This document shows positions 1 to 64,000 of a stretch of 64,000 nt of DNA, piece after piece; position 1 is the first letter of the stretch; the number at the start of each line of letters is the position of its first letter. The notes under the pieces are model-generated. The model was given only the letters and a program-made list of their open reading frames with translations, did not search any database and was not told the DNA's origin. This DNA comes from an uncultured delta proteobacterium (GTDB lineage Bacteria; Desulfobacterota; Desulfomonilia; UBA1062), in the NCBI GenBank assembly GCA_963785235.1, contig CAWAUM010000005.1:561143-625142 (forward strand). Direction: 5' to 3'. The position numbers and the translations under genes were made by a program.

Positions 1-201
1 GAGGCAGTCTTCATCCTCCGGAAGGTCATCACGACAAAACCTGCCATGGCCGATCCTTATCTCTTGCTGGGCAAAATATACGAGTCGGACGGCAAGCGGA
101 TCGATGCTGCCCGGGTTTACGAGGAGGCTGCAGATAACGAAAACCTTGCTAGGAATGAACGCAGCTTATTCGGGCGGAAAAGCAAACTGATGAAGCAGTA
201 A
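1..201 (+). CDS. C-terminal part of a TPR-repeat protein (5' truncated by window)
   Basis: Frame 1 reads EAVFILRKVITTKPAMADPYLLLGKIYESDGKRIDAARVYEEA... to TAA at 199-201; TPR-like A..Y..LG..Y...G pattern. Confidence 0.6.
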   Translation, partial: EAVFILRKVITTKPAMADPYLLLGKIYESDGKRIDAARVYEEAADNENLARNERSLFGRKSKLMKQ

Positions 202-589
202 GAGCCCGTGTGATACTTTGTCCCAAGATGACCCAGTCCCAAATAGAAGTGGCCAAGAAACTGGCAAATAAGTGGAACCTCAATAATGAGACATAGCTGG
301 CTGGCGCCATGAATATTCCAGAACAGTCATACGGAATAGAGTATATCCATGAAATAAGGCTAACCCTCCAAAAGTTGGACCCTCCTGCATATTCATCGGG
401 AAAGATAATGTGTCAGAGACAACGAACTGAGTTGATATTTCAAAACCATAGAGTACATGCCAGGGATGACGCTTTGGTATGAAGCGACAAGTTTCATATG
501 TTTCAACACAAGATCATCAGTATCTAAAGATTTTAAAACCAAGATTAATTTGAATAATCTTAGATAATTGCAAACTGTTGATCGTGGCA

Positions 590-2450
590 GAGACCGTTGA
601 AAAAGCTGTTTTTGAAACGAAAGATTTCCCGGTACTTTGGTTAGTTGGTTAGTGTACTACCGATAGTCGCAGATTTTGGGTTTTATCGGACCATTCTTTG
701 GTTTCTTATCTCAACCTTCATATCTTTCTCTTCATGCAAAGCCATAATTAGCTATCTTTCCGATGTTGTGTACCATGCAGTACAGCAACCACTGGATATT
801 CACCTTGATCTTGCCCCTTACTGTGAACCGATCAAGCCGTTTGTGGGTGCGGATATTTGCGAACACCGGCTCTACTATGGCCATCCTCTGTGGGTAGATC
901 CTGCGTCCCTTCTCACTCTCGATCTTCTCTATCATAAGCTTGGTGAGGTTAATACCATCCGAGCCGATGGGAATGTTCAAGGTCTTTGGTCCACGGCCAT
1001 TGCCATATATGCACTTACCTCTTAACATACAACCGCTGCAGTCCTGTTCTTGTGCACCATATATTCGATAGAGCGTACCAGTACAGCGATGGCTCTTTAC
1101 CTTAAGACCTAGTTTTTTGCCGTTGGGGCATTCGTACTGATCGCTCTCCTCATCATAGTGGAAATCCTCCAATGCATAATGGGTCCTGATCGAGCGCCCC
1201 TTCCTTCCCTTAAACCGAGGATCTCTTGTACGGAATCTCTTATCAGGTATGTAGGCATCCATCCCTTCATCCATACACTTCTGGATATTCGCTTTGCTGT
1301 GATAGCCGCTGTCAGCAGCGAACATCGCCCCATTGAAGTAATCCCCGGGAAGACCTATCTCCTCCACGTTTTCCTTGGCCCCATCCACCATCGGAGGAAC
1401 AAGGTCATTATCATGGCCAGTACCGAATGCCTCCGCATGTACGATCACCTGTGTCTTGGAGTCCACTAGCGCTTGACCGTTATATCCCTGGATTGTCCCA
1501 TTGGATGTCACCATTTTCGAAGACTCGTTGTCTGTGATATTGCTCTTGATCTCCTTTCCATTCACCCCGAGACGCTCCCCGTTCTCCTTAAGCCATGCCT
1601 CGATACGATCAGCCTGCTTCTTCAGTTTTTCGATCTGTCTGCATCGGTAGGAACGATTATCAGGGGGAGTTGAATCATCATCTTCCTTCCGGTCTTCCTC
1701 TTCCTGTTCTGTCAGCAGTTCATTCACCTTCTCTTCGAGCTTCTGACGCTTCGCCCGTAACTCAGAAACCGTCCTGCTCCACTGCGGAGATGCATTGCAT
1801 GATAGCTTGCACCCGTCCAATGCGAAGAACGTTCCCCCGAGTAGCTTCATCTCTTCGCAAACAAGCAGTACATCCCGAAACAGCGGCAGAATCTCATCCT
1901 TCATGGAACTCACGAATGTGGAGATCGTGCTGTGGTCAGGGTACTGCCCGCAAGAAAGCGCCATGAATACTACATTCTCATGGCAGGCCTGTTCGATCTT
2001 CCTCGATGATGTCAGACCCCGTGAATACCCCAGCAATATCACCTTAAGCAGTATCCGTGGATCGTATGCACGCCGTCCTGTCTCATCATTCCTGTATTTT
2101 TCATCGAACAGGCTCATGTCCATACGCTCATCCACAAGCGTGTAAATCGCATACTCCAGACTCCCGGGCATGATCTGTTCCTTCAACCCTACCGGTATCA
2201 GCATGTCCTGTGCGTATGTGTAAGGTTTATACTTTGCCATGGTACCCTCTCGCTTCAGGAATAGGGAGATTCAGAAAGAAATCTTTCCCGTTAAGACAAT
2301 AACCTTATATCACATAATATATTGATAATAAAGATCTAATTTACTTTTTTATGAAATAATTGATCTGTTTAGGTCTTCTGAACTCGGATTCTTTTTTAAA
2401 TAAATGATCTGCTTCTATCCTTTGCGTTAGGAGGCTTTTTCAACAGTTTC
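590..2450 (-). mobile_element. IS1182-family insertion sequence, apparently complete
   Basis: Terminal IRs GAGACCGTTGAAAAAGC (590-606) and GCTTTTTCAACAGTTTC (2434-2450), 15/17 match; GCA on both flanks (587-589, 2451-2453); internal transposase. Confidence 0.9.
732..2240 (-). CDS. IS1182-family DDE transposase
   Basis: 502 aa with GRRAYDP, SSRKIE, PDHSTIS, ALDGCK, NITD, GYNGQ, ADSGY, Cys-rich insert and RMAIVEPVFANI motifs. Confidence 0.93.
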   Translation of the reverse strand: MAKYKPYTYAQDMLIPVGLKEQIMPGSLEYAIYTLVDERMDMSLFDEKYRNDETGRRAYDPRILLKVILLGYSRGLTSSRKIEQACHENVVFMALSCGQYPDHSTISTFVSSMKDEILPLFRDVLLVCEEMKLLGGTFFALDGCKLSCNASPQWSRTVSELRAKRQKLEEKVNELLTEQEEEDRKEDDDSTPPDNRSYRCRQIEKLKKQADRIEAWLKENGERLGVNGKEIKSNITDNESSKMVTSNGTIQGYNGQALVDSKTQVIVHAEAFGTGHDNDLVPPMVDGAKENVEEIGLPGDYFNGAMFAADSGYHSKANIQKCMDEGMDAYIPDKRFRTRDPRFKGRKGRSIRTHYALEDFHYDEESDQYECPNGKKLGLKVKSHRCTGTLYRIYGAQEQDCSGCMLRGKCIYGNGRGPKTLNIPIGSDGINLTKLMIEKIESEKGRRIYPQRMAIVEPVFANIRTHKRLDRFTVRGKIKVNIQWLLYCMVHNIGKIANYGFA

Positions 2451-2637
2451 GCACGTAATCTCCAGTTTCTCAGGGCTTAAGGGACCGATGATTCTATTTC
2501 AGAATCAACCCTGTAATTCCTTTTTTTTATGACTTGACAGGGGAGAGGACCATTATTAATGGTAAACCATATTGTGCATATTGTGGGGGATGGGAAAATA
2601 CCCCTGCGTCCTTTTTGTGCAATATTGGAGGGTTCCT

Positions 2638-3546
2638 ATGACAGACAATGGAAATCTCCTGCCGGCATGCGCTGGCGGTCACATACCCACGGATCCGGAT
2701 CTACTGGTTATTCGCTGGTTGGGAACAGCCAATATTGAACTCTCGTATCAGGGGCAGATCATTCTTGTGAATGCCTTTATCGATCGCGGTCCCCGGCACT
2801 TTTCCATCGGTATCCTATCAGAGCAAATCCAGCAACTAGATGCCATTGTCATCGGTCATGGACATTACGATCACATATCCGATGCCGCCGCTGTCACCAT
2901 GAAAACCGGGGCAAGCGTTTTTGCGCCGCCATTTGCCCGGGAAAAAATCCTCTCCCAGGGAGTATCACCGGATCAAATCAACCTGGTCACGGACGGCGGT
3001 ATTTACTCATTCAACGGTTTCAAGGTCCAGGCCGTCCTTGCCCAACATTGCGAATTCCCATCCTACATAGGTAAAATATGTGACGCCTATAATGAAGCTA
3101 TTCCGCCAACCGCCGAGGTCGCGGCCCTGGAAGAAACGATCATGTTAAAGGGGGCATGGGACCCGGATATTATCACCCAGGGGACCTTTGCGTATCTTTT
3201 CACCTTCGACAGCGGCTACCGCGTCATTATTCGCGATAGCGCCGGTCCTATCACCAATTCCGAACGGGCACTCATGGAGCAGATCAAGGGAACTGACATC
3301 GCAATGGTCGCCTATCAAGCACAGGTCTTTGCCCAGAAACAGATTCCGGAAACACTCCCCCTAGTGAAGCTGTACAATCCAAAGACATACATCCCAATCC
3401 ATCATGACGCGCTGGTACCATGGGCCCTTGATATGGGGGTGGGTTCATTGTTCATGGCCATACGGGATGAATTGCCCGCAACGAAATCGCTCTTTCCATT
3501 ATATCTTGAACCCATCAGCTTCAACATACTAACCAATGGCATTTGA
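2638..3546 (+). CDS. MBL-fold metallo-hydrolase (UlaG-like)
   Basis: WLGTA, GHGHYDHISD (HxHxDH), IPIHHD; GGAGG RBS before ATG 2638. Confidence 0.85.
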   Translation: MTDNGNLLPACAGGHIPTDPDLLVIRWLGTANIELSYQGQIILVNAFIDRGPRHFSIGILSEQIQQLDAIVIGHGHYDHISDAAAVTMKTGASVFAPPFAREKILSQGVSPDQINLVTDGGIYSFNGFKVQAVLAQHCEFPSYIGKICDAYNEAIPPTAEVAALEETIMLKGAWDPDIITQGTFAYLFTFDSGYRVIIRDSAGPITNSERALMEQIKGTDIAMVAYQAQVFAQKQIPETLPLVKLYNPKTYIPIHHDALVPWALDMGVGSLFMAIRDELPATKSLFPLYLEPISFNILTNGI

Positions 3547-3773
3547 ATTTGAAGGCTGATGTTTAAAAAATCCTAAGAAACTGATGAGTTCGCGTTAGAG
3601 ACAATAATCGGAGTTTGGACTTTGAAACCATATCTGGCCGAAGGTGGTTGCATTCCTCCTTGTTGACCTGTATATCAATATCAGTTCAAGCCCCGCTCGG
3701 CATCCTTGCCGAGTGGTGTTCTGACCTCCTTTACGCCGGGTTGCGCCAATGCTTCCCGGTCTTTTTTTATGAC

Positions 3774-3789
3774 ATACGTTTAAACGTAT
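3774..3789. promoter_or_regulatory. Perfect 16-bp palindrome, probable operator of the downstream RHH protein
   Basis: ATACGTTTAAACGTAT about 40 bp upstream of ATG 3828. Confidence 0.5.
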
Positions 3790-3827
3790 ATCTTGATTTG
3801 AGTGTAAATGTGTGCAAGTATGTGTGT

Positions 3828-3986
3828 ATGACAGATACAAAAAGAATCCCGTTCACTACTACGTTAAACAAAGACCTTATCAAGAAATTGAAGTTGTTAG
3901 CAGTAGAGAGGGAAACTGCTGTCAACGTGCTTATCGAAGAGGCTGTGAATCAATACCTTGAGAAGCCTACCAAGAAGCCTAAATAG
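3828..3986 (+). CDS. Ribbon-helix-helix DNA-binding protein
   Basis: MTDTKRIPFTTTLNKDLIKKLKLLAVERETAVNVLIEEAVNQYL is a typical RHH beta-alpha-alpha pattern. Confidence 0.8.
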   Translation: MTDTKRIPFTTTLNKDLIKKLKLLAVERETAVNVLIEEAVNQYLEKPTKKPK

Positions 3987-4029
3987 ACCGTATAAAATCG
4001 CTGTAGGTACATAGTAATAGGAGAGCTTC

Positions 4030-4182
4030 ATGACGGTTAAAATATTTCATTCCAATCTTGATAACTTAGAATCAGATGCTCAGGAATGGCTTTGTGCAAA
4101 CCCAAACATAAAAATCCATTTCATAACTCAATCGCAATCTGATTCTGGTAGAATGGTTCTTACAATTTTCTACACGAATTGA
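4030..4182 (+). CDS. 50-aa small protein (Cse60/DUF2758-like pattern)
   Basis: Not in ORF track; MTVKIFHSNLDNLESDAQEWLCANPNIKIHFITQSQSDSGRMVLTIFYTN; GGAGA RBS upstream, GC hairpin downstream. Confidence 0.55.
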   Translation: MTVKIFHSNLDNLESDAQEWLCANPNIKIHFITQSQSDSGRMVLTIFYTN

Positions 4183-4243
4183 GGGGGACAGTCATAAAGG
4201 CTGCCCCTCTTCATGCAAATGTATTAGAGATTTCTGCGATAAC

Positions 4244-4918
4244 GTGCGCCACGAAGGCGCGAAGAGGTAGCCTAAAGGGCTACATTGGAGCAGCCATGCT
4301 GCATGGAAGATGAGGGGAGGCCCCTCGGGATCGGGTTACAGGATCAGATCTCAAACCGCCTGGCGCTGCGTGGGGATAAGATCCCAGGTGGTGAGCGGTC
4401 CAGGAAAAGGCGAGGCAAGACCTTGTCAGGTGAGGACCAGGAAGGCGAACGAGAGTGAACCACTGATGAGCTGTCGAAAAGATACAGACGTCATCGAAAC
4501 CGGGCTTTGTTATCGGGTCCGGGACAGAGTCTGGGGGGAACCTGTTTACTGCCCAGATGGTGGCCGGCAGAAAGGTGGCGCGAGCCTGGTACAGGCTTTC
4601 ATGCGGAACGTGGGAACCTGGCGCTCTGATGCTAAGGGAGAAGTCGAAGTGGAGGCCCCATGAAGACGAGAGTACCGATGCAGAGCGCAGGGGCGGATCA
4701 GCCCGTAGTAGTGAAGAAACTTCTGTAATGGAAGTGGAGCGAAGGGGCTGAGCTGTCCAACCTTATTTATGAGTCAACCAGCAATGGGAGGAGCTTATGG
4801 ATAAGGCAAAGTCGTTTGGTATAATACCTGCGACTGGACAGTAGGAGCCGGATGAGGTGAGAGTCTCACGTCCGGTTCTGTGAGGGCGTGGGGGTGCGAT
4901 TCCCCTGCGCTACTCGAC
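4244..4918 (+). ncRNA. Group II intron ribozyme (IIB, class D-like) lacking its RT ORF
   Basis: 5' GTGCG at 4244; domain V GAGCCGGATGAGGTGAGAGTCTCACGTCCGGTTC from 4845; domain VI ending CTACTCGAC at 4918; EBS1 GTTATCG (4509-4515) complementary to 5' exon CGATAAC (4237-4243). Confidence 0.92.
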
Positions 4919-5027
4919 TTTCTCGTTTCGAAATACCTTAAAACCGAAGATACGTGGATTTAATCTATGTTCCTTATTCCGACCCATACTTACGTACAGC
5001 GACCTCAGGGCTGGTCATTAGCCTGTA

Positions 5028-5216
5028 CTAAGTTATTATATCTACCTTGTCACTCTTTACTGCCTCTGCTGTTTTATCAGTGGGTTTTTCTAGACTTTTC
5101 TGCATGAGGATTACCATTAATTCGGCACTTGTTGGCAAAGCTCTGATTTTCTCCCCAGCAGACGGCAGAGTGTTACTTCTTATATTCAGGTTCGCAGTTA
5201 TATCATTTATGTTCAT
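5028..5216 (-). CDS. Small hypothetical protein
   Basis: ORF with AGGAG RBS before MNINDIT; ends KVDIIT. Confidence 0.45.
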   Translation of the reverse strand: MNINDITANLNIRSNTLPSAGEKIRALPTSAELMVILMQKSLEKPTDKTAEAVKSDKVDIIT

Positions 5217-5441
5217 AGCGGCTCTCCTTGGCCTCATGTTCTTTAAATGATAACAACTAAATGTCTTATCGGATGTTTGTCAATTATAATAATACATTAA
5301 TTAATAATTTATAATGCTCAATAAAGAGGAACTATCTCACACTAAAATCGATAAATTATCAATTGTTGAGGTTTTAAGTTATAGAACTGATTTTCCGATA
5401 GTATTTTACATAAGATCAATTGAATTATTTTAGGGGGGCAT

Positions 5442-5747
5442 ATGCAATTGAAGTCAAAGAAAAGAGGAGATACTCTTTTTATTAAAATCATCGGTGCCAT
5501 TGATACCCTTGCAGCAGAAAACCTGAGATTTGAACTTAGGGAGATCCTACTACAAAACCCTCAAAAAGTAGTATTGGATCTCAAGAAGGTTCCAACTATG
5601 GGATCATTAGGCATCGGCAAGATACTCATGTTCTTTAAAAGTCTTGATAGCTCTAAGGCAAGTTTCGAGATTAAAGGAATCCATGAAAATCTTTATCCAT
5701 TTTTCAAATCAGTTAAACTTGACAAGCTTTTCCCCATTTCTCAATAA
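5442..5747 (+). CDS. STAS-domain anti-sigma-factor antagonist
   Basis: GAIDT...VVLDLKKVPTMGSLGIG...IKGI STAS signature. Confidence 0.88.
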   Translation: MQLKSKKRGDTLFIKIIGAIDTLAAENLRFELREILLQNPQKVVLDLKKVPTMGSLGIGKILMFFKSLDSSKASFEIKGIHENLYPFFKSVKLDKLFPISQ

Positions 5748-5878
5748 GGAGCAAGCAGCAAAGGGGAATATACATACCCGAAGTGTAAATTTCGTGTCAG
5801 ATGTCATGGCATAAGTTGCAATTTTAGGTACGCAAATCTCATCAAGAGATATCACGTTCGACAGGTCAATAATAATTG

Positions 5879-7057
5879 CTATGCAGATATCAACCTGTTC
5901 AGTTTATCTGATTCTGCATGAGAAAATTCCATAGCCACTCCAATGCCAGAGGATCTAACAACACGTCCTTGCACCCACACTGGTCTCTCTGATTTACTGA
6001 TATCCAAATTTGCATTCACATAGGTTCCTTCATCGAGGGCCAAATTCGTATCTACATATATTCCACCCAGACTAATATTTACTGCATGCCCTAATTCATA
6101 ATATTGTGCATTCCTGCTACAAGGAATGTTCACCGCAACACCCATAGCAGCTTCTGCTCGCTTGTGTACCCTTCGAGTTTCCTGTTTGACCGGAAACCAT
6201 TTTTCTTTGTATTCTGACATAACCTTTTTCACTCTATCAGAGGTCCTGATATTCCGGATAGTTGGTGGGTTTGGTCGCTGAGGCATTGTTATCAAAACCT
6301 GATTCAGCCAATCCGAACTGTACTCGGCTATTTCATTCCAACCCGGTTCACCAATAACCCAGTGGGTGTGATTTGAAAATTCTTTAAAAGTGGTAACTGC
6401 GTTATACTTATCTGCAACTCTTCGGACAACTGATGAAGGAGTGAGTTTATCTTGCCCTCCTGAGATAACGAGTGTAGGGCACGTGATCTTTGCCGAATCA
6501 ACACTGGAAACACTTTTTCGATCCAAAAGCCAATAACCGATTTCGAATGCAGCCCTGCCGGATTCAGGTACCAATTTTTCATAAATCTCTTTCCGCTCCT
6601 CAACAGGAATTAATTGCATCGTGGCATACACTGCTTCATTAAATGTCGGCAGTATTGGCTTCCGCCAGAATCCCGGTCTCGTCATTGAACTCCAGAAGCT
6701 TTTTATTACAGATGCTCTCAAGGCAATTATCCCTTTTGGTGAAGCTGGTGTAAGAAGCACTAGCGCTTTTGCTAAACCCCTGCTTCCAAGCATTTGCGCA
6801 AGAAGACCCCCCATGGAATGCCCCATGAGAATAGGTTTTTGATCAAGCTTATAGATTTCCTTTTCAAGGTCCTCTACATAATCGAACAGACTCGTTGTAC
6901 CTACTTGATTGTTAGGGTCATCCTTGTATTTTTTATTGTGATATCTGAGGTTAGGAGTAATGCAGTGATACCCTTTTGATTCAAAGAACCTCTTATAATT
7001 GTCCCATACCCAATCTCCACACCACATTCCATGGATCATCATTATATGCTCGCTCAT
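5879..7057 (-). CDS. Alpha/beta hydrolase with C-terminal PilZ domain
   Basis: IHGMW, GHSMGG, GGQDKLT, NHTHW catalytic motifs; C-terminal RRVHKR (RxxxR), NISLGG (D/NxSxxG), GRVVR; GGAGGT RBS before ATG 7057. Confidence 0.85.
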   Translation of the reverse strand: MSEHIMMIHGMWCGDWVWDNYKRFFESKGYHCITPNLRYHNKKYKDDPNNQVGTTSLFDYVEDLEKEIYKLDQKPILMGHSMGGLLAQMLGSRGLAKALVLLTPASPKGIIALRASVIKSFWSSMTRPGFWRKPILPTFNEAVYATMQLIPVEERKEIYEKLVPESGRAAFEIGYWLLDRKSVSSVDSAKITCPTLVISGGQDKLTPSSVVRRVADKYNAVTTFKEFSNHTHWVIGEPGWNEIAEYSSDWLNQVLITMPQRPNPPTIRNIRTSDRVKKVMSEYKEKWFPVKQETRRVHKRAEAAMGVAVNIPCSRNAQYYELGHAVNISLGGIYVDTNLALDEGTYVNANLDISKSERPVWVQGRVVRSSGIGVAMEFSHAESDKLNRLISA

Positions 7058-7304
7058 TATGAACCTCCATATTGATGATTCAAATAATAGTGTTGTTTCA
7101 CAAATTATCAATAGGTTAATTATAAGTATCTTATGGAAGACTCGTGACAGGCGATCCTATAATGAAAAAGATGACATTGTGCTATTGTTATATTATAGAG
7201 ATGCTAATGCTCAAACCCAGTAAGAGCCATTCTTCATGAACTTAGCTTATTAATAAGGGACTGAGCATGATAATACGTGGTTTGGTAAATACGAGGAGGG
7301 AATC

Positions 7305-7580
7305 ATGACAAAATCGGAGTTGGTTGATGTAGTTGCTAATAAGGCGGGACTACCAAAAGCAAAGGTCTTAAATGCAATCGATGCACTTACAGATGCGATC
7401 CAAGGCGCACTCAAGAAAGGTGATAAGGTTACTCTGATAGGCTTCGGTACCTTCGATGTGGCTAAAAGAGCTGCACGTACAGGTATGAATCCCCGTACAA
7501 AAGAGAAGATAAAGATCAAGGCCAGTAAGGCTCCTCGTTTCAAGGCAGGACAAGCATTCAAAGCTGTGGTGAATAAGTAG
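7305..7580 (+). CDS. hup: HU DNA-binding protein
   Basis: MTKSELV...VTLIGFGTF...RAARTGMNPRTKEKIKI...PRFKAG. Confidence 0.95.
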   Translation: MTKSELVDVVANKAGLPKAKVLNAIDALTDAIQGALKKGDKVTLIGFGTFDVAKRAARTGMNPRTKEKIKIKASKAPRFKAGQAFKAVVNK

Positions 7581-7618
7581 GAGCAATTTTTGGGACATGT
7601 TTACATAAGGGGAAGATC

Positions 7619-8008
7619 ATGGAATTAAATAAAGCAAAAGATTTCTGCAATCGATGGTTACCTGCTTGGACAGGCAACCGACCTGAATTTCTTATCTCAT
7701 TCTACGCTGATGATGCCTTTTATTCAGATCCGTTCATTCCTAAAGGAGTTAAAGGTAAAGAGCAGATCTTAGCTTATTTTAGAAACTTCGTAAGCTTTTA
7801 TCCCAGCTGGGAGTATGAGTACGTTGAGATATTTCCCACAGAAAATGGATTCACATTAAAATGGAAAGTGTCTCTTCCTTTTGAAAACGGCACTGTTGTT
7901 GATTATGGTTTAGATATTGTTGAAGTATCGAATGATAAGATAATACGTAATGAAGTATATTTTGATACTGCTCGTCTTCTGAAAGCTATAAAGAAGAACC
8001 AATCTTAA
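7619..8008 (+). CDS. NTF2/SnoaL-like protein
   Basis: AWTG...FYADDAFYSDP...GKEQI...GLDIVEV...KIIRNEVYFD. Confidence 0.85.
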   Translation: MELNKAKDFCNRWLPAWTGNRPEFLISFYADDAFYSDPFIPKGVKGKEQILAYFRNFVSFYPSWEYEYVEIFPTENGFTLKWKVSLPFENGTVVDYGLDIVEVSNDKIIRNEVYFDTARLLKAIKKNQS

Positions 8009-8013
8009 ATGAG

Positions 8014-8340
8014 ATGAAGCATCATAGCACTATTTTTGCAGGAGCTGATCTTGGGAACCGATACAAGTGTTTTAAGTGTGGCACCAAGTTTTATGACCTA
8101 AGCAGACCAGAACCCCTCTGCCCTTCCTGTGCAGTCAATCAAAACGATGATGAGGCAAAGGTTTTGCACAAACGGAAGAAAAGACGTAAGTCCTCTTCTT
8201 TCGTAAGTACAGATCATGCCATCACTGCTCCAGAAGATAGTGATGATGTGATCGAAGTTGTTAGTGAAGTTGATGCTGAATATGCTGTGGATGCTGATGA
8301 CAATGACCTTGATGAGCAAACAGATACAGATGATGAATAG
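8014..8340 (+). CDS. TIGR02300/FYDLN-acid family protein
   Basis: LGNRYKCFKCGTKFYDL...LCPSC zinc ribbon plus acidic tail. Confidence 0.85.
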   Translation: MKHHSTIFAGADLGNRYKCFKCGTKFYDLSRPEPLCPSCAVNQNDDEAKVLHKRKKRRKSSSFVSTDHAITAPEDSDDVIEVVSEVDAEYAVDADDNDLDEQTDTDDE

Positions 8341-8419
8341 TGATTAAGTAATATAGTATAAAAAAGAGTTATATTTTTGGGGTAGGCTGTTGAGGACGGA
8401 CGATAAAGAAACAAAAAAA

Positions 8420-8641
8420 ATGTACCTTACGATGGCTGATTTAAGCACCATTGGAATCTCTGTGATTCTGTCCCTTGTCGTGTGTCTGGGCTTTGGCATC
8501 TATCTGGACAGTCACTTTGGTACCTACCCTATCTTCACCGTTATTCTCATGTTACTGGGTATCCTTTCAGGATTCTGGATCATGTACAAGAATTACATGA
8601 AATTCTTCGACAAAAGCAAATCCGATGGTTCCAAGAAGTGA
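8420..8641 (+). CDS. AtpZ/AtpI-like (ATPase gene 1) membrane protein, not next to an atp operon
   Basis: IGISVI...GIYLDSHFGTYPIF...LGILSGF two-TM signature. Confidence 0.8.
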   Translation: MYLTMADLSTIGISVILSLVVCLGFGIYLDSHFGTYPIFTVILMLLGILSGFWIMYKNYMKFFDKSKSDGSKK

Positions 8642-8722
8642 AGTATAGAACTGAGTTGGAATTTTCAAAACCATAGATAAGATGCCATTCTCAAAAGTTT
8701 CTTTCTACAGAATCGGTTGAAT

Positions 8723-9577
8723 CTACATGCTCACTTGTTCATGGCTTTTATCATTTTCCTGATCCGCTTTCATCCGCCTTTTCACCTTTTCGGTATTTGT
8801 TTTCGTCAACCCTACTAGCCGCGCAGTCGCATCAAACAGTCGTGGGAACAAGACGTTAACCAACATGAACGGCTTGTACGGAATGCTGCTGACAATAACT
8901 CGACTTTTGTATTTCAAGGTACATTTAATAACCTTGTCAGCAACATTCCTGCTTGTACAAGACCCAATAATAGCGGGATATTTTACACCCATATTATAAA
9001 TCATACCGGTATCGCTCACTGCCCCTGGACTAACCGAAGAGACTTTAACGCCTGTTTTGTGCAACTCCTGGCGCAGCGCATCAGTCCATGAATCAATTCC
9101 GCCTTTAGATGCATCATAAATACTGTTGTAAATCTCAGGTGCTCTGCCATCCGGTGAGCTGATATTGATGATGTGCCCCTTTTCCCTTTTGAGCATGCCA
9201 GGGAGTAGCAATCGGGTCAGTTCCATGGGCGCAATCAGATTCACTGAAAGAATGGATGTAAAGTCCTCCCGTTGATACTTTGTAAAGAAGCAATATTTTT
9301 CCAAACCCGCATTATTCACTAAAACATCTACATGGGGTGCCAGCTTATAGATCTTTTCAGCCAAGTCTTCTATTTCCACAGTCTTTGCAAGATCAAACGG
9401 TATGGCATGTACTTTGCCACCTAGAGTTTCAACCTGCTCACATGTTTTTTTAAGCCCATCTGCCGATCGTGCGATCAGAATTAGATTTGCATTTTTCTTG
9501 GCAAATTCTTCGGCAATGGCAACCCCAATACCTCTGCTTGCACCTGTAATGACGACCCATGAATTATTTAAATTCAT
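8723..9577 (-). CDS. Short-chain dehydrogenase/reductase
   Basis: TGASRGIG, NNAG, YDASK. Confidence 0.92.
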   Translation of the reverse strand: MNLNNSWVVITGASRGIGVAIAEEFAKKNANLILIARSADGLKKTCEQVETLGGKVHAIPFDLAKTVEIEDLAEKIYKLAPHVDVLVNNAGLEKYCFFTKYQREDFTSILSVNLIAPMELTRLLLPGMLKREKGHIINISSPDGRAPEIYNSIYDASKGGIDSWTDALRQELHKTGVKVSSVSPGAVSDTGMIYNMGVKYPAIIGSCTSRNVADKVIKCTLKYKSRVIVSSIPYKPFMLVNVLFPRLFDATARLVGLTKTNTEKVKRRMKADQENDKSHEQVSM

Positions 9578-10059
9578 TTCATCCTCCTCATCAGGCTTTA
9601 AAATGAATACTAAGTCTTAATAGATGAAATAAGATTCCACGGGAATATCATCAGTTTATGATCTTCATAAAGATAATCAAACAATAATTGATAATAGATC
9701 ATTAAATAGTATTTATTGAATAACAAAATGACTATTGTCTTTGCCTTATGATAATGCTTCAGACTTGATAGAAGTCAATAGGTGTTGATAATAATTTCCG
9801 TATACATAGACTGAAGCTTTCGTTATGCGTGGTCAGTAATGAACCGGATCTAGGCATAGATAACATCAGCAGATCATCATTTTTAGGGCATTTACAAAAC
9901 GCCCATCTATCGCAGTACTCATCGGTTCGAGTAAAGCGGTGATTTTGAGTTATAATCTTTGGTGGACATCACGAATGGTAACAGCGTGATGTATGGCACC
10001 CATGTTTTAAAAATCGTAACATCTTACACAAAATTTCCGATGAATCTGATCCTGATGAG

Positions 10060-10517
10060 TGTCGAGATGTTTTACAATCACTGGATAAAATAGATCATGA
10101 GGAACTCAAAGATATTATTAATCTCATCTGACTCATCTGAGTTCTAAACTGTCGGTCAATTTTACAAATTATCCAGCACATCCTCCCAAAATATTGCCAG
10201 ATGTTAATAAAATAAGACAGTTACATTGGTTGGAATAATACATGCCAGAATTTCATTCAAGAAACAACAAGCCTATGAGGATGAGCCAATGAAAGAAAGG
10301 AACCATAGAGGTCAGTTCCTGATAGTAAATAAAGTCTCAAACTGTCGATAAATTTTACAGCGCACACCATAAGAAATCATTAGTAAAATAAGCATAATAT
10401 ACTGAGTCATAAATTTGAGCTGTCGGTTTGCTTAACATTTCGTCAACATCATTTTGCCCACTTATGATAAATAACCTTTAAATTATAAAGGTTATTGAAT
10501 GTGGCATGATTTATGAA
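10060..10517 (+). promoter_or_regulatory. Four TGT-N11-ACA enhancer-like boxes and a sigma54-like -24 element upstream of the PEP-CTERM gene
   Basis: TGTCGAGATGTTTTACA 10060, TGTCGGTCAATTTTACA 10150, TGTCGATAAATTTTACA 10343, TGTCGGTTTGCTTAACA 10421; TGGCATGATTTATGA at 10502 (imperfect -12). Confidence 0.6.
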
Positions 10518-10743
10518 TAAAAATATTTTCTATGAATTGTATCGAGATACATCAGAACTGCTTTTTCGTGGCAAATCAATCACGAGTATCTCTTTTAAAA
10601 AATGTAGAGATGAGGCCAGTGATGAGGTATCCGCTGAAATTAAGCCAGGTTCACTCCCGGTAGGTAGAATGTTACGATCATACCGGGAGTTCAATCTTCT
10701 GTAAATCAATGAAGATCACTATTAATATAAGGAGGTTCGATAC

Positions 10744-11427
10744 ATGAAAAAAATGTTAGAGGTTTTTCTGATAATCTTTCTTGTCGTGGGTGTTGCAATG
10801 CCTGCATCTGCCAACCTCATACAGAATGCAAGCTTTGAGAATTGGAATAGCAGTAGTGATTTCACAAACTGGAATGAATACGGGGGTGTTGGAGTAGATT
10901 CGGGGGGTCTTGCCCGTACTGGCAGCTACGCAGCATATCTTTTGGATCCTGATGAGATTTCTGATAACAGCGGCGTTGTTTCCGACAAATTCAACATCAC
11001 TGAAATGGGCACATACCAGTATGGTGCATGGTTTCGTTATTTAACCCTAGATGATCCTACAGTCGAGTACAACAACGACAGAACTGGGGTTACAACCAAT
11101 ATCTACTTTTCTGCTGGTGGTGCTACGTATCCAAATTTAATCTACGATATCTCAGGTGCTCCAGGGATGTCCTGGACAGACATAGGTTGGGGATATTTAA
11201 GTAATTGGATTTTCATGGGGGGAACTTTTGAAGTCTCTCAGGCGATCCTCAATGGAGAGCTGAATATCTACCTGCAGAACTGGGATCCTTTACTTTCTGT
11301 TGTCATTGTTGATGATGCCATAGTTGAAAGAATTCCTGATGCACCAGTTCCTGAACCAGCCACAATGCTTCTGCTGGGTACAGGAATCATTGGGATTGCA
11401 GGGTTCAGAAGGAGGTTTAGGAAGTAG
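10744..11427 (+). CDS. PEP-CTERM exosortase-sorted surface protein
   Basis: Signal peptide, NLIQNASFE beta-sandwich-type start, C-terminal VPEPATMLLLGTGIIGIAGFRRRFRK. Confidence 0.93.
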   Translation: MKKMLEVFLIIFLVVGVAMPASANLIQNASFENWNSSSDFTNWNEYGGVGVDSGGLARTGSYAAYLLDPDEISDNSGVVSDKFNITEMGTYQYGAWFRYLTLDDPTVEYNNDRTGVTTNIYFSAGGATYPNLIYDISGAPGMSWTDIGWGYLSNWIFMGGTFEVSQAILNGELNIYLQNWDPLLSVVIVDDAIVERIPDAPVPEPATMLLLGTGIIGIAGFRRRFRK

Positions 11428-11446
11428 AGTTCACCTAAATGATGTG

Positions 11447-11481
11447 AGAAAGGCAGGGTCAGTCAAAGCCCTGCCTTTTTA
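11447..11481 (+). terminator. Rho-independent terminator
   Basis: AAAGGCAGGG-TCAGTCAAAG-CCCTGCCTTTT. Confidence 0.75.
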
Positions 11482-11762
11482 TTTCATACCCAGGAAATTC
11501 AATAGTGTTGATTCCTGCGAAACAATCTTGACACCACCAAAACCAAAGATTATGTCTCGAAAGCTATGAAGATATTGATTGCCGATAAAGTGTAACTTTC
11601 GTGCCACAGGACACGGTCTGATATGAAGGGCCTTGCAGCATATGTTCCGAACCAAGATCATCGGTTTTTGGCCATTGCGAAAGCACCAACTTATCACAGG
11701 GATCTATGGTTCAGAATCTGATATTTGGACCAACAATTATTTGGAGATCATAGCTATGGAGT

Positions 11763-12020
11763 CTATCGTTGTTTTTGCCTCCAATAGCTGTTGTAATGCG
11801 TAGGGCAACTGCATACTTTACTGAAGCCAATACTTGCTCGATACGGACATTCTTCATTTATTTTAGATTTCAAGAATAAGACATAAGGTCCATTAGCATA
11901 GCTAACTTCACACATCTCACGTTCGCCACACTTGCCAGATTCAAGGCAGGAGAATTCGTGTTGACACTTCGTTGTTAGGGTTAAGATCTCTTTAGGGACA
12001 TAGATAGACATATTTACCAT
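11763..12020 (-). CDS. Small Cys-rich hypothetical protein
   Basis: 85 aa with 7 Cys (CQHEFSC, C....C, CPY, CSCP); G-rich RBS. Confidence 0.6.
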   Translation of the reverse strand: MVNMSIYVPKEILTLTTKCQHEFSCLESGKCGEREMCEVSYANGPYVLFLKSKINEECPYRASIGFSKVCSCPTHYNSYWRQKQR

Positions 12021-12474
12021 CCCCCTTTTCTTACTTTTCTCTGTTAAGTATTATCTTTAAAACACCAGGTAAAACCAATCCGGCAAATTTGCCTCCCTTC
12101 ATTTATAATTTTGACATAAACCTTCTGAATCTAGGGGTTCATAGTGGTGTAATGAAAACAAAAAGGCATACAAGGAATCATTCAAAAGAGACACTCAATA
12201 GCATCAACAAAGAATCTATATGCAAATAATTAGACTTCTTAAAAATACTCGGTCACCATGAAAATCAATAGCAAGGGTTGAAATAAAATACGAAAGTATA
12301 GCCATAGGGAGAACCATAGATTTCGCGCCAGGATCGGTACTTTATCCTCTAGCCTGAAAGGCATAGATCTCGTTACAGATCCAATACACACTCATTAGAA
12401 GCGCTCTAGCCAAAAAAACTAAGTTCTTTTAGATTGTGAACCGCATTTCCTCAAATTCCATCTATTAAGTAAGC

Positions 12475-12816
12475 ATGAGGAAAATACTGTTAGTAAGTGA
12501 TGATAAACGCACCCAGCTACTTCTCAATGAAGAGTTTGAAGATGGGTATCAAGTATTGACTGTGTCTAATAGGAAAGAAGCGCTTTCCCTATTAGCAAAA
12601 AATTCTAAAAAGCCAGACCTCGTTATCCTTGATCTCAGCGTACCTGAAAAAAGTAGGATTGATACTCTTGGCCATATATTAAAGCAAAAGTTTAAATTAC
12701 CCGTGATTATATTTCCAGCTTATAGCATCTTTAGGAAAGACACATTGAGAACAGAAATTGATACATACAGGGTTAGATCTTCAGATATTTCGGCGCTAAG
12801 AAAAAAAGGTCCATGA
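12475..12816 (+). CDS. Stand-alone receiver domain, degenerate
   Basis: KILLVSDD and PDLVILD present; conserved Thr/Ser and Lys appear replaced (IFPAY, VRSSD). Confidence 0.7.
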   Translation: MRKILLVSDDKRTQLLLNEEFEDGYQVLTVSNRKEALSLLAKNSKKPDLVILDLSVPEKSRIDTLGHILKQKFKLPVIIFPAYSIFRKDTLRTEIDTYRVRSSDISALRKKGP

Positions 12817-13448
12817 CCTGATATAGAGCTGAAGTGTAGATCATGTGTCATACCTGACACTCATATCTGGCCTGATTTCATTATAGATTATATTTTGAGA
12901 TTATCTGTTTTCAGTCCTTACAAAAGTGTCCGTCTATCGCAGGGATCAACGCTATAGGCAAACCGATGATTATGGTTAAAAGCATTCAGTAATCAGAAAC
13001 CACTGTTCATGGCAGAGACTGTTGCCCATTAAAAGGTTCTGTCAATGAGAAAATAGTTCTCCCATTACAAGAGCCGTTATCTCTTGCAGAGTTTACCATT
13101 GCGCCAGCACGGACGATTCTCCTTCTCTCCGATCTCGCATCAGTTATTTCTTTTTCTTGGTTACGATTCATTTATCCTGAACCGCACCAGTCACCCATCG
13201 GGATCAAGGTTGCCAGGTATGGCTGTTGCGAAGCGGAGAGACATAAGGAATCTCGGAGCGAAGAAACAGCCATACCTGCGTAACCCCTGGCCTGATATCC
13301 AGGCCCCAGAAAATCGTCTGTTCCCTGGTATGTCCAACTTATTTCTCAAAACCCTTGGCTCTATGTCCAAACTCGTATGGTTCATATCAGAGGCGGATCA
13401 GAAAGTGATTATCCTTCCCTGCTGAATAATCTTAAATTTAGAGGCATA

Positions 13449-13510
13449 GGGTGGTGGATCAATCAAAAAACAGTGGTTGTCGGCCAACAGTCTCCCCGAA
13501 CTCACCACCC
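13449..13510 (-). ncRNA. Putative bridge/seek RNA target-binding loop (part of a longer ncRNA in 13025-13518)
   Basis: 8-bp stem GGGTGGTG/CACCACCC enclosing two exact 10-nt matches to the two insertion junctions (13485-13494 vs 13015-13024; 13462-13471 vs 14615-14624). Confidence 0.8.
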
Positions 13511-13518
13511 CAGCCATT

Positions 13519-14544
13519 CTATGAGAACAAGGCCTCCTCCTTGAAAGGAACCTGATCTCTCATGATGTAATAGCAAGCACGGGAAAGCTTGTTTGCCAGT
13601 GCCTTCCTCGCAATAATAGGATTCGTTTCCCGTGACTTGCGCTGATAGTACGCATTTGCCCGTTCACTGTAGATTCTGGAAAAATTACTAGCTTCCATAA
13701 ATGCCCAGGCCAGATACTTGTTCCCGTTCTTTTTGTTGCCAACCCCTTTCTTCTTTCCATTGCTGGTGTGCACACTGGAGACACACCTGCAGTACGAGGA
13801 AAAATTGCCAACACTAGGGAATCGGGATATATTCCCTACCTCCAGCATGATGGTCATCGCCAGGATATCTCCGATACCGATGACAGTAAGCAGATTCTCA
13901 AACCCAGAGCGTATCTTTAAAACCTTCCGCACTGCCTTTTCTATGCTCGTTATGTGGTGGCCCAGGAAATCAACGATGTTCGTACTCACCTTCCCAGAGA
14001 ACAACAGATGTTCGTCGGTGAAGATCTTCTTCAAATCATCAGGGCACAGCTTCTTGATCCCTGCTCCATTTATTCGCATCCCCGTGTTCCGTTCAATCAT
14101 TGATTGGCATGAGAGGAGATTGGCTGTCCTGTGCCGCATCAAAAACGCTCTCTTCCTCAGCAGATCTCTTACCGGTCTGTCTTCCTTGGGGTAGATGTAC
14201 CCTTCTGGTAGAATACCAAGGATCAGAAGTTGAGCTAGCCAGAATGCATCATGACGGTCGTCTTTATACTTGATCCCTTCATATTGTTTGATCGCTGACG
14301 GATTCGCTAAATGTAAGCAACCATATCCCGCTTCCATCAACCCGTCGACCAGCCAGTACCAGTTGTATGTGCTCTCAACAACGATCCCCTTCACCTCATC
14401 ATGGTAAGGCTCCAACGCCTGTAGTATCTCACCAAGGTCATTATTGTGCCTATTCTGGTAAACCCTTCTTTTCGATTCACCTTCCATGATTCCCATGTAT
14501 GTGTTCCTTGAATGCAGATCCAACCCAACATACAGCTCTCCCAT
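13519..14544 (-). CDS. IS110-family DEDD recombinase/transposase
   Basis: YVGLDLH, VVEST, KDDRHDA (DEDD), GIGDILA, ISRF, TSNGK, GNKYL, ALANKL. Confidence 0.95.
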   Translation of the reverse strand: MGELYVGLDLHSRNTYMGIMEGESKRRVYQNRHNNDLGEILQALEPYHDEVKGIVVESTYNWYWLVDGLMEAGYGCLHLANPSAIKQYEGIKYKDDRHDAFWLAQLLILGILPEGYIYPKEDRPVRDLLRKRAFLMRHRTANLLSCQSMIERNTGMRINGAGIKKLCPDDLKKIFTDEHLLFSGKVSTNIVDFLGHHITSIEKAVRKVLKIRSGFENLLTVIGIGDILAMTIMLEVGNISRFPSVGNFSSYCRCVSSVHTSNGKKKGVGNKKNGNKYLAWAFMEASNFSRIYSERANAYYQRKSRETNPIIARKALANKLSRACYYIMRDQVPFKEEALFS

Positions 14545-14833
14545 AAGATGCCTCCTCTTTCTTTTTATCCGTTAACGGCTCTTATGATTTGTAGAGTGAA
14601 CCTTTTAGATGGCTATCAAAAAACCTTCACAGGATGGAACGTGATAAAAATCGACATCATAGAATGCTCTACGATGGAAGATCTTTTATCGGGGCTTGTG
14701 TTTTGATGGTTTAAATTTGGTGGTTTTTGAGATCGCCGGACTTTTTCAACAGACTCGCATGTAACATATATTCATACTGTAAATTATCTATACTAATACC
14801 CATTGTGTTTATGAGTATGTCTTGAGTATTCCA

Positions 14834-15505
14834 TTAAAGCAGCATGAAAGGGCTCATGGGCAACCATTTTTTCTTCCATCCATCAGAGGCGATCTGTTTA
14901 GTCAAAGCTGGAGGTATCTTTTTTGAAATAACAGCCCTTTCTGCAGGAGGAAGGTTATATAAGAGGAAAGGAACCACAAGATAATCCGGTACTGCGTGCT
15001 TGTGGATATATTCATTGAAGATTCTGCTAAGCCTTGTCTGTTCTCCATATCCGATTGCCATATCTATTTTGTCAGTGGTGAAATACTTTTCTTCAACCTC
15101 TATATGAGGATGCCATTTCTCTTTAGTGTCACCCAATTTTCTATTTAAGACTCCAAGGTGTTCTCCAAAGCTCCTACTTGACATCGGTTCTTCCATGGTT
15201 TTCACAATGCTATCAAGGTCATTCATCATATCCTGATGCTGCGTTCTCAGCATATCAAATGGTACTTCAGGCATTCTGTATTTCAGATATGGATATACGA
15301 TCTTGTCTTCGAGATGATGGTGACCGTTCATTACTGAGATGAGGCTTTTCACATAACTGATAAATCCCCTGTTTTTTGATTCATTGATATGTCTTGCCAG
15401 GCTGGAAGAATGACTGTATCCAAGAGCAACATAGAGACCTCGTGTAATCACAGAATGGATACGGATCAGGTCTTTTCCGATATCTGGTGTGTCACTAATG
15501 AACAT
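14834..15505 (-). CDS. Hemerythrin-domain protein
   Basis: IH, HHHLED, QH, HIEVEE metal-binding pattern. Confidence 0.82.
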   Translation of the reverse strand: MFISDTPDIGKDLIRIHSVITRGLYVALGYSHSSSLARHINESKNRGFISYVKSLISVMNGHHHLEDKIVYPYLKYRMPEVPFDMLRTQHQDMMNDLDSIVKTMEEPMSSRSFGEHLGVLNRKLGDTKEKWHPHIEVEEKYFTTDKIDMAIGYGEQTRLSRIFNEYIHKHAVPDYLVVPFLLYNLPPAERAVISKKIPPALTKQIASDGWKKKWLPMSPFMLL

Positions 15506-15515
15506 ACTCTCTCCT

Positions 15516-15857
15516 TCATTCAGTTCTATCAACCTGTTCATTACTTAATAAGATCTTGGTAACCCGCATCAGTGACATTTTTGATTTTACAGCACTATTA
15601 AGCACCTCATATTCATGCCTACTTATAGGTCTGATCCTATCTTTTATCTGAAATTGGTTTGTACGAAAGCAGTACGGACAGGTTACATCGACTGCTGTAA
15701 TGTCATAGCTCAATCCCGCCCCTTCCTTCTGTAGATAAGACATGCCATTGGATGGGATAGTGGAGGAGTTGAATGACTCGACTGGAATGATTTCGTTGCA
15801 TCCAGGATAACGACATTTGAAAACATGATAATTGCGATTATTTTCAATACTATTCAT
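15516..15857 (-). CDS. Zinc-ribbon hypothetical protein
   Basis: CRYPGC ... CPYC pairs; G-rich RBS. Confidence 0.6.
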   Translation of the reverse strand: MNSIENNRNYHVFKCRYPGCNEIIPVESFNSSTIPSNGMSYLQKEGAGLSYDITAVDVTCPYCFRTNQFQIKDRIRPISRHEYEVLNSAVKSKMSLMRVTKILLSNEQVDRTE

Positions 15858-15926
15858 AACCCCCCCCCTTCTGTGTGTTGAAGGCCCAGTAACCATCTTT
15901 TTAACCTTCCAGTTTCACCGACAGTA

Positions 15927-15942
15927 TTCAATAGGTGTGCCA
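15927..15942 (-). promoter_or_regulatory. Sigma54-like promoter
   Basis: Minus strand TGGCAC-ACCTA-TTGAA (-24/-12 spacing correct, GC->GA at -12). Confidence 0.55.
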
Positions 15943-16230
15943 GCCACCTCTATTTATTCAGAATTAATGATATCAACATATTAGAGGAGTCCAGAATAAA
16001 CTGTGGTCCTGGACTATGAAGTTTTTGTCTTGTCGCATAGGATTGATCCTGTGATTCAGGAAAGCCAGACTGTTCTCTTCAGGCTTATGACGATAAGTGA
16101 GCACTTCTTAAGGAACACATATTAGATCAATTCAACTTGCTTGGGGTCATCATTTTAATACTAATGAAATCTAAGTATATTTCGTATTCTGTGGTTTGAT
16201 CTTTATTGCGGAATATCATGATAAAAATGA

Positions 16231-16611
16231 TTAGCAGGCTAATACGCTCTGAATAGCTTCTGCTAATTCGGATCTTGAAAATGGCTTAGGCAGGAATCTC
16301 TGAACGCCTATCCCTTCACTGTCAAGTTCCTGCAAAACCTCTTCCGAGCCAGAACAGAGTATCACAGGTATGTCTTCCCGTATCTTGCGTGCAAGGGTCA
16401 CAAGCTCATGTCCTTTTAACCCAGGCATGAATTGATCAGTGATAATAATATGAAATTTATCCGGTTCTTCACGAAATAAATTGATTGCTTCATCTGGGTT
16501 GATGGTAGAGGTCACATTGTAACCAAGATGTTCAAGAAGCCGACTGATACTTCGCAGGTCTGACCAGTTATCATCTACAAGTAAGATATGCTTCGTTCGT
16601 AGTCCGTTCAT
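16231..16611 (-). CDS. Response regulator receiver protein
   Basis: ILLVDD, IIITDQFMPG, CSG, LPKPF. Confidence 0.92.
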   Translation of the reverse strand: MNGLRTKHILLVDDNWSDLRSISRLLEHLGYNVTSTINPDEAINLFREEPDKFHIIITDQFMPGLKGHELVTLARKIREDIPVILCSGSEEVLQELDSEGIGVQRFLPKPFSRSELAEAIQSVLAC

Positions 16612-16633
16612 TTGGAAATATTATGTTAAGTTT

Positions 16634-19600
16634 CTAACTCAAAGAATCAAGGTGTAATGGGAAAAATATCTCGAACCGGGTTCCCTTTCCTACCTCGCTA
16701 TATACCAGCATGGAGCTTTGGGAATTCTTGACAACTGAATAAACGATAGCAAGGCCCAGCCCGGTGCCTTCTGCTTTCCTCGTCGTAAAGAATGGATCGA
16801 ATATGTCCCCCATAATCTCCGGTTTAATCCCAGACCCAGTATCGCTGACAGTGAGCTTCATGTACTTTCCAGGATTAAGATCATTGCCAATGGCGGGAGT
16901 CGCTTGTGTAATCTCAGTCTCATCGAGCGACACATCCAGAGTCCCACCCTTGCGACTCATAGCCTGTGCTGCATTTGTGCAGAGATTGAGAACCAGTTGA
17001 TTGATCTGAGTTGAATCAGCATTTACCAGATAGCCATTCATAGTTATATCGTCATGAAGATTGATATTGGGTGAGAGCGTTTGCTTGACAAGTTTCAAGG
17101 CTTTATGGACAACCTGACTAATTGGAATGGGCTTGAGTATCGGATTCAGGCTTGAGCCGAAAGACTTGATCTGCTTGATTAGGGTTCTACCAAGCTGTGC
17201 TGCATCGATTATCTGATCAAGATACTCCCTCTCTTGTGTCCCTGCTGGAAGCTTATCTGATATCATCTCTGAGTTGAGGAGTATCGGCTGGAGTATGTTA
17301 TTCAGATCATGGGCTATACCCCCTGCCAACTTGCCCAGGGCTTCCATTCTCTGGGCTTGTATAAGCTGGACCTCAAGCCTATTCCTTTCTTCTTCAGAAT
17401 GTAAACGTTCAATCATTTCCTTATGAAGTTGTAAGTTCGTATCTTCTAGTTCATTTGTTCGTTGCATAATTAGTTCTTCCAGGTGCTCACGGTAACTTTT
17501 CAAATCCTCCTCAGCCTGCTTGCGTTTGGTGATGTCTGTAAGCATGGATAGAGTACCTTTGAAATGACCTTCAGAGTCATACATGGGTATGGCATTGGAT
17601 ATCACCCATAGAATGGAACCATTTTTCTGATGAAGCTTAAATTCTTCATGTGTTCCTTTCCCTGCTTTCAGTTTTTCTCTGACCTTTAGTGCAAGTCGTT
17701 CTTGATCCTCATCTAAAAATTCTGATGGGGCTCTGCCAATCATTTCCTCTATTGTACAACCAAGCATATCTGCCATTCTCTGATTAATTAATATGGTTTT
17801 CCTCTCAGTATCTGTGATCCAGATACCTTCGTTTGCAGTCTCTACAATTGTGCGGTACTTTTCCTCGCTCTCACGGAGTGCCTCTCCAGTCTGTATCAGC
17901 TCAGTGACATTCCTAAAATACCCGATCAGGCCATCGATCTGGCCCTGCGCATCAAATTTTGGAATATACGATCCGTTGAAAAATTGTTGGCCTCCTTGGG
18001 TAGAAGACACAGGCATCTCCAGATGTATAGATTTGCCTGTCTCCAGGACCTGTCGCTTGATTTTTGTGAGGGATTCCGCATCTTTCTTCGTTAAGATATC
18101 AAAATCGGTTTTACCTATCATATCCTGTTCCGACAGACCCAGTTGAGGATTTACTACAAATGTATAGCGCAATTCACGGTCCTGTAACATGATATGGTCA
18201 GGGGTACTGGATGTGATCGCCTTGAACCGCTCCTCGCTCTCCCGCAAGGACTCCTCTGCTTGCTTGCGTTCGGTGATGTCCATGAATATAACAGCAAACT
18301 GGCCCTGTATCGGGCGATAGGCATAGACATCATAGTGTCTCTTGAGCACTGGAGAATAGTTGTCGAATTGAACTGGATTACCCGTTAGGGCTACCTTGCC
18401 ATAGATTTGTAACCACTTGGGGTCATCATTGGGTAAGATATCATTATGTCTTTGGCCTACGACCTTCTCTCGTTTAAGGCCAGTCTGTTGTTCAAATGCT
18501 GGATTGATCTCCAGAAAGCGCCAATCGCAGGGATGGCCCTGGTCATCCAGGATGATCTCATGCAAGGCGAAGCCTTCGGTCATTCCGGTGAATAACGACT
18601 GATACTGTTCTTTACTCTGCAGTAACGCCTCCTCGGATTGCTTACGTTCAGTGACGTCCCGGATAATGATCTGAACAGCAGGCTCACCCTGTAAATTTAC
18701 AATGCTGCCTACGGTCTCAACCGGAGTTACTCGGCCGTCCAAGCTCATCATCCTGGTTTCCCGCAATGGAACTCTCTGTTCCACCAGTGCCAGTTGCATC
18801 CGGGCTTTTATTGCATCACGGTCATCAGGATGAATTAAGTCAGGAACCGTTTTAGCCTGAAGTTGTTCGAGCGAATCTGCGCCGTACATTTTTAGAGCAA
18901 CAGAATTTGCATAGAGAAATCTTCCATTACGGTGAACGATAACACCATCCGGTGATGACTCTACGAGTGACCGATAGCGTGCTTCACTTTCACGGAGCGC
19001 CTTCTCCAGTGGCAAAATCCAGGTACCACTTTGTCTTACTGAAGAGATTGTGGCAATCAATAGGTACACTCCACCAAGATACTGTGAAAATCTACTGGTC
19101 CAGTTCAAAGGACTACCGAATTTTGTTTGCAATGAGACACCTAAAAGACCAACTACTATCAACCCAAAGCCTAAAGTACACCAATAATAAAAATTCGACT
19201 TGCTTGATCCATAGTTAAACCTCAGTAAAATGGCAGAAGCTGTGAATAACCCCGCAGTGGTCCACAGGGTCAGAAGGTTGTATATAGTTGCGCCATGGCC
19301 ATCAATAAAAAAAACCGGCAGCAGTTCATTGCGGACTGCCATTACGAAGATAGACTCGATCACCATGATTCCAAGATAAAAAGTCAGCAAAACGGGCCAT
19401 CCGGACCTCAGTCTCCACGGTTTAACTGACCCTCCCTCAAGGGCGCTGATCGTGATGCAGAGTCCTGCTAGGAATGCAGATAGATTGTAAACAGTAACCG
19501 TCCAGTTTGGACCGGGTTTACCAAGGGGCAGGGCTCCAAGCGCTCCACCCAAACCCAAGGCCAGCATTCCACAACCAAACAGAAGGAAAAAACTGGTATG

Positions 19601-19858
19601 AGTTCCTAAATAGCTCCTTGCTGCCAACAAAGACACGAGGAATGTGATTATTGTCAGGAAGGTAATATTCAGGACTTTAAGAAGGTTGGGAGGATTCCAG
19701 ACAACTTCTATAGGAATGAAGGCTAAGGCTATGATAGTGATAAAAAAAATAACTACAGGCAGCCAGGCTATGCTTTGGATTAAACTTGTGAGAGATTGTG
19801 ATGAATGAGATACTTGAGAGTCTCTGGCCTTTGCTTCTCGCCGATCGACCCCAATCAT
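16634..19858 (-). CDS. Membrane-anchored multi-PAS sensor histidine kinase
   Basis: Multi-TM N-terminus, four PAS/PAC repeats (RDVTERK, MDITERK, RNVTE, TDITKRK), GGIAHDLNN H-box, NLCTNA, DTGSGI, FFTT, GTGLGL. Confidence 0.95.
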   Translation of the reverse strand: MIGVDRREAKARDSQVSHSSQSLTSLIQSIAWLPVVIFFITIIALAFIPIEVVWNPPNLLKVLNITFLTIITFLVSLLAARSYLGTHTSFFLLFGCGMLALGLGGALGALPLGKPGPNWTVTVYNLSAFLAGLCITISALEGGSVKPWRLRSGWPVLLTFYLGIMVIESIFVMAVRNELLPVFFIDGHGATIYNLLTLWTTAGLFTASAILLRFNYGSSKSNFYYWCTLGFGLIVVGLLGVSLQTKFGSPLNWTSRFSQYLGGVYLLIATISSVRQSGTWILPLEKALRESEARYRSLVESSPDGVIVHRNGRFLYANSVALKMYGADSLEQLQAKTVPDLIHPDDRDAIKARMQLALVEQRVPLRETRMMSLDGRVTPVETVGSIVNLQGEPAVQIIIRDVTERKQSEEALLQSKEQYQSLFTGMTEGFALHEIILDDQGHPCDWRFLEINPAFEQQTGLKREKVVGQRHNDILPNDDPKWLQIYGKVALTGNPVQFDNYSPVLKRHYDVYAYRPIQGQFAVIFMDITERKQAEESLRESEERFKAITSSTPDHIMLQDRELRYTFVVNPQLGLSEQDMIGKTDFDILTKKDAESLTKIKRQVLETGKSIHLEMPVSSTQGGQQFFNGSYIPKFDAQGQIDGLIGYFRNVTELIQTGEALRESEEKYRTIVETANEGIWITDTERKTILINQRMADMLGCTIEEMIGRAPSEFLDEDQERLALKVREKLKAGKGTHEEFKLHQKNGSILWVISNAIPMYDSEGHFKGTLSMLTDITKRKQAEEDLKSYREHLEELIMQRTNELEDTNLQLHKEMIERLHSEEERNRLEVQLIQAQRMEALGKLAGGIAHDLNNILQPILLNSEMISDKLPAGTQEREYLDQIIDAAQLGRTLIKQIKSFGSSLNPILKPIPISQVVHKALKLVKQTLSPNINLHDDITMNGYLVNADSTQINQLVLNLCTNAAQAMSRKGGTLDVSLDETEITQATPAIGNDLNPGKYMKLTVSDTGSGIKPEIMGDIFDPFFTTRKAEGTGLGLAIVYSVVKNSQSSMLVYSEVGKGTRFEIFFPLHLDSLS

Positions 19859-20326
19859 GATGGCCTCTCCCCCCTACATTTGAAAGCAACTATTTGGTCA
19901 AAGTATAATACATATTATACCATATGAAGCTAAAGGACAAATATCAAGATGTTAGCTAAATAAAGTCGATGAATAATAGGCGGCCTTACCTCCTTAAAAA
20001 CTTTTTCTCAAAACAGAGACCATGCAATAAGATGGGTGGTTCTAGAATGTCCCAGGACCAATGATCTACAAATAGAATCAACGGTTCCACGAGTTTTGAG
20101 AAACTGATGAGTTCGTGCCAGGTGCAACGCTTTTTGATTATTGAATATTTGTAACCATAATCTTCACCTATTTTCAATAGCCATGGCAAGAATCTCCCGA
20201 CTCATAAATATTTGATCAATCTGGAGCATTACATAGGTCATGAAAGGTCATTTTTCTTGTAATATTTCATTGCTAATATTTTCAAAATAGTTACGCTTTT
20301 GACTTTACAAGCCCCTAGGTATGTTA

Positions 20327-20360
20327 TATAGTTACGCTAATAGTTAATACCGTAACTATA
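20327..20360. other. 34-bp lox-like site (13-8-13) upstream of tyrosine recombinase
   Basis: TATAGTTACGCTA-ATAGTTAA-TACCGTAACTATA, arms 12/13 inverted match; extra half-site ATAGTTACGCT at 20287-20297. Confidence 0.6.
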
Positions 20361-20380
20361 ACGTGTTTTGGAGGTGCTTT

Positions 20381-20980
20381 GTGACTGCAAATAAATCACC
20401 AGCAAATAAGGGTAAAAAATATCCCCCGGAAGTCCTCTCTCCGGACGAGATCACTGTGCTACTAAAGACCCCTTCCAATAGGGCACCTACAGGAATCCGT
20501 AATCGAGCATTGCTTTATCTTGGTTACAGGGCAGGACTCAGATTATCAGAAGCCCTAGCTCTTTACCCCAAGGATGTAGAGACCGACACAGGCATTGTCC
20601 ATATTCTTCACGGCAAAGGAGGCAAGGCCCGTACTGTAGGCCTTCCCCCAGATGCCTGCATGGCTCTTGATCGATGGCTTGATAAGAGGACAAAGCTGAA
20701 GCTCAGCAACAAGGTGCCTATCTTCTGTACCCTGGATGGCGAGCCTATCAGTGATTCATATGTGAGGGCATTGATGAAGAGACTGCAGGAACGTGGAGGA
20801 ATAGACAAGAGGGTTCACTTCCATGGTCTACGACACACTTGTGCTTGGGAACTTGCCAAACAGGGTGTACCCATGCCTATAATCCAGAAGGCTCTTGGGC
20901 ATACATCCTTGCAGACTACGGACAGATATCTAAGTCATGTAGCACCCCATGATGTTATTGATGTAATGAGAAACAGATAG
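20381..20980 (+). CDS. Small tyrosine recombinase (catalytic domain only)
   Basis: RNRALL, GLRLSE, GKGGK, HGLRHT, LGHTS, TTDRY (R-K-H-R-H-Y); ~199 aa; GGAGGT RBS before GTG 20381. Confidence 0.93.
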   Translation: MTANKSPANKGKKYPPEVLSPDEITVLLKTPSNRAPTGIRNRALLYLGYRAGLRLSEALALYPKDVETDTGIVHILHGKGGKARTVGLPPDACMALDRWLDKRTKLKLSNKVPIFCTLDGEPISDSYVRALMKRLQERGGIDKRVHFHGLRHTCAWELAKQGVPMPIIQKALGHTSLQTTDRYLSHVAPHDVIDVMRNR

Positions 20981-21002
20981 CTATCCTGATGAGAGGGAAA
21001 GA

Positions 21003-21206
21003 ATGATTGGATTGAGATCTACTGATGGTGATCGGTCATTTCAGGTTTATGATGATGACATGCTTATTGGTCATATCCAGTTGCAGAGTGGTATGACAGG
21101 AGAGAAATATTTTGCATCGGTTGATAAGGATGGAGAAGAGGTTACAGCTGGGAAGGAGTTTAACAGCCCTAACGATGCTCTCAAGTGGATTGAGAACCAA
21201 AGATAA
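21003..21206 (+). CDS. Small hypothetical protein, paralog 1
   Basis: 67 aa, clearly similar to 21652-21858 (FQVY.DD.LIGHI, KY.AS.D..GEE, F.SP..AL.WIE). Confidence 0.75.
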   Translation: MIGLRSTDGDRSFQVYDDDMLIGHIQLQSGMTGEKYFASVDKDGEEVTAGKEFNSPNDALKWIENQR

Positions 21207-21651
21207 GACACTACCTACCCCACCTTTATTGTTAATCCATCTCTTACTGGTGACAATGATTAATGAGATGGCTTCATGAGACTCTTAAAGCCTGGATAAT
21301 CGTCACAGCAATATAGCAAGATCTTTGTGTCATCAATGGGTCGTTTGATGAGACATGCAGTGTGGGGCTTCACATCGTCAAGAAGTTACTGAAAGTTGTG
21401 ATGCCGGAGGTTCTGTCAGTTTTGGCAGTGCTCATTATCTCTGTGGGGACATATACAAGGTTTGAGAAGTTCAATCCACTTACCCTGCAACAATACCTCC
21501 TGATCTCTTATGTATGAACTGTCAAAACTGCCAAAACCTGAGAGACAGCATGCATCAAGATGGAGTATACTGGCTCTCTGTGTTCAGATATGTTAATATT
21601 CTAATGGCAATATGATCTGTAGGAGCTTCTTATACCTAAGGATAAAAACAA

Positions 21652-21858
21652 ATGATCGCATTGAGATCTTATGCAAGTGATGGTTCGGTGTTTCAAGTCT
21701 ACAATGATGACGAGCTCATTGGCCATATCCGCAGGCAAAGCAGCTTGCACGGCGATAAATATATGGCATCAATTGATATGAATGGTGAAGAAAAGAGCAC
21801 TGGTAAGATATTTGATAGTCCTGATGAGGCTCTTCGCTGGATTGAGATAAAGCGATAA
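21652..21858 (+). CDS. Small hypothetical protein, paralog 2
   Basis: 68 aa, paralog of 21003-21206. Confidence 0.75.
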   Translation: MIALRSYASDGSVFQVYNDDELIGHIRRQSSLHGDKYMASIDMNGEEKSTGKIFDSPDEALRWIEIKR

Positions 21859-22100
21859 ATCTTTTCTCTAGGCAACTTGATACCAGGGTCTGAGTAAAGA
21901 TTATGGTTTCAAATGTTCAGTAATCATAAACCATTGCAGATAACGAAATCTATGGTTTTGAAAATCCCAACTCAGTTCGTTGCCTTTGACACAGGATCAA
22001 CGAGTTATTAGCGATATTTTTTCAATAGTATTTCGTAACTTGCCATTCATACTGTACAGGAATAAGCTGTCGATAACGCAGCATATATGGAGGTGGTTTC

Positions 22101-22871
22101 ATGAAGATTCAACATGTCCGAAATGCATGCATGATCATTCATTACAATGAGCATAGAATTTTAGTAGATCCCTGCCTCAACTCAAAAGGCAGCTTGCCGC
22201 CATATACCCTTTTTCGTAAGAGGCCTAGGCTTAACCCCATTGTTGATTTACCCCCGAATGCGGAATCCATGTTGTCTAAAATAACATCCGGACTTATTAC
22301 ACATTGCCGTTATGGACATTTTGATCATCTTGATAAATCAGGAATTCGCCTGTTGGCGCAAAAACAAGTCCCTGTATATTGTAACTCCCTTGATGAACCG
22401 TCTCTGAGGCGACGCCACCTCAATACAATGCCCCTTACAATGAATCAGAGAAGTCAATTCCTCACGGGAAGTATTACCACCTTTCCTACTGCACATGGAC
22501 ACGGTTTAGAAGGTGTACTCATGAGACCCGGAGCAGGATATTTAATTGAACTGCCAGGGGATAAATCTATTTATATCAGTGGTGATACTGTTATGACTCA
22601 AACTGTCAAGCATGTACTCAATGACCTTCGGCCTGATATTTCCATATTAAATGCAGGAACAGCAATCCTTGATTTTGGAAGACCCATTCTTATGCCGCTC
22701 AATGAGCAGTTGGATTTTATAAGAACCGCACCAGGTAAGGTCATTGCCGTGCATCTGGATGCTTTTAATCATTGTTTAACAACTCGTGATATACTCAGAG
22801 ATGCTGTTTCAAAAGAAGGGTTGTCCAGCAAAGTGATGATCCCGGAAGATGGAGAATTAATAGAGTTATAA
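22101..22871 (+). CDS. MBL-fold metallo-hydrolase
   Basis: RNAC, ILVDP, THCRYGHFDHLD, AHGH, ISGDT, VHLDAFNHC. Confidence 0.88.
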   Translation: MKIQHVRNACMIIHYNEHRILVDPCLNSKGSLPPYTLFRKRPRLNPIVDLPPNAESMLSKITSGLITHCRYGHFDHLDKSGIRLLAQKQVPVYCNSLDEPSLRRRHLNTMPLTMNQRSQFLTGSITTFPTAHGHGLEGVLMRPGAGYLIELPGDKSIYISGDTVMTQTVKHVLNDLRPDISILNAGTAILDFGRPILMPLNEQLDFIRTAPGKVIAVHLDAFNHCLTTRDILRDAVSKEGLSSKVMIPEDGELIEL

Positions 22872-23394
22872 ACTTGGCTATCAAAGTACTCCAACGGACG
22901 TGGTGGTGGCGCATAGTTGAGATTTGGCTTCACCCCATATGACTATCTCTTCGATTTCATCTTGGTTTTGAGATGGCCGAAAACCGATGGTCTTGGTTTC
23001 AGATCTATGGTATTCAGGCTACAAGCTCAAAGTGTCAGCTCTGACATGAACTCATCTGTTTTTAAGGCCTCGTGGAACCAGCTATTTTTATTGCATAATC
23101 AATGGCTCATGATCTGAGTTTGGCGTCAGCAATTTATCAAATTAATCATCTTGGACAGCACGACCATCTTTGTGCGCACGTAAAAATTGATGTGCTCAAC
23201 CAGATTTAATCTACTAAACCGGGCGTCTGGCCCAGACGATCCCGCGCGATTCGCTGAACTGGCTGATGGTCATAGAACATCCCTTCTAATGATATGGACG
23301 TCTTGCCATACCCCTTTCCCCGCATAACGGCCATGATCTTAGCCGTCATGGTTGTTCGATCCCCTTCCGGGTTTCCTGCGCGTAGCGGACTCAC

Positions 23395-24391
23395 CTAGAT
23401 AGCCCTGTTCCTTCCCCTACCGAAGAAGTTCCTCACCTGCTCGGCAAAAGTCTCATAGGTCTCTTTCGTGGTATATCTGAATGTGTAGCCGGCATCCTTT
23501 ATCTTCTTGTTGCCGGCGAGCCATGGATATCTCATGAGCGCCATGGGACCGCTCGGGAACTCAGTCAGGAAAGAAAGATTCATCTTCCAGGCCAGGTCGG
23601 TGGCGGGGCTCAAGAGGAACGGCGGAAGAGGCAGATAGATCCCCCTGGTCATGGCGACCATCTCCTTGAAGGTCATGGTGTCGTCCCCGGCGAGGTTGAA
23701 GGCTCCGTTCAGGTTGTTGCTCAGAAGAAAATAGATGCTGTCGGCCACATCGTCCTCATGGACAAACTGGAATGGCTTCATGTCGCTTGGGAGCATGACG
23801 ATCTTCTTCATCAGGTGTCTGCCCAGAGGGTTTTTGTAGAAATGAGGGCCGCAGACAAAGCATGGCCTGATCACCGTGTAGTTCACCTCGGGATGTTTTT
23901 TACCTGAATTCCTTCACGATGGTGTTTTCAAGCAATGCCTTGTTCTTCCCGTACGATAAATCATCGTTGCCCCTTAAGGGGAGGTCTTCCGTAAGCAGTG
24001 CGGGATTGTCCCTGTGACTGCCATATGCCGTGGTTGAAGACATCTGCATGACATTCTTGATGCCGAGCTTTTCGCATGCATTATGAAAATTGATGGTGCC
24101 TTTCAGATCGATGTCATCAAGAAGGTTGTTATCATGAATAACGCTTATCACGAAGGCTGCATGGACTGCCCAGTCGATCTTGTACCTGGACATGACCGGG
24201 GTCATGTCATCGCGCACATCGTGCTTGATAAAGATCATCTTGTCCCGGTGGCAGGGGGGGTCAAAGATATCGATGCCGATGATTTCCCCGATGTCCTCCC
24301 GGCTGCTGAAGCGCTCCACGATCCTCTGCCCGACGTAGCCGGACACGCCAGTTATGAATACGTTCTTCTTTTCTTTTCGTTGCTCACACAT
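23395..24391 (-). pseudogene. NAD-dependent epimerase/dehydratase split by a 1-nt insertion near 23901
   Basis: ITGVSGYVG, SSTTAYG, YGKNK in the 5' part; RPCFVCGP, FVHEDDVA, FNLAG in the 3' part; removing one base gives KEFRKKHPEVNY. Confidence 0.8.
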
Positions 24392-24485
24392 GATATTCCT
24401 ACCTCCGGTTCACTGTTTATGCTGCTCATCTCAATCTTCCAGCCGAAGCCTCATTTTCTTAGAGCTTTCTAACTGGTCCTCATTC

Positions 24486-25325
24486 TCACAATGGGCTTGA
24501 CCACAAATTTAGGGAGGTATTCCGAGAGCCTGTGGGCGAGGAATTTACCACCATGTTCGAGAGATCGTGGGGCAGATATTTGACGATACCCAAGTGAGTG
24601 ATCTTGTTCAGTAGCCCGGGCACATACCGGGGTTTACCTTTCAGGAAGGCCGGAAAAGCCCCTTTGAGCATTTCATCCACATGCAGGTAACTGGTGAGAA
24701 TGGGGATGAAATCCAGGGGTATGCCCGCATCCTCCATGAGCGCCGTCCGGGTAAAGAGCGGGTTTATAGCTGAAATAACAACCCTGCTCCTTCGGGGAAG
24801 CTCCATCCGCATGGCCTCTGTGAAACTCTGCGTATATGCCTTGGTAGCAGCATATACGGACATCATGCGAACCGGCTGGAAGCAGGATGCCGAGGAAACG
24901 TTCAGTATGGCCCCTTCATTCCGCTCGATCATTTTGGGTAGGAAAAGCCTGCTCAGCTTCGTATATGCGATGACGTTGAGCAGAATCATCCTTTCCAGTT
25001 TGTCCATGGGCATGTCGGCTGTCTGGCCGAACCAGCAGATCCCCGCATTGTTCACCAGGGTATGGATTTCCCCGACAGATGCAATAACCTCTGCATGGAG
25101 CTTTTCCGGTCCATCGGGGGAGGTGAGGTCACCTTAGAAGGTCCAGACAGTAATGCCGTAGTCCTTCCGAAGTTCTTCTGCCAAACCCTCCAGCCGGTCT
25201 TTCTCCCCGGGAAGATCGGCCAGAACCAGATGCGCTCCTTCACGGGCGAAGCACAGGGACAAACCCTTGCCGATGCCCATGGAAGAGCCGGTTATGAGCA
25301 CTCTCTTTCCTTTATAGCTGATCAT
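24486..25325 (-). pseudogene. SDR oxidoreductase with in-frame TAA at 25134-25136
   Basis: TGSSMGIG in the 5' ORF; NNAG and YAATK in the same frame after the stop. Confidence 0.8.
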
Positions 25326-25402
25326 AGTTCTTCTCCTTATTTGATCTCTGAGTCGCTATGGCATCGCAAGTCCATGAGCTGCCCGGGAGGGCATACAATT
25401 TC

Positions 25403-25831
25403 TTATGCCTCCCTCTGAACTGTACCCTTAGCAACGTCCTTGGTCTTCACTAGGAAGAGTGCGTAAAGGATCGAGAATACGAAATCACCCAAACAAAGGA
25501 GCATCGCGAGAAGGGTAATGATCTTTTTGGGGAAATAGAAGAGCGCCGTGATGAAAACTGCCATCTTGCCTAGGATACCCATCCATACGATCCCCCTGTT
25601 CTTTTCAGGGTCTTGGGAGACAAAATAATAGCCGATGCCATAAACGAAGATGAGAGCCCAGGCCAGCCTGAGAGCAAAGGTTGTGGCCCCATAGGTGATC
25701 ACGGTTTTGAAACCGAAGACGAGCTTGTTTATGAACCCAGGCAGCAACAGGGCGCTGCCACCGATAGACAGGTTCCAGAGGGCGCCGATCAGAAACAGTT
25801 TCGAGTATTTTTCTTTTGTCAGCTGGTCCAT
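25403..25831 (-). CDS. Four-TM membrane protein
   Basis: Four hydrophobic segments, in operon. Confidence 0.75.
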   Translation of the reverse strand: MDQLTKEKYSKLFLIGALWNLSIGGSALLLPGFINKLVFGFKTVITYGATTFALRLAWALIFVYGIGYYFVSQDPEKNRGIVWMGILGKMAVFITALFYFPKKIITLLAMLLCLGDFVFSILYALFLVKTKDVAKGTVQREA

Positions 25832-25950
25832 GATAATCTCCTTTGATTGTTATTTCATGGTCCTGTATGATCTTACCTTCACCATACCTGCCTTCACTGA
25901 TGAAGTTCCTCTTATTCGTAATGAGCTCAATAGTCGCCAGCTAACTATTT

Positions 25951-27189
25951 TCAAACCTTCTCGAGGATATGAATGGTCATGGCTGCCTCTTCCACACCTA
26001 GATTCCCGCCTCCATTTTCCGTCAATCCAATGCGGGCTCCCTCGACCTGCCGTTTCCCAGCCTCTCCCCGGAGCTGCTCCACAACTTCGTGAATCTGAGC
26101 CAGGCCCGACGCACCGATGGGATGTCCTCTGCACTCCAGCCCGCCGCTGGTGTTTACCGGGATCCTGCCGCCCAGGGTTGTCACCCCGGTCTCCGCCAGT
26201 ATCCCACCCTCACCGATGGGACAGAAGCCCATAGCCTCACACTGGTGAAGTTCCCCATAGGCGGTCGCATCGTGAAGTTCCGCCAGATCGATGTCTTGCG
26301 GTCCTAACCCAGATATTTTATATGCCTTCTTGGAAAGTCGTTCTCCTATGTCCACACCATCAAGGCCCCTGTTTGTACCAGAACCCAACACCGATGCCCT
26401 GATCCTGACGGGTCTTGCATCTTTAAGTTTCTTGAGGAAGCCCTTGGAGCAGATGATGGCTGCAGCGGCACCGTCCCCCACAGGAGCGCACATGGGCACC
26501 GTAAGAGGATACGTGACCGGACGTGCATTCATGACCTCATCCACGCTCATAGTCTCCTGGTACTGGGCCTTTGGATTCAGCGAGCCGTGGAAGTGGTTCT
26601 TGGAACAGATAATAGCAAGTTGTTTCTTGGTGGACCCATATTTCTTCATGTGCCACCTGGCACCCATGGCATAGGCATCCATGAAAATACTCCTGCCCTC
26701 ACCTGGGGGTGTCTCGCCGTCTGGAACCTTAAAATCAAGATTTTTTGTGATTTCCTGAAACATGTTGATCTGCTTCTCAAAGTTCTCGACATCCATGCAG
26801 GTGGCATAAGAGCTTAGAGAAAGAGCCTTATTGGGATGAGTGATCTTCTCGGATCCAAGGGCAAGCACCACATCGTACATTCCTGCTCTGATGGCGGTAT
26901 ACCCCAGATGCATGGCCGTCGAGGCCCCAGCACACGCATTCTCGCAGTTGACGATAGGTATGCCCATCATCCCGGTGTCCCACAGCATAACTTCACCGCG
27001 TATGGAGTGCTGGTTGGAGAACATACCCCAGAACGTATTGGATACAAAAGCAGCCTGGACTGCATCTTTCTTCAATCCAGCGTCATTCAGGACAAGCTCC
27101 AAGGCCTCCTTGGCCATGCCTCTGACCGATCCGTCGAGGTACTTGCCGAACCGGATCATCCCAACTCCAATGATGTATACATCATTCAT
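25951..27189 (-). CDS. Thiolase, SCP-x/nonspecific lipid-transfer type
   Basis: NCENACAG, GDGAAA, ELHDA, NTSGG, GHPIGASG, ENGGG. Confidence 0.92.
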   Translation of the reverse strand: MNDVYIIGVGMIRFGKYLDGSVRGMAKEALELVLNDAGLKKDAVQAAFVSNTFWGMFSNQHSIRGEVMLWDTGMMGIPIVNCENACAGASTAMHLGYTAIRAGMYDVVLALGSEKITHPNKALSLSSYATCMDVENFEKQINMFQEITKNLDFKVPDGETPPGEGRSIFMDAYAMGARWHMKKYGSTKKQLAIICSKNHFHGSLNPKAQYQETMSVDEVMNARPVTYPLTVPMCAPVGDGAAAAIICSKGFLKKLKDARPVRIRASVLGSGTNRGLDGVDIGERLSKKAYKISGLGPQDIDLAELHDATAYGELHQCEAMGFCPIGEGGILAETGVTTLGGRIPVNTSGGLECRGHPIGASGLAQIHEVVEQLRGEAGKRQVEGARIGLTENGGGNLGVEEAAMTIHILEKV

Positions 27190-27333
27190 TCTCTTGCTCC
27201 TTTCAGTGCTTTTGTCTCCTTGGTTCTATTTGCTCCGAGCATCTAACTAATAAATGCATGGGTTTCTACCCCCATGCGAACCATGGAGGACACATGCCTT
27301 ATATGCCGCCACCCCGTCAGATTTCCTATGTCT

Positions 27334-28932
27334 TTAAAGCCTGTAGACGTTCGGGGCATCTTTGCGGAATTCATCCTTCAAGATGCGGTCGAGATTTTTT
27401 TCTGATGCCGATTTTGGAATCTCGTCTACCACCTGGATAAATGACGGTATTGAGTTCTTTTCAAGAGATGCTGACAGGGTCTTGGAGATCTTTTTTAAAT
27501 CCAGTGTTTGACCAGGGACTGGGACAACAGCAGCGACGATATCGCTCTCTCCCGGTGCACCGGATTCTGCCGGAATCCCGTAAACGCACACGTCAGTTAC
27601 TTCGGGCAGGTCTGCCAGAGCCTTTTCCACATACTCGGGCATGATGAAATCTCCGTGGCGCCTTAAGCCTCCGCCTTCCCTGAAGTCAAAGAAAAGCCAC
27701 CCTTCCTTATCCTTGTGACACATGTCTCCCGACCTCAAGACACCGCCCCGGGTTTTCTCCTCGGACGCCTTTGCCTTGCCTAGGTATTCAACTTCAGCCT
27801 TGCCCTGTTTCGGGACGACGATAAGTTCACCGATTTCACCGGGTTCGCACTCGGAATCGTCCTGGTGGACAATCTTAATATCCATGACCCCTTCTATGGG
27901 CTTCCCGAAAGAACCGATGGGTCCGACGCCCGGAGGATTATGTGCAAACCCTCCTTCCACTGCGGCATACCACTCATGGATCTTCACGTTGAACCGCTTT
28001 TCAAAATCCACCCAGATACTGAGTGGTGTTCCTGCACTGATAACCTTGCGGACTGGGTTATCTGCGTCATCAGGCTTCCTAGGCTCGCTATAGAGGCCCA
28101 TCATCATGCCGCCCAGCAACGAGAACGTGGTACAGCCGTGCTTCCGGCATATATCCCACAGCCTGCTCTTGGTGAACTTCCTACTGATGACCGAGGGGAT
28201 TGAGAGCATAATGGAGGGCACCATGGTTACGGCCTGGGCGTTCCCATGGGTAAGGGAAAGGCCGGTGTAAAGTTTGTCGTCGCTATTGTACTGCCAGATC
28301 ATCTCCGCCAACAGCTTGAACATGGGCCAGCGGTTGGCCTTGATGACAACACCCTTGGGGTCTCCGGTGGTACCTGATGTGTAAATAACCTCAAAGGCGG
28401 TGTTTATATCTCTGTTCCTGTCGTCAAACAATTGCACTTCAGGGCCTTTCAAAATCTCGTTCAGGGATGGGTATTGGGGCTGGAAAGGTTTTTCAAAACC
28501 CTCTTTGTAAACGACCCCGAGAACCTTCACTCCGGGCAGCCCATCAAGTGCCTTCTCAACATCCGGGGTAAACTCATTGGTAAAGATGATACCCTTGGAA
28601 TTGGAATCCTTGATCTGGTAGCTCAGCTTGCTACCCTTTGACCGTGGGTCTATGGGAACCACGACAGAACCGATCAGAGATGCAGCAAGCAGGGTATAGA
28701 GAAATTCCGGATGGTTGCGCATGACTAGACTAAACCGGTCTCCTTTTCCGATTCCCGCATCCTTAAGCACCTTTGCTACCTTGCAGCCGTTCAGGAACAG
28801 ATCACCATAGGTGACAACCTCTTCAGCAAAGTTTTCTCCGTTTTCAAAAATTGTTATAGGATAATCAGGCATCTTTTCAAACTTCGCTACGACTTCATCT
28901 GAAAACAGTCCGGCTACAAAATCTCCAGACAT
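27334..28932 (-). CDS. Acyl-CoA synthetase (CaiC-like)
   Basis: YTSGTTGDPKG, SFGKP, RSGD, IPKSASEK. Confidence 0.92.
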   Translation of the reverse strand: MSGDFVAGLFSDEVVAKFEKMPDYPITIFENGENFAEEVVTYGDLFLNGCKVAKVLKDAGIGKGDRFSLVMRNHPEFLYTLLAASLIGSVVVPIDPRSKGSKLSYQIKDSNSKGIIFTNEFTPDVEKALDGLPGVKVLGVVYKEGFEKPFQPQYPSLNEILKGPEVQLFDDRNRDINTAFEVIYTSGTTGDPKGVVIKANRWPMFKLLAEMIWQYNSDDKLYTGLSLTHGNAQAVTMVPSIMLSIPSVISRKFTKSRLWDICRKHGCTTFSLLGGMMMGLYSEPRKPDDADNPVRKVISAGTPLSIWVDFEKRFNVKIHEWYAAVEGGFAHNPPGVGPIGSFGKPIEGVMDIKIVHQDDSECEPGEIGELIVVPKQGKAEVEYLGKAKASEEKTRGGVLRSGDMCHKDKEGWLFFDFREGGGLRRHGDFIMPEYVEKALADLPEVTDVCVYGIPAESGAPGESDIVAAVVPVPGQTLDLKKISKTLSASLEKNSIPSFIQVVDEIPKSASEKNLDRILKDEFRKDAPNVYRL

Positions 28933-29111
28933 AATCCCTCCTTTTCATCTAGCTATTTTACAGACCCATGTTGAATGTACGATCAACCATCCAGGCCATC
29001 ATTTTCATTTGTTTCGGTATGTCCCTCTCCTTCGACCCATTCTCCCTTTAGGGCCTAGCAATCCCAGGCCCCGAAGGGAGGGAATCCATCATGCGTAGTT
29101 GTTGAGAGCTC

Positions 29112-30359
29112 TTAATAGGTCCGTGGATAGGTCTCGATAATTTTATGCCCAGCAGCGATGGCCAGGGTATCATTGGAGCCGTCCTCGATCAGTGTCGCCC
29201 GTGCATCCCTAAACAGCTTCTCGATGAGGTACTCCTTGGTCAGGCCATTCCCCCCGAAGATCTGGATAGCATCGTGGGTGTTCTGGAAGGCTGCATCGGT
29301 TCCTGTGACCTTAGCCATGATCGAGTATTCCTCAGCCGGGGTTGAGGTGTTCTGGTTGTAACCAAAGGCTGCCCGGGCCAAAAGGCGGCTCATTTCGACC
29401 CTGCGGAGCATGTGGAAAAGAGCCATCTTGACGTGGGTATACTCAATGAGCGGCTTGCCGCCCTGTATACGCTCTTTTGCGTAAGCAAGAGCCTCATCAA
29501 AGGCTGCCCGAGCGATGCCGGTACCTAAATTTGCCATAAAAGCGGTGGTTGCGGAAAGGACTATCTCAAGCATCGGTTCAAAGGAATCCGGGTCTGCAAT
29601 CATATAGTTCTTGGGTATGCGCACATTATCAAAGTAGATCTCGCCCTGGTTCAGGTCTCGCTGGCCCATCTTGTTGAGCGGTTTCCCTTTGGCCACTCCG
29701 GGAAGAGTCAAGGGCACAATGAAAATCCCGCTGCCGGCATGTCCCATGGATTGATCAACCATGGCAAACAACGCACAGTGAGTAGCGATCGTCGCTCCAG
29801 ATACCCATGCGGACTTCTGACCGTTGATTACCCATTCGTCTTTCACCAATTTCGCCGTAATATTGGATTTAATCTTTGGATCTCTGAAGCTGGGGTATCC
29901 AGCCATTAAGGTATCAGAGCCATGATCAGGTTCAGTGATGCCCCAACAGCCCCTGATGCTTGCATCCGTGCATTCGCAGTAGGGAACGAGGATGTCATTG
30001 ATCATGTCGTCTTCCGGGACAAGAGCTGCCGCAAACGCGTGAAAAGATGCAACTCCAAGTTGAACGGTAAGGCCGCTACTTCCCCAAGCCAGCTCTTCAA
30101 TTATTATCGATTGCTGAAGGGTTGTTGCACCCAGGCCTCCATACGTATCCGGCAGAAGTATGGTGTGATATTTCAGCTCATAGGCCTTTTTCATGAAATC
30201 CCAAAAGGGCGATCCAGGGGCAATGACCTCTTCCGGGGTCATTTCATCAAGTTTTTTGGCAATGGGGCGCATCACCTCTTTAGCAAATTTGTGGGTGGCC
30301 TCTTTTATGGCAATATCTTCATCGCTGAGATTAAAATCCAGATCTAAATAATTACTCAT
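29112..30359 (-). CDS. Acyl-CoA dehydrogenase
   Basis: GITEPDHGSD, INGQKSAWVS, KMGQR, QIFGGNG, EKLFRDAR. Confidence 0.95.
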   Translation of the reverse strand: MSNYLDLDFNLSDEDIAIKEATHKFAKEVMRPIAKKLDEMTPEEVIAPGSPFWDFMKKAYELKYHTILLPDTYGGLGATTLQQSIIIEELAWGSSGLTVQLGVASFHAFAAALVPEDDMINDILVPYCECTDASIRGCWGITEPDHGSDTLMAGYPSFRDPKIKSNITAKLVKDEWVINGQKSAWVSGATIATHCALFAMVDQSMGHAGSGIFIVPLTLPGVAKGKPLNKMGQRDLNQGEIYFDNVRIPKNYMIADPDSFEPMLEIVLSATTAFMANLGTGIARAAFDEALAYAKERIQGGKPLIEYTHVKMALFHMLRRVEMSRLLARAAFGYNQNTSTPAEEYSIMAKVTGTDAAFQNTHDAIQIFGGNGLTKEYLIEKLFRDARATLIEDGSNDTLAIAAGHKIIETYPRTY

Positions 30360-30387
30360 GCTTACCTCCCTTTTATTGAGAAATAAC

Positions 30388-31224
30388 CTATTTTTTCTTT
30401 TTATATCGGGCTTCTATCTGAGCGGAATATTTTACACAGATCTCAGGTATCTGCTCAAATAAGATCTTATCCATTGCATCCATCACTGCTTCGGAAAATC
30501 CAACATTCATGAACTCAGGCGGAGCCCACCAGTCATCCTTGGTCTTGTACATGGGGTTGCCTCCGCCCGCGAAGCCTGCGAACATGGTGGGCACGCTGCG
30601 GACCATGTCTGCCTTGTCCATTTCATAGCTCATGACCTTCTTTGTCTCTTCCCGGCTGTAATAGACCATGTCTCTGGCAGGTCCCAGTGCCAGGCCGAGT
30701 TTTACATTCGAATTGGGCAGGTAGCCCAGTGCCCCGAGTGCGAAACCTACCGACCCCATGATTCGGTTGTCGACCTTGTACTGCCAGGCCGAAGCGCAGG
30801 CCCAGTCGCAGGCAATGGCACAATCGAGTAACTTCCAGTTGCAGCAGGGACCTCCCAATTGGCCTCCGCCTGAGGTCTCTTTGGCATAGGCATTGAATTC
30901 TTTGCAGGTATTGAATCCGCATGCACCGCAGTTCCATGCCAGGTCGGAACGGTCGAGCTTTCCGCCGATGGCAATGATGATCGGTGACTCCCCTTTCTTG
31001 AGGCAGTTATTTATGGTCTCGTAATCCCACTGCACATACCGCATGAGGCCTGCCACCGGGGCCATTACCTCCAGGATAGGCTTCAGGTCTTCTCCCCAGA
31101 TGATTTCGGCCTCGATCTCCGTCTTACCGGTAATTTGAGGGGCCTTGTGGATTGCCAAGACAATACTCTTGGCAACTTCTAGGATATGCTCCTGGAGGTA
31201 TTCTTTACCAATTAGATGTCCCAT
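30388..31224 (-). CDS. DUF2148-like Fe-S protein, paralog B
   Basis: KAP, CGACGFNTC, GPCC...LDCAIA, VDNRIMGSVG. Confidence 0.75.
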   Translation of the reverse strand: MGHLIGKEYLQEHILEVAKSIVLAIHKAPQITGKTEIEAEIIWGEDLKPILEVMAPVAGLMRYVQWDYETINNCLKKGESPIIIAIGGKLDRSDLAWNCGACGFNTCKEFNAYAKETSGGGQLGGPCCNWKLLDCAIACDWACASAWQYKVDNRIMGSVGFALGALGYLPNSNVKLGLALGPARDMVYYSREETKKVMSYEMDKADMVRSVPTMFAGFAGGGNPMYKTKDDWWAPPEFMNVGFSEAVMDAMDKILFEQIPEICVKYSAQIEARYKKKK

Positions 31225-32024
31225 TATTCGTCCTCCTTACCGGTCTTTTTTACCTTGGGGATCCATTTCCGGTAATCGAACCCGCGTATAATCCGAGCTG
31301 TCGAGTACATCTTACGTGCGCTATCCAGGACCTTATCCATATTGATCAGGTGATAGTCCACATTAACATCCACGTAGGGGTTCTTAGCTTTGGCTGCCAC
31401 CGGTATGCCAACGACCATGCCAGAATTGGGGCAGTAGCCCAATTTCTGACCAGCGATCCCAATGCTGGCAAAGGGCCTTGCATCAACCATCAAGGTGTTT
31501 GCCGTCCACAGTGCACTGCCCACTGCATAACCCATGTCATCGACACGAGCCGAACAGAGCGGCCCATTGATCATGCGGGGCGAAGAACGGTCCGTAATAT
31601 CAACCAGACCATACCTTTGTTTCTTCTTGTCATAGAAATACCCACAGTCCAGTGTCCCGCCGCATAAGCCGCAACCTGCATCCAATGGGGTTTCATGACA
31701 CCGGGTGTTACCGATGAGAATGATCACGTCTGAGTCCCTAACCATTACCGCCTCATAAAGGAAGGGCTCCTCCCAGTTTTTATTGGTGTGGGCGATCTCT
31801 TCCACCTTGCGTGCCAGTGCCTCCAGTTCAGCCTGTCCGTAAATCAGGTGGGTTTCGATCTGGGGCACACCACCGGCAAAAGGAGCAGTCATGGCGGAAT
31901 TGATCATCAACCGGGCGGCTTCAAGCACGCCTTTTTTTCTACGAATGTCCTGGGGCGACCAGAACGGCCAGTCGCTGATGAATTCTTCTCCCTCAAAATT
32001 GAGGTCTTCAACATATTTTTTCAT
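31224..32024 (-). CDS. DUF2148-like Fe-S protein, paralog A
   Basis: TAPFAGG, CGLCGGTLDC, GPLC...DMGYAVGSA, VDAR, GIPV...KNPYVD. Confidence 0.78.
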   Translation of the reverse strand: MKKYVEDLNFEGEEFISDWPFWSPQDIRRKKGVLEAARLMINSAMTAPFAGGVPQIETHLIYGQAELEALARKVEEIAHTNKNWEEPFLYEAVMVRDSDVIILIGNTRCHETPLDAGCGLCGGTLDCGYFYDKKKQRYGLVDITDRSSPRMINGPLCSARVDDMGYAVGSALWTANTLMVDARPFASIGIAGQKLGYCPNSGMVVGIPVAAKAKNPYVDVNVDYHLINMDKVLDSARKMYSTARIIRGFDYRKWIPKVKKTGKEDE

Positions 32025-32153
32025 CCCAATTCCCCTTTCACTAAGCTGCCTCTTTTCAGTTTGAAAACATCGGCAGCAATGTCTCTATTTGCAGAAGCCC
32101 CCCTTGTATAGGCGACTCTGCTCATAGTATCCTTATGGGTCTGCCCTGGAGAT

Positions 32154-32546
32154 TCACATGGGCAGCTTGTATTTTTTAGCAATATCAGGATATTTCTTAA
32201 AGACAGGGCTAAGGAAGGGAAGGATCTTCAGTACCTTGGGAATCGGGCCTTTGGATTTGATTTTCTTCGTAGCAAGGGCAACAGGGAGGCTGATCTGCTT
32301 AAGCCAATACTTATGGGCAGTATCTCCGGAAAGCTCCATGGAGATAATGCCGGCCTTGTCTGCATCTTTTCCGGTTATAACACCGTCGGGACCGACCCAA
32401 ATAAACCCTTCTGGCTCTTTCATGATGAACTTGATCGTTACTTCGTACTCCTTCAGTTTAGAGGCTAGCTCTGTTTCCTTGAGGGCATACTGAAAAACCT
32501 CCCCTAGGGCTTGGTACATTTCATCTGCATTCTTGAAAACCGACAT
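32154..32546 (-). CDS. SCP2 sterol/lipid-binding domain protein
   Basis: GDTAHKYW...SLPVALATKKIKSKGPIPKVLKILP. Confidence 0.8.
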   Translation of the reverse strand: MSVFKNADEMYQALGEVFQYALKETELASKLKEYEVTIKFIMKEPEGFIWVGPDGVITGKDADKAGIISMELSGDTAHKYWLKQISLPVALATKKIKSKGPIPKVLKILPFLSPVFKKYPDIAKKYKLPM

Positions 32547-32652
32547 GACATCCTCCTTTTTTGTAGTGGATTGTTATTTTAACGGAAACTTTGACATCCG
32601 CTTGAACCCCCACGTCATTTTTTTGCAAAGCAAATCTATCAAGTCAGCATAT

Positions 32653-32721
32653 CATCTTGTTGGAGGACATCTTGTTGGAGGACATCTTGTTGGGTTACAT
32701 CTTGTTGTAGAACATCTTGTT
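32653..32721. repeat. Tandem 15-bp repeat, 4.6 copies, invariant core CATCTTGTT
   Basis: Cores start at 32653, 32668, 32683, 32698, 32713. Confidence 0.95.
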
Positions 32722-32744
32722 ATATTATATATTTCGTTTTATAA

Positions 32745-32760
32745 AGCAATGAGTGTGCCA
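32745..32760 (-). promoter_or_regulatory. Sigma54 promoter of the 32546-23395 operon
   Basis: Minus strand TGGCAC-ACTCA-TTGCT, full -24/-12 consensus. Confidence 0.85.
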
Positions 32761-33015
32761 GATTTACAAGGATATTATTTAGTTAATGATTTCAAAGTTA
32801 TGAAAATAAAAGCGATCATTGTATACTCGTGCCGGTCACTTGAGATGCACATGATATTTGCAGGACTGCAAATGAAACAGGAAGAAAATCGACAAAGAAA
32901 CGCAATATCAGTCTATTGGATAATTCGCATCAGTGCGAATCATTGGCACGGATGCAAAACCATCATGTGAGAAGCTTGCTTTTCTTCTATAAAGAGTGGA
33001 TAGATCGAGGCCGGA

Positions 33016-33324
33016 GACCTCAACGAATTCCTCATCAAGAACCCTACCGCCACATTCTTCGTAAGGGTTGAGGGAACATCCATGATCGATGCTGGGATTC
33101 ACCCTGGAGATATACTGATCGTGGATAAATCTCTTGATCCGTTACCCAACAATATTGTGATTGCCGTGATTGGTGGAGAATTCTTGGTGAAGCGGCTGAT
33201 TACTGAATGTGGCGTGAAGTACCTAGTGCCGGATAATCCTGCATTTGAGAGGATTGAGTTGCGGGAAGGTGATCAGGTCTAAGTTTGGGGTGTGGTTGTG
33301 TGGGTGGTGCATAAGTTGAGATAG
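33016..33324 (+). pseudogene. umuD: umuD remnant: 5' truncated, internal TAA at 33280
   Basis: DLNEFLIKNPTATFFVRVEGTSMIDAGI..GD..IVD..GEFLVKRL..*VWGVV; no N-terminal cleavage region. Confidence 0.85.
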
Positions 33325-33363
33325 GATAGGGTTCTTGTTGTAAGAGAATGGCTTAAATACAAT

Positions 33364-33407
33364 TGCTCCTGGCAAGGATCGAACTTGCGACACCAGGATT
33401 AGGAATC
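33364..33407 (-). other. 3' half of tRNA-Arg(CCT), att-site remnant
   Basis: GATTCCTAATCCTGGTGTCGCAAGTTCGATCCTTGCCAGGAGCA: anticodon loop, T arm and acceptor 3' strand, no D arm. Confidence 0.82.
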
Positions 33408-33528
33408 TTCTCGATGTTTCTAGTAAGTCAGATTATTTAATAAGGAATGGGGGCTATGTGGGGGCAGTTTCGATAACCTCATCTTATTGGTAATAATAGA
33501 ATCATCATAGAATGGCTTAATTACTTGA

Positions 33529-33600
33529 AGCCAGCGCGGGGGGTCGAACCCCGGACCTGCTGATTACGAATCAGCTGCTCTACCACTGAGCTACGCTGGC
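33529..33600 (-). tRNA. tRNA-Thr(CGT), CCA not encoded
   Basis: GCCAGCG...AGTGGTAGAGC, CTGA-TT-CGT-AA-TCAG, GGTTCGACCCC, CGCTGGC. Confidence 0.95.
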
Positions 33601-33698
33601 ACAGGTGATGTTTTTTGCATACACATTGGGGAGTTGTCAATGATTTAGGAGCTGTCGGCTGTCAATTGTCGACAAAGAAACTGATAGCTGAAATCTCT

Positions 33699-34434
<736 letters not shown>

Positions 34435-34445
<11 letters not shown>

Positions 34446-35247
34446 TGATCTTTTCCTCCATGATGCTGATGAGCTTCGAGAAGAACAGGGTGATCATGAG
34501 GTATACAAGCGCCACCATGGTATAGGTCTCAAAATAGGCAAAACTCTGGGCCGCATACTCACGGCCCCTGCGCAGCAGGTCGGCTACGGCCAGGATGGAC
34601 ACGAGCGAGGAGTCTTTCAGCAGGGCTACGAATTCGTTGCCTACAGGAGGCAAGATGGTCTTGACCGCCTGCGGCAGGATGACATGGTACATGGACTGCG
34701 CAGGTGTCATACCCAGAGAGCGCGCTGCCTCGGTCTGCCCCTTGGGGATGGACTGGATGCCTGCCCGGAAGATCTCGCCCATGTAAGCCCCGTAACAGAT
34801 GGACATGGCCAGCACGGCACTCGGCAAAGGCGGCATCTGGATGATGCGGCCCAACGCAAAGTAGATATAAAAAAGCTGTACCAGCAGCGGGATGCCCCTG
34901 ATCACCTCAACATACAGCGAAGCGATGCCGTTGATTATCGGGTTTTTGGAGATCCTGCCGAGTCCGGTGAACAAACCGATCACGAGCGCAAGGAGTATGG
35001 ACATCACTGTCACCTCGAAGGTGATCAGGATACCGTCCGGCACGAACTGGATGATCTCGAGGTATGCCCCCCTTTTTACGAAAACAAGGAAGGCAATGAT
35101 AGCAATGGAACCGAAGAAGGCAACCCGCCACGCGGTGAAGAGGCCGACATCCTCTTTTGAGGGGATGGCGGCCCCGTCTCCAACGTCTATTAATACCTTC
35201 TTGGGTACTTCTATCTTTTTCTTCTTTTTGAAGCCTATCTCAGCCAC
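34435..35247 (-). CDS. Polar amino-acid ABC transporter permease
   Basis: [38 protein letters not shown]. Confidence 0.95.
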
Positions 35248-35999
35248 TTCTTTTCAATCTCTTTGTCTAAGCCTTTTTTCTGTACTGCCTTGATGCCTTT
35301 GTTGAGAAGGTCGAGCAACTGCTTGTCGCCCTTTTTAACAACGATCCCGTACTGTTCCTTGGTGAAAGGCTCGCCAACGATCATGAACTTGGCCTTGTAC
35401 TCTGCCCTCTGCAATGCATAGTCAGCTGCAACAGGCGTGTCGCACACTACGCCTTCGATCCTGCCCGCAGCCATATCTTCAAAGGCCAGGCCGATCTCGT
35501 CATAGCTCTTGAGCTCAACGGCTTTGTCTTTCTGCACTTCCATGGCTCCGGTGGTGCCTATCTGTGCCCCTATCTTTTTGCCTTTCAGGTCAGCGACCTT
35601 CTTAACGCCCTTTGTGGTCTTGGGGACTACAAGCACCTGACCTGCATTGATGTAAGGCAAAGAAAAGTCGTACTTCTTCTTGCGCTCATCCGTAATGGTG
35701 ACCGAGGAGATGATGGCGTTATACTTGCCAAGTTCAAGTCCGCCAAATATGCCGTCCCAGGCGGTATTCTTGAACTCCACCTTGAATCCTGCCTCTTTGG
35801 CTACGGCATTCATGAAGTCTATGTCAAACCCGACGATATTTTTATTCGCATCGAGTATCTCCATAGGAGGCCAGGTGGCATCTGTTGCCACAACAATAGT
35901 TTTCACCGGGGCCGCTGACCAGAGAACAGATGGTGCAACTGCCACAACTAACAACCCGAGAACAAAACACACTGCGACGGTAAGACTGAGGCGCCTCAT
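35235..35999 (-). CDS. Polar amino-acid ABC transporter substrate-binding protein
   Basis: Signal peptide, DATWPPME, GFDID, ITDERKK, GAQIGTTG. Confidence 0.95.
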   Translation of the reverse strand: MRRLSLTVAVCFVLGLLVVAVAPSVLWSAAPVKTIVVATDATWPPMEILDANKNIVGFDIDFMNAVAKEAGFKVEFKNTAWDGIFGGLELGKYNAIISSVTITDERKKKYDFSLPYINAGQVLVVPKTTKGVKKVADLKGKKIGAQIGTTGAMEVQKDKAVELKSYDEIGLAFEDMAAGRIEGVVCDTPVAADYALQRAEYKAKFMIVGEPFTKEQYGIVVKKGDKQLLDLLNKGIKAVQKKGLDKEIEKKWLR

Positions 36000-36202
36000 A
36001 GTTTTTCCCCCTCACATAATTTTTGGTTCGCTTGCAGTAGCTAGAAAATTACTATTCTTAGTGAGTACCATAAAATAAAGATAACGTCCATAGCCTTACA
36101 AAAGACTTTCCATGCATTTGACTTGACATCTTAACTCTGAGGTCATATTCTTCCAGCATTAAATGTATTTATGTATCCCTTTCAAGGAGTTAGTTGGGAA
36201 AC

Positions 36203-36877
36203 ATGGCAAAAACATCAGATAAAAGAAGAGAAGCGACAAAGGAAAAGATCATTGAGGCTGCCTGTGAGCTTTTCAGCAAATACGGATATCATAACACCCA
36301 GGTCATGGACATCGTCAAGGCTGTGGGCATGTCTGCCGGCACCTTTTATAACCACTTCAAAGACAAGCGTGATCTATTCGAGCATATCACCATAGAAAGC
36401 CTGGAGACCTTGCGTGTTACGGTCAAGAACCTCCGTGACCCCGTAGACATCTGGAACCCCGAGGCAAGGGCCATTATCCTCCAAGCGACATTCAACGCTG
36501 TTTTTGACTATGTTGACAGCAATCCCCAGCAGATACTCATGCTCCTGCGCGTCAGCTTCGGCGTGGATGAGGAGCTGGACAGCAGTGTATGGGATTACTT
36601 CCGGGGCTTTGCCCAGGACGCAGGTGAAGATATCCAGCGCTGGAGTGATGAGGGGGTCATCGAGGGAATAGACCCCATGCTCTTCGGAACTGCTGCCAGT
36701 GGTATGACCCTTCAATTGGTCCATGCGTATCTTGTTGAGAAGAGGCTCACGCGCGAGCAGATCATTCCAAACCTTATCAAGATGATCCTGGCCATGTTTG
36801 AGGCTTATCTGACCGAAGATGGAAGGAAGGCCCTGGAAATCACACGGCAGCAGAACGCCAATGCCTCTTTAGCTTAA
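36203..36877 (+). CDS. TetR-family regulator 1
   Basis: IIEAACELF...GMSAGTFYNHFKDK HTH. Confidence 0.93.
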   Translation: MAKTSDKRREATKEKIIEAACELFSKYGYHNTQVMDIVKAVGMSAGTFYNHFKDKRDLFEHITIESLETLRVTVKNLRDPVDIWNPEARAIILQATFNAVFDYVDSNPQQILMLLRVSFGVDEELDSSVWDYFRGFAQDAGEDIQRWSDEGVIEGIDPMLFGTAASGMTLQLVHAYLVEKRLTREQIIPNLIKMILAMFEAYLTEDGRKALEITRQQNANASLA

Positions 36878-36962
36878 GTGTAATCTTATTGAAATTTCTA
36901 TTTTGAATAGATCCAACACCTGGAAACACAATCTTCGTAAAATAATTTATTTTTTACTTCCC

Positions 36963-36990
36963 TTGACAAACGAGTAATGATAATTACTAT
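36963..36990 (+). promoter_or_regulatory. Sigma70 promoter with overlapping palindromic operator
   Basis: TTGACA (36963), 16-bp spacer, TACTAT (36985); AGTAAT-GATA-ATTACT at 36973-36988. Confidence 0.65.
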
Positions 36991-37204
36991 TCAGGATAGT
37001 GAATCTTCATTACCGGTGGTCACCTTTTCCAACTTCTCCACCGAGTAAAAGGTAAGTCACTGTTTATTTGATTGATCTTAAAGAGGCACCTGGTTGCCTC
37101 AGGGAGGGTTTTGTGCGGGGACATAGCCGTTCTGCCATTTTTTTCCGTGAGCAAACCACCCAAGCAAATACTACCTTATCGCAGCATCACTACGTGGAGG
37201 AACT

Positions 37205-38446
37205 ATGAGCAGGAGTGTGGATGACCTTTTTGTGTATCCGGGGCAGGCAATTGATGAAGAAAGCGCCAGCGTAATCCGCCTTGTCAGGCAGTGGGCTGAC
37301 AAAGAGATCATCTCCAAGCGGATGGAATACCGGGAGAACTACGACAAGCTCTTCGAAGAAAAAAGAAAGAAGCTTAACCTTGACATTGGCCTCCAGAAAC
37401 TTGTTATACCTGCGGATCTCGGTGGTTTTGGGTGGAACAGCCTTTCCAATGTACCGGGGATGCTCTCCATCCTTACCGAGATCGGCAGGGCCGATGCTGC
37501 ACTCGGTGTGCTCTCTGCAGCAACATACACTGCACTTGCCATGATCGGCATGGAACACCGCCCTAACAAGAAGCTTGCCTCTGCAATTGCCCTTACTTAT
37601 TCCGGCAGTACTATCAGAACCCCCTGCCCTATTCTTCCCGGGCCCGGTATTGCAGGTACCACGCATCCATTATTCAAAGGCAGGGCAATCCTTGCCGAGG
37701 CAAAGGAAGCAAAGGATGGATATATCATCAGTGGCACCAGCCTCAGGCCTCTGTTTGCCGGCGCCATGGCCGATCTCTACTGTGTCGTGTGTGACGGAAA
37801 AAAGGGCAAGCCCTGCATCGCCTTTGTCCCGGCGGATGCACCAGGGGTAACACGGAACTCACCGCTTCTGACAACCGGTCTGAATGCCTGCATAAACACA
37901 GATGTTACCTTCCATGAAGTTAAAGTCCCCAGGGATAACGTCATGGAAGAAGACGGCCTTGTAGAGGAGTTCTATATCTGGCTCAACCTGTTCCTGGGCG
38001 GTGTAAGCGTTGGTGCTGCTCTTAACTTCTTCGAGCTGATCTGTGACTGGGGAGATACACGGGTAATCAAGGGCGGCACCTCCCTGAAGGAAAATCCCCT
38101 GTGCGCATCAGTACTGGCAGATGTTGCTGAGGAGATTGCAGTGGCTAAGCTGCTGCTCTTCGACCTTGCGCGGATCATTTCCAGGCCGGAAGATATGTCA
38201 GCCGGCAGCATAACAAGGACCTTCACCTTTGCCGAGATGATTGGAAGCCGGGCTCAACAGGGCATTCTTCGTGCCATGAACCGCGGCCTGGAGCTCATGG
38301 GTTCGGCCGGCTACTCCAAGGAGTGGCACGTGGAAAAACACTGGAGGGACGTGAAGACCATACAGTCCGTACTCTGCGGCGTCGGAGCCGAGGCCCCGGT
38401 GAAGATGGACACTGCCCGATTCTTTTACAACTGCTCTGAGATCTAG
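37205..38446 (+). CDS. Acyl-CoA dehydrogenase-like protein (divergent subunit)
   Basis: EIGRAD, ELMGSAGYSKEWHVEKHWRDVK; lacks the TEP motif. Confidence 0.85.
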   Translation: MSRSVDDLFVYPGQAIDEESASVIRLVRQWADKEIISKRMEYRENYDKLFEEKRKKLNLDIGLQKLVIPADLGGFGWNSLSNVPGMLSILTEIGRADAALGVLSAATYTALAMIGMEHRPNKKLASAIALTYSGSTIRTPCPILPGPGIAGTTHPLFKGRAILAEAKEAKDGYIISGTSLRPLFAGAMADLYCVVCDGKKGKPCIAFVPADAPGVTRNSPLLTTGLNACINTDVTFHEVKVPRDNVMEEDGLVEEFYIWLNLFLGGVSVGAALNFFELICDWGDTRVIKGGTSLKENPLCASVLADVAEEIAVAKLLLFDLARIISRPEDMSAGSITRTFTFAEMIGSRAQQGILRAMNRGLELMGSAGYSKEWHVEKHWRDVKTIQSVLCGVGAEAPVKMDTARFFYNCSEI

Positions 38447-38456
38447 GGAGGAAATC

Positions 38457-39733
38457 ATGAACCATTTTGATGAATTTTCACGCCCCGAGGAATACATATC
38501 CCCCTTTGACAAGCACTTCAGACGGGTCATCAGAAAAACCCTCGATGAATGCGTCATGCCCCATCGCCGCAAGTTCGACGAGGACTGGAAAGACCACCAC
38601 CTCATCGAACCGGCATTTGATAAGTTGATGGGCGAGATCGGCCTGCAGAAGGGCCTCTTTCCCCTGGAATACGGCGGGTGGGGATTGGCCAAGTCCGATT
38701 ATATCTTCAGGTTTGGATATCATGGCCTGCGAAGAACTGGGCAGGGCCGATACCGGCATGGCAGTAGCCCTTGGGGTAACCTTCTGGCCGCTGCTCGTCA
38801 TCATCGGTTGAACCCTATGTGAACGAGCGTCTCCTTGCCGAATTCGCGCCCATGTTCTGCAACACCAGAAAGGCGGTCTTTGCAGCCAATGCCATGACAG
38901 AACCCCAGGGCGGGGCTGATATTGAAAACCTTGGCCTGCTGGGGGGCAGGACCATCCGCACCACGGCCCGGCTTGAAGGTGATGAGTGGGTGATCAACGG
39001 CCACAAGCTCTGGCCCACCAACTCGGGCGGAGTGTCCAAGCTCTTCGGCGTTCCATGTACAACCAAGCTTGGCTCCAGCGACCCTAAGGATTTTGCCTTT
39101 ATCTTTGTGCCTGCCGACCTGCCGGGTGTTACCCAGGGCGGGCCCTATGAAAAGGCGGGCATGGCTGCGGACAAGAACGGCGACATCTGGTTCGAGGATG
39201 TACGGGTCCCCAGCTGGTACCGAGCCCACGGACCGGGAAAGGATGCCGAGGCCTTCTACCAGCTCATTTCCTTCGGACAGGTCATGAGCATGGCCTTCCT
39301 CACCGGCGCCATGCTGAACCTGTATGAGCGGCTCTATGAATTTGTGTCCACGCGCACCTACAATAACCGTCCGCTCAAGGAAAACGACGCCATCGCCGCC
39401 ATTATCGGCCGCATTGCAGGCGATATCGATATCTGCAGGATCCTGGGATATGAGGCGGCCATGATCGGAGACCGCAGGAACAAGCCATATGGCAGACCCC
39501 TTGTCTCGGAAGACCTGGTGGGAAGAATCCGTAACATGAAAGACTTCGTGTCCGACCGTGCAGTGGATTGCTTCGGCAAGGCCATGGATGTGCTGGGCCT
39601 TTATGGGGCTGACCGCGATTGGGACATTGAAAAGCACTGGCGGGATATCAAGATTATACAACTATGGATGGGCGGCAAGCAGCTCTGCCAGATGGAGTCT
39701 GCCCGTTATTTCTTCAACTGCAAAACGTTGTAA
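38457..39733 (+). CDS. Acyl-CoA dehydrogenase with two apparent frameshifts (~38710, ~38805)
   Basis: EELGRADTG lies in an intermediate frame; AMTEPQGGAD, INGHKLW, EKHWRDIK in the last frame. Confidence 0.85.
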
Positions 39734-39743
39734 GGGAGCGGTC

Positions 39744-40175
39744 ATGGAAGAAAGATCGAACATGGGTTATATCGAAACCAGGAGCCGTATCTTAGATGAG
39801 CTGCTTGAAAAGACGGCCTTCAAGGATAGCCTGCGCCTCTTTCTGAAAAACATCGACCCGAACAGCTGCGTTGAACTCGTACGCACATTGCTTGGCAAGG
39901 ATATCGAGGTCCCACTGGCCTTGACAGGGGCCCTGCCTGTTATTGCAAACTGCTTCATCAGGGCAGGTCATGAGCTCATCGTCCAGGTCCGGGATAAATT
40001 CTCGCCTGAGCTGCTTGCCAGCTTAGTAGAATCACTCCTGGACGAGATCGACAAGGATACACTGGCACAGCTGATCGCAGAAAGCAGGGCACTGGGCAAT
40101 GATCTGGCCCCGGTCTTCCTTGCAGCATGGAAGGTGGTCGAACACAAGACAGCCCAGTCCCGGGAGGACGTATAA
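39744..40175 (+). CDS. Helical hypothetical protein
   Basis: RBS, translationally coupled; similar to the next gene (F.D.LR..L...DP......RTL.G.D.EV). Confidence 0.75.
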   Translation: MEERSNMGYIETRSRILDELLEKTAFKDSLRLFLKNIDPNSCVELVRTLLGKDIEVPLALTGALPVIANCFIRAGHELIVQVRDKFSPELLASLVESLLDEIDKDTLAQLIAESRALGNDLAPVFLAAWKVVEHKTAQSREDV

Positions 40176-40825
40176 TGCAGAGCGAACCTTTTATCCAGCA
40201 CAACTCCGGCATCATAAAAGCCCTCATGCGTTCACCACTGTTCAAGGACATCCTCAGGACAAACCTGAACGAGATGGACCCGAAATCAGGCGGCTCTGCA
40301 ATCAGGACTCTCATGGGCGAAGACCCGGAGGTATTCTTCGGCCTCGTCAGCTCGCTGCCGACGTTTATAAACAACCTCATGAAGGCCTCTACCGAACTCG
40401 CCATCCAGCTTAAAGACAAGTATCCACCCGAGATGCTCAAATCATTCCTCATGAGCCTGGCCGAGGATATCGACAAGGATGCAGCCAGACAATGCGGCAA
40501 GGCATGGACGGAGCTTCTCTCTTCCCTGTGGGGTGCATCACCTGAGATCAGGCAGGCTGCAACAGGTTTCATCCTCTCTTCGGGCCCCAAGATAAAGGCA
40601 GGGGCCATCAACGGCCTTGCACGGTTCGTCAACACAGTAACCCGTAGCAATCCGCAGACCTTCAGCACCTTCATCGCTTCAGTGCTCAGGAACATCGATG
40701 GCCCGGAGGTCAGCAAGGCAACCCTTACCCTGACCGGGGCATTCCTTGACCAGAAGTGGCATCTCGCCTCGTGGGTATGGCAGCTCGTAAAAGGCAGGGT
40801 TCGCAAAAGATTGAACAAGCTGTAG
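40175..40825 (+). CDS. Helical hypothetical protein, paralog of the previous gene
   Basis: TAATG overlap; shared K..PE.L.S...SL...IDKD motif. Confidence 0.75.
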   Translation: MQSEPFIQHNSGIIKALMRSPLFKDILRTNLNEMDPKSGGSAIRTLMGEDPEVFFGLVSSLPTFINNLMKASTELAIQLKDKYPPEMLKSFLMSLAEDIDKDAARQCGKAWTELLSSLWGASPEIRQAATGFILSSGPKIKAGAINGLARFVNTVTRSNPQTFSTFIASVLRNIDGPEVSKATLTLTGAFLDQKWHLASWVWQLVKGRVRKRLNKL

Positions 40826-40910
40826 GAGTGGCTTTAGCCGCGATGGAGAAAATCACAGAGACGGCTTAAAGCTGCCGCCTTTACCGATCGCGCCTGAAGG
40901 CGCTCCTACA
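40821..40910. repeat. GTAG-family REP doublet (REPIN-like)
   Basis: TGTAGGAGTGGCTTTAGCCGCGAT and inverted ATCGCGCCTGAAGGCGCTCCTACA, 20/24 match. Confidence 0.8.
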
Positions 40911-40953
40911 CAATAAAGAGTGATCGGCGCAGCAAAAAGTGATCGGCGAGGAA

Positions 40954-41628
40954 ATGAAAAAGATGGCTAGTCTTATAGAGAAAAAACGACAGTACACACG
41001 GGACATGATCATCGAGGCGGCTGAGGAGCTTTTCAGCCAGCACGGATACCACAACACCCAGATCATGGACATCGTCAAGTCCGTGGGCATGTCGGCCGGA
41101 ACATTCTATAATTACTTCAAGGATAAGCGAGACCTGTTCGAGCAGATCACCAGCCATAACCTGGAGGAACTCCGCTTCCGCATCAAAAAACTCAGGGAGC
41201 CGGTAAACATCTGGGACCATGGTGACAGGGTGGACAAGCTCAACCAGAGCTATGGCGCTTACTTCGACTACATAACCACACACCGCCAGCAGTTTCTCAT
41301 GGTGCTCCGCGGCAGCTTCGGTGTGGACGAAGAAATGGACAACACCATCTGGAAACATTACAGCGACATCGCCTTGGACCTTGCCGAAGACATTCAGAAC
41401 TGGCTGGATATGGGCGTCATAGAAGGCGTCGATCCGGTTACCATGGCCTATGCCGTGGTGGGCATGACCATGCATCTCGGCCATAGCTTCCTCATGGAGG
41501 AAAAATTCACCCGTGAAAAGGCGATTGCTACCCTGACCACCATGAGCCATCTCATGTTCGAAACCCATATGACCCAGGCAGGAAGAAAGGCCCTTGAAGA
41601 TCTGCAGAAAAACAAAACGGAGGTTTAA
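40954..41628 (+). CDS. TetR-family regulator 2, close paralog of regulator 1
   Basis: GYHNTQIMDIVKSVGMSAGTFYNYFKDKRDLFE almost identical to 36203-36877. Confidence 0.93.
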   Translation: MKKMASLIEKKRQYTRDMIIEAAEELFSQHGYHNTQIMDIVKSVGMSAGTFYNYFKDKRDLFEQITSHNLEELRFRIKKLREPVNIWDHGDRVDKLNQSYGAYFDYITTHRQQFLMVLRGSFGVDEEMDNTIWKHYSDIALDLAEDIQNWLDMGVIEGVDPVTMAYAVVGMTMHLGHSFLMEEKFTREKAIATLTTMSHLMFETHMTQAGRKALEDLQKNKTEV

Positions 41629-41631
41629 GGG

Positions 41632-42864
41632 ATGAAGAACACTGACCATCAGGCGGCCTGCAATCAGGCCCTGGCCCGCATCATCGGCAGGAGCATAAGA
41701 TCGTCGGGCTCCAGGACATTGATTGCCGAGATTGTGAAGGAATCCATCGGCAACTGGGCCAAAGACAGCAATTTGAAGAAAAAGATTGCTGCCCCTGCCC
41801 TGTGGGTAGCCTCCAGGCTGGGTAAACCGGGAACGGACGGACAGGATGCAGGCACGGCAGCCGATATGGGGACCCTCCTGACCGAACTGGCCCGGAAGGT
41901 CAATGTAGCTCGAAAAGTTGACCAGCCATGCCAGACCGGTACGAATGGAGCATCCATCGACGCCTTCCTCAGAAACACCGATTTTGGCGAGATCCTTGAG
42001 ATGGTGGAAGGGGCCGATCCCCATGTGATCGAGGGCATCCGCACCTTCAATGAACAGCTCTGGAAGTACCCGGCAAAGGTAGGTTCACTGGCTATGGCCG
42101 CCAATGCGCTCCTCAACACCTCCATCAAAGCCACCTGTGAAGCCCTGAAGCCCATCGACGAACAGTTCAGCCCGGATCTCCTGGCAGACCTCCTGCTTTC
42201 GACCGTGAGGGAAATCAAAGGAGCGAATGTGGCCATGCTCGTCAATACCGTGTGCGAGCTCATCAGGAGGATCCACACCGGCAGCCTCCGGCTGGGCAAA
42301 GGTGGCAGGCCGCTATTTCAGATGTATCTCGCCGGCCTCCTGAATGACTGCTTCCCCGTGATAAAACCCGACCTTCTGAAAAAGGCCCGGATCGCGCTGG
42401 CCGAGGACACAGAGGCCTATGCCAATGCCCTGTCGGATGCAATGAAAGCCAATCCCTCCATTCTCCTGTCTATCCTGTCCTCCATGGGCGCGGTCAGAAG
42501 CTCCCGGGCACGGGCACTGTCCAGGAAGCTCAGGTCCGTGGAAGAGGCCGATCAGGCTGGACTGGATGCTGCCGTGTCCGAAAGCGTGTCGGATTTCGAC
42601 ACCTATGAGGTTGCCGGGCTGATAAATACCGCATGCAGCGTTCTGGAAAGGATCCATCAGGCCAGGCCGGATATCATGACCAGCCTGGCAGGCGGAATCG
42701 TGGATTCTGTGGATACGGAACAGGTAAAACGGATCTGCGCATGGCTGATCCCGGACCTGGTGGATGCCATCAGACCCCTTGTCCCGGTCATCATGCCGGA
42801 AATCATCAGAGGGCTTCATGATCTAACCAGCCCCCTGTACGCTGCCGCAGGGGGTGAGCAATGA
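41632..42864 (+). CDS. Large helical hypothetical protein
   Basis: 410 aa, amphipathic helical units, coupled to the next gene. Confidence 0.75.
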   Translation: MKNTDHQAACNQALARIIGRSIRSSGSRTLIAEIVKESIGNWAKDSNLKKKIAAPALWVASRLGKPGTDGQDAGTAADMGTLLTELARKVNVARKVDQPCQTGTNGASIDAFLRNTDFGEILEMVEGADPHVIEGIRTFNEQLWKYPAKVGSLAMAANALLNTSIKATCEALKPIDEQFSPDLLADLLLSTVREIKGANVAMLVNTVCELIRRIHTGSLRLGKGGRPLFQMYLAGLLNDCFPVIKPDLLKKARIALAEDTEAYANALSDAMKANPSILLSILSSMGAVRSSRARALSRKLRSVEEADQAGLDAAVSESVSDFDTYEVAGLINTACSVLERIHQARPDIMTSLAGGIVDSVDTEQVKRICAWLIPDLVDAIRPLVPVIMPEIIRGLHDLTSPLYAAAGGEQ

Positions 42865-43994
42865 TCGATGTCATGAAAGAGATTGCAGGCACCCTGCACA
42901 ATAGTTTTGTCAGAGAGTGGAAAGAGGCCGGCGGCAAGGTCGTGGGATACTCGTGCACCTTCATCCCCGAGGAAATCCTCCATGCGGCAGGGGTTCTGCC
43001 CTTCAGGCTGCGCGGTATCGGAACGACTTCGCTGTCCATCGGGGATTCCTACTATGGAGCGGTGAACTGCAGCGTGCCCAAGTGCATCCTACAGCTTGCC
43101 GGCCAGGGATCATACAATTTCCTCGACGGCTCCATCATCACGAACGGCTGCGACTCCATGCGCAGGCTCGATGAGTGCTGGCGGACCGCAGGCAAGGACT
43201 ATCCCGGCACATTGCCGGACTACCACGAATATTTCGCTGTCCCCCACAAGTCGGTGGATTACAGTGTGGATTTTTATGAAGAAGAGCTGAGAAGAATGAT
43301 TGGAACCCTTGAAAATCATTTCAAGGTCAAAATTTCAGACCAGGCCCTGAAAAAGTCCATCAAACTCTACAATACCGTGAGGAAGACACTCCGGAAGCTC
43401 GACGAGCTGAGATACCGCAGTGATGTGGCCATCTCGGGCGAAGACGCCATGGCTGTACTCATCGCTGCCCACGCGATCCCACCAGAGCGGTTCATGGGCT
43501 TGCTCGAAGAGATCATAGAAAAGCTCAAAGCAGCTACCTCCCTGTCGGATGGGAAGAAACGCCTCATGCTCATGGGGAGCGCCAGCGATGACCTTGATTT
43601 CATCAGGGTCATCGAGGATTCGGGGGCCATCGTGGTGGCGGATACCGTGTGCTTCGGTTCGCGCACATACAGCTCCCTTGTGGATGAGAAAGCAGACCCG
43701 GTCCACGCGTTATCTGCCCACTACCTGAACAACAGCATCTGCCCCCGCATGCTTGGGTATTACAAGAGCAGAAATGCATTCGTCACCGCTTTGATCAAGA
43801 AGGCAAAGGTTGACGGCGTCATCCTGCAGAACGTGCGCTTCTGCGACCTCCACGGCTCGGAAAACAGCATCTTCGAGCGGGACTTCGAGGCTCAAGGAAT
43901 CCCCTGTCTGAAGCTGGAACGGGAGTACGGACCCCTTTCCGAGACCGGCAGGATAAGGATGCGCATCGATGCGTTCATGGAGAGAATATCGTGA
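42861..43994 (+). CDS. 2-hydroxyacyl-CoA dehydratase / benzoyl-CoA reductase family Fe-S subunit (beta/C-like)
   Basis: GYSCTFIPEEILHAAG, NGCDSMRR, CFGSR, CPRM, FCDLH, RIDAFME. Confidence 0.9.
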   Translation: MIDVMKEIAGTLHNSFVREWKEAGGKVVGYSCTFIPEEILHAAGVLPFRLRGIGTTSLSIGDSYYGAVNCSVPKCILQLAGQGSYNFLDGSIITNGCDSMRRLDECWRTAGKDYPGTLPDYHEYFAVPHKSVDYSVDFYEEELRRMIGTLENHFKVKISDQALKKSIKLYNTVRKTLRKLDELRYRSDVAISGEDAMAVLIAAHAIPPERFMGLLEEIIEKLKAATSLSDGKKRLMLMGSASDDLDFIRVIEDSGAIVVADTVCFGSRTYSSLVDEKADPVHALSAHYLNNSICPRMLGYYKSRNAFVTALIKKAKVDGVILQNVRFCDLHGSENSIFERDFEAQGIPCLKLEREYGPLSETGRIRMRIDAFMERIS

Positions 43995-44073
43995 GGACTG
44001 ATGAAATTGCACGACCCCCTCTTCCCAATCCTCTCCCTCAAGGGCCGAGGAAGTTTAGATCCAGGAGGTTTTC

Positions 44074-44313
44074 ATGTGTGAAGTAAATAAGATCGAGGTT
44101 GCAATGGAAGTGCTGGGCGAAATTGCCATGGACGACAGCAGGATGCTGGCGGAAAGACAGCGGGCCATCGATGCGCTCACCCTCTTCAAGGAATCATTGA
44201 AGATGCTGGAGCACATCGCCCGCAAAACTGAACTGGACGTCCTGAAGCAGCGTGCCGGGCTCTATATCCAGCGCATAAAAGCCGGGGCGCATATCAGCAT
44301 GTCGGGAGTGTGA
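44074..44313 (+). CDS. Small hypothetical protein
   Basis: 79 aa, AGGAGG RBS. Confidence 0.65.
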   Translation: MCEVNKIEVAMEVLGEIAMDDSRMLAERQRAIDALTLFKESLKMLEHIARKTELDVLKQRAGLYIQRIKAGAHISMSGV

Positions 44314-44326
44314 GAAAGGGGTCGCC

Positions 44327-45733
44327 ATGAAAAGAGAAACGAAAGAATATAACTTCGACTGGATGCTCTGGTCCATGCTCGTCTCGGGGAGCAAGGTCAT
44401 GGACGGGACGAGGAAGGAATACGATGCCCTTCTCCGTCTCATACCCCATTTCAGGGACGTCATCGATCTCCTCTTAAAGCAGGGGGAGACCGGCAAGCTC
44501 TTCATGAAGATGAGCGCAGAGTATCTCGATGACATCAAGACCGTGCACGAGAAGGGGAAGAAGCTCTGCTTCGGCACATTCGTTGCCTCCAAAGCCTTGT
44601 ACTATGCCTTTGAGAACGTGGTGCCTGTATGGGCCGAGATCATGACCGTGCTGGCCACCATGATTTTCAGGAAGGGAACAGCTGAATACATGGACTTCTG
44701 CTGCGAGGCAGGGTTCACCGAGACATCGTGCTCCGCCCAGCGCGGATCGGTAGGCGCCTACCTGGCAGGCCTTGCGGAACGTCCGGATTTCCTCATCTGT
44801 GGGGCGTCCGGCATCTGTGATACCAATGCCAATGCCATGCAGTTCATGTCCTCATACCTCGATATCCCGCTCTTCCAGCTCACCTTCCCCTCAAAGCTGA
44901 CTGGCAGGGATATCGACGAATACCAGCGCAAGGATTACCGGGCATTGATCTCCTTTATAGAAGAGCAGACAGGCTCTCGCCTGGACGAGAACAGACTCAG
45001 GTCAGTGCTTGAGGAGCACAAGCGGCAGGACACGATCATCAGCGAGATCTATGACCTGGTGAGGCTCAAGCCCTGCCCCATGCCGCCCATTTTCAACCTG
45101 TTCCTGTATGCAGGGAAGCTCCATATGCCGGGGAGAAAATCCTTCACAACCGTGCTCGAATCCATGCTGGCAGACGTGCGCAGGAATGCACAGGCAGGCA
45201 GGGCCGGGACCTCTTCCGGAAAGGAACGGGCACGGCTCCTCATGTGCTACATAGACCATTACACCACGGACGGCCGCTTCTGGCAATGGGTCGACGCTCA
45301 GGATATCAGCCTCATGCCCACGCTCATCTTCACCTTCTTCAACAAGGGCGTAAACTACGCTGAAGGCCGAGAAGACCAGACCTATGAGATCGATACCTCC
45401 ACCATGGACACCATGCTCGACTCGCTGGCGGACATTAACTCGCACATGCCCATGGTCAAGCAGCTCAGGGGCCCGTATGACGCCGCAGGCCAATGGCGGG
45501 AGGACCTTTTCTTCATGACCAGGATCATGCAGCCCGATCTGGCGGTCTACCTCGGCAGCATGGGATGCCGTAACAGTTATGGGGTAAACAAGCTTATCGA
45601 GCGCGATGCCGAACGATCCGGCCTGCCCACCCTGCTCCTGTTCGCCGATGCCTTTGACGACAGGGTCGCCTCCTGGGATTTCTGCATGGACAAGATGAAC
45701 GAGTTCATGCACGTGAGGGGGATCCTTGCATGA
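44327..45733 (+). CDS. 2-hydroxyacyl-CoA dehydratase / benzoyl-CoA reductase family Fe-S subunit (alpha/B-like)
   Basis: ETSCSAQRG, ICDTN, GCRNS, LPTL...DAFDDR. Confidence 0.87.
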   Translation: MKRETKEYNFDWMLWSMLVSGSKVMDGTRKEYDALLRLIPHFRDVIDLLLKQGETGKLFMKMSAEYLDDIKTVHEKGKKLCFGTFVASKALYYAFENVVPVWAEIMTVLATMIFRKGTAEYMDFCCEAGFTETSCSAQRGSVGAYLAGLAERPDFLICGASGICDTNANAMQFMSSYLDIPLFQLTFPSKLTGRDIDEYQRKDYRALISFIEEQTGSRLDENRLRSVLEEHKRQDTIISEIYDLVRLKPCPMPPIFNLFLYAGKLHMPGRKSFTTVLESMLADVRRNAQAGRAGTSSGKERARLLMCYIDHYTTDGRFWQWVDAQDISLMPTLIFTFFNKGVNYAEGREDQTYEIDTSTMDTMLDSLADINSHMPMVKQLRGPYDAAGQWREDLFFMTRIMQPDLAVYLGSMGCRNSYGVNKLIERDAERSGLPTLLLFADAFDDRVASWDFCMDKMNEFMHVRGILA

Positions 45734-46512
45734 TAACAGCTGGCTGCGATGTCGGTTCACTTACCACCAAGGCAGTTATCCTGAACGAGTCTCGGATACT
45801 CGGCCAGGCACTCATCAAGTCGACCTTCGATCCTGAAATATCGGCTGCCGAGGTTATGGAAAAAGCTCTTGCTTCAGCCCGGCTCACCATGGGCGATATC
45901 GGTTTCTGCGTGGGAACGGGATACGGCAGGGAGCGTATCGGCTTCGTAAAGAAGACCTTTTCCGAGATCACCTGCCATGCAAAGGGCGTCCACTTCCTGC
46001 ACCCGTCCATCCGCACCATCATCGACGTGGGCGGCCAGGACTGCAAGGCAATTCGCCTGGATGCAAAAGGCGAGATCGAGAAATTCATCACCAACGACAA
46101 GTGCGCCTCCGGCACCGGCAGGTTCCTGGAGGTCATGGCTAAGCTCCTGGGCGTGGACCTTGAAGACCTGGGCAGAATTTCCGGCCAGGCAGCAGCCCCC
46201 ATCACCCTTGCGGGGGCATGTACGGTATGGGCCCAGGCCGAGGTAGTAGTGCACCTCAACACAGGCAGGCCCAAGGCCGATGTGGCCGCCGGCATCAACG
46301 AGGCCATGGCATCACGTATCGCCATCCTGGCCAAGGCCGTGGGGATCGAGAAGGATGTATGCATGTCAGGCGGCGTGGCAAAGAATGCGGGGGTGATGGC
46401 AGCCATGGAAAAGCAGCTGGACCTCCCCATACGCAGGCTCAAGGTTGACCCCCAGCTGATGGGAGCCCTGGGCGCTGCGGTGATCGCCCGAGAAAAGGCA
46501 GGGGGAAAATGA
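45730..46512 (+). CDS. ASKHA ATPase activator (HgdC/BcrAD-like) 1
   Basis: GCDVGSLTTK, TGYGR, EITCHAKG, DVGGQD, NDKCASGTGRFLE, CTVWA, GGVAKN. Confidence 0.93.
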   Translation: MITAGCDVGSLTTKAVILNESRILGQALIKSTFDPEISAAEVMEKALASARLTMGDIGFCVGTGYGRERIGFVKKTFSEITCHAKGVHFLHPSIRTIIDVGGQDCKAIRLDAKGEIEKFITNDKCASGTGRFLEVMAKLLGVDLEDLGRISGQAAAPITLAGACTVWAQAEVVVHLNTGRPKADVAAGINEAMASRIAILAKAVGIEKDVCMSGGVAKNAGVMAAMEKQLDLPIRRLKVDPQLMGALGAAVIAREKAGGK

Positions 46513-47298
46513 TGCTGACAGCAGGATGCGACATCGGATCTTTGAGCGCCAAGGCAGTGATCATGGACGGTGAAAATATTATCGCCTCCCATGTTATTTT
46601 TGCAAAACCCGAACCGGAAGAGTCTGCCCATGCGGTCATGAGCAGCGCCCTGGACAAGGCCGGGCTGTCCATGGAAGACATCACCTATTGTGTGGGAACC
46701 GGCTATGGCAGGAATGCTATCCCCTTTGCCCAGGTAGCGGAGTCGGAGATCACCTGCCATGGGAAAGGCGGCCCAGTGGCTCAATCCCCAGGTCCGCATG
46801 GTGATAGACATAGGCGGCCAGGACGCCAAGGCCATCAGGGTCGATGAAACCGGCAAGGTGGTCCGCTATGCCTACAACGACCGGTGCGCATCCGGTACGG
46901 GCAGGTTCCTGGAGGTCATGGCGGGAGCCATGGGCATAAAGATCGATGCCATGGGCGAACTGTCTTCCCAGGCCAAGAACCCGGTACTGCTCTCGAACCA
47001 GTGCGTGGTCTTCGCCGAGACCGAAATCATCTCGCTCCTCAATGCTGGGAGGGACCTGCCCGACATCGTGGGTGGATTGCACCGGGCCCTGGCCCACCGG
47101 GTGGCATCCCTGGCCAGGAGCATCGACCTTGAAAGCGGAATTACCATGACCGGCGGCGTGGCAAAGAACCAGGGCATGTTCTTGGCGCTGGAAGAGGCAC
47201 TCGGGATCAAGCTGATATCCCTGGATACGGACCCCCAGATCATCGGCGCCGTGGGGGCGGCACTCATGGCCCGGCAGGCTGTTATGGAGAAGGCATAA
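46509..47298 (+). CDS. ASKHA ATPase activator 2 with a frameshift near 46768
   Basis: GCDIGS, TGYGR, EITCHGKG, then in the next frame DIGGQD, NDRCASGTGRFLE, CVVFA. Confidence 0.88.
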
Positions 47299-47305
47299 AA
47301 ACGCT

Positions 47306-48043
47306 ATGGAGCTCTTTACGGACACCATCTCCGGCGTACGCACCTTGCTTGCACAGACACCCGGCAGGAGGTCATGGCCTGCTGCCGGCGCATCAGCTTG
47401 GCCTGCCGGCGGCGGAAGAAACATCGTGATGAAGGAAGACATGGGACTTGAGTTGGGCAGTCCCCAGATGGAATCCCTGTCCTGCCTCCTGTGGACCCAT
47501 GACCAGGCTGCAATCGAAGACGGGAGAATCACCCTGGTGGGACCGGATTTTCCGGAAAGCCAGGGCATGAGCCTCCCCTTCGGCAAGGTGGTGCTGGCCG
47601 CAGTGGATGGCTTCACCGAAGACAATGCCTATGATCAGCACAAGGACCTGGATTTTCTCCGGTACAGCATCGACCTGAAGGGCTTCATGATGAGATCCGT
47701 TTCCCAGTACATGAGGGAGTGGTGCAGGGTCAGCACGGTGGCCATCCGGGACGGCTTTTCCGTCCGGACCCTCGGCTCGGAGCTCATCCGGCTCTTTCAC
47801 ACCAAGCCCTTTGTGAAGGCCGTGGAGGTGATCTATCTCACCTCCAGTCCGGACGATGTGGTGAGGCTCAGGGAGATCACCTCCCCTGCGGAGAGGATTA
47901 TCGGAGCCATGAACAAGATGGCAGCAGAGATGGATTTCGAATGTTCCTCCTGTGACTACCAGGATGTATGCGATGAGGCCGATGGACTCAAGGGCATGAG
48001 GGATAAGCTTATGGAAAAATCAAAAGAGACTCTGCATGGCTGA
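47306..48043 (+). CDS. Acetyl-CoA synthase (AcsB/CdhC) middle-domain-like protein with C-terminal Cys motif
   Basis: ELGSP, EDGRITLVGPD, LPFG, GFMMR, WCRVS..AI..GF resemble the ACS middle domain; ends CSSCDYQDVC; too short for the A-cluster domain. Confidence 0.7.
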   Translation: MELFTDTISGVRTLLAQTPGRRSWPAAGASAWPAGGGRNIVMKEDMGLELGSPQMESLSCLLWTHDQAAIEDGRITLVGPDFPESQGMSLPFGKVVLAAVDGFTEDNAYDQHKDLDFLRYSIDLKGFMMRSVSQYMREWCRVSTVAIRDGFSVRTLGSELIRLFHTKPFVKAVEVIYLTSSPDDVVRLREITSPAERIIGAMNKMAAEMDFECSSCDYQDVCDEADGLKGMRDKLMEKSKETLHG

Positions 48044-49205
48044 CACAACAAAGGATATCTTCAGAGCGCTGAAGACCCTTGCTGGAGGGATTCCCCCCTC
48101 GCCCGCGTTGCTGCCGGATTTCCTTCTGGATGCTGCAGGGGGTTTATGCAGTGCCAGGGGGCGCATCAGCAGCCTTACAAATTTCGAGAGGATGCTGGTA
48201 ACCCTGCGGCACAAGGAGCCTGACCATGTCCCGTGCTGCCCCATAATTTGCGGCGCAGGCAGACGGCTTATCGGAAACACCTACGCGGAATTCTGCGCCG
48301 ACCCCATAATAGCTGCCGAGTCCTTCGTGGCCGGCTTCAATCTCATCGGCGGTGACGGTATAGTCGCGCTGGTTGACCTCTCAATAGAGGCCGCTGATTT
48401 CGGCCAGAGGCTTATTTACCCGGACAACTCCACCGCACATCCCGACTACGCAAACCCCGTGATCAAGAATATCCAAGGTTACCGGAAGCTCAAGCCAATA
48501 GATTTCAATCATGCCATACGCATGCAGGGGTATGCAAAAGCGCTGTCCATAATGGTTCGCCGGATAGGCTTGAAGGGATTTGTAGCAGGCTTTCTCTTCG
48601 GCCCGCTGGGTGTGCTCAACATGATGCGGGGGACACAGGAACTCTTCAAGGACTGTGTTACTAATCCGGAAGATGTCATGGCAGCGTGTGAGACCATCAC
48701 GGGTGCGCTCATTGAATTTGCAGAAGCGCAATGCGACGCCGGGGTGGTTATGGTTGTAATCGACACCCTCTTTGCATCATGGAACGGGTTGTCCAAGGAG
48801 CTCTGGGAAAAGATCGAGGGGCCGTTTGCACGGGAAATCGCCTCGGCAGTCAGAAGAAAAGGTTGCCTGGTTGGGGTGCACAACTGCGGTCACGGGATAT
48901 ATTTCGATGCACAGATTCGAAGCATGGAACCCTGTGCAATAAGCTTCGCACACCTCCCGGACGACTGTTCGAGCCGTAAGGAGCTGAAGAAGCGCTATGG
49001 AGACCACATCGTGCTCATCGGCATGATTGACACCCCGCTGCTGACCCGCGGCACCCCTTACGATGTCATGACCGAATGCAGGAAACAGATCGATGACCTC
49101 GCTCCCGGCGGGGGTTATATCCTTTCACCCGGCTGCGAGTTCCCCCAGAATGCCCCCCTTGAAAATGCCTATGCCATGGTCAAGGCGGCAGAGCTGTATG
49201 GATGA
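48036..49205 (+). CDS. MtaA/CmuA-type (uroporphyrinogen decarboxylase fold) corrinoid methyltransferase
   Basis: DLSIEAADFG, GPL, VHNCG (HxC), YILSPGCE zinc-ligand pattern. Confidence 0.87.
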   Translation: MADTTKDIFRALKTLAGGIPPSPALLPDFLLDAAGGLCSARGRISSLTNFERMLVTLRHKEPDHVPCCPIICGAGRRLIGNTYAEFCADPIIAAESFVAGFNLIGGDGIVALVDLSIEAADFGQRLIYPDNSTAHPDYANPVIKNIQGYRKLKPIDFNHAIRMQGYAKALSIMVRRIGLKGFVAGFLFGPLGVLNMMRGTQELFKDCVTNPEDVMAACETITGALIEFAEAQCDAGVVMVVIDTLFASWNGLSKELWEKIEGPFAREIASAVRRKGCLVGVHNCGHGIYFDAQIRSMEPCAISFAHLPDDCSSRKELKKRYGDHIVLIGMIDTPLLTRGTPYDVMTECRKQIDDLAPGGGYILSPGCEFPQNAPLENAYAMVKAAELYG

Positions 49206-49876
49206 AAAGAGGGACCCGGATGAGTAAGAGAGAAGTTGGACTTATGGAAAAAATTAAAGCAGCGGTAGCTGCTTACCAGGTGGATGAAACCGTGGCGCTG
49301 ACGACCAGGGCAATGGATACCGGTCTTTCCATGAAAGAGGTGCGCCACGCCATCCTTGATGGTCTCAACACTCTCAGAAAGACTTTAATGTCGAATCATA
49401 CCTCATTGCCCGAATTCCTCCTGTGTATTGACGCAGCAACACAGGGTCTGGCAAAACTCTCTGAATTCGGAGACACCGGAGATAAGGAGACTATGACCGT
49501 TGTTATAGGAGTTGTCGAGGGTGACCCTCACGATCTGGGCAAGAGCATAATTTCGGGGGTCTACAGGGCGTGCGGCTACAGGGTAGTTGACCTGGGTGTG
49601 CAGGTAAAGACAGTTGAGTTCGAGCGTGCGGTTGTAGAAAACAAGGCCGATATCCTGGCCCTGTCGGCCATGATGTCCACTACCATGGCCTGTATGCCGG
49701 ACATAATCAGAACGATAAAACAGACGTGCCCCGAGACGGTTATCATGGTAGGCGGAGCCCCCCTGGACCGGCAACTGGCAGAAAAATACGGGGCGGATGG
49801 TTATGCGCAATCAGCGATCACTGTCCTCGAGGAGACAGAAACCGCCCTGGGAAAAAACACGAGAGGTATTGCATGA
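49202..49876 (+). CDS. Corrinoid (B12-binding) protein
   Basis: GDPHDLGK (DxHxxG), DLG, LSAMMSTT, MVGGAP, GADGY. Confidence 0.93.
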   Translation: MKRGTRMSKREVGLMEKIKAAVAAYQVDETVALTTRAMDTGLSMKEVRHAILDGLNTLRKTLMSNHTSLPEFLLCIDAATQGLAKLSEFGDTGDKETMTVVIGVVEGDPHDLGKSIISGVYRACGYRVVDLGVQVKTVEFERAVVENKADILALSAMMSTTMACMPDIIRTIKQTCPETVIMVGGAPLDRQLAEKYGADGYAQSAITVLEETETALGKNTRGIA

Positions 49877-50643
49877 CTGATACAAAGATTATCGCGCTGT
49901 GCGGCAAGGGGGGTGTCGGCAAGACCTCTATCTCGGCCCTCATGGTGAAGCTGCTGGCCTGCGGGAACGGGCGGAAGATCCTCGCCATAGATGCGGATCC
50001 GGCAGTGGGCCTGGCATCGGCCCTGGGCATTACAGTGAAAAAAACCGTAGACGACATCAGGAAGGGACTCATTGCAGACATCCGGAAAGGCGAGCCCCAG
50101 GGGAGCAAGGAGACGCTCAAGCTCCTGGACTATGAGGTCTTTGATGCCCTCCATGAACGTGACGGATATGCCCTTCTTGCCATCGGCAGGCCCGAGGATG
50201 AAGGATGCTTCTGCAAGGTGAACAACCTCCTCAAGGACATCATAGGTGATCTGGCCGGCAGGTTCGACATCGTGCTCATCGATGGCGAGGCCGGCATCGA
50301 GCAAATCAACAGGCGGGTGATGAAGACCGTGGATTACCTGGTTCTGGTGTCGGACACCTCGGTCAAGGGACTTGGCGTTGCAAATACAATAGCGCACGTT
50401 GCGAACGAGAAGAAGGCAGTGGACTTCAAGAGCATGGGGCTCGTTCTCAACAGGGTGAGAAACCAGACAGAGGTGGACGACATCAGGCGCAGAACAGACC
50501 TTGAAATGTACGGATGGCTCGACGACGATGACCTGATCAGATCGTTCGACTTCAGAGGCGACCCGCTTACCGGCATGCCTGAAAACTCACCTGCGCTCTT
50601 AAAGGTTGCATACATCCTGGAGAAGATCGGATTAATGCCATGA
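49873..50643 (+). CDS. cooC: CooC/AcsF-type nickel-insertion ATPase
   Basis: GKGGVGKT, IDADP, EGCFC (CxC), DGEAGIEQ. Confidence 0.87.
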   Translation: MTDTKIIALCGKGGVGKTSISALMVKLLACGNGRKILAIDADPAVGLASALGITVKKTVDDIRKGLIADIRKGEPQGSKETLKLLDYEVFDALHERDGYALLAIGRPEDEGCFCKVNNLLKDIIGDLAGRFDIVLIDGEAGIEQINRRVMKTVDYLVLVSDTSVKGLGVANTIAHVANEKKAVDFKSMGLVLNRVRNQTEVDDIRRRTDLEMYGWLDDDDLIRSFDFRGDPLTGMPENSPALLKVAYILEKIGLMP

Positions 50644-50685
50644 AAACGTCACATTGCCCATCATCAATGCGCTTGAAAGGAGGGC

Positions 50686-51516
50686 TTGGGTGAGATGAAC
50701 ATGCTGCTGGTGTACTTCTCCCAGACCGGTAATACACGCAAGGTTGCCGAGTCCATGGCAGAGGCCTTTCGTGATAAAGGGCACACGGTCCGCACCCTGT
50801 CCATGAAGGAGGCTCAGCCTGCGGATATCCTGAGCTGTGATGTGCTGGGCATGGGAACGCCTTGTTTTGAAAGCCAGGCCCCCACGCCGGTCAAGGACTT
50901 TCTCACTGCCTTGCCTCCACTTTATGGCAAACCCGCCTTTGTCTTTGCCACCTCGGGCGGATCTCCCGGAAGGGTTCTCTACGACTTGGCACACATCATA
51001 CAGGGTAAAGGCGCATCGGTTCTCGCAGGTTTCATGGGGCGCGGCACGGTGCATCATCCTGCACCCTGCCTGATCGGCCGCATGCCTGGGCGCCCTAGTC
51101 ACGAAGATCTGGAACGTGCCCACTCGTTCGCCCAGGCAGTGGACAGGCAACTGCAGGCCGGCGGTACAAGCGTTATACACGAAGGGGGAAAAGACCCCTT
51201 AAGCCTCAACTGGGGATTCTATGACCTGGTTTCCCTCATCGCGAAACCATACCTGCTGCGCATCCTCCTGCCTAAGCCCAAAATTGATCAGACCCTGTGC
51301 AATCAGTGCGGGATATGCGCCGACGAATGCCCGGTGCAGAGCATTACGCTGAATACCTTGCCGGTTCTGGATGGCCGGTGCATCCGGTGCTACCACTGCC
51401 AGAACATCTGCCCTCAGAAAGCCATAAGCTCGTCCTGGCTGCTGGGCAACGTCGTGATTTTTTCGCTTTACAATACGCTCTTTGCCCGCCTCTTTGGCGA
51501 TGTTAAACCATCTTGA
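50686..51516 (+). CDS. Flavodoxin-ferredoxin fusion (EFR1-like); 3' end may be cut at the junction
   Basis: YFSQTGNT, CNQCGICADECP, CIRCYHCQNICP. Confidence 0.88.
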   Translation: MGEMNMLLVYFSQTGNTRKVAESMAEAFRDKGHTVRTLSMKEAQPADILSCDVLGMGTPCFESQAPTPVKDFLTALPPLYGKPAFVFATSGGSPGRVLYDLAHIIQGKGASVLAGFMGRGTVHHPAPCLIGRMPGRPSHEDLERAHSFAQAVDRQLQAGGTSVIHEGGKDPLSLNWGFYDLVSLIAKPYLLRILLPKPKIDQTLCNQCGICADECPVQSITLNTLPVLDGRCIRCYHCQNICPQKAISSSWLLGNVVIFSLYNTLFARLFGDVKPS

Positions 51517-52157
51517 GCAGCAACTTGTATTCGGTGCCCAGCTGCGGGTTGCGCGCCATCATGTTGCCGGCCACCGAGGCGCCGGTGGCGATCACCTGCA
51601 CCTGGCCGCGAGACGAAGGCCGAGACGGTGGCGTTGTTGTCCTCGAAGCGCTTGATGTCGGCGCTGGCCGGCGCGACCTTGGTGAGCTCCATGTCCTCGA
51701 TGGCGCCGCGCGTCACGCCGACGATCTTGCCGGCCAGGTCGGCGAAGCGGCTTGATGCGGCAGCGCCTTGGCGGCGAACACCGCCTGGAAGAAGGGCGAG
51801 TAGGCGGCGGTGAAGTCGATCACCTTCTCGCGCTCGGGGTTCTTGCCCAGCGTGGAGATGACCAGGTCGGCCTTCTTGGTCTGCAGGTAGGGGATGCGGT
51901 TGGCGCTGGTCACCGGCACCAGCTCGACCTTGACGCCCAGCTTGGCGGCGATGTAGTTGGCCATGTCGATGTCCAGGCCCTGCGGCTTCAGGTCGGTGCC
52001 GACGAAGCCGTAGGGCGGGAAGTCGGTCGGGATGGCGATGGCTGACCGGCTTCCTGGCCATCACGTTCTTCAGCGAATCGTCGGACTTGGCGGCCGAGGT
52101 TGCCAGGCTGAAGGCGGCCACCAGGCCGGCCAGGGCGGAGAGGAGCTTGGATGTCAT
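51510..52157 (-). CDS. Amino-acid ABC substrate-binding protein, frameshifted and 3' truncated
   Basis: PVTSANRIPYLQTKKADLVISTLGKNPEREKVIDF; GVTRGAIED in another frame. Confidence 0.75.
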
Positions 52158-52277
52158 CGCAGGGGCACCGAGGGGAGTTGGAAGTGCCGCCAGATCCGCA
52201 AGTCGCATGCCACCCTGCGCGGCGTGCATCGCGCCGGCCGGCGCAAGGCTGGGTGCGTTGATCGCGGCGTCGCCGCG

Positions 52278-53037
52278 TCAGGTGCGGGGCGTGGTCGCCG
52301 CGCGCCGCCCGGCCTTGGGCGGCGCGGCGGCGGGTGTGGCCACCCGGAAAATGGCCTCGAAGTCGATCTCGCCGGCCCCGGCGGCCGGCGGCTGGATGCC
52401 CTGCTCGACATGGTCCAGGTGCTCCAGCATCAACCGTTCGGCGCGTCTCACGTCGCCCGCTTCGATCGCCGCCACGATGTCGGCATGCTCGTGCTCGGGG
52501 CAGGCGCTGCTGGCCAGCGCGTCGTACTGCGCGATGGCCAGGCTGGTGAGCGCCACCAGCCGGCGCAGACTGTCGCTGAACAGCCGGTTGTCGGTGATCT
52601 CGGCCAGCCGCACGTGGAAGTCGCCGGTCAGGCGCGCCAGCAGCGCGCGGTAGTTGGCCTCGCGCGCGGCCGCCTCGCTCTGCAGGTGGGCCCGCATCCA
52701 CCGCCAGCGCCTGGCCGCCGAACTGGGTGCTGAGCTGCGCCGCCACCGCGCGTTCCAGCGCGCGCCGCACCGCGAACACGTCGCGCAGATCGCGCGGCGT
52801 CGGGCTGGCCACGAACGCGCCGCGGTTGGCGTGCAGCTCGATCACCAGTTCCTGGCTGAGCCGCTGCAGCACCTCGCGGATGCGCGGCGGCTGGCGAGGA
52901 TGCGCCAGCCGCTGCTCGCTGAGCTTGGTGCCCGGTGCCAGCCGGCGCTCGCTGATCGCGGCGAAGATGCGCTCGTAGATGTCCTGGTTGCTCAGGCGCG
53001 GGGTCGCGATGGTGGTCGGTCGGTCAGCCATGGTCAT
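52278..53037 (-). CDS. GntR/FCD regulator, frameshifted
   Basis: LAPGTKLSE, IREVL, NRGAFVA, FHVRLA, EHADIV. Confidence 0.8.
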
Positions 53038-53768
53038 CATCCACCGAGGTACAAACGCTTGATATGCTCGTCGTGCATCAGGTCGGCCGAGGGCCCTCCA
53101 GCGCCGACGCGGCCGGTCTCGAGCACATAGGCGTAGGTGCGAGATCGCCAGCGCCATGCGGGAGTTCTGCTCGACCAGGATGACGAGAGCCTTCGTCGCG
53201 GTTGATCGCCACCAGGCGCCGGGCGATCTCCCGCACCAGCTGCGGCGCGATGCCGAGCGAGGGCTCGTCGAGCAGCAGCAGCTTCGGCGCGCCATCAGCG
53301 CGCGGCCGATCGCCACCATCTGCTGCTCGCCGCCCGACAGGGTGCCGGCCTGCTGGTTACCGCTCCTTCAGCCGCGGGAAGCGCGCGAAGACCCTGTCCA
53401 GGTCGGCCGCGATCCCCGCCTTGTCGGTGCGCGTGTAGGCGCCCATCAGCAGGTTGTCCTTGACGATCATGTACGGGAAGACGTGGCGGCCCTCGGGCAC
53501 CATGCGCGATGCCGCGCGCCACGATCTCGGCGGCCGGCAGCGCCCGTCGATCCGGTCGCCGTCGAAGCAGACTCGCCCCGGCTTGACCTGCCGCAGCCCG
53601 GTGATCGCGCGCAGGGTCGATGGTCTTGCCGGCGCCGTTCGCGCCGATCAGCGCGACGATCTGCCCTTCGGTCGAGCTGCGAACGACACGCCGCTGCAAC
53701 GCGCGTCACCTTGTCGTAGCGCACCGCATGTTCTGGGCTTCGAAGTAATGCAGGGGTCTGCCGCTCAC
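53037..53768 (-). CDS. livF: Branched-chain amino-acid ABC ATPase, frameshifted
   Basis: [29 protein letters not shown] across frames. Confidence 0.75.
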
Positions 53769-54559
53769 AGCCCGAGCGCCTCGTCTTCGCTGCCCAGATA
53801 GGCCTCGATCACCTCGGGTTGGCGCTGGATCTCGGCCGGCGTGCCCTCGGCGATCTTCTTGCCGAAGTTGATGCACGACGATGCGGTCGCTGATCCGCAT
53901 CACCGCCGGCATGTCGTGCTCGACCAGGAGCACGGTGACGCCGCGCTGGCGGATGCCCGGCGGACCATGGCCACCGCGCGGTCGGTCTCCTCCGGGTTCA
54001 TGCCCGCGAACGGCTCGTCGAGCAGCAGGACCTTGGGCTCGCGCCGCCAGGGCGATCGCGATGCCCAGCGCACGCAGATAGCCGTGCGGCAGGTTGCGCG
54101 CCAGCTCGTGCCGGACGTGCGCCGAGCCCCAGATAAGTCGAGGATCTCGGCCGCACTGTCGCGGAAGCGCCGCCTCGTCGGCACGCGCGCTCGGGCAGGC
54201 CCGAAGAAGACCGCCAGGCGCGAGGCCTCGCGAGCGCAGATGGTGCGCCACCACGACGTTCTCGCAGCGCGCTCATCTCCTTGAAGATCGTCGTCTCCTG
54301 GAAGGTGCGCACCACGCCCAGCCGCGCGACGAGGTGCGGCGGCAGGCCGGTGATGTCCTCGCCCGTGAGCAGCACCTGGCCGTTGCTGGGCTTCAGAAGA
54401 GCCCGACAGCTTGAACAGCGTGCTCTTGCCGGCGCCGTTCGGGCCGATCACCGACAGGATCTCGCCCTGGCCGCGACGTCGAGGCTCGACGTCCTCGTTG
54501 ACCGTGCAGGCCGCCGAAGCGCTTGGTGAGGCTGCGCGCCTCGAGGAGGGGGCGGTCAT
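53765..54559 (-). CDS. livG: Branched-chain amino-acid ABC ATPase, frameshifted
   Basis: [29 protein letters not shown] across frames. Confidence 0.75.
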
Positions 54560-55514
54560 CGCCGCCTCCCGCGGCGTGCGCAGCGCCATCAGCCCGTTCG
54601 GCAGCAGCAGGATCACGGCGATCATCAGCACGCCGTAGATCAGCGCCTGGTACTGCTGCAGATGCGCTCAGCAGCTCGAACAGCGATGGTCAGCAGAAAG
54701 GCGCCCGACCATCGGCGCCGCAGACGAAGTCGAGCCCGCCCAGGAAGCAGTACAGCATGAAGTAGATCGACTTGGTCGACGGTGTAGCTCGTGCGGGTAG
54801 ATGTTCTGCGTGGAAGGCGGCGAAGAAGCGCCGGCCATGCCCGCCCACGCGCAGCAGAAGGCAAACGCGAGCACGCGGTAGCGCGCGACGTCGATGCCGA
54901 TGCTCTCGGCCAGGTCCTCGTTCTGCCGCAGCGAGCGGAAGACCCAGCCCAGGCGCGAGTGGTGGCCAGGCGCCAGGCCGCAACGAGCAGCCCAGCGCCA
55001 GCAGCGACGACGCGCCAGCGTAGTACGAAGCGGCCACGGGCTGTCGAATCGCCGGCGGACGGCCGCGGGATGCCGATGATGCCGCCGGCGCCTTGCGTGA
55101 GGCTCGCCGCCATTGAGGAAGGCCAGGCGGACCGCCTCGGTCAGGCTCAGAGGTCACCATCGCGAAGTAGACGCCGCGCAGCGAGGATCGGCGCAGCCGA
55201 TGGCGCGCCCACGGCGGCCGCGACCAGCGCCGAGAGCGGCAGGCACAGCCAGAAGCGACAGGCCTAGCGCGTCGACAGGATGGCGGTGGCGTAGCCGCCG
55301 ATCAGCGCAAAGGCGGCCTGGCAGATGTTGATCCGGCCGATCGTGAAGGTGAGCCAGACGCCCAGCGCGATCAGCGACAGGCCGGCGCAGTTCGATCAGC
55401 ACCGAGCATCAGGTAACGCGAGTGGCCGAGGCACCAGCGGCAGCACGAGCAGCAGGGCCAGCGCAGGCCCGGCGCGCGATGGCGAGGTCGGGCGCTTCTG
55501 TCAGGGGATTGCAT
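54556..55514 (-). CDS. livM: Branched-chain amino-acid ABC permease, frameshifted
   Basis: GGIIGIPRP, FLGGL, LLLPNGL fragments. Confidence 0.65.
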
Positions 55515-55519
55515 GCGGC

Positions 55520-56394
55520 TCAGCCCCAGGGCTTGCCCAAGAGCCCTTGCGGTCGGAACATCAGGAACACGATCATCGCCACGAAGATCAGCAGATAGGT
55601 GATCGAGCCCGGGCAGCAGGGCGTAGCCGATCGCCTCGGCGAAGCCCAGCAGCACGGCCGCCCAGGATCGCGCCGGCGACCACGCCGGCGCCGCCGATCA
55701 TGATCATGATGAAGGCCTTGGTGGAGATCGCGGTGCCGATGCCGGAGTTGACGCCGTACACGGTGACCAGCAGGCCGCCGGCGAGCCCGGCCAGCGCCGC
55801 GCCGATGCCGAAGCCCAGCGCTGAGATCCGGCCGACGTCGACGCCCATGAGCTGCGCGCCTCCTTGTCCTGCGCGACCGCCCGCATCGCGCGGCCGGGCT
55901 TGGTGTACTGCACGAAAGCCAGCAGGCCCACGATGGCGGCAGCGAGATCAGCACCGCCACCAGCCGGTTGGGCAGGCAGGATGGCGCCGCCCTCGGCACG
56001 TCCGAAGAGAAGGCGCCGTCGACCACGGCCGGCACGCCGCGCTGCTTCTCGCCGAACAGCGTGAGCGCCAGGTTCTCGAGCAGCAGCGCCGTGCCGACCG
56101 CCATCAGCATCAGTTCTCCTCGCGCGTGGCGAGGCCAGCACCGGCGGAAGAACAGCCGTTCGAACAGCACGCCCATCAGCGCCAGCGCCGAGCGCGGCGG
56201 CCGGCAGGCGCCAGGCAGAGGGCAGGCCCCAGTACTGGCCGTAGAGGTAGTACACGACGAACGCCGCCCAGCATGTACATCTGGCCGTGCGCGAAGTTCA
56301 CCACCCGCATGATGCTGAACACCATCGTCAGGCCCAGCGCGATCAGGGCGTAGACGGTGCCCAGCACCAGGCCGTTGATCAGGACCTGGAACAT
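55520..56394 (-). CDS. livH: Branched-chain amino-acid ABC permease, frameshifted
   Basis: NGLVLGTVYALIALGLTMVF...NFAHG, GRAMRAVAQD, RPQGLLG. Confidence 0.78.
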
Positions 56395-56455
56395 CGAGGC
56401 GCCCTCGGTGGAACTCGGGACAACCGGACTGGCGCCCGGCCGTCAAGGCGGAGCC

Positions 56456-56858
56456 TCAGTTTTTGATGGTTCCGACAAACAGTGTCTTGAAGTCCTTGCC
56501 GTCGAACTCGCTGACCACCAGCGGCACGCCCACCTGGCTGCGGCGGCCGAAGTCGGCATTGCCGGCGAACTCCAGCTTGGTGCGTCGCCCTTCACAAACG
56601 GGTTGGTCATCGAGAAGCTGGCCATCTCCTTCTTGAACACCTCCACGTCGTTCAGCGCGGCCGGGTTCTTCTTCAGCACCGCCAGGATCAGCTCCAGCGC
56701 GTACACCTTGGTGCCGGCCTCGTCGTTCCACTCGCCGACGCGCTTCTTGTAGGCGGCGATGAACTCCTTCATGTAGTCGCTCTGGATCTCGGGCGTGGAC
56801 GCGCCGCCCACGCTGATGAAGCCCTTGGCCTTGTCACCCGCCACCTGGGCCAGGATCT
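56456..56858 (-). CDS. C-terminal part of a LivK-like substrate-binding protein, 5' truncated at junction
   Basis: Position upstream of livH; reading ends abruptly at ~56858. Confidence 0.6.
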
Positions 56859-56945
56859 ACCGTGGAGTTCGCGGCGGCCGTGGATGCGCAGCGGAGGAGC
56901 ATCGCCGCCACCGCCAAGGCCCTGGGGATCCAGCCGACGCGATAG
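56856..56945 (+). CDS. C-terminal fragment of a probable TctC/Bug substrate-binding protein
   Basis: STVEFAAAVDAQRRSIAATAKALGIQPTR*. Confidence 0.45.
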   Translation, partial: STVEFAAAVDAQRRSIAATAKALGIQPTR

Positions 56946-56960
56946 GGGGGAAAACGTCTG

Positions 56961-57040
56961 CTCTTGCGTGTCCCGGGCAGTAAAGCGCGCGCCCGCACGC
57001 GCGCAAACGCGCGCTCGCTTGGCCGGGGCACGCCCGGGAC
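56961..57040. repeat. GC-rich palindromic intergenic repeat, copy 1
   Basis: GTGTCCCG...GCGCTCGCTTGGCCGGGGCACGC, shared with 58320-58540. Confidence 0.65.
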
Positions 57041-57046
57041 GTGGTG

Positions 57047-57448
57047 CTACGTCAATGCTTCGATGCCGGATGCAGTGGGCCGGATAGAGCGGTCCACCAC
57101 CGCCTTGAAGGCGTCGCGGCAGCGCCACCAGAACAGCGACCAGGGCGGCACTTGCGCGATCAACGCGCTGAGATACTCCGCTTCCCGCTTCCACCGGTCG
57201 CGGCTTTCCATCACCCGGTCGACGGACCGGGAGAGAAAATCTTTGGTCTTGCGCGCTTCCTCGTCCATCGCGCGCAGTTGCTCCACTTCGACCCGCAGCA
57301 AATTCAACTCGATGAGCAGCAGCTTCATTTCCCGCCGCATGACAGGCAGCGGATCGTGCGCGTCCCGCGGGGCCGCCGGAAGAACGTGCACGAACGGATG
57401 GTCGTCGGCAGTGGACTGATTCAGCATGCGCACAGTGTGTCGAAGCAT
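57047..57448 (-). CDS. Hypothetical coiled-coil protein
   Basis: Heptad-like segment ending SRDRWKREAE...PWSLFWWR. Confidence 0.55.
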   Translation of the reverse strand: MLRHTVRMLNQSTADDHPFVHVLPAAPRDAHDPLPVMRREMKLLLIELNLLRVEVEQLRAMDEEARKTKDFLSRSVDRVMESRDRWKREAEYLSALIAQVPPWSLFWWRCRDAFKAVVDRSIRPTASGIEALT

Positions 57449-57514
57449 GGTTTACAGACGGTTGACCATGGAATCCAAAGCGGCCTCGATCGCGCCGGTG
57501 TGCTAAGGAGGAGC

Positions 57515-58306
57515 ATGACCGAGGCCCGCCCGACCTTCGACGACGGCGCCGCCTATGACGAGTTCATGGGGCGCTGGAGCCGCGCCGTGGGCGCGGTGTT
57601 CCTCGACTGGCTCGCCGCGCCGGGGAAGGCGGCGTGGCTCGACGTCGGCTGCGGCACCGGCGCGTTCACCACCCTGATCGTCAAGACCTGCAAACCCGCG
57701 CGCGTGGCGGCGGTCGACCCCGGAGCGGCGCAGATCGAATTCGCACGCCGGCAGGCGGTGGCGAAGCGCGCGGATTTCCGCGTCGCCGACGCGCAGACGC
57801 TGCCGTTTTCCGACGGCACCTTCGACGTGGTCGCGTCAGCGCTGGTGATCAACTTCATTCCCGACCGCGCGCGCGCCGTCGCCGAGATGCGCCGGGTCAC
57901 CAGGCCGTACGGCACGGTCGGCGGCTATGTGTGGGATTTCGCCGCCGACCGCAGCCCGAGCTGGCCGTTCAACCGCGCGTTCGGCGGTCTCGGCATCGAC
58001 CCGCCGCAGCTGCCCGGCACGCCTGACTCGACGCTCGACGGGCTCGCCGCCCTGTTCGCGGGCGCGGGCTTCGACGACATCGCCACGCGCGCGATCGACG
58101 GCACCTGTGCGTTCAAGGACTTCGACACCTTCTGGCGCACCCAGACGCCGCTCATGCACCCCGTCGGCAAGCTGGTCGCCGCGATGTCGGAGGCGGATCG
58201 TGCCGCCCTGATGGACGCCGTGCGGGCGCAAGTGCCCGCGGGCCCGGACGGCAAGATCGCCTACGCCGCGCGCGCCAATGCGGTGAAGGGGCGCGTGCCG
58301 CGGTGA
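57515..58306 (+). CDS. Class I SAM-dependent methyltransferase
   Basis: YDEFMGRWS, WLDVGCGTG, ADAQTLPF, FDVV; AGGAGG RBS. Confidence 0.92.
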   Translation: MTEARPTFDDGAAYDEFMGRWSRAVGAVFLDWLAAPGKAAWLDVGCGTGAFTTLIVKTCKPARVAAVDPGAAQIEFARRQAVAKRADFRVADAQTLPFSDGTFDVVASALVINFIPDRARAVAEMRRVTRPYGTVGGYVWDFAADRSPSWPFNRAFGGLGIDPPQLPGTPDSTLDGLAALFAGAGFDDIATRAIDGTCAFKDFDTFWRTQTPLMHPVGKLVAAMSEADRAALMDAVRAQVPAGPDGKIAYAARANAVKGRVPR

Positions 58307-58319
58307 TGTGTGCGGCATT

Positions 58320-58540
58320 CTCTTGTGTCCCGAGCGAGCCCCCGGGTCCGCGCGACGCGCGGCCCGAGGATAAACTCCACGAGACCCGGGACCTCAGGGG
58401 CCGCACGAGCGGATCAGCGATCGCGGCGAGAAAGAATGGGCGAGAGCGAGCCCCGGAGCCCTGGGCCCCGGCTCGCGCTCGCGCGCGAGTTTGTGCGTCA
58501 CTGCGGAAGAAGGGCGCTCGCTTGGCCGGGGCACGCTCGG
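58320..58540. repeat. GC-rich palindromic intergenic repeat/MITE-like, copy 2
   Basis: TGTGTCCCGAG start and GCGCTCGCTTGGCCGGGGCACGC end, internal hairpins. Confidence 0.6.
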
Positions 58541-58593
58541 CAGGTGCGGGCCCGTTGACCCCCCGCGCTTCGCCGCTATGATCCCGCCCGCCT

Positions 58594-58680
58594 GCCCCTG
58601 TGGCGGAATTGGTAGACGCGCCTGACTCAAAATCAGGTGATGGCAACATCGTGCTGGTTCGAGTCCGGCCAGGGGCACCA
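58594..58680 (+). tRNA. tRNA-Leu(CAA)
   Basis: GCCCCTG...GGAATTGGTAGACGC, CCTGA-CT-CAA-AA-TCAGG, long variable arm, GGTTCGAGTCC, CAGGGGCACCA; TTGACC/TATGAT promoter upstream. Confidence 0.96.
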
Positions 58681-58783
58681 CTTCGTCGTTCGCGGTCGTT
58701 CGCGTTTGTTCGCTGAAGGCCAAATAATGCAGTAACTGCCGGCATTTGTTGCGTCGGCCTGTTCGCTGCGGTGCGCGGCGATC

Positions 58784-58853
58784 TGTTGGTATCCGCGCGT
58801 TTTGTTGGTATCTTTGTTGGTATCGTGCGAGCCCCACGGGGACGATACCAACA
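58784..58853. repeat. Integrase arm-type sites
   Basis: TGTTGGTATC at 58784, 58803, 58815 and inverted GATACCAACA at 58844. Confidence 0.8.
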
Positions 58854-60067
58854 TGCTCAACGACACTCGGGTACGCAACGCCAAGCGTGCCGATCGGCCA
58901 ATCAAGCTCTCGGATGGGGGCGGGCTTCATCTGTTGATCCAGCCGAACGGCAGCAAACTGTGGCGACTCGCTTACAGGTTTGGCGGAAAACAGAAGACGC
59001 TGGCCATTGGCGTCTATCCAACGGTGACGTTGAAGCACGCGCGGGAGAAACGCGACGAGGCCAAGCGACTGCTCGCCGATAATATCGATCCCTCGACGCA
59101 ACGCCGGCTGGAAAAACTGACGGCGGCAAGTGGCAATACCTTCCGGGCTGTTGCCGAAGAGGTGTTGGTGAAGCTCGAGCGGGAGGGGCGCACGGACGTG
59201 ACTCTCGCCAAGAAGCGTTGGTTGCTCGACTTTGCCTATCCGGCAATCGGCGAGCGTCCTGTAGCCGAAATCACCGCGCCAGAGGTGCTTGCGGTTCTTC
59301 GCAAAGTCGAGGCGCGCGGGCGATACGAGACCGCGCGGCGGCTGCGCAGCACATGCGGCATGGTGTTTCGGTATGCCATCGCTACCGGCAGGGCCGAGCG
59401 CGATCCGTCAGTCGACTTGCGGGGGGCGTTGACTGCTCCAAAAGTCATTCACCGAGCCGCCATCGTAGATCCAGCTGGTATCGGCGCGCTGCTCCGGGCC
59501 ATCGAGGATTACGACGGACTGCCACTGACGAAAGCAGCCTTGCAGCTTGCGCCGCTGGTCTTTGTCCGTCCGGGCGAGCTTCGCAAGGCTGAATGGGCTG
59601 AATTTGATCTTGAGCAAGCCGAGTGGCGCATCCCGGCGGCGAAAATGAAAATGCGCCGCTTGCATCGAGTTCCCCTCTCAAGGCAAGCGCTTGCGATTAT
59701 TCGTGACTTGCAGGCATTCAGCCGTGATGGGCGGTGGCTATTCCCGTCCGTGCGCAGCATTTCCCGGCCCATGTCCGAGAATACCTTGAATGCTGCGTTG
59801 CGGCGGCTCGGCTATAGCAAGAAGCAGATGACCGCTCACGGCTTCAAAGGAATGGCGTCAACGCGATTGAACGAAATGGGTTGCTGGAATCCCGATGCCA
59901 TCGAGCGGCAACTTGCACACCAGGAATCGGACGATGTTCGGCGCGCTTACATGCATGCAGCCGAATACTGGCCGGAGCGCGTCAAGATGATGCAGGCTTG
60001 GGCCGATTATCTCGACGAATTGAGAGACGCCGGGAAAGTCATCCCGTTGCGACGCGAGAATGCTTAA
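58853..60067 (+). CDS. P4-like tyrosine integrase
   Basis: DGGGL arm-binding domain, VRPGELR, KMK, AHGFK (R->K in HxxR), QLAH, RAY. Confidence 0.95.
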   Translation: MLNDTRVRNAKRADRPIKLSDGGGLHLLIQPNGSKLWRLAYRFGGKQKTLAIGVYPTVTLKHAREKRDEAKRLLADNIDPSTQRRLEKLTAASGNTFRAVAEEVLVKLEREGRTDVTLAKKRWLLDFAYPAIGERPVAEITAPEVLAVLRKVEARGRYETARRLRSTCGMVFRYAIATGRAERDPSVDLRGALTAPKVIHRAAIVDPAGIGALLRAIEDYDGLPLTKAALQLAPLVFVRPGELRKAEWAEFDLEQAEWRIPAAKMKMRRLHRVPLSRQALAIIRDLQAFSRDGRWLFPSVRSISRPMSENTLNAALRRLGYSKKQMTAHGFKGMASTRLNEMGCWNPDAIERQLAHQESDDVRRAYMHAAEYWPERVKMMQAWADYLDELRDAGKVIPLRRENA

Positions 60068-60093
60068 GAGAGCGACAAGCTGGTGTCGTTGCC

Positions 60094-60137
60094 CTCTCAC
60101 GGCGAAAACAGGGGTTCGAGTCCCCTAGGGAGCGCCA
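60094..60137 (+). other. tRNA-Glu(CTC) 3' fragment, copy 1 (att-like)
   Basis: CTCTCACGGCGAAAACAGGGGTTCGAGTCCCCTAGGGAGCGCCA, no 5' half. Confidence 0.85.
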
Positions 60138-60311
60138 ATAATATCAATGACTTACATTTTGAGAGTTGCTAGTGTCCCGTCCGTGTCCCGTCGGGATTCT
60201 GGGCTCGCGAGCGTGAGCCGACGGCGTTTGCCTTGGCCAGGAGGGTCTCGGTGCCCGCCAAAAAGCAAGCCACGGACTTGACTCCTCAGTTGGCGGCCTC
60301 ACCGTCTGACC

Positions 60312-60683
60312 ATGAGCAAGGCAATACCTAAAGAGTGTATGGCTCTTCTAAAAGAAGCCAGCGAGATGTTCAGCGAAACAGGTTGCGTGCCTGGTATCGA
60401 TGGAGAAGAGGTGCCAGCTGAAACGATAGTGCCGGATGCGAAGGAATACATCTCGGAGACAATCGACGACCCAGAAGCAATTTACGATCCGGAGATATGG
60501 GATACATCAGGGTTTGCGCTGGTCCTTTCGTGGCTGGCACAAAAATGGAATCAAAGATGCCGCAAGCTCGCCGGCAGTAAGAACCCTGAGCAATATCCGA
60601 CCAAAGAACAACAAAAGGCGTGTCTCGAGATGGCCGCGGCTGAGTTGATCCGGGAAATTACGCAAGGACGATCATTGAACTAA
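60312..60683 (+). CDS. Orphan hypothetical protein between the tRNA-Glu fragments
   Basis: 123-aa ORF, lower GC than flanks. Confidence 0.55.
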   Translation: MSKAIPKECMALLKEASEMFSETGCVPGIDGEEVPAETIVPDAKEYISETIDDPEAIYDPEIWDTSGFALVLSWLAQKWNQRCRKLAGSKNPEQYPTKEQQKACLEMAAAELIREITQGRSLN

Positions 60684-60733
60684 ATTTAGTAGGACGGTTC
60701 TGCTAAAAGATTCTCGACGACGCTTCTGCGTCT

Positions 60734-60777
60734 CTCTCACGGCGAAAACAGGGGTTCGAGTTCCCTAGGGAGCGCCA
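60734..60777 (+). other. tRNA-Glu(CTC) 3' fragment, copy 2 (att-like)
   Basis: 43/44 identical to 60094-60137. Confidence 0.85.
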
Positions 60778-61195
60778 AGCATTTCAAATATTTGGGCGCA
60801 AACGGCAATCCAGTGTCCAACGCATGTCCGATAAACGTCTGTGGACACGCAGAGACTTGTCCTCTCAACTATCTGCATTTGCTCGATCATGAAGCGAACA
60901 TGGCGTTTGATTTCGTCGAGTACTTGGATGGCGACGGCGCGATCGTCTTCAGGCACACGTTCAAATTCAGAGCCCATCCGGGAAGTTTAGCTTCATGACG
61001 AGGTGTTTGCAGCGAGCCGCCTGAGCATCGAACGGAATGCTACGACGGTTGTGGCGTAGCGTAAAAGTCACGAGCCAAGCGGCGGTTGCGGCTGATCCAC
61101 GCAAAAGTTCGTTCGACGATCCAGAAAACCTCGAAGCCGGCAGCATCGGAACGCTTCACGATGCGCATAGAGCGTGGCCCAACTAGGTCCTGCAT

Positions 61196-61648
61196 CTATC
61201 GAGACCTCCGACTTTGCCGGTCCGGCCTCATGGCTCGATCCACACGAGCGTGTCTTACAGATGCGGATGTGCGCCCCTCGGATTGGGCGCGAAAAACGTC
61301 GACCTGGGACTGTCCATGCTGGCCGGTTGTGGTTGGCGGTGCCGGTAGTTTGCCCAGCCAAACTGCGATCTCATGCAATGAGGCCCGCACCGCATTGAAG
61401 CGGCGAGTTCCGATATGCGCTGCCCAGCGGGCCTCGATTTCGCCCGCGCAATGTCGCGTCGCAGAAAGTAGTTTCCAGCCCTTCGCCGTCAGATAAATGG
61501 TGGTGGAACGCTGACCTACGGGCGACCTGCGTTCTATGTAGCCTTCGTTTTCCGATCCCATCAGGACGTAATTCATAGCCTGTTTAGTCATATTGCAGCG
61601 TCGCGCCAGATCGATCGGCCGCACTCCGTCGGGTCCGGGATAGTGCAT
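61196..61648 (-). CDS. MarR-family regulator (start uncertain, possibly frameshifted)
   Basis: RPIDLARRCNMTKQAMN...GYIER...IYLTAKG. Confidence 0.8.
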   Translation of the reverse strand: MHYPGPDGVRPIDLARRCNMTKQAMNYVLMGSENEGYIERRSPVGQRSTTIYLTAKGWKLLSATRHCAGEIEARWAAHIGTRRFNAVRASLHEIAVWLGKLPAPPTTTGQHGQSQVDVFRAQSEGRTSASVRHARVDRAMRPDRQSRRSR

Positions 61649-62018
61649 GACGCTGAACTCGGTCTTCCGTCATCTCGATCCCCTGCTCACGCAATGACTC
61701 CAAAATTCCTCGTGTCAGAGCCTCGTGCGTGACGCGGAGCAGTGCGCCTAGCGGTGTAACGGAGAAGGGCTCTGGTTCGGCTGCAAGCGGTGACTTCCGT
61801 TTGGCACTCGCTTCTCGGGAGTGGGGGTCGGATCAAATTCTCCGTTTCCAGGCGTTGACACAGTGGTAAAAACTGTACGAGTTGAGTAAAGAATTTGGAC
61901 CATCTAGGTAAACCGATTGTACCATATAAGCCACGCACTGCAAGCCGGATGTTCTTCGGATCAACTTGGTGACCCGCTTAGCGATCCCGTCCCGCGACCT
62001 AACAATCGGAGGAGTACG

Positions 62019-63633
62019 ATGCCCACCGCCATTAAGCCGAGCCGCACCAGCAAGGAATTTGATCTTGAGTATGACCTCGTCGTCGTGGGCTACGGGTACG
62101 CCGGCGGAATTTCGGCTATCATCGCGGCGGACAATGGCGCCAAGGTTCTGGTGATCGAGAAGTCCGCAGTGCCGGGCGGAATATCGATCTGCTCATACGG
62201 TGCGCTGCGTTGCGCTAACGACCGCGAGTTAGCCTTCCAGTATTTGAAGGAAACCAACGCCGGACGCACCCCTGACGACGTCATTCGCGCGCTCGCAGAC
62301 GGGATGTGCGAAATGGAAGGCTACGTTCAGAGCTAGGGAAGATCAACGGAGCAGTGGTCACGACTACGGAGGAATGGGGCAAAGGCGCCAATTACCCGCT
62401 GAAGGGGTACAAGGCTTTCTACCACACGAACATCGAGCTTCCGAACTTCAACGCTCGCGGAGCCTATCCCTGGGCTAACGGGGCCCCTGGCGGTCCGGTG
62501 ACCTTCAAGGTGGTTGAAGACAATTTAAAGATGCGCAGCGTAGACGTGATGCTGGAGACGGAAGCGCTCCGGCTCATCTCACGCGATGTGGGCGAGACAC
62601 AGGAAGTGCTGGGCGTCACCATCCGCACCAAGGACGCGATAAAGCGGGTGAAGGCTCGCTATGGAGTGATCCTGTGCACGGTGGCTTCGAAGGCAACCGC
62701 GAGATCGAGAGCAGTTCTGGGAAGGCATGCCTGTCAACCCGTGCTGCGGTCAGAACAATACGGGCGACGGAATCCGAATGGCACAGGAGGTGGGTGCGAA
62801 GCTCTGGCACATGTGGCACTTCCACGGCTGCTATGGTTTCACTCATCCGGATCCGAGCTATCCCTACATGATCCGCGTCAAGCGGCTGCCCGACTGGACC
62901 CCGACTCACGAGGATCAGGCGAAGGTAGAGATCGCGTGGATCCTGCTCGATCAAACCGGCCGGCGGTATATGAACGAATACCAGCCCTATACGCAGGACA
63001 CGACGCACCGACCACTGCACTACTTCGATCCTGCGACGCAGAAGTACCCTCGCAACCCATCGTTCCTTATCTGCGATGAAAACGGGCGCAAGATGTATGG
63101 GCTTGGCCGGCCGACTTCCAACGACAAAGGTATCCGGATCAACTGGAGCGACGACAACCTGCGAGAGGTCGAGCTCGGTATCCTGAAAAAAGCAGATACG
63201 ATCCGCGAGCTCGCCGAGAAGCTGGGGATCGATCCGGCTGAAGCCGAACGGAGCATCGCGCGGTGGAACGAGTTGTGCGCGAAGGGATCGGATGACGATT
63301 TCGGGCGGCCGGCGGGCACGATGCCGCCGGTTAATACAGGACCGTTTTACGGCGCTCCGGTCGGCGCGATCGTCACCAACACGCAGGGCGGACCGGTGCA
63401 CAATGCCAAGCAGCAGATCATCGATCACTTCGGTGATGCGATTACCGCGGCTATATGCAGACGGGAGAGATGGGTAGCTCCTTCGGCCACCTGTACATGT
63501 CCGGCAGCAATATCACCGAGTGTTTCGTGAACGGACACATTGCCGGGCGCGAAGTCATGGCGCAACAGCCGTGGGACATCGTCCTGCCAAAGAACGCAAG
63601 ACCGTGCGCGAAATGGAATTCGCAAAATGACTA
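62019..63633 (+). CDS. FAD-binding oxidoreductase (flavocytochrome c / 3-ketosteroid dehydrogenase family), several frameshifts
   Basis: VVVGYGYAG, VIEKS..PGG.S, GGFEGN, NTGDGIRMA, GPFY, NTQGG, PRLYA across frames. Confidence 0.82.
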
Positions 63634-64000
63634 GCGACATCCGAAGGTGGCCCCTGCGCGCCGCCGTGTTCGGCGCAGTATTGAGTGTGGCAATTCCTGC
63701 GAGCGCAGAGACCTATCCGACGAGGACTGTGCGCGTCGTGTTCGGATTGACCGCCGGATCAAGCAGCGATGTGATGGCGCGAATTGTCGCGGAGAAGCTG
63801 GGCGACAAGTGGGGAAACGCGGTCATCATCGATAACCGTCCTGGCGCGGGCGGAATGTCGCCGCGGATGTCGTCGCGAAGTCGGCTCCCGACGGATACAC
63901 ACTACTTTTGTCGAACGTTTCGATCGCCATTGCGCCTTCGTTTTACCGCAAGCTGAACTACGATCCATTGAATGACCTGGTTCCGGTAACGGAGCTTGCC
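63627..64000 (+). CDS. TctC/Bug tripartite tricarboxylate transporter substrate-binding protein, frameshifted, runs off window
   Basis: YPTRTVRVV...AGSSSDVMAR...IDNRPGAGG; PDGYTLL in another frame. Confidence 0.82.

Follow-up and report, generated by a model that had tools for sequence, protein, structure and literature searches.

Positions 13025-14618 of the window (the whole 64,000-nucleotide stretch of DNA analyzed here) very probably hold, on the minus strand, an intact insertion sequence (IS) of ~1594 bp that is of the IS1111 type and belongs to the IS110 family of RNA-guided DEDD recombinases. Directly after its recombinase gene lies a predicted RNA with two guide segments, and the match of both guides to the flanking DNA supports an IS1182-type terminal repeat as the putative target of the element. 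Among 41 related genomes, we found one relative at 89% on the amino-acid level (L002, in genome G003) and a group at 60-61%, here called family 2, with 8 loci. The features are as follows, with the ends and guides given in the orientation of the element.

13025 to 14618, minus strand: IS1111-type element, with its borders placed where similarity to L002 stops
13519 to 14544, minus strand: DEDD recombinase gene, 341 aa, reading frame intact, ending in TAG
14598 to 14617, minus strand: left end, a 7-bp extension GATAGCC and then the subterminal repeat ATCTAAAAGGTTC
13025 to 13045, minus strand: right end, TTGACA (-35-like, 13040-13045), the subterminal repeat GAACCTTTTAAT and a 3-bp extension GGG
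13443 to 13515, minus strand: target-binding stem-loop of the predicted seekRNA/bridge RNA, beginning 4 nt past the recombinase stop codon
13485 to 13494, minus strand: 5' guide GAGACTGTTG, a complement of the right flank's top strand as seen in element orientation, 10/10 to 13015-13024
13462 to 13471, minus strand: 3' guide GTTTTTTGAT, the left flank GTTTTT plus TG plus AT of the left end, pairing with the bottom strand, 10/10 to the junction 14615-14624
13183 to 13211, minus strand: second conserved segment ACCTTGATCCCGATGGGTGACTGGTGCGG, the right end ATGGG plus TG plus two bases equal to right-flank bases 3-4
13015 to 13024, plus strand: outer half of the IS1182-type terminal repeat of a MITE, GAGACTGTTG, with the 3-bp duplication GCA just before it (13012-13014)
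14619 to 14756, plus strand: rest of the MITE, namely the inner repeat half AAAAAC..., then the body and, at 14741-14756, the second terminal repeat; GCA comes next (14757-14759)

The recombinase matches PF01548 (1.8e-9) and PF02371 (7.2e-14) in Pfam, that is, a DEDD (RuvC-like) domain at the N terminus and PF02371 at the C terminus, and scores 162 bits against the NCBIfam model NF033542, "IS110 family RNA-guided transposase" (cut-off 140). It aligns end to end with 17 relatives, and its length falls inside the IS1111 range of 330-350 aa. The non-coding region (NCR) downstream of the gene measures 494 nt (13025-13518) versus 73 nt upstream (14545-14617). In the passages that define it, the IS1111 family has subterminal inverted repeats of 11-13 bp with ~7 bp beyond the left one and 3 bp beyond the right one, and a seekRNA just 3' of the gene in which the top-strand match lies 5' of the bottom-strand match (PMC11187229). 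The element, which reads TGATAGCC...TTTTAATGGG in its own orientation, has subterminal repeats of 12-13 bp with extensions of 7 bp on the left (8 bp counting the T of a TG core) and 3 bp on the right. With all of the family's defining features present at the sequence level, the element is a member of IS1111. The motif TTGACAG is kept in 10/10 aligned elements. At the predicted circle junction, TTGACA of the right end would lie 16 nt from GATAGC of the left end; this -10-like hexamer reads GATAAT in most relatives. An Rfam scan of 12800-14900 returned no relevant family, its sole match being a chance-level snoU2_19 (E 0.86) outside the element.

A sequence-only reading of this DNA had proposed an RNA-guided IS1111 element, and the Pfam and NF033542 matches, the anatomy, the covarying stem-loop and the guide/flank matching all agree with it. 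The bounds it gave, 13015..14624, take in both junction words; the element proper is the shorter 13025-14618. Its statement that removal of the element restores six A did not survive comparison with uninterrupted TIR-like sites in genomes G000 and G003 (n = 24, some of which may be chance look-alikes): five A are present in 23, four in 1 and six in none. Both interrupted repeats, the one described here and that of L002, carry six A where the free ones carry five, so the sixth A (14618; T in element orientation) is derived from the element, and the insertion point lies exactly between GTTG and AAAAA.

Directly 3' of the recombinase stop codon, the minus strand reads GGGGTGGTG..GAGACTGTTG..GTTTTTTGAT..CACCACCC, in which the stem arms GGGGTGGTG and CACCACCC enclose the two guides. 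We aligned the ~110 nt that follow the stop codon in 162 loci, and RNAalifold, given the 142 distinct sequences, folded them into an 11-pair outer stem with compensatory changes in 11/11 pairs. In the same 142 sequences, 91.8% of the cells in the stem were paired versus 75.3% in shuffles (0/500 shuffles as high), and double-change cells numbered 355 versus 106 in shuffles. When the partner was slid by 1-3 columns as a control, only 31-56% of cells were paired. Read from its 5' side, the interior of the stem has bases resembling GAACC, then a 5' guide that varies and closes with UG, a small hairpin (G-G/C-C), a 3' guide that likewise varies, and finally UG-AU-UGG. These comparisons support the view that the loop is a conserved seekRNA/bridge-RNA target loop. 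A scan for promoters and terminators gave the same counts as in shuffles, with nothing at the predicted RNA.

The guides match the flanks of the element in full. In the 64-kb window, GAGACTGTTG was found at 2 sites, 13015-13024 (plus strand, the left flank in the window) and 13485-13494 (minus strand, the loop), against an expectation of 0.07, and 0/100 shuffles reached two occurrences. The word ATCAAAAAAC had four matches against an expected 0.13: one at 13462-13471 (plus strand, the complement of GTTTTTTGAT in the loop), one at the junction 14615-14624, and chance sites at 15371 and 41182. Both identities that had been read by eye, the first loop word with the left insertion flank 13015-13024 and the second with the reverse complement of the right junction 14615-14624, were confirmed at 10/10.

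We then compared guides and flanks across the family. A longest-exact-match search of the RNA region against the flanks and a free inverted-repeat search were too noisy for end placement and were therefore replaced by a motif-anchored search, which placed the ends from the subterminal repeats alone, without the guides, in 104/162 loci. Loci with mis-set ends were left out by eye (L032, L034, L038, L041, L056, L113 and L122), and removal of loci that were duplicates or had short flanks then left 82-83 unique insertion sites; the 82 sites belong to relatives of 50-89%. In these 82 sites, the 3' guide matched 4.04 of the six left-flank bases (null 2.11 ± 0.13), and the 5' guide matched 5.96 of the 8 bases at right-flank positions 3-10 (null 4.04 ± 0.13), each with 0/10,000 permutations as high. 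Both guides therefore track the flanks, which is the covariation that the sequence-only reading had proposed to look for. We also observed that the GAU closing the 3' guide equals the first three bases of the element (GAT) in 65-79 of the 82 sites, depending on the position, so that the 3' guide spans the product junction. Such an arrangement fits the earlier suggestion that the element-derived ATC serves a handshake pairing after strand exchange, a pairing documented for IS621 (PMC11208158).

The same sites delimit the crossover. The right flank starts with TG in 77/83 sites, and the left flank ends in T ahead of GAT. Family 2, the 60% relatives, has as its target a REP-like palindrome, ..ACG-TG-CCA.., and uninterrupted copies in G000 gave 5 matches to this form and 0 to ..ACGTTGCCA.. 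with the same prefix. Since the free family 2 target has one TG and the occupied site has TG on both sides, TG is a 2-nt core, like CT in IS621.

The donor-binding loop had escaped identification by eye, and a candidate is now at hand in the segment at 13183-13211. The motif CCTTGATCCYGATGGGTG-NN-TGGTGC lies ~300 nt into the NCR of nearly all relatives, and its NN dinucleotide equals right-flank bases 3-4 in 71/83 unique sites (permutations 34 ± 3.4; 0/10,000 as high), with AC, CC, TC, CA and GC all tracking the right flank. In relatives with a right end of ..ATGGA, the motif reads GATGGATG instead. We regard this segment as a candidate donor-side counterpart of the 3' target guide, with a handshake of its own. 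A search of the NCR of this element, of L002 and of ~90 relatives for a guide that would pair with the left end found none. The stem arm ATGGCTGT, considered as a left-end guide, was rejected, being without covariation in L002.

The flank GAGACTGTTG and the AAAAAC.. that follows the element together form a terminal repeat common to an intact IS1182 and to a MITE family of ~150 bp; the repeat reads GAGNCTGTTG^AAAAA around the insertion point, and the insertion splits its ~17 bp after base 10. The sequence-only reading had named IS1182 as the host. The terminal repeat is indeed of the IS1182 type; the host itself is a MITE and not a full-length IS1182, spanning 13015 to 14756, measuring 149 bp without the element and lacking a transposase of its own. 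Over its full length, the part at 14619-14756 is homologous to the MITE copies at G000:C12:208-355 and in L002. The intact IS1182 that had been noticed at 590-2450 for its resembling ends stands as described, with the ends GAGACCGTTGAAAAAGC / GCTTTTTCAACAGTTTC and a transposase that scores 312 bits against NF033551 (cut-off 270) and matches PF13751, PF05598 and PF01609. Set beside its ends (GAGACCGTTGAAAAAGC / GAAACTGTTGAAAAAGC), the interrupted repeat GAGACTGTTGAAAAAC is the same terminal repeat, and the 3-bp duplication GCA is seen at both the IS1182 and the MITE. This IS1182 is the only full one in the genome and is unoccupied; against the 5' guide, one of its ends has 1 mismatch (GAGACCGTTG) and the other has 2 (GAAACTGTTG). 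A further MITE copy lies at C2:265295-265441, in addition to that on C12, and several are found in G003 as inverted pairs ~93-130 bp apart. Exact matches to GAGNCTGTTGAAAAA number 10 in G003 and 3 in G000.

Relative to the repeat, L002 occupies the identical insertion point and has the same orientation, GAGGCTGTTG^AAAAAC. Its host is also a MITE rather than an autonomous IS1182; this MITE is another copy, entered at its other end and with outer flanks unrelated to those here, which makes the two insertions independent. In run X3, a 253-nt metagenome contig shares the stretch 13015-13073 with the window, starting at the repeat's first base, and differs from the window ahead of it, which hints at a third insertion site. 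The earlier proposal that the bridge RNA appears programmed against the IS1182-type TIR is supported by two independent MITE insertions and by guides that both match 10/10, at a sample of n = 2-3 (two full insertions, both in one genus, and one partial contig). The only close relative, L002, sits in the same repeat type and not in an unrelated site.

Other relatives use other sites. The host genome holds one full copy and a decayed 43% relative on contig C12. Among the best 80 of 576 relatives on genome contigs, one stands at 89% (L031, which is the L002 locus) and the others at 62% or less; the best 80 of 590 relatives on metagenome contigs have a top match of 66%, with no further copies of the subfamily above that value. 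When the NCR was used as a DNA query against 122 genomes of the class, close copies came up only in G000 and G003. The nearest other relatives, at 68-69% in the NCR, occupy the site ..AGACC-TG-ACCCC.., which argues that the guides were rewritten in the present lineage. Guide rewriting has been described for ISEc11/ISXne4 in the section of the seekRNA study that deals with that pair (PMC11187229).

We propose that the 3' NCR would be transcribed into a seekRNA/bridge RNA, with the first stem-loop presenting two guides in one internal loop. On the top strand, the 5' guide would pair with CAACAGTCTC, right of the crossover; on the bottom strand, the 3' guide would pair on the left side (GTTTTT) and continue into the TG+AT of the element's own left end, and by that extension it would fit the product junction, as a handshake does. 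The second segment would apply the same logic at the other junction, with the right end ATGGG, then TG and the AC of the target. The two guides would spell GAGACTGTTG^AAAAAC, the inverted repeat found at the ends of both IS1182-type elements and their MITEs, so that insertion would occur in one orientation, between repeat bases 10 and 11. The repeat would then act as a multi-copy landing pad that moves between genomes, and the splitting of a transposon end would be a side effect of insertion. We infer a circular intermediate, the order of strand exchange and any effect on the host element.

What the splitting of the repeat means for the host can be read in more than one way. The sequence-only reading saw a hyperparasite that would immobilize the element it enters, a role that may apply here and that we, too, can only infer. 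On another account, the element lands in the IS1182-type repeat simply because no other harmless repeat that fits is as abundant, and the splitting of that repeat has no selected role and perhaps no effect; we hold this to be probable, if by no wide measure. Related elements use other repeats, the REP-like ..ACG-TG-CCA.. in family 2 and ..AGACC-TG-ACCCC.. in the nearest relatives, both known hosts are non-autonomous MITEs, and the full IS1182 is left unoccupied, with its 1 and 2 mismatches to the 5' guide. IS1111 members are also known at REP sequences, attC sites and Tn21 ends, among the targets that the seekRNA study goes through (PMC11187229). Against a choice between a harmless landing site and a hyperparasite stands the fact that the two differ only in the selected effect, which sequence cannot show.

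It is also conceivable, though we judge it unlikely, that the element is a relic, inserted once by the RNA-guided route and now immobile, with the guide/flank match as the fossil of a single old event per lineage. There is one copy per genome despite the 10 and 3 exact repeat matches in G003 and G000, and therefore many free targets; the -10 of the junction, GATAGC, is weak; and the core is mismatched, with CA in place of TG. Together with the unoccupied IS1182, the single copy per genome may mean that activity is low or lost. Several observations argue against an old, immobile insertion, however. The reading frame is intact, with a dN/dS of 0.079 against L002 over 14% nucleotide divergence; L002 has kept the stem-loop and the same two guides, and a stem change, A:U to G:C, retains pairing. 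Pieces identical or nearly identical to the window, or 2-3% diverged from it, occur in contigs of runs from other studies. Furthermore, the two insertions occupy opposite ends of two separate MITEs, so the element moved after the elements of the two lineages had diverged. The metagenome contigs cover the element in pieces, and none of them spans an empty site or a circle junction; contig joints that link motifs conserved in distant relatives were disregarded. As for a non-guide origin, in which the stem-loop serves as a terminator or a protein-binding hairpin and both 10-mers resemble the flanks by chance, its only support is that the hairpin comes directly after the stop codon. In 64 kb, just 0.07 and 0.13 occurrences of the 10-mers are expected, 0/10,000 permutations reach the family-wide match, the stem covaries and is not followed by a run of T, and the terminator scan had no entry at this place; we consider this explanation scarcely credible.

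An RNA-guided insertion into IS1182-type repeats has several likenesses among characterized systems. To the seekRNA elements of the IS1111 group (ISEc11, ISKpn4, ISPst6 and ISPa11; Siddiquee et al. 2024, PMC11187229), as presented in the sections that deal with them, the element is alike in its DEDD recombinase of 330-350 aa and long 3' NCR, in the 7- and 3-bp extensions, in a short RNA just after the gene with the top-strand match first, in using one orientation per target and in the natural redirection by rewriting of two guides. It differs in that the target here is an IS1182-type terminal repeat with the crossover CA, and in that the RNA here is predicted from sequence. With the bridge RNA of IS621, of the IS110 group (Durrant 2024, PMC11208160; Hiraizumi 2024, PMC11208158), it shares, in what these reports set out, guides in an internal loop that address both strands to either side of a 2-nt core, and separate target and donor segments, the donor one being a candidate here; the latter report also describes handshake bases that pair with the partner DNA after strand exchange (PMC11208158), as proposed here. 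Unlike the predicted RNA 3' of the gene, the IS621 bridge RNA lies in the left end, 5' of the recombinase; the guide order here is reversed, the core of this clade is TG as opposed to CT in IS621, and the donor-side segment is no obvious copy of the target loop. Of the bridge-RNA loops, the target loop is complete here, and on the donor side the search yielded the right-end/core/handshake segment only.

By analogy, the closest functional precedent is that of IS4321/IS5075 in Tn21-family ends. These elements, as Partridge and Hall reportedly described in 2003, target the terminal repeats of Tn21-family transposons. Both cases have an IS1111-type element at a fixed position and in a fixed orientation inside the terminal repeat of another transposon; the repeats differ, being 38 bp long and of the Tn3 family there and ~17 bp long in an IS1182-family IS/MITE here, and so does the host phylum. 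We found no description of an IS110/IS1111 element targeting IS1182 ends in the literature searched, with the supplementary target logos of the 2024 papers outside that search. IS1182-family repeats would thus join Tn21-family repeats as a second class of transposon end among IS1111-type targets, reached by natural re-programming of both guides in a clade whose other members use unrelated sites. One mobile element would be nested in the ends of another, which may curb the spread of the MITE or of IS1182. The comparison of ~160 loci also provides a map for this clade, of target loop, TG core, handshake bases and donor-side segment, that could guide the engineering of IS1111-type recombinases.

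The core of the target departs from that of the clade. Where 77/83 related sites have TG, the target here has CA, and after insertion, both here and in the 89% relative, TG stands at the left junction and CA at the right, with no base in common. With a target core of CA, the TG of the donor-side segment misfits the right junction of this element, and since TG is the reverse complement of CA, strand exchange would leave two G.T wobbles. The CA junction may mean that unequal cores are tolerated, or the exchange may be resolved in another way. That in this lineage a donor with a TG core recombines with a target whose core is CA, coupled with the possibility of a transposon that disables the ends of other transposons, is a doubtful reading, if one worth keeping in mind. 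If true, nature would offer an instance of RNA-guided recombination between cores that are not identical, and the core would not be a fixed constraint on where such recombinases aim; CA in place of TG is in any case a concrete, testable exception to the rule of matching donor and target cores. On the side of the RNA, the conserved 3' UG of the loop pairs perfectly with the CA of the target.

A REP-like palindrome, ..GATnACG-TG-CCAnnATC.., hosts the IS1111-type relatives whose recombinases are 60-61% identical to that of the element, with the crossover at TG. We observed this palindrome in the flanks of loci L003, L015, L005, L016, L021, L027 and L029 and at sites in the element's own genome, G000. 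IS1182-type elements and MITEs insert in the same palindrome, a few bases from the TG crossover, and duplicate GCA; therefore, one repeat is a landing site for two unrelated transposon families.

The MITEs form a family of ~95-150 bp with IS1182-type terminal repeats and are found as inverted pairs in G000 and in G003, the genome holding the element's only close relative.

MITE copies with inverted IS1182-type terminal repeats (C, contig)
G000 C12:208-355
G000 C2:265295-265441
G000 C1:402387-402533
G003 C1:77342-77449
G003 C6:192031-192138
G003 C10:107324-107431
G003 C18:1582-1689

The outer flanks of these copies are usually ..TGGCA and GCAC.., suggesting that insertion favours a palindromic site. 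The window also carries an autonomous IS1182, bordered by a 3-bp GCA duplication (587-589 and 2451-2453) and with no insertion in either end.

590-2450: intact IS1182-family element
732-2240, minus strand: its 502 aa transposase (NF033551, 312 bits)

Across the predicted circle junction of the IS1111-type element, TTGACA (13040-13045) would lie 16 nt from GATAGC (within 14611-14618), whereas the predicted junction of most relatives has GATAAT at 17 nt spacing; the putative junction promoter thus looks weaker in this lineage.

In most relatives of this clade (most loci of L047-L190), the guides specify a single kind of site, ..AGAYYT-G-ACCCC.., with a predicted 5' guide of ..GGGGUUG; the carriers span Desulfobacterota, Nitrospirota, Gammaproteobacteria and others. 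G000 also contains a decayed IS110-family recombinase gene (C12:145384-146409; loci L017, L022 and L030), 43-45% identical to the window recombinase and interrupted by internal TGA and TAG stops. At L085 and L142, the right flank starts with TGCCTTTTAATGGG and so repeats the right end of the element that it borders, which may reflect tandem or nested insertion.

Follow-up and report, generated by a model that had tools for sequence, protein, structure and literature searches.

The operon at positions 37205-51516 of the window (the whole 64,000-nucleotide stretch of DNA that was analysed) on balance appears to encode an uncharacterised benzoyl-CoA-reductase-like system with a fixed mini-ACS/CooC accessory pair, into which a methyl-transfer cassette, possibly serving the substrate of this system, was inserted once and kept under selection. 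The core would be an Fe-S enzyme with four subunits, driven by ATP and belonging to the benzoyl-CoA-reductase / 2-hydroxyacyl-CoA-dehydratase superfamily, an assignment weighed jointly with the rest of this reading. The cassette itself is a lineage-specific, retained add-on to this uncharacterised system.

Gene content of the operon

Of the three paralogous copies of the operon in the genome, one lies in the window; its genes are as follows.

37205-38446, + strand: ACAD1, a diverged acyl-CoA dehydrogenase of 413 aa (matches to Pfam Acyl-CoA_dh_2/_1/_N at E 4e-10 to 2e-5)
38457-39733, + strand: ACAD2, an acyl-CoA dehydrogenase, in three reading frames here with two frameshifts near 38690-38820
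39744-40175, + strand: helical paralogue A, 143 aa, no family
40175-40825, + strand: helical paralogue B, 216 aa, no family
40939-41628, + strand: TetR-family regulator (Pfam TetR_N, E 2e-18)
41632-42864, + strand: helical paralogue C, 410 aa, a relative of A (E 7e-8) and of B (E 2e-5), no family
42861-43994, + strand: BzdN/HadC-like Fe-S subunit, 377 aa (Pfam HGD-D, PF06050, E 2e-84)
44074-44313, + strand: small conserved ORF of 79 aa separating the Fe-S subunit genes (tblastn)
44327-45733, + strand: very diverged BzdO/HadB-like subunit, 468 aa (Pfam HGD-D, PF06050, E 1e-38)
45730-46512, + strand: ASKHA ATPase 1, BcrAD/BadFG (Pfam E 1e-56; TIGR00241 230 bits, cut-off 125)
46509-47298, + strand: ASKHA ATPase 2, BcrAD/BadFG, with one frameshift near 46750-46770 in the assembly
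47306-48043, + strand: mini-ACS, 245 aa, the ACS middle domain plus the first three A-cluster cubane-motif Cys (PF03598, CdhC)
48036-49205, + strand: MtaA-like (URO-D family) methyltransferase, inserted gene 1 (Pfam URO-D, E 4e-56)
49202-49876, + strand: corrinoid protein with DPHDLG, inserted gene 2 (Pfam B12-binding, E 2e-24)
49873-50643, + strand: CooC/AcsF-type ATPase, true start 49873, overlapping the corrinoid stop (ATGA)
50686-51516, + strand: flavodoxin-ferredoxin fusion (NCBIfam NF038196, EFR1 family, 108 bits, cut-off 75; Pfam Fer4 and Flavodoxin)

Every gene class named in the preliminary description is present and co-oriented on the + strand, and its list is extended here by the TetR regulator, the three helical proteins and the 79-aa ORF. 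Many of the genes overlap as it had stated, but gaps of 113 nt before the TetR gene and 332 nt between the HGD genes qualify the description of them as mostly overlapping. Helical paralogues A and B share 41% identity (E 5e-25); searches of Pfam and NCBIfam with paralogue A and of Pfam with paralogue C gave no match. As also reported earlier, no full ACS, CODH or RACo-type activator was matched inside the window; copies in the genome lie at C5:270-300 kb, C1:434 kb and C10.

The conserved core unit

The core unit comprises two diverged acyl-CoA dehydrogenases, three helical paralogues, TetR, the BzdN/BzdO-like Fe-S pair, two ASKHA ATPases, the mini-ACS and a CooC-type ATPase, and it was seen again in 37 Desulfobacterota reference loci. 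Its recurrence in independent assemblies indicates that the arrangement is not due to chance. Directly 5' of the mini-ACS an ATPase gene is found in 32/35 loci with upstream room, and among the 36 loci with at least 900 nt downstream the next gene 3' is CooC in 30 and a methyltransferase in 2. ACAD1 is found upstream in 14/37 reference loci, helical paralogue C in 31/37 and tblastn matches to the 79-aa ORF in 19/37 and in both other operon copies of the same genome; the TetR gene keeps its position in many reference loci, and the C-terminal part of ACAD2 has a median identity of 89% across 18 loci. A literature search for such a reductase/mini-ACS system found no description, in agreement with the earlier view that the system is undescribed.

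The BzdN-like subunit matches HadC (6e-40, the best) and BzdN (3e-37) among PDB sequences, and six Cys that are invariant in 30/30 orthologues each align with a Cys of BzdN (8s02_B). According to its structural report, six Cys of BzdN hold an [8Fe-9S] cluster (PMC11971306). For the BzdO-like subunit the PDB matches are DCCP (8e-8) and HadB (3e-7) only; phmmer against PDB gave no direct sequence match to BzdO, which counts against the main reading, as does the failure to reach the curated NCBIfam cut-offs for BzdN, BcrC, HadB/C and double-cubane protein. Its Cys 135, 164 and 414 are invariant in 28/28, with spacings of 29 and 250 against 33 and 252 for C95/C128/C380 of BzdO, as given in the same report (PMC11971306). 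The two unlike ASKHA ATPase genes adjoin one another.

Mini-ACS and the CooC-type ATPase

The proposal that the 245-aa protein is related to ACS was borne out by profile and structure comparison. Its Pfam CdhC score is 47.8 bits (cut-off 24), it aligns with CdhC 17-156 and with AcsB at about 326-471, and all 23 Foldseek matches in the PDB at E<=0.001 are ACS chains. Its Cys motif is CxxCx5C (C213, C216, C222) rather than the CxxCx4C first described, and these residues align with the first three cubane-motif Cys of the ACS of the same genome. A Lys stands at the position of the fourth cubane Cys, the C-terminal end precedes the Cys-Gly-Cys of ACS, and an additional Cys140 is invariant. Among its relatives, the best 150 of 651 representatives are all at most 308 aa long.

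The best PDB match of the CooC-type ATPase is CooC1 (3kje, E 4e-15), with the CxC aligned; C8, C110 and C112 are invariant in 32/32, and the protein shares just 33-34% identity with the pair of CooC genes adjoining the real CODH/ACS of the genome. Judged from sequence, the two proteins seem to form a fixed accessory pair of the core enzyme, most likely a cluster- or metal-bearing adaptor with its own maturase.

The inserted methyltransferase-corrinoid cassette

Between mini-ACS and CooC, methyltransferase and corrinoid genes are present in 2/37 reference loci and in two of the three paralogous operons of the window's genome, with none in the third (on contig C13), and the cassette accompanies the reductase half in 3/39 mini-ACS-bearing genomes of the class. 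Since the cassette is missing from 35/37 reference loci and from the C13 operon, the core enzyme works without it. The methyl-transfer and dehydratase halves thus rarely co-occur and are not supported as a general unit, and CooC belongs to the reductase/mini-ACS core rather than to a methyl-transfer half. The best PDB match of the methyltransferase is MtaA (4ay7, E 7.5e-14), with HxC...C at the Zn-ligand positions aligned. Two observations count against the main reading here: the curated NCBIfam cut-offs for MtaA/CmuA and the corrinoid-protein subfamily were all missed, and the operon has one methyltransferase only, most corrinoid systems requiring two.

In one sublineage, a single insertion placed the two-gene cassette exactly at the CooC start codon. 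The six inserted methyltransferases form one clade (SH-aLRT 100), whose stem is long at 0.44 changes per site. At the junction, the window, L005 and L087 have in common MADT(T)K in the methyltransferase and MTDTK in CooC, with MVDTK in L008; in operons lacking the insertion CooC begins with MADTK, overlapping the mini-ACS stop. The shared junction is a duplicated CooC start: the methyltransferase now has the former overlap of CooC with the mini-ACS stop (ATGGCTGA), and CooC in the inserted operon starts within the corrinoid gene's stop (ATGA). Purifying selection acts on the cassette (dN/dS 0.11-0.22 in the methyltransferase, 0.19-0.27 in the corrinoid protein), which has persisted in at least three genomes at species level plus two metagenome contigs.

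A homologous pair stands free in 14/14 other genomes of the family, near housekeeping genes, such as those for enolase, GPAT and thiolase, to which it is unrelated, and in 13 metagenome loci. This distribution, together with the absence of the pair from most core loci, favours an alternative that we regard as possible though doubtful, namely that the pair is an independent methyl-transfer system (e.g. of methyl-sulfur or methionine-type metabolism) that simply relocated to an operon with good expression and is biochemically unconnected with the reductase, the mini-ACS and CooC. Across the 22 genomes that gave a match in the class search, free and inserted copies never occur together, an exclusivity that fits mere relocation as well as coupling, and homologous flanks would suffice for gene conversion into the window's operon. 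Preservation of the start/stop overlaps on both sides of the insertion argues against it, as do the purifying selection and persistence across species, the long stem of the inserted clade and the presence of the pair in two different paralogous operons of one genome. A further point counting against the main reading is the short metagenome contig L104, with an 87%-identical methyltransferase fragment that has a different N-terminus and no mini-ACS upstream. A biochemical link between cassette and reductase system is plausible, and the presence of the cassette in the operon may hint at the chemistry of the core enzyme.

Corrinoid reactivation

A third gene 3' of the free pair, with a profile match to the stand-alone MetH reactivation-domain protein (PDB 1j6r, E 1.8e-12), occurs in 10/14 genome and 10/13 metagenome loci; it is absent from the inserted cassette and from the window's operon. 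Its absence would favour a bolder and improbable scheme, along the lines of the preliminary description, in which the ASKHA module keeps the corrinoid as Co(I), or methyl-corrinoid methylates a CooC-matured metal site on the mini-ACS, giving ACS-like methyl chemistry on an acyl-CoA. Known corrinoid activators are likewise ASKHA-type ATPases, the pair is placed exactly between an ACS-derived protein and a CooC-type ATPase, and the mini-ACS retains the Cys equivalent to the one bridging cubane and Ni in ACS. However, the four free cassettes of the same genus also have no adjoining reactivation gene, which shows that the insertion does not account for its absence; neither the Cys-Gly-Cys Ni ligands nor the fourth cubane Cys are present in the mini-ACS, and mini-ACS/CooC occur with no corrinoid gene in 30/36 loci. 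Two RACo-type loci and remote MetH-reactivation-domain homologues elsewhere in the genome indicate that the corrinoid does not need the operon's ATPases, and the idea that the ATP-driven module serves corrinoid reactivation is not supported as a general statement. Overall, the interpretation in the preliminary description is partly supported; within one sublineage, where the cassette fits exactly into the operon and is retained by selection, a functional link is possible.

Paralogous operons and assembly quality

The 3' part of the window's operon matches the paralogous operon on contig C7.

47950-51516, no strand assigned: tract matching the C7 operon (gene conversion or duplication)

Identity to C7 per 100 nt is 55-88% up to 48017, 91-100% over 48018-51516, and none beyond. 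Copying of 3.5 kb from the C7 operon into the window's operon, by gene conversion or duplication, later brought in the cassette. Genomes G105 and G107 carry inserted operons orthologous to that on C7 (84-91% nucleotide identity). The window's operon is of mosaic origin, with 91% identity to G107 in the ACAD part, a centre most similar to L002 (74, 76 and 81% by segment; 75% for the CooC piece) and a 3' part that follows C7.

Such a mosaic would also be expected of an assembly chimera of paralogous operons, and the three frameshifts in two genes (two in ACAD2, one in ATPase 2), which count against the main reading, would suit a decaying operon that lost a downstream module. DNA of ~0.70 GC follows the flavodoxin-ferredoxin gene, with the contig ending 12.5 kb further on, and position 51516 is bridged by no public contig among the matches listed. 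Either artefact is nonetheless very improbable: the independent assemblies L005, L008, L087 and L088 have the same inserted gene order, a public contig of 757 nt spans the paralogue-specific mini-ACS into the methyltransferase gene with one mismatch, and dN/dS in the inserted genes is low. The ATPase 2 break is probably an assembly indel, since an otherwise identical contig of public run X1, possibly the sample from which the window derives, has one base fewer at 46767 and is free of the frameshift; in L001 ATPase 2 is a single frame.

Proposed mechanism

Under the main reading, and as expected from their families, the two unlike ASKHA ATPases would use ATP to drive a low-potential electron, possibly from the flavodoxin-ferredoxin, into the BzdN-like subunit, whose six-Cys pattern resembles that of a double cubane. 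The electron would then pass to a three-Cys cluster of the diverged BzdO-like subunit, where an acyl-CoA may be reduced or dehydrated via radical chemistry, the two acyl-CoA dehydrogenases handling neighbouring steps. The mini-ACS, combining the ACS middle domain and three cubane Cys, would act without a Ni site, paired with the CooC-type ATPase. The MtaA-like enzyme, presumably Zn-dependent, may move a methyl group between an O- or S-methylated operon substrate and the Co(I) corrinoid protein, for whose reactivation the activator genes in other parts of the genome would serve. If the cassette does act on such a substrate, it would widen the substrate intake of the pathway.

Comparison with known systems

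Bzd-type class I benzoyl-CoA reductase (BzdNOPQ; BzdNO 8S02, PMC11971306) shares with the operon a pair of PF06050 subunits, two ASKHA ATPase genes unlike each other, the six invariant Cys aligned in the N-like subunit and the three-Cys spacing in the other. The operon differs in an O-like subunit too diverged for a phmmer match to BzdO and in missing the BzdN and BcrC cut-offs, and it adds the mini-ACS, CooC, three helical paralogues, 79-aa ORF and two ACADs, none of which was found described with BCRs in the literature. HadBC with HadI (3o3m) belongs to the same superfamily and uses ATP-driven electron injection, as predicted for the operon's enzyme, and the beta-like subunit has HadC as its best sequence match in the PDB. 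HadC nevertheless lacks Cys at two of the six positions invariant in the operon's BzdN-like subunit. 2-Hydroxyacyl-CoA dehydratases have a single activator, whereas the operon has two unlike ATPase genes, and the HadB and HadC cut-offs were missed.

The mini-ACS shares with AcsB/CdhC the middle-domain fold and sequence and the first three cubane Cys at homologous positions, but it stands alone without the N-terminal domain, the fourth cubane Cys (replaced by Lys) or Cys-Gly-Cys, and has the extra Cys140. The CooC-type ATPase aligns in P-loop and CxC with CooC1 (3kje) of the CooC/AcsF Ni-insertion ATPases, although its partner protein is without the known Ni site. The MetH reactivation-domain protein 1j6r resembles the third gene of the free cassettes and has no counterpart in the inserted cassette or the window's operon. 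With MtaA/MtaC-type (or MtsA/MtsB-type) systems the cassette shares a URO-D-family methyltransferase with the MtaA Zn-ligand positions and a DxHxxG corrinoid protein, and like mlp gene clusters of type 1 (PMC10418091) it occurs outside methanogens with no H4folate methyltransferase adjoining. It differs from both in having one methyltransferase, no Ram/RACE gene and a setting within a reductase operon.

Gene organization of the operon and its surroundings

The gene row was established by ORF listing together with Pfam and NCBIfam scans. All genes between positions 37205 and 51516 are co-oriented on the + strand and are listed below.

Genes of the operon (window coordinates, strand, description)
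37205-38446, +, acyl-CoA dehydrogenase ACAD1
38457-39733, +, acyl-CoA dehydrogenase ACAD2, two frameshifts
39744-40175, +, helical paralogue A, no family
40175-40825, +, helical paralogue B, no family
40939-41628, +, TetR regulator
41632-42864, +, helical paralogue C, 410 aa, no family
42861-43994, +, BzdN/HadC-like HGD-D subunit, HGD-D E 2e-84
44074-44313, +, conserved 79-aa ORF
44327-45733, +, second HGD-D subunit, very diverged, HGD-D E 1e-38
45730-46512, +, BcrAD/BadFG ATPase 1
46509-47298, +, BcrAD/BadFG ATPase 2, one frameshift
47306-48043, +, mini-ACS, 245-aa CdhC-domain protein
48036-49205, +, URO-D/MtaA-like methyltransferase, URO-D E 4e-56
49202-49876, +, DPHDLG corrinoid protein
49873-50643, +, CooC-like ATPase
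50686-51516, +, flavodoxin-ferredoxin

Every gene named in the preliminary description was recovered, whereas the TetR regulator, the three helical proteins and the 79-aa ORF had been overlooked. Its statement that the window holds no full ACS, CO dehydrogenase or RACo activator stands, the copies of this genome being located elsewhere. The RACE/RACo activator domain PF14574 has no match in the operon and matches only outside the window, at C5:270 kb on the same contig and at C1:434 kb on another contig of the genome. The three helical proteins are mutually related, and a search of Pfam (E up to 5) and of a protein atlas returned no family for them. The 79-aa ORF lies inside the 332-nt gap separating the two Fe-S subunit genes. 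Its conservation in 19/37 related loci and in the two remaining operon copies of the genome makes it a likely unannotated small subunit.

The assembly was compared with public sequencing runs at the level of contigs. In a public contig free of mismatches one base is missing at 46767, precisely at the break in ATPase 2, and this break is therefore probably an assembly indel; the run behind this contig may be the source sample. A second public contig of 757 nt, with one mismatch, spans the paralogue-specific passage from mini-ACS into the methyltransferase gene, which argues against a chimera at that join. No bridging contig for the join at 51516 is present among the public contigs listed, where stretches without cover carry no meaning.

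Immediately after the operon, GC climbs to 0.68-0.70 (51517-58500), compared with a mean of 0.516 (sd 0.045) for the genome, placing this stretch in the top 0.2% of the genome's 2-kb windows, with few family matches. It takes the place of the second HGD-like module found after the operon on contigs C7 and C13 of the same genome and in 25 of the 37 reference loci. A tRNA-Leu(CAA) gene with a tyrosine integrase directly behind it (58594-60067) resembles the boundary of an integrated element, and the contig ends at window position 64000. On the other side, a separate cluster on the - strand (25951-32024) encodes a thiolase-like protein, an AMP-forming CoA ligase, an ACAD and two DUF2148 ferredoxin-domain proteins; next come genes for an ABC transporter of the amino-acid type and for another TetR (36194-36877). 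Positions 1-24000 have a low GC of 0.39-0.46, with ORFs of 150 aa or more set far apart and one of 1074 aa at 16634-19858 on the - strand.

Conservation of the core operon

The core comprises the ACADs, the helical paralogues, TetR, the BzdN/BzdO-like Fe-S subunits, the two ASKHA ATPases, mini-ACS and the CooC-type ATPase. Scanning one genome per species returned 37 loci with the core, all from Desulfobacterota-type MAGs according to their titles. The operon is broadly distributed among syntroph-like Desulfobacterota from sediments, wetlands and digesters. Among the 36 loci with room downstream, the gene after mini-ACS is CooC in 30 and the methyltransferase in 2; of the remaining four, three run directly into the second HGD-like module and one has the ATPases first. 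Where the sequence reaches far enough upstream (35 loci), mini-ACS is immediately preceded by an ATPase gene in 32. The 410-aa helical protein is found in 31/37 loci and the BzdN-like subunit likewise in 31/37, and a second, more distant HGD-like module follows downstream in 25/37. Within the class, one family has mini-ACS in 38 of its 51 genomes and the other in none of its 70.

The genome carrying the window has three paralogous operons. Those on C5 (the window) and C7 contain the methyltransferase-corrinoid pair and the one on C13 does not. The further copies are located at C7:272119-288691, which shows several frame breaks, and C13:220943-232586. For the C-terminal part of ACAD2 (38819-39733), identity over 18 loci has a median of 89% and peaks at 98%; identity of mini-ACS and of the BzdN-like subunit across loci is well below this, at about 60%.

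The BzdN-like (beta-like) subunit has about equally good matches in HadC (6e-40), BzdN (3e-37), MbdN and the double-cubane protein (2e-30). Six of its cysteines are invariant in 30/30 sequences and each aligns with a BzdN cysteine; HadC lacks two of them. In BzdN an [8Fe-9S] double-cubane cluster is held by six cysteines according to PMC11971306, which gives no residue numbers for them; that the aligned cysteines are these ligands is read from this text. The same text places a [4Fe-4S] cluster of BzdO on C95, C128 and C380 plus water. In the alpha-like subunit, Cys 135, 164 and 414 are invariant in 28/28 sequences with spacing similar to that of BzdO, from which the subunit is too diverged for direct alignment.

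Mini-ACS and the CooC-type ATPase

Mini-ACS contains the middle (A2) domain of ACS, as judged by Pfam CdhC (47.8 bits against a cut-off of 24). It matches ACS chains in the PDB by phmmer, the aligned span covering CdhC 17-156 and approximately AcsB 326-471. An AlphaFold model (mean pLDDT 78.6) gave 23 Foldseek matches at E<=0.001, all of them ACS chains. The curated cdhC cut-off is missed (40 vs 356 bits). The cysteine motif, previously written as CxxCx4C, is actually CxxCx5C; its members C213, C216 and C222 align with the first three cysteines of the CxxCx8Cx9C cubane motif in the genome's own ACS. Compared with that ACS, the four-Cys A-cluster cubane motif is incomplete, position four being Lys. 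The protein ends about 25 residues past the third Cys, before the Cys-Gly-Cys Ni-binding site and without the remainder of the C-terminal domain. An additional cysteine, C140, is invariant in 15/15 sequences.

A word-index search returned 216 family members at E<=0.001, and an exhaustive search returned 163, 486 and 651 representatives at E<=1e-30, 1e-10 and 1e-3, respectively. Members are short, the best 150 of the 651 representatives all being at most 308 aa, and a dedicated search turned up no longer, fused forms, which is weak evidence. Complex prediction for mini-ACS (alignment A1) with the corrinoid protein (alignment A2) gave scores of 0.00 and 0.00, speaking for neither side.

The CooC-like ATPase has a deviant P-loop and a CxC metal motif, the latter invariant in 32/32 sequences. 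Its best solved relative is CooC1 (3kje, E 4e-15), with the CxC aligned.

The methyltransferase-corrinoid pair and its distribution

The methyltransferase has a URO-D fold, and its best solved relative is MtaA (4ay7, 7.5e-14), with the HxC motif and a later Cys aligned at the His/Cys/Cys positions that we take to be the Zn ligands of MtaA. Curated MtaA/CmuA cut-offs are missed (TIGR01463, 97 vs 235 bits; PRK06252, 105 vs 244 bits). The corrinoid protein contains the PF02310 B12-binding domain (86 bits, cut-off 32) and a DPHDLG (DxHxxG) motif invariant in 7/7 corrinoid proteins, and misses the curated TIGR02370 cut-off (108 vs 215 bits).

The pair is present in only two of the 37 core loci (L005 and L008). 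A methyltransferase match at E<=1e-60 occurs in 22 of the 122 genomes of the class, and copies above 90% identity were found only in the window's genome and in two others, G105 and G107. In the other 14 genomes of the family the methyltransferase is 52-64% identical and always adjoins a corrinoid gene, with no reductase gene nearby; such pairs are hereafter termed free, and pairs between mini-ACS and CooC inserted. Scanning metagenomes yielded 18 loci. One (L087) has the order ATPase 2, mini-ACS, methyltransferase, corrinoid, CooC, and another (L088) the order methyltransferase, corrinoid, CooC. Fifteen encode a 51-63% identical methyltransferase, with a corrinoid gene visible in 13. A short contig, L104:1-1106, holds an 87%-identical methyltransferase fragment with a different N-terminus and no mini-ACS upstream; its upstream DNA is unrelated and AT-rich and encodes a small protein. 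L104 possibly represents a free-living gene related to the inserted clade.

The neighbour survey of free loci scanned 39 of the 100 listed ORFs and omitted some high-GC loci in which ORFs had been picked on the wrong strand. Behind the pair lies a third gene, for a 230-aa protein, in 10/14 free genome loci and in 10/13 metagenome loci with a visible corrinoid gene; of the remaining three metagenome loci, two stop at the corrinoid gene. The profile of the 230-aa protein matches 1j6r, a stand-alone MetH reactivation-domain protein, at 1.8e-12. The idea that loss of this reactivation gene is particular to the insertion was rejected: the gene is also missing beside the four free pairs of the same genus, and remote homologues are present in 5/5 genomes tested.

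History of the insertion

A methyltransferase tree was calculated from 35 rows, with the short rows L102, L103 and L104 left out. The six inserted methyltransferases form one clade (SH-aLRT 100) on a stem of 0.44 changes per site, with inner branches of at most 0.08. Accelerated change as the necessary cause of the long stem was dropped, since the 87%-identical fragment L104, lying in different surroundings, points rather to free relatives missing from the sampling. Comparisons between inserted loci give dN/dS values of 0.11-0.22 (methyltransferase) and 0.19-0.27 (corrinoid protein).

In uninserted operons, the CooC start overlaps the mini-ACS stop (ATGGCTGA) and CooC begins with MADTK. In inserted operons, it is the methyltransferase that starts at this overlap, with the N-terminus MADT(T)K, and CooC restarts as MTDTK, overlapping the corrinoid stop. 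The N-termini of free methyltransferases differ from MADT(T)K. These shared overlaps and N-termini point to one insertion event at the start of CooC that duplicated about 15 nt.

Compared per 100 nt, the window and the C7 copy are 55-88% identical up to 48017 and 91-100% identical over 48018-51516, with no identity beyond. The C7 operon is the orthologue of those in G105 and G107 (84-91%), while the centre of the window's operon is closest to the reference locus L002 (74-81% by segment) and its ACAD part is 91% identical to G107. This identity pattern argues that the pair, CooC and the flavodoxin-ferredoxin came to the window's operon by gene conversion. The operon illustrates how a cassette can enter at a start codon and afterwards move from one paralogous operon to another via gene conversion.

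Functional interpretation

The anatomy and history of the operon form the observed part of the following proposal. The core is, on balance, a Bzd-like ATP-driven acyl-CoA reductase/dehydratase with mini-ACS and CooC as accessories, to which the pair would add methyl removal from, or methyl addition to, an O- or S-methylated form of its substrate; the catalytic steps are all those we infer. If the pair acts on the operon's substrate, O- or S-methylated acids are indicated, offering a handle for finding that substrate.

A closer coupling of pair and core would have the inserted lineage exchange a cobalt-borne methyl group with a CoA thioester on mini-ACS, at a metal site matured by CooC, or maintain Co(I) through the operon's ATP-driven low-potential electron module. 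This appears improbable. Coupling of any kind between pair and core has against it that the core mostly occurs without the pair and that free and inserted copies never occur together in one genome of the class search. The free cassettes of the same genus likewise have no reactivation gene, and RACo and remote reactivation homologues are available in trans. If true, either version would join corrinoid methyl transfer, ACS-type chemistry and benzoyl-CoA-reductase-type radical chemistry in a new combination, and a pair communicating with mini-ACS would reveal what the ACS middle domain does without its nickel site.

The core operon encodes a relative of the enzymes behind biology's most reducing chemistry, and the rare, precisely placed corrinoid methyltransferase pair amounts to a natural experiment.

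Comparison with known systems

The literature search, which covered papers available without subscription, found no account in which a BCR/HAD-type enzyme is accompanied by an ACS fragment or CooC, and none of a corrinoid pair in a BCR/HAD-type operon. Like Bzd-type class I benzoyl-CoA reductase, the operon has two PF06050 subunits (HGD-D E 2e-84 and 1e-38) and encodes two unlike, adjacent BcrAD_BadFG ASKHA ATPases with the enzyme, an arrangement that fits the reductase architecture. The curated NCBIfam cut-offs for BzdN, BcrC and BzdQ are missed (142 vs 454, 140 vs 421 and 184 vs 380 bits). Unlike 2-hydroxyacyl-CoA dehydratase, which has a single separate activator, the operon has two ATPase genes, and the HadB and HadC cut-offs are missed (158 vs 700 and 42 vs 750 bits). 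By its predicted anatomy the core enzyme would work like a Bzd-type reductase, but it misses every curated equivalog cut-off and belongs to no curated family.

For the pair, PMC10418091 describes type 1 mlp clusters with several methyltransferases and a RACE gene, whereas the present operon has one methyltransferase and no RACE. Of the published proposals on MtaA-like genes in organisms other than methanogens, these clusters come closest.
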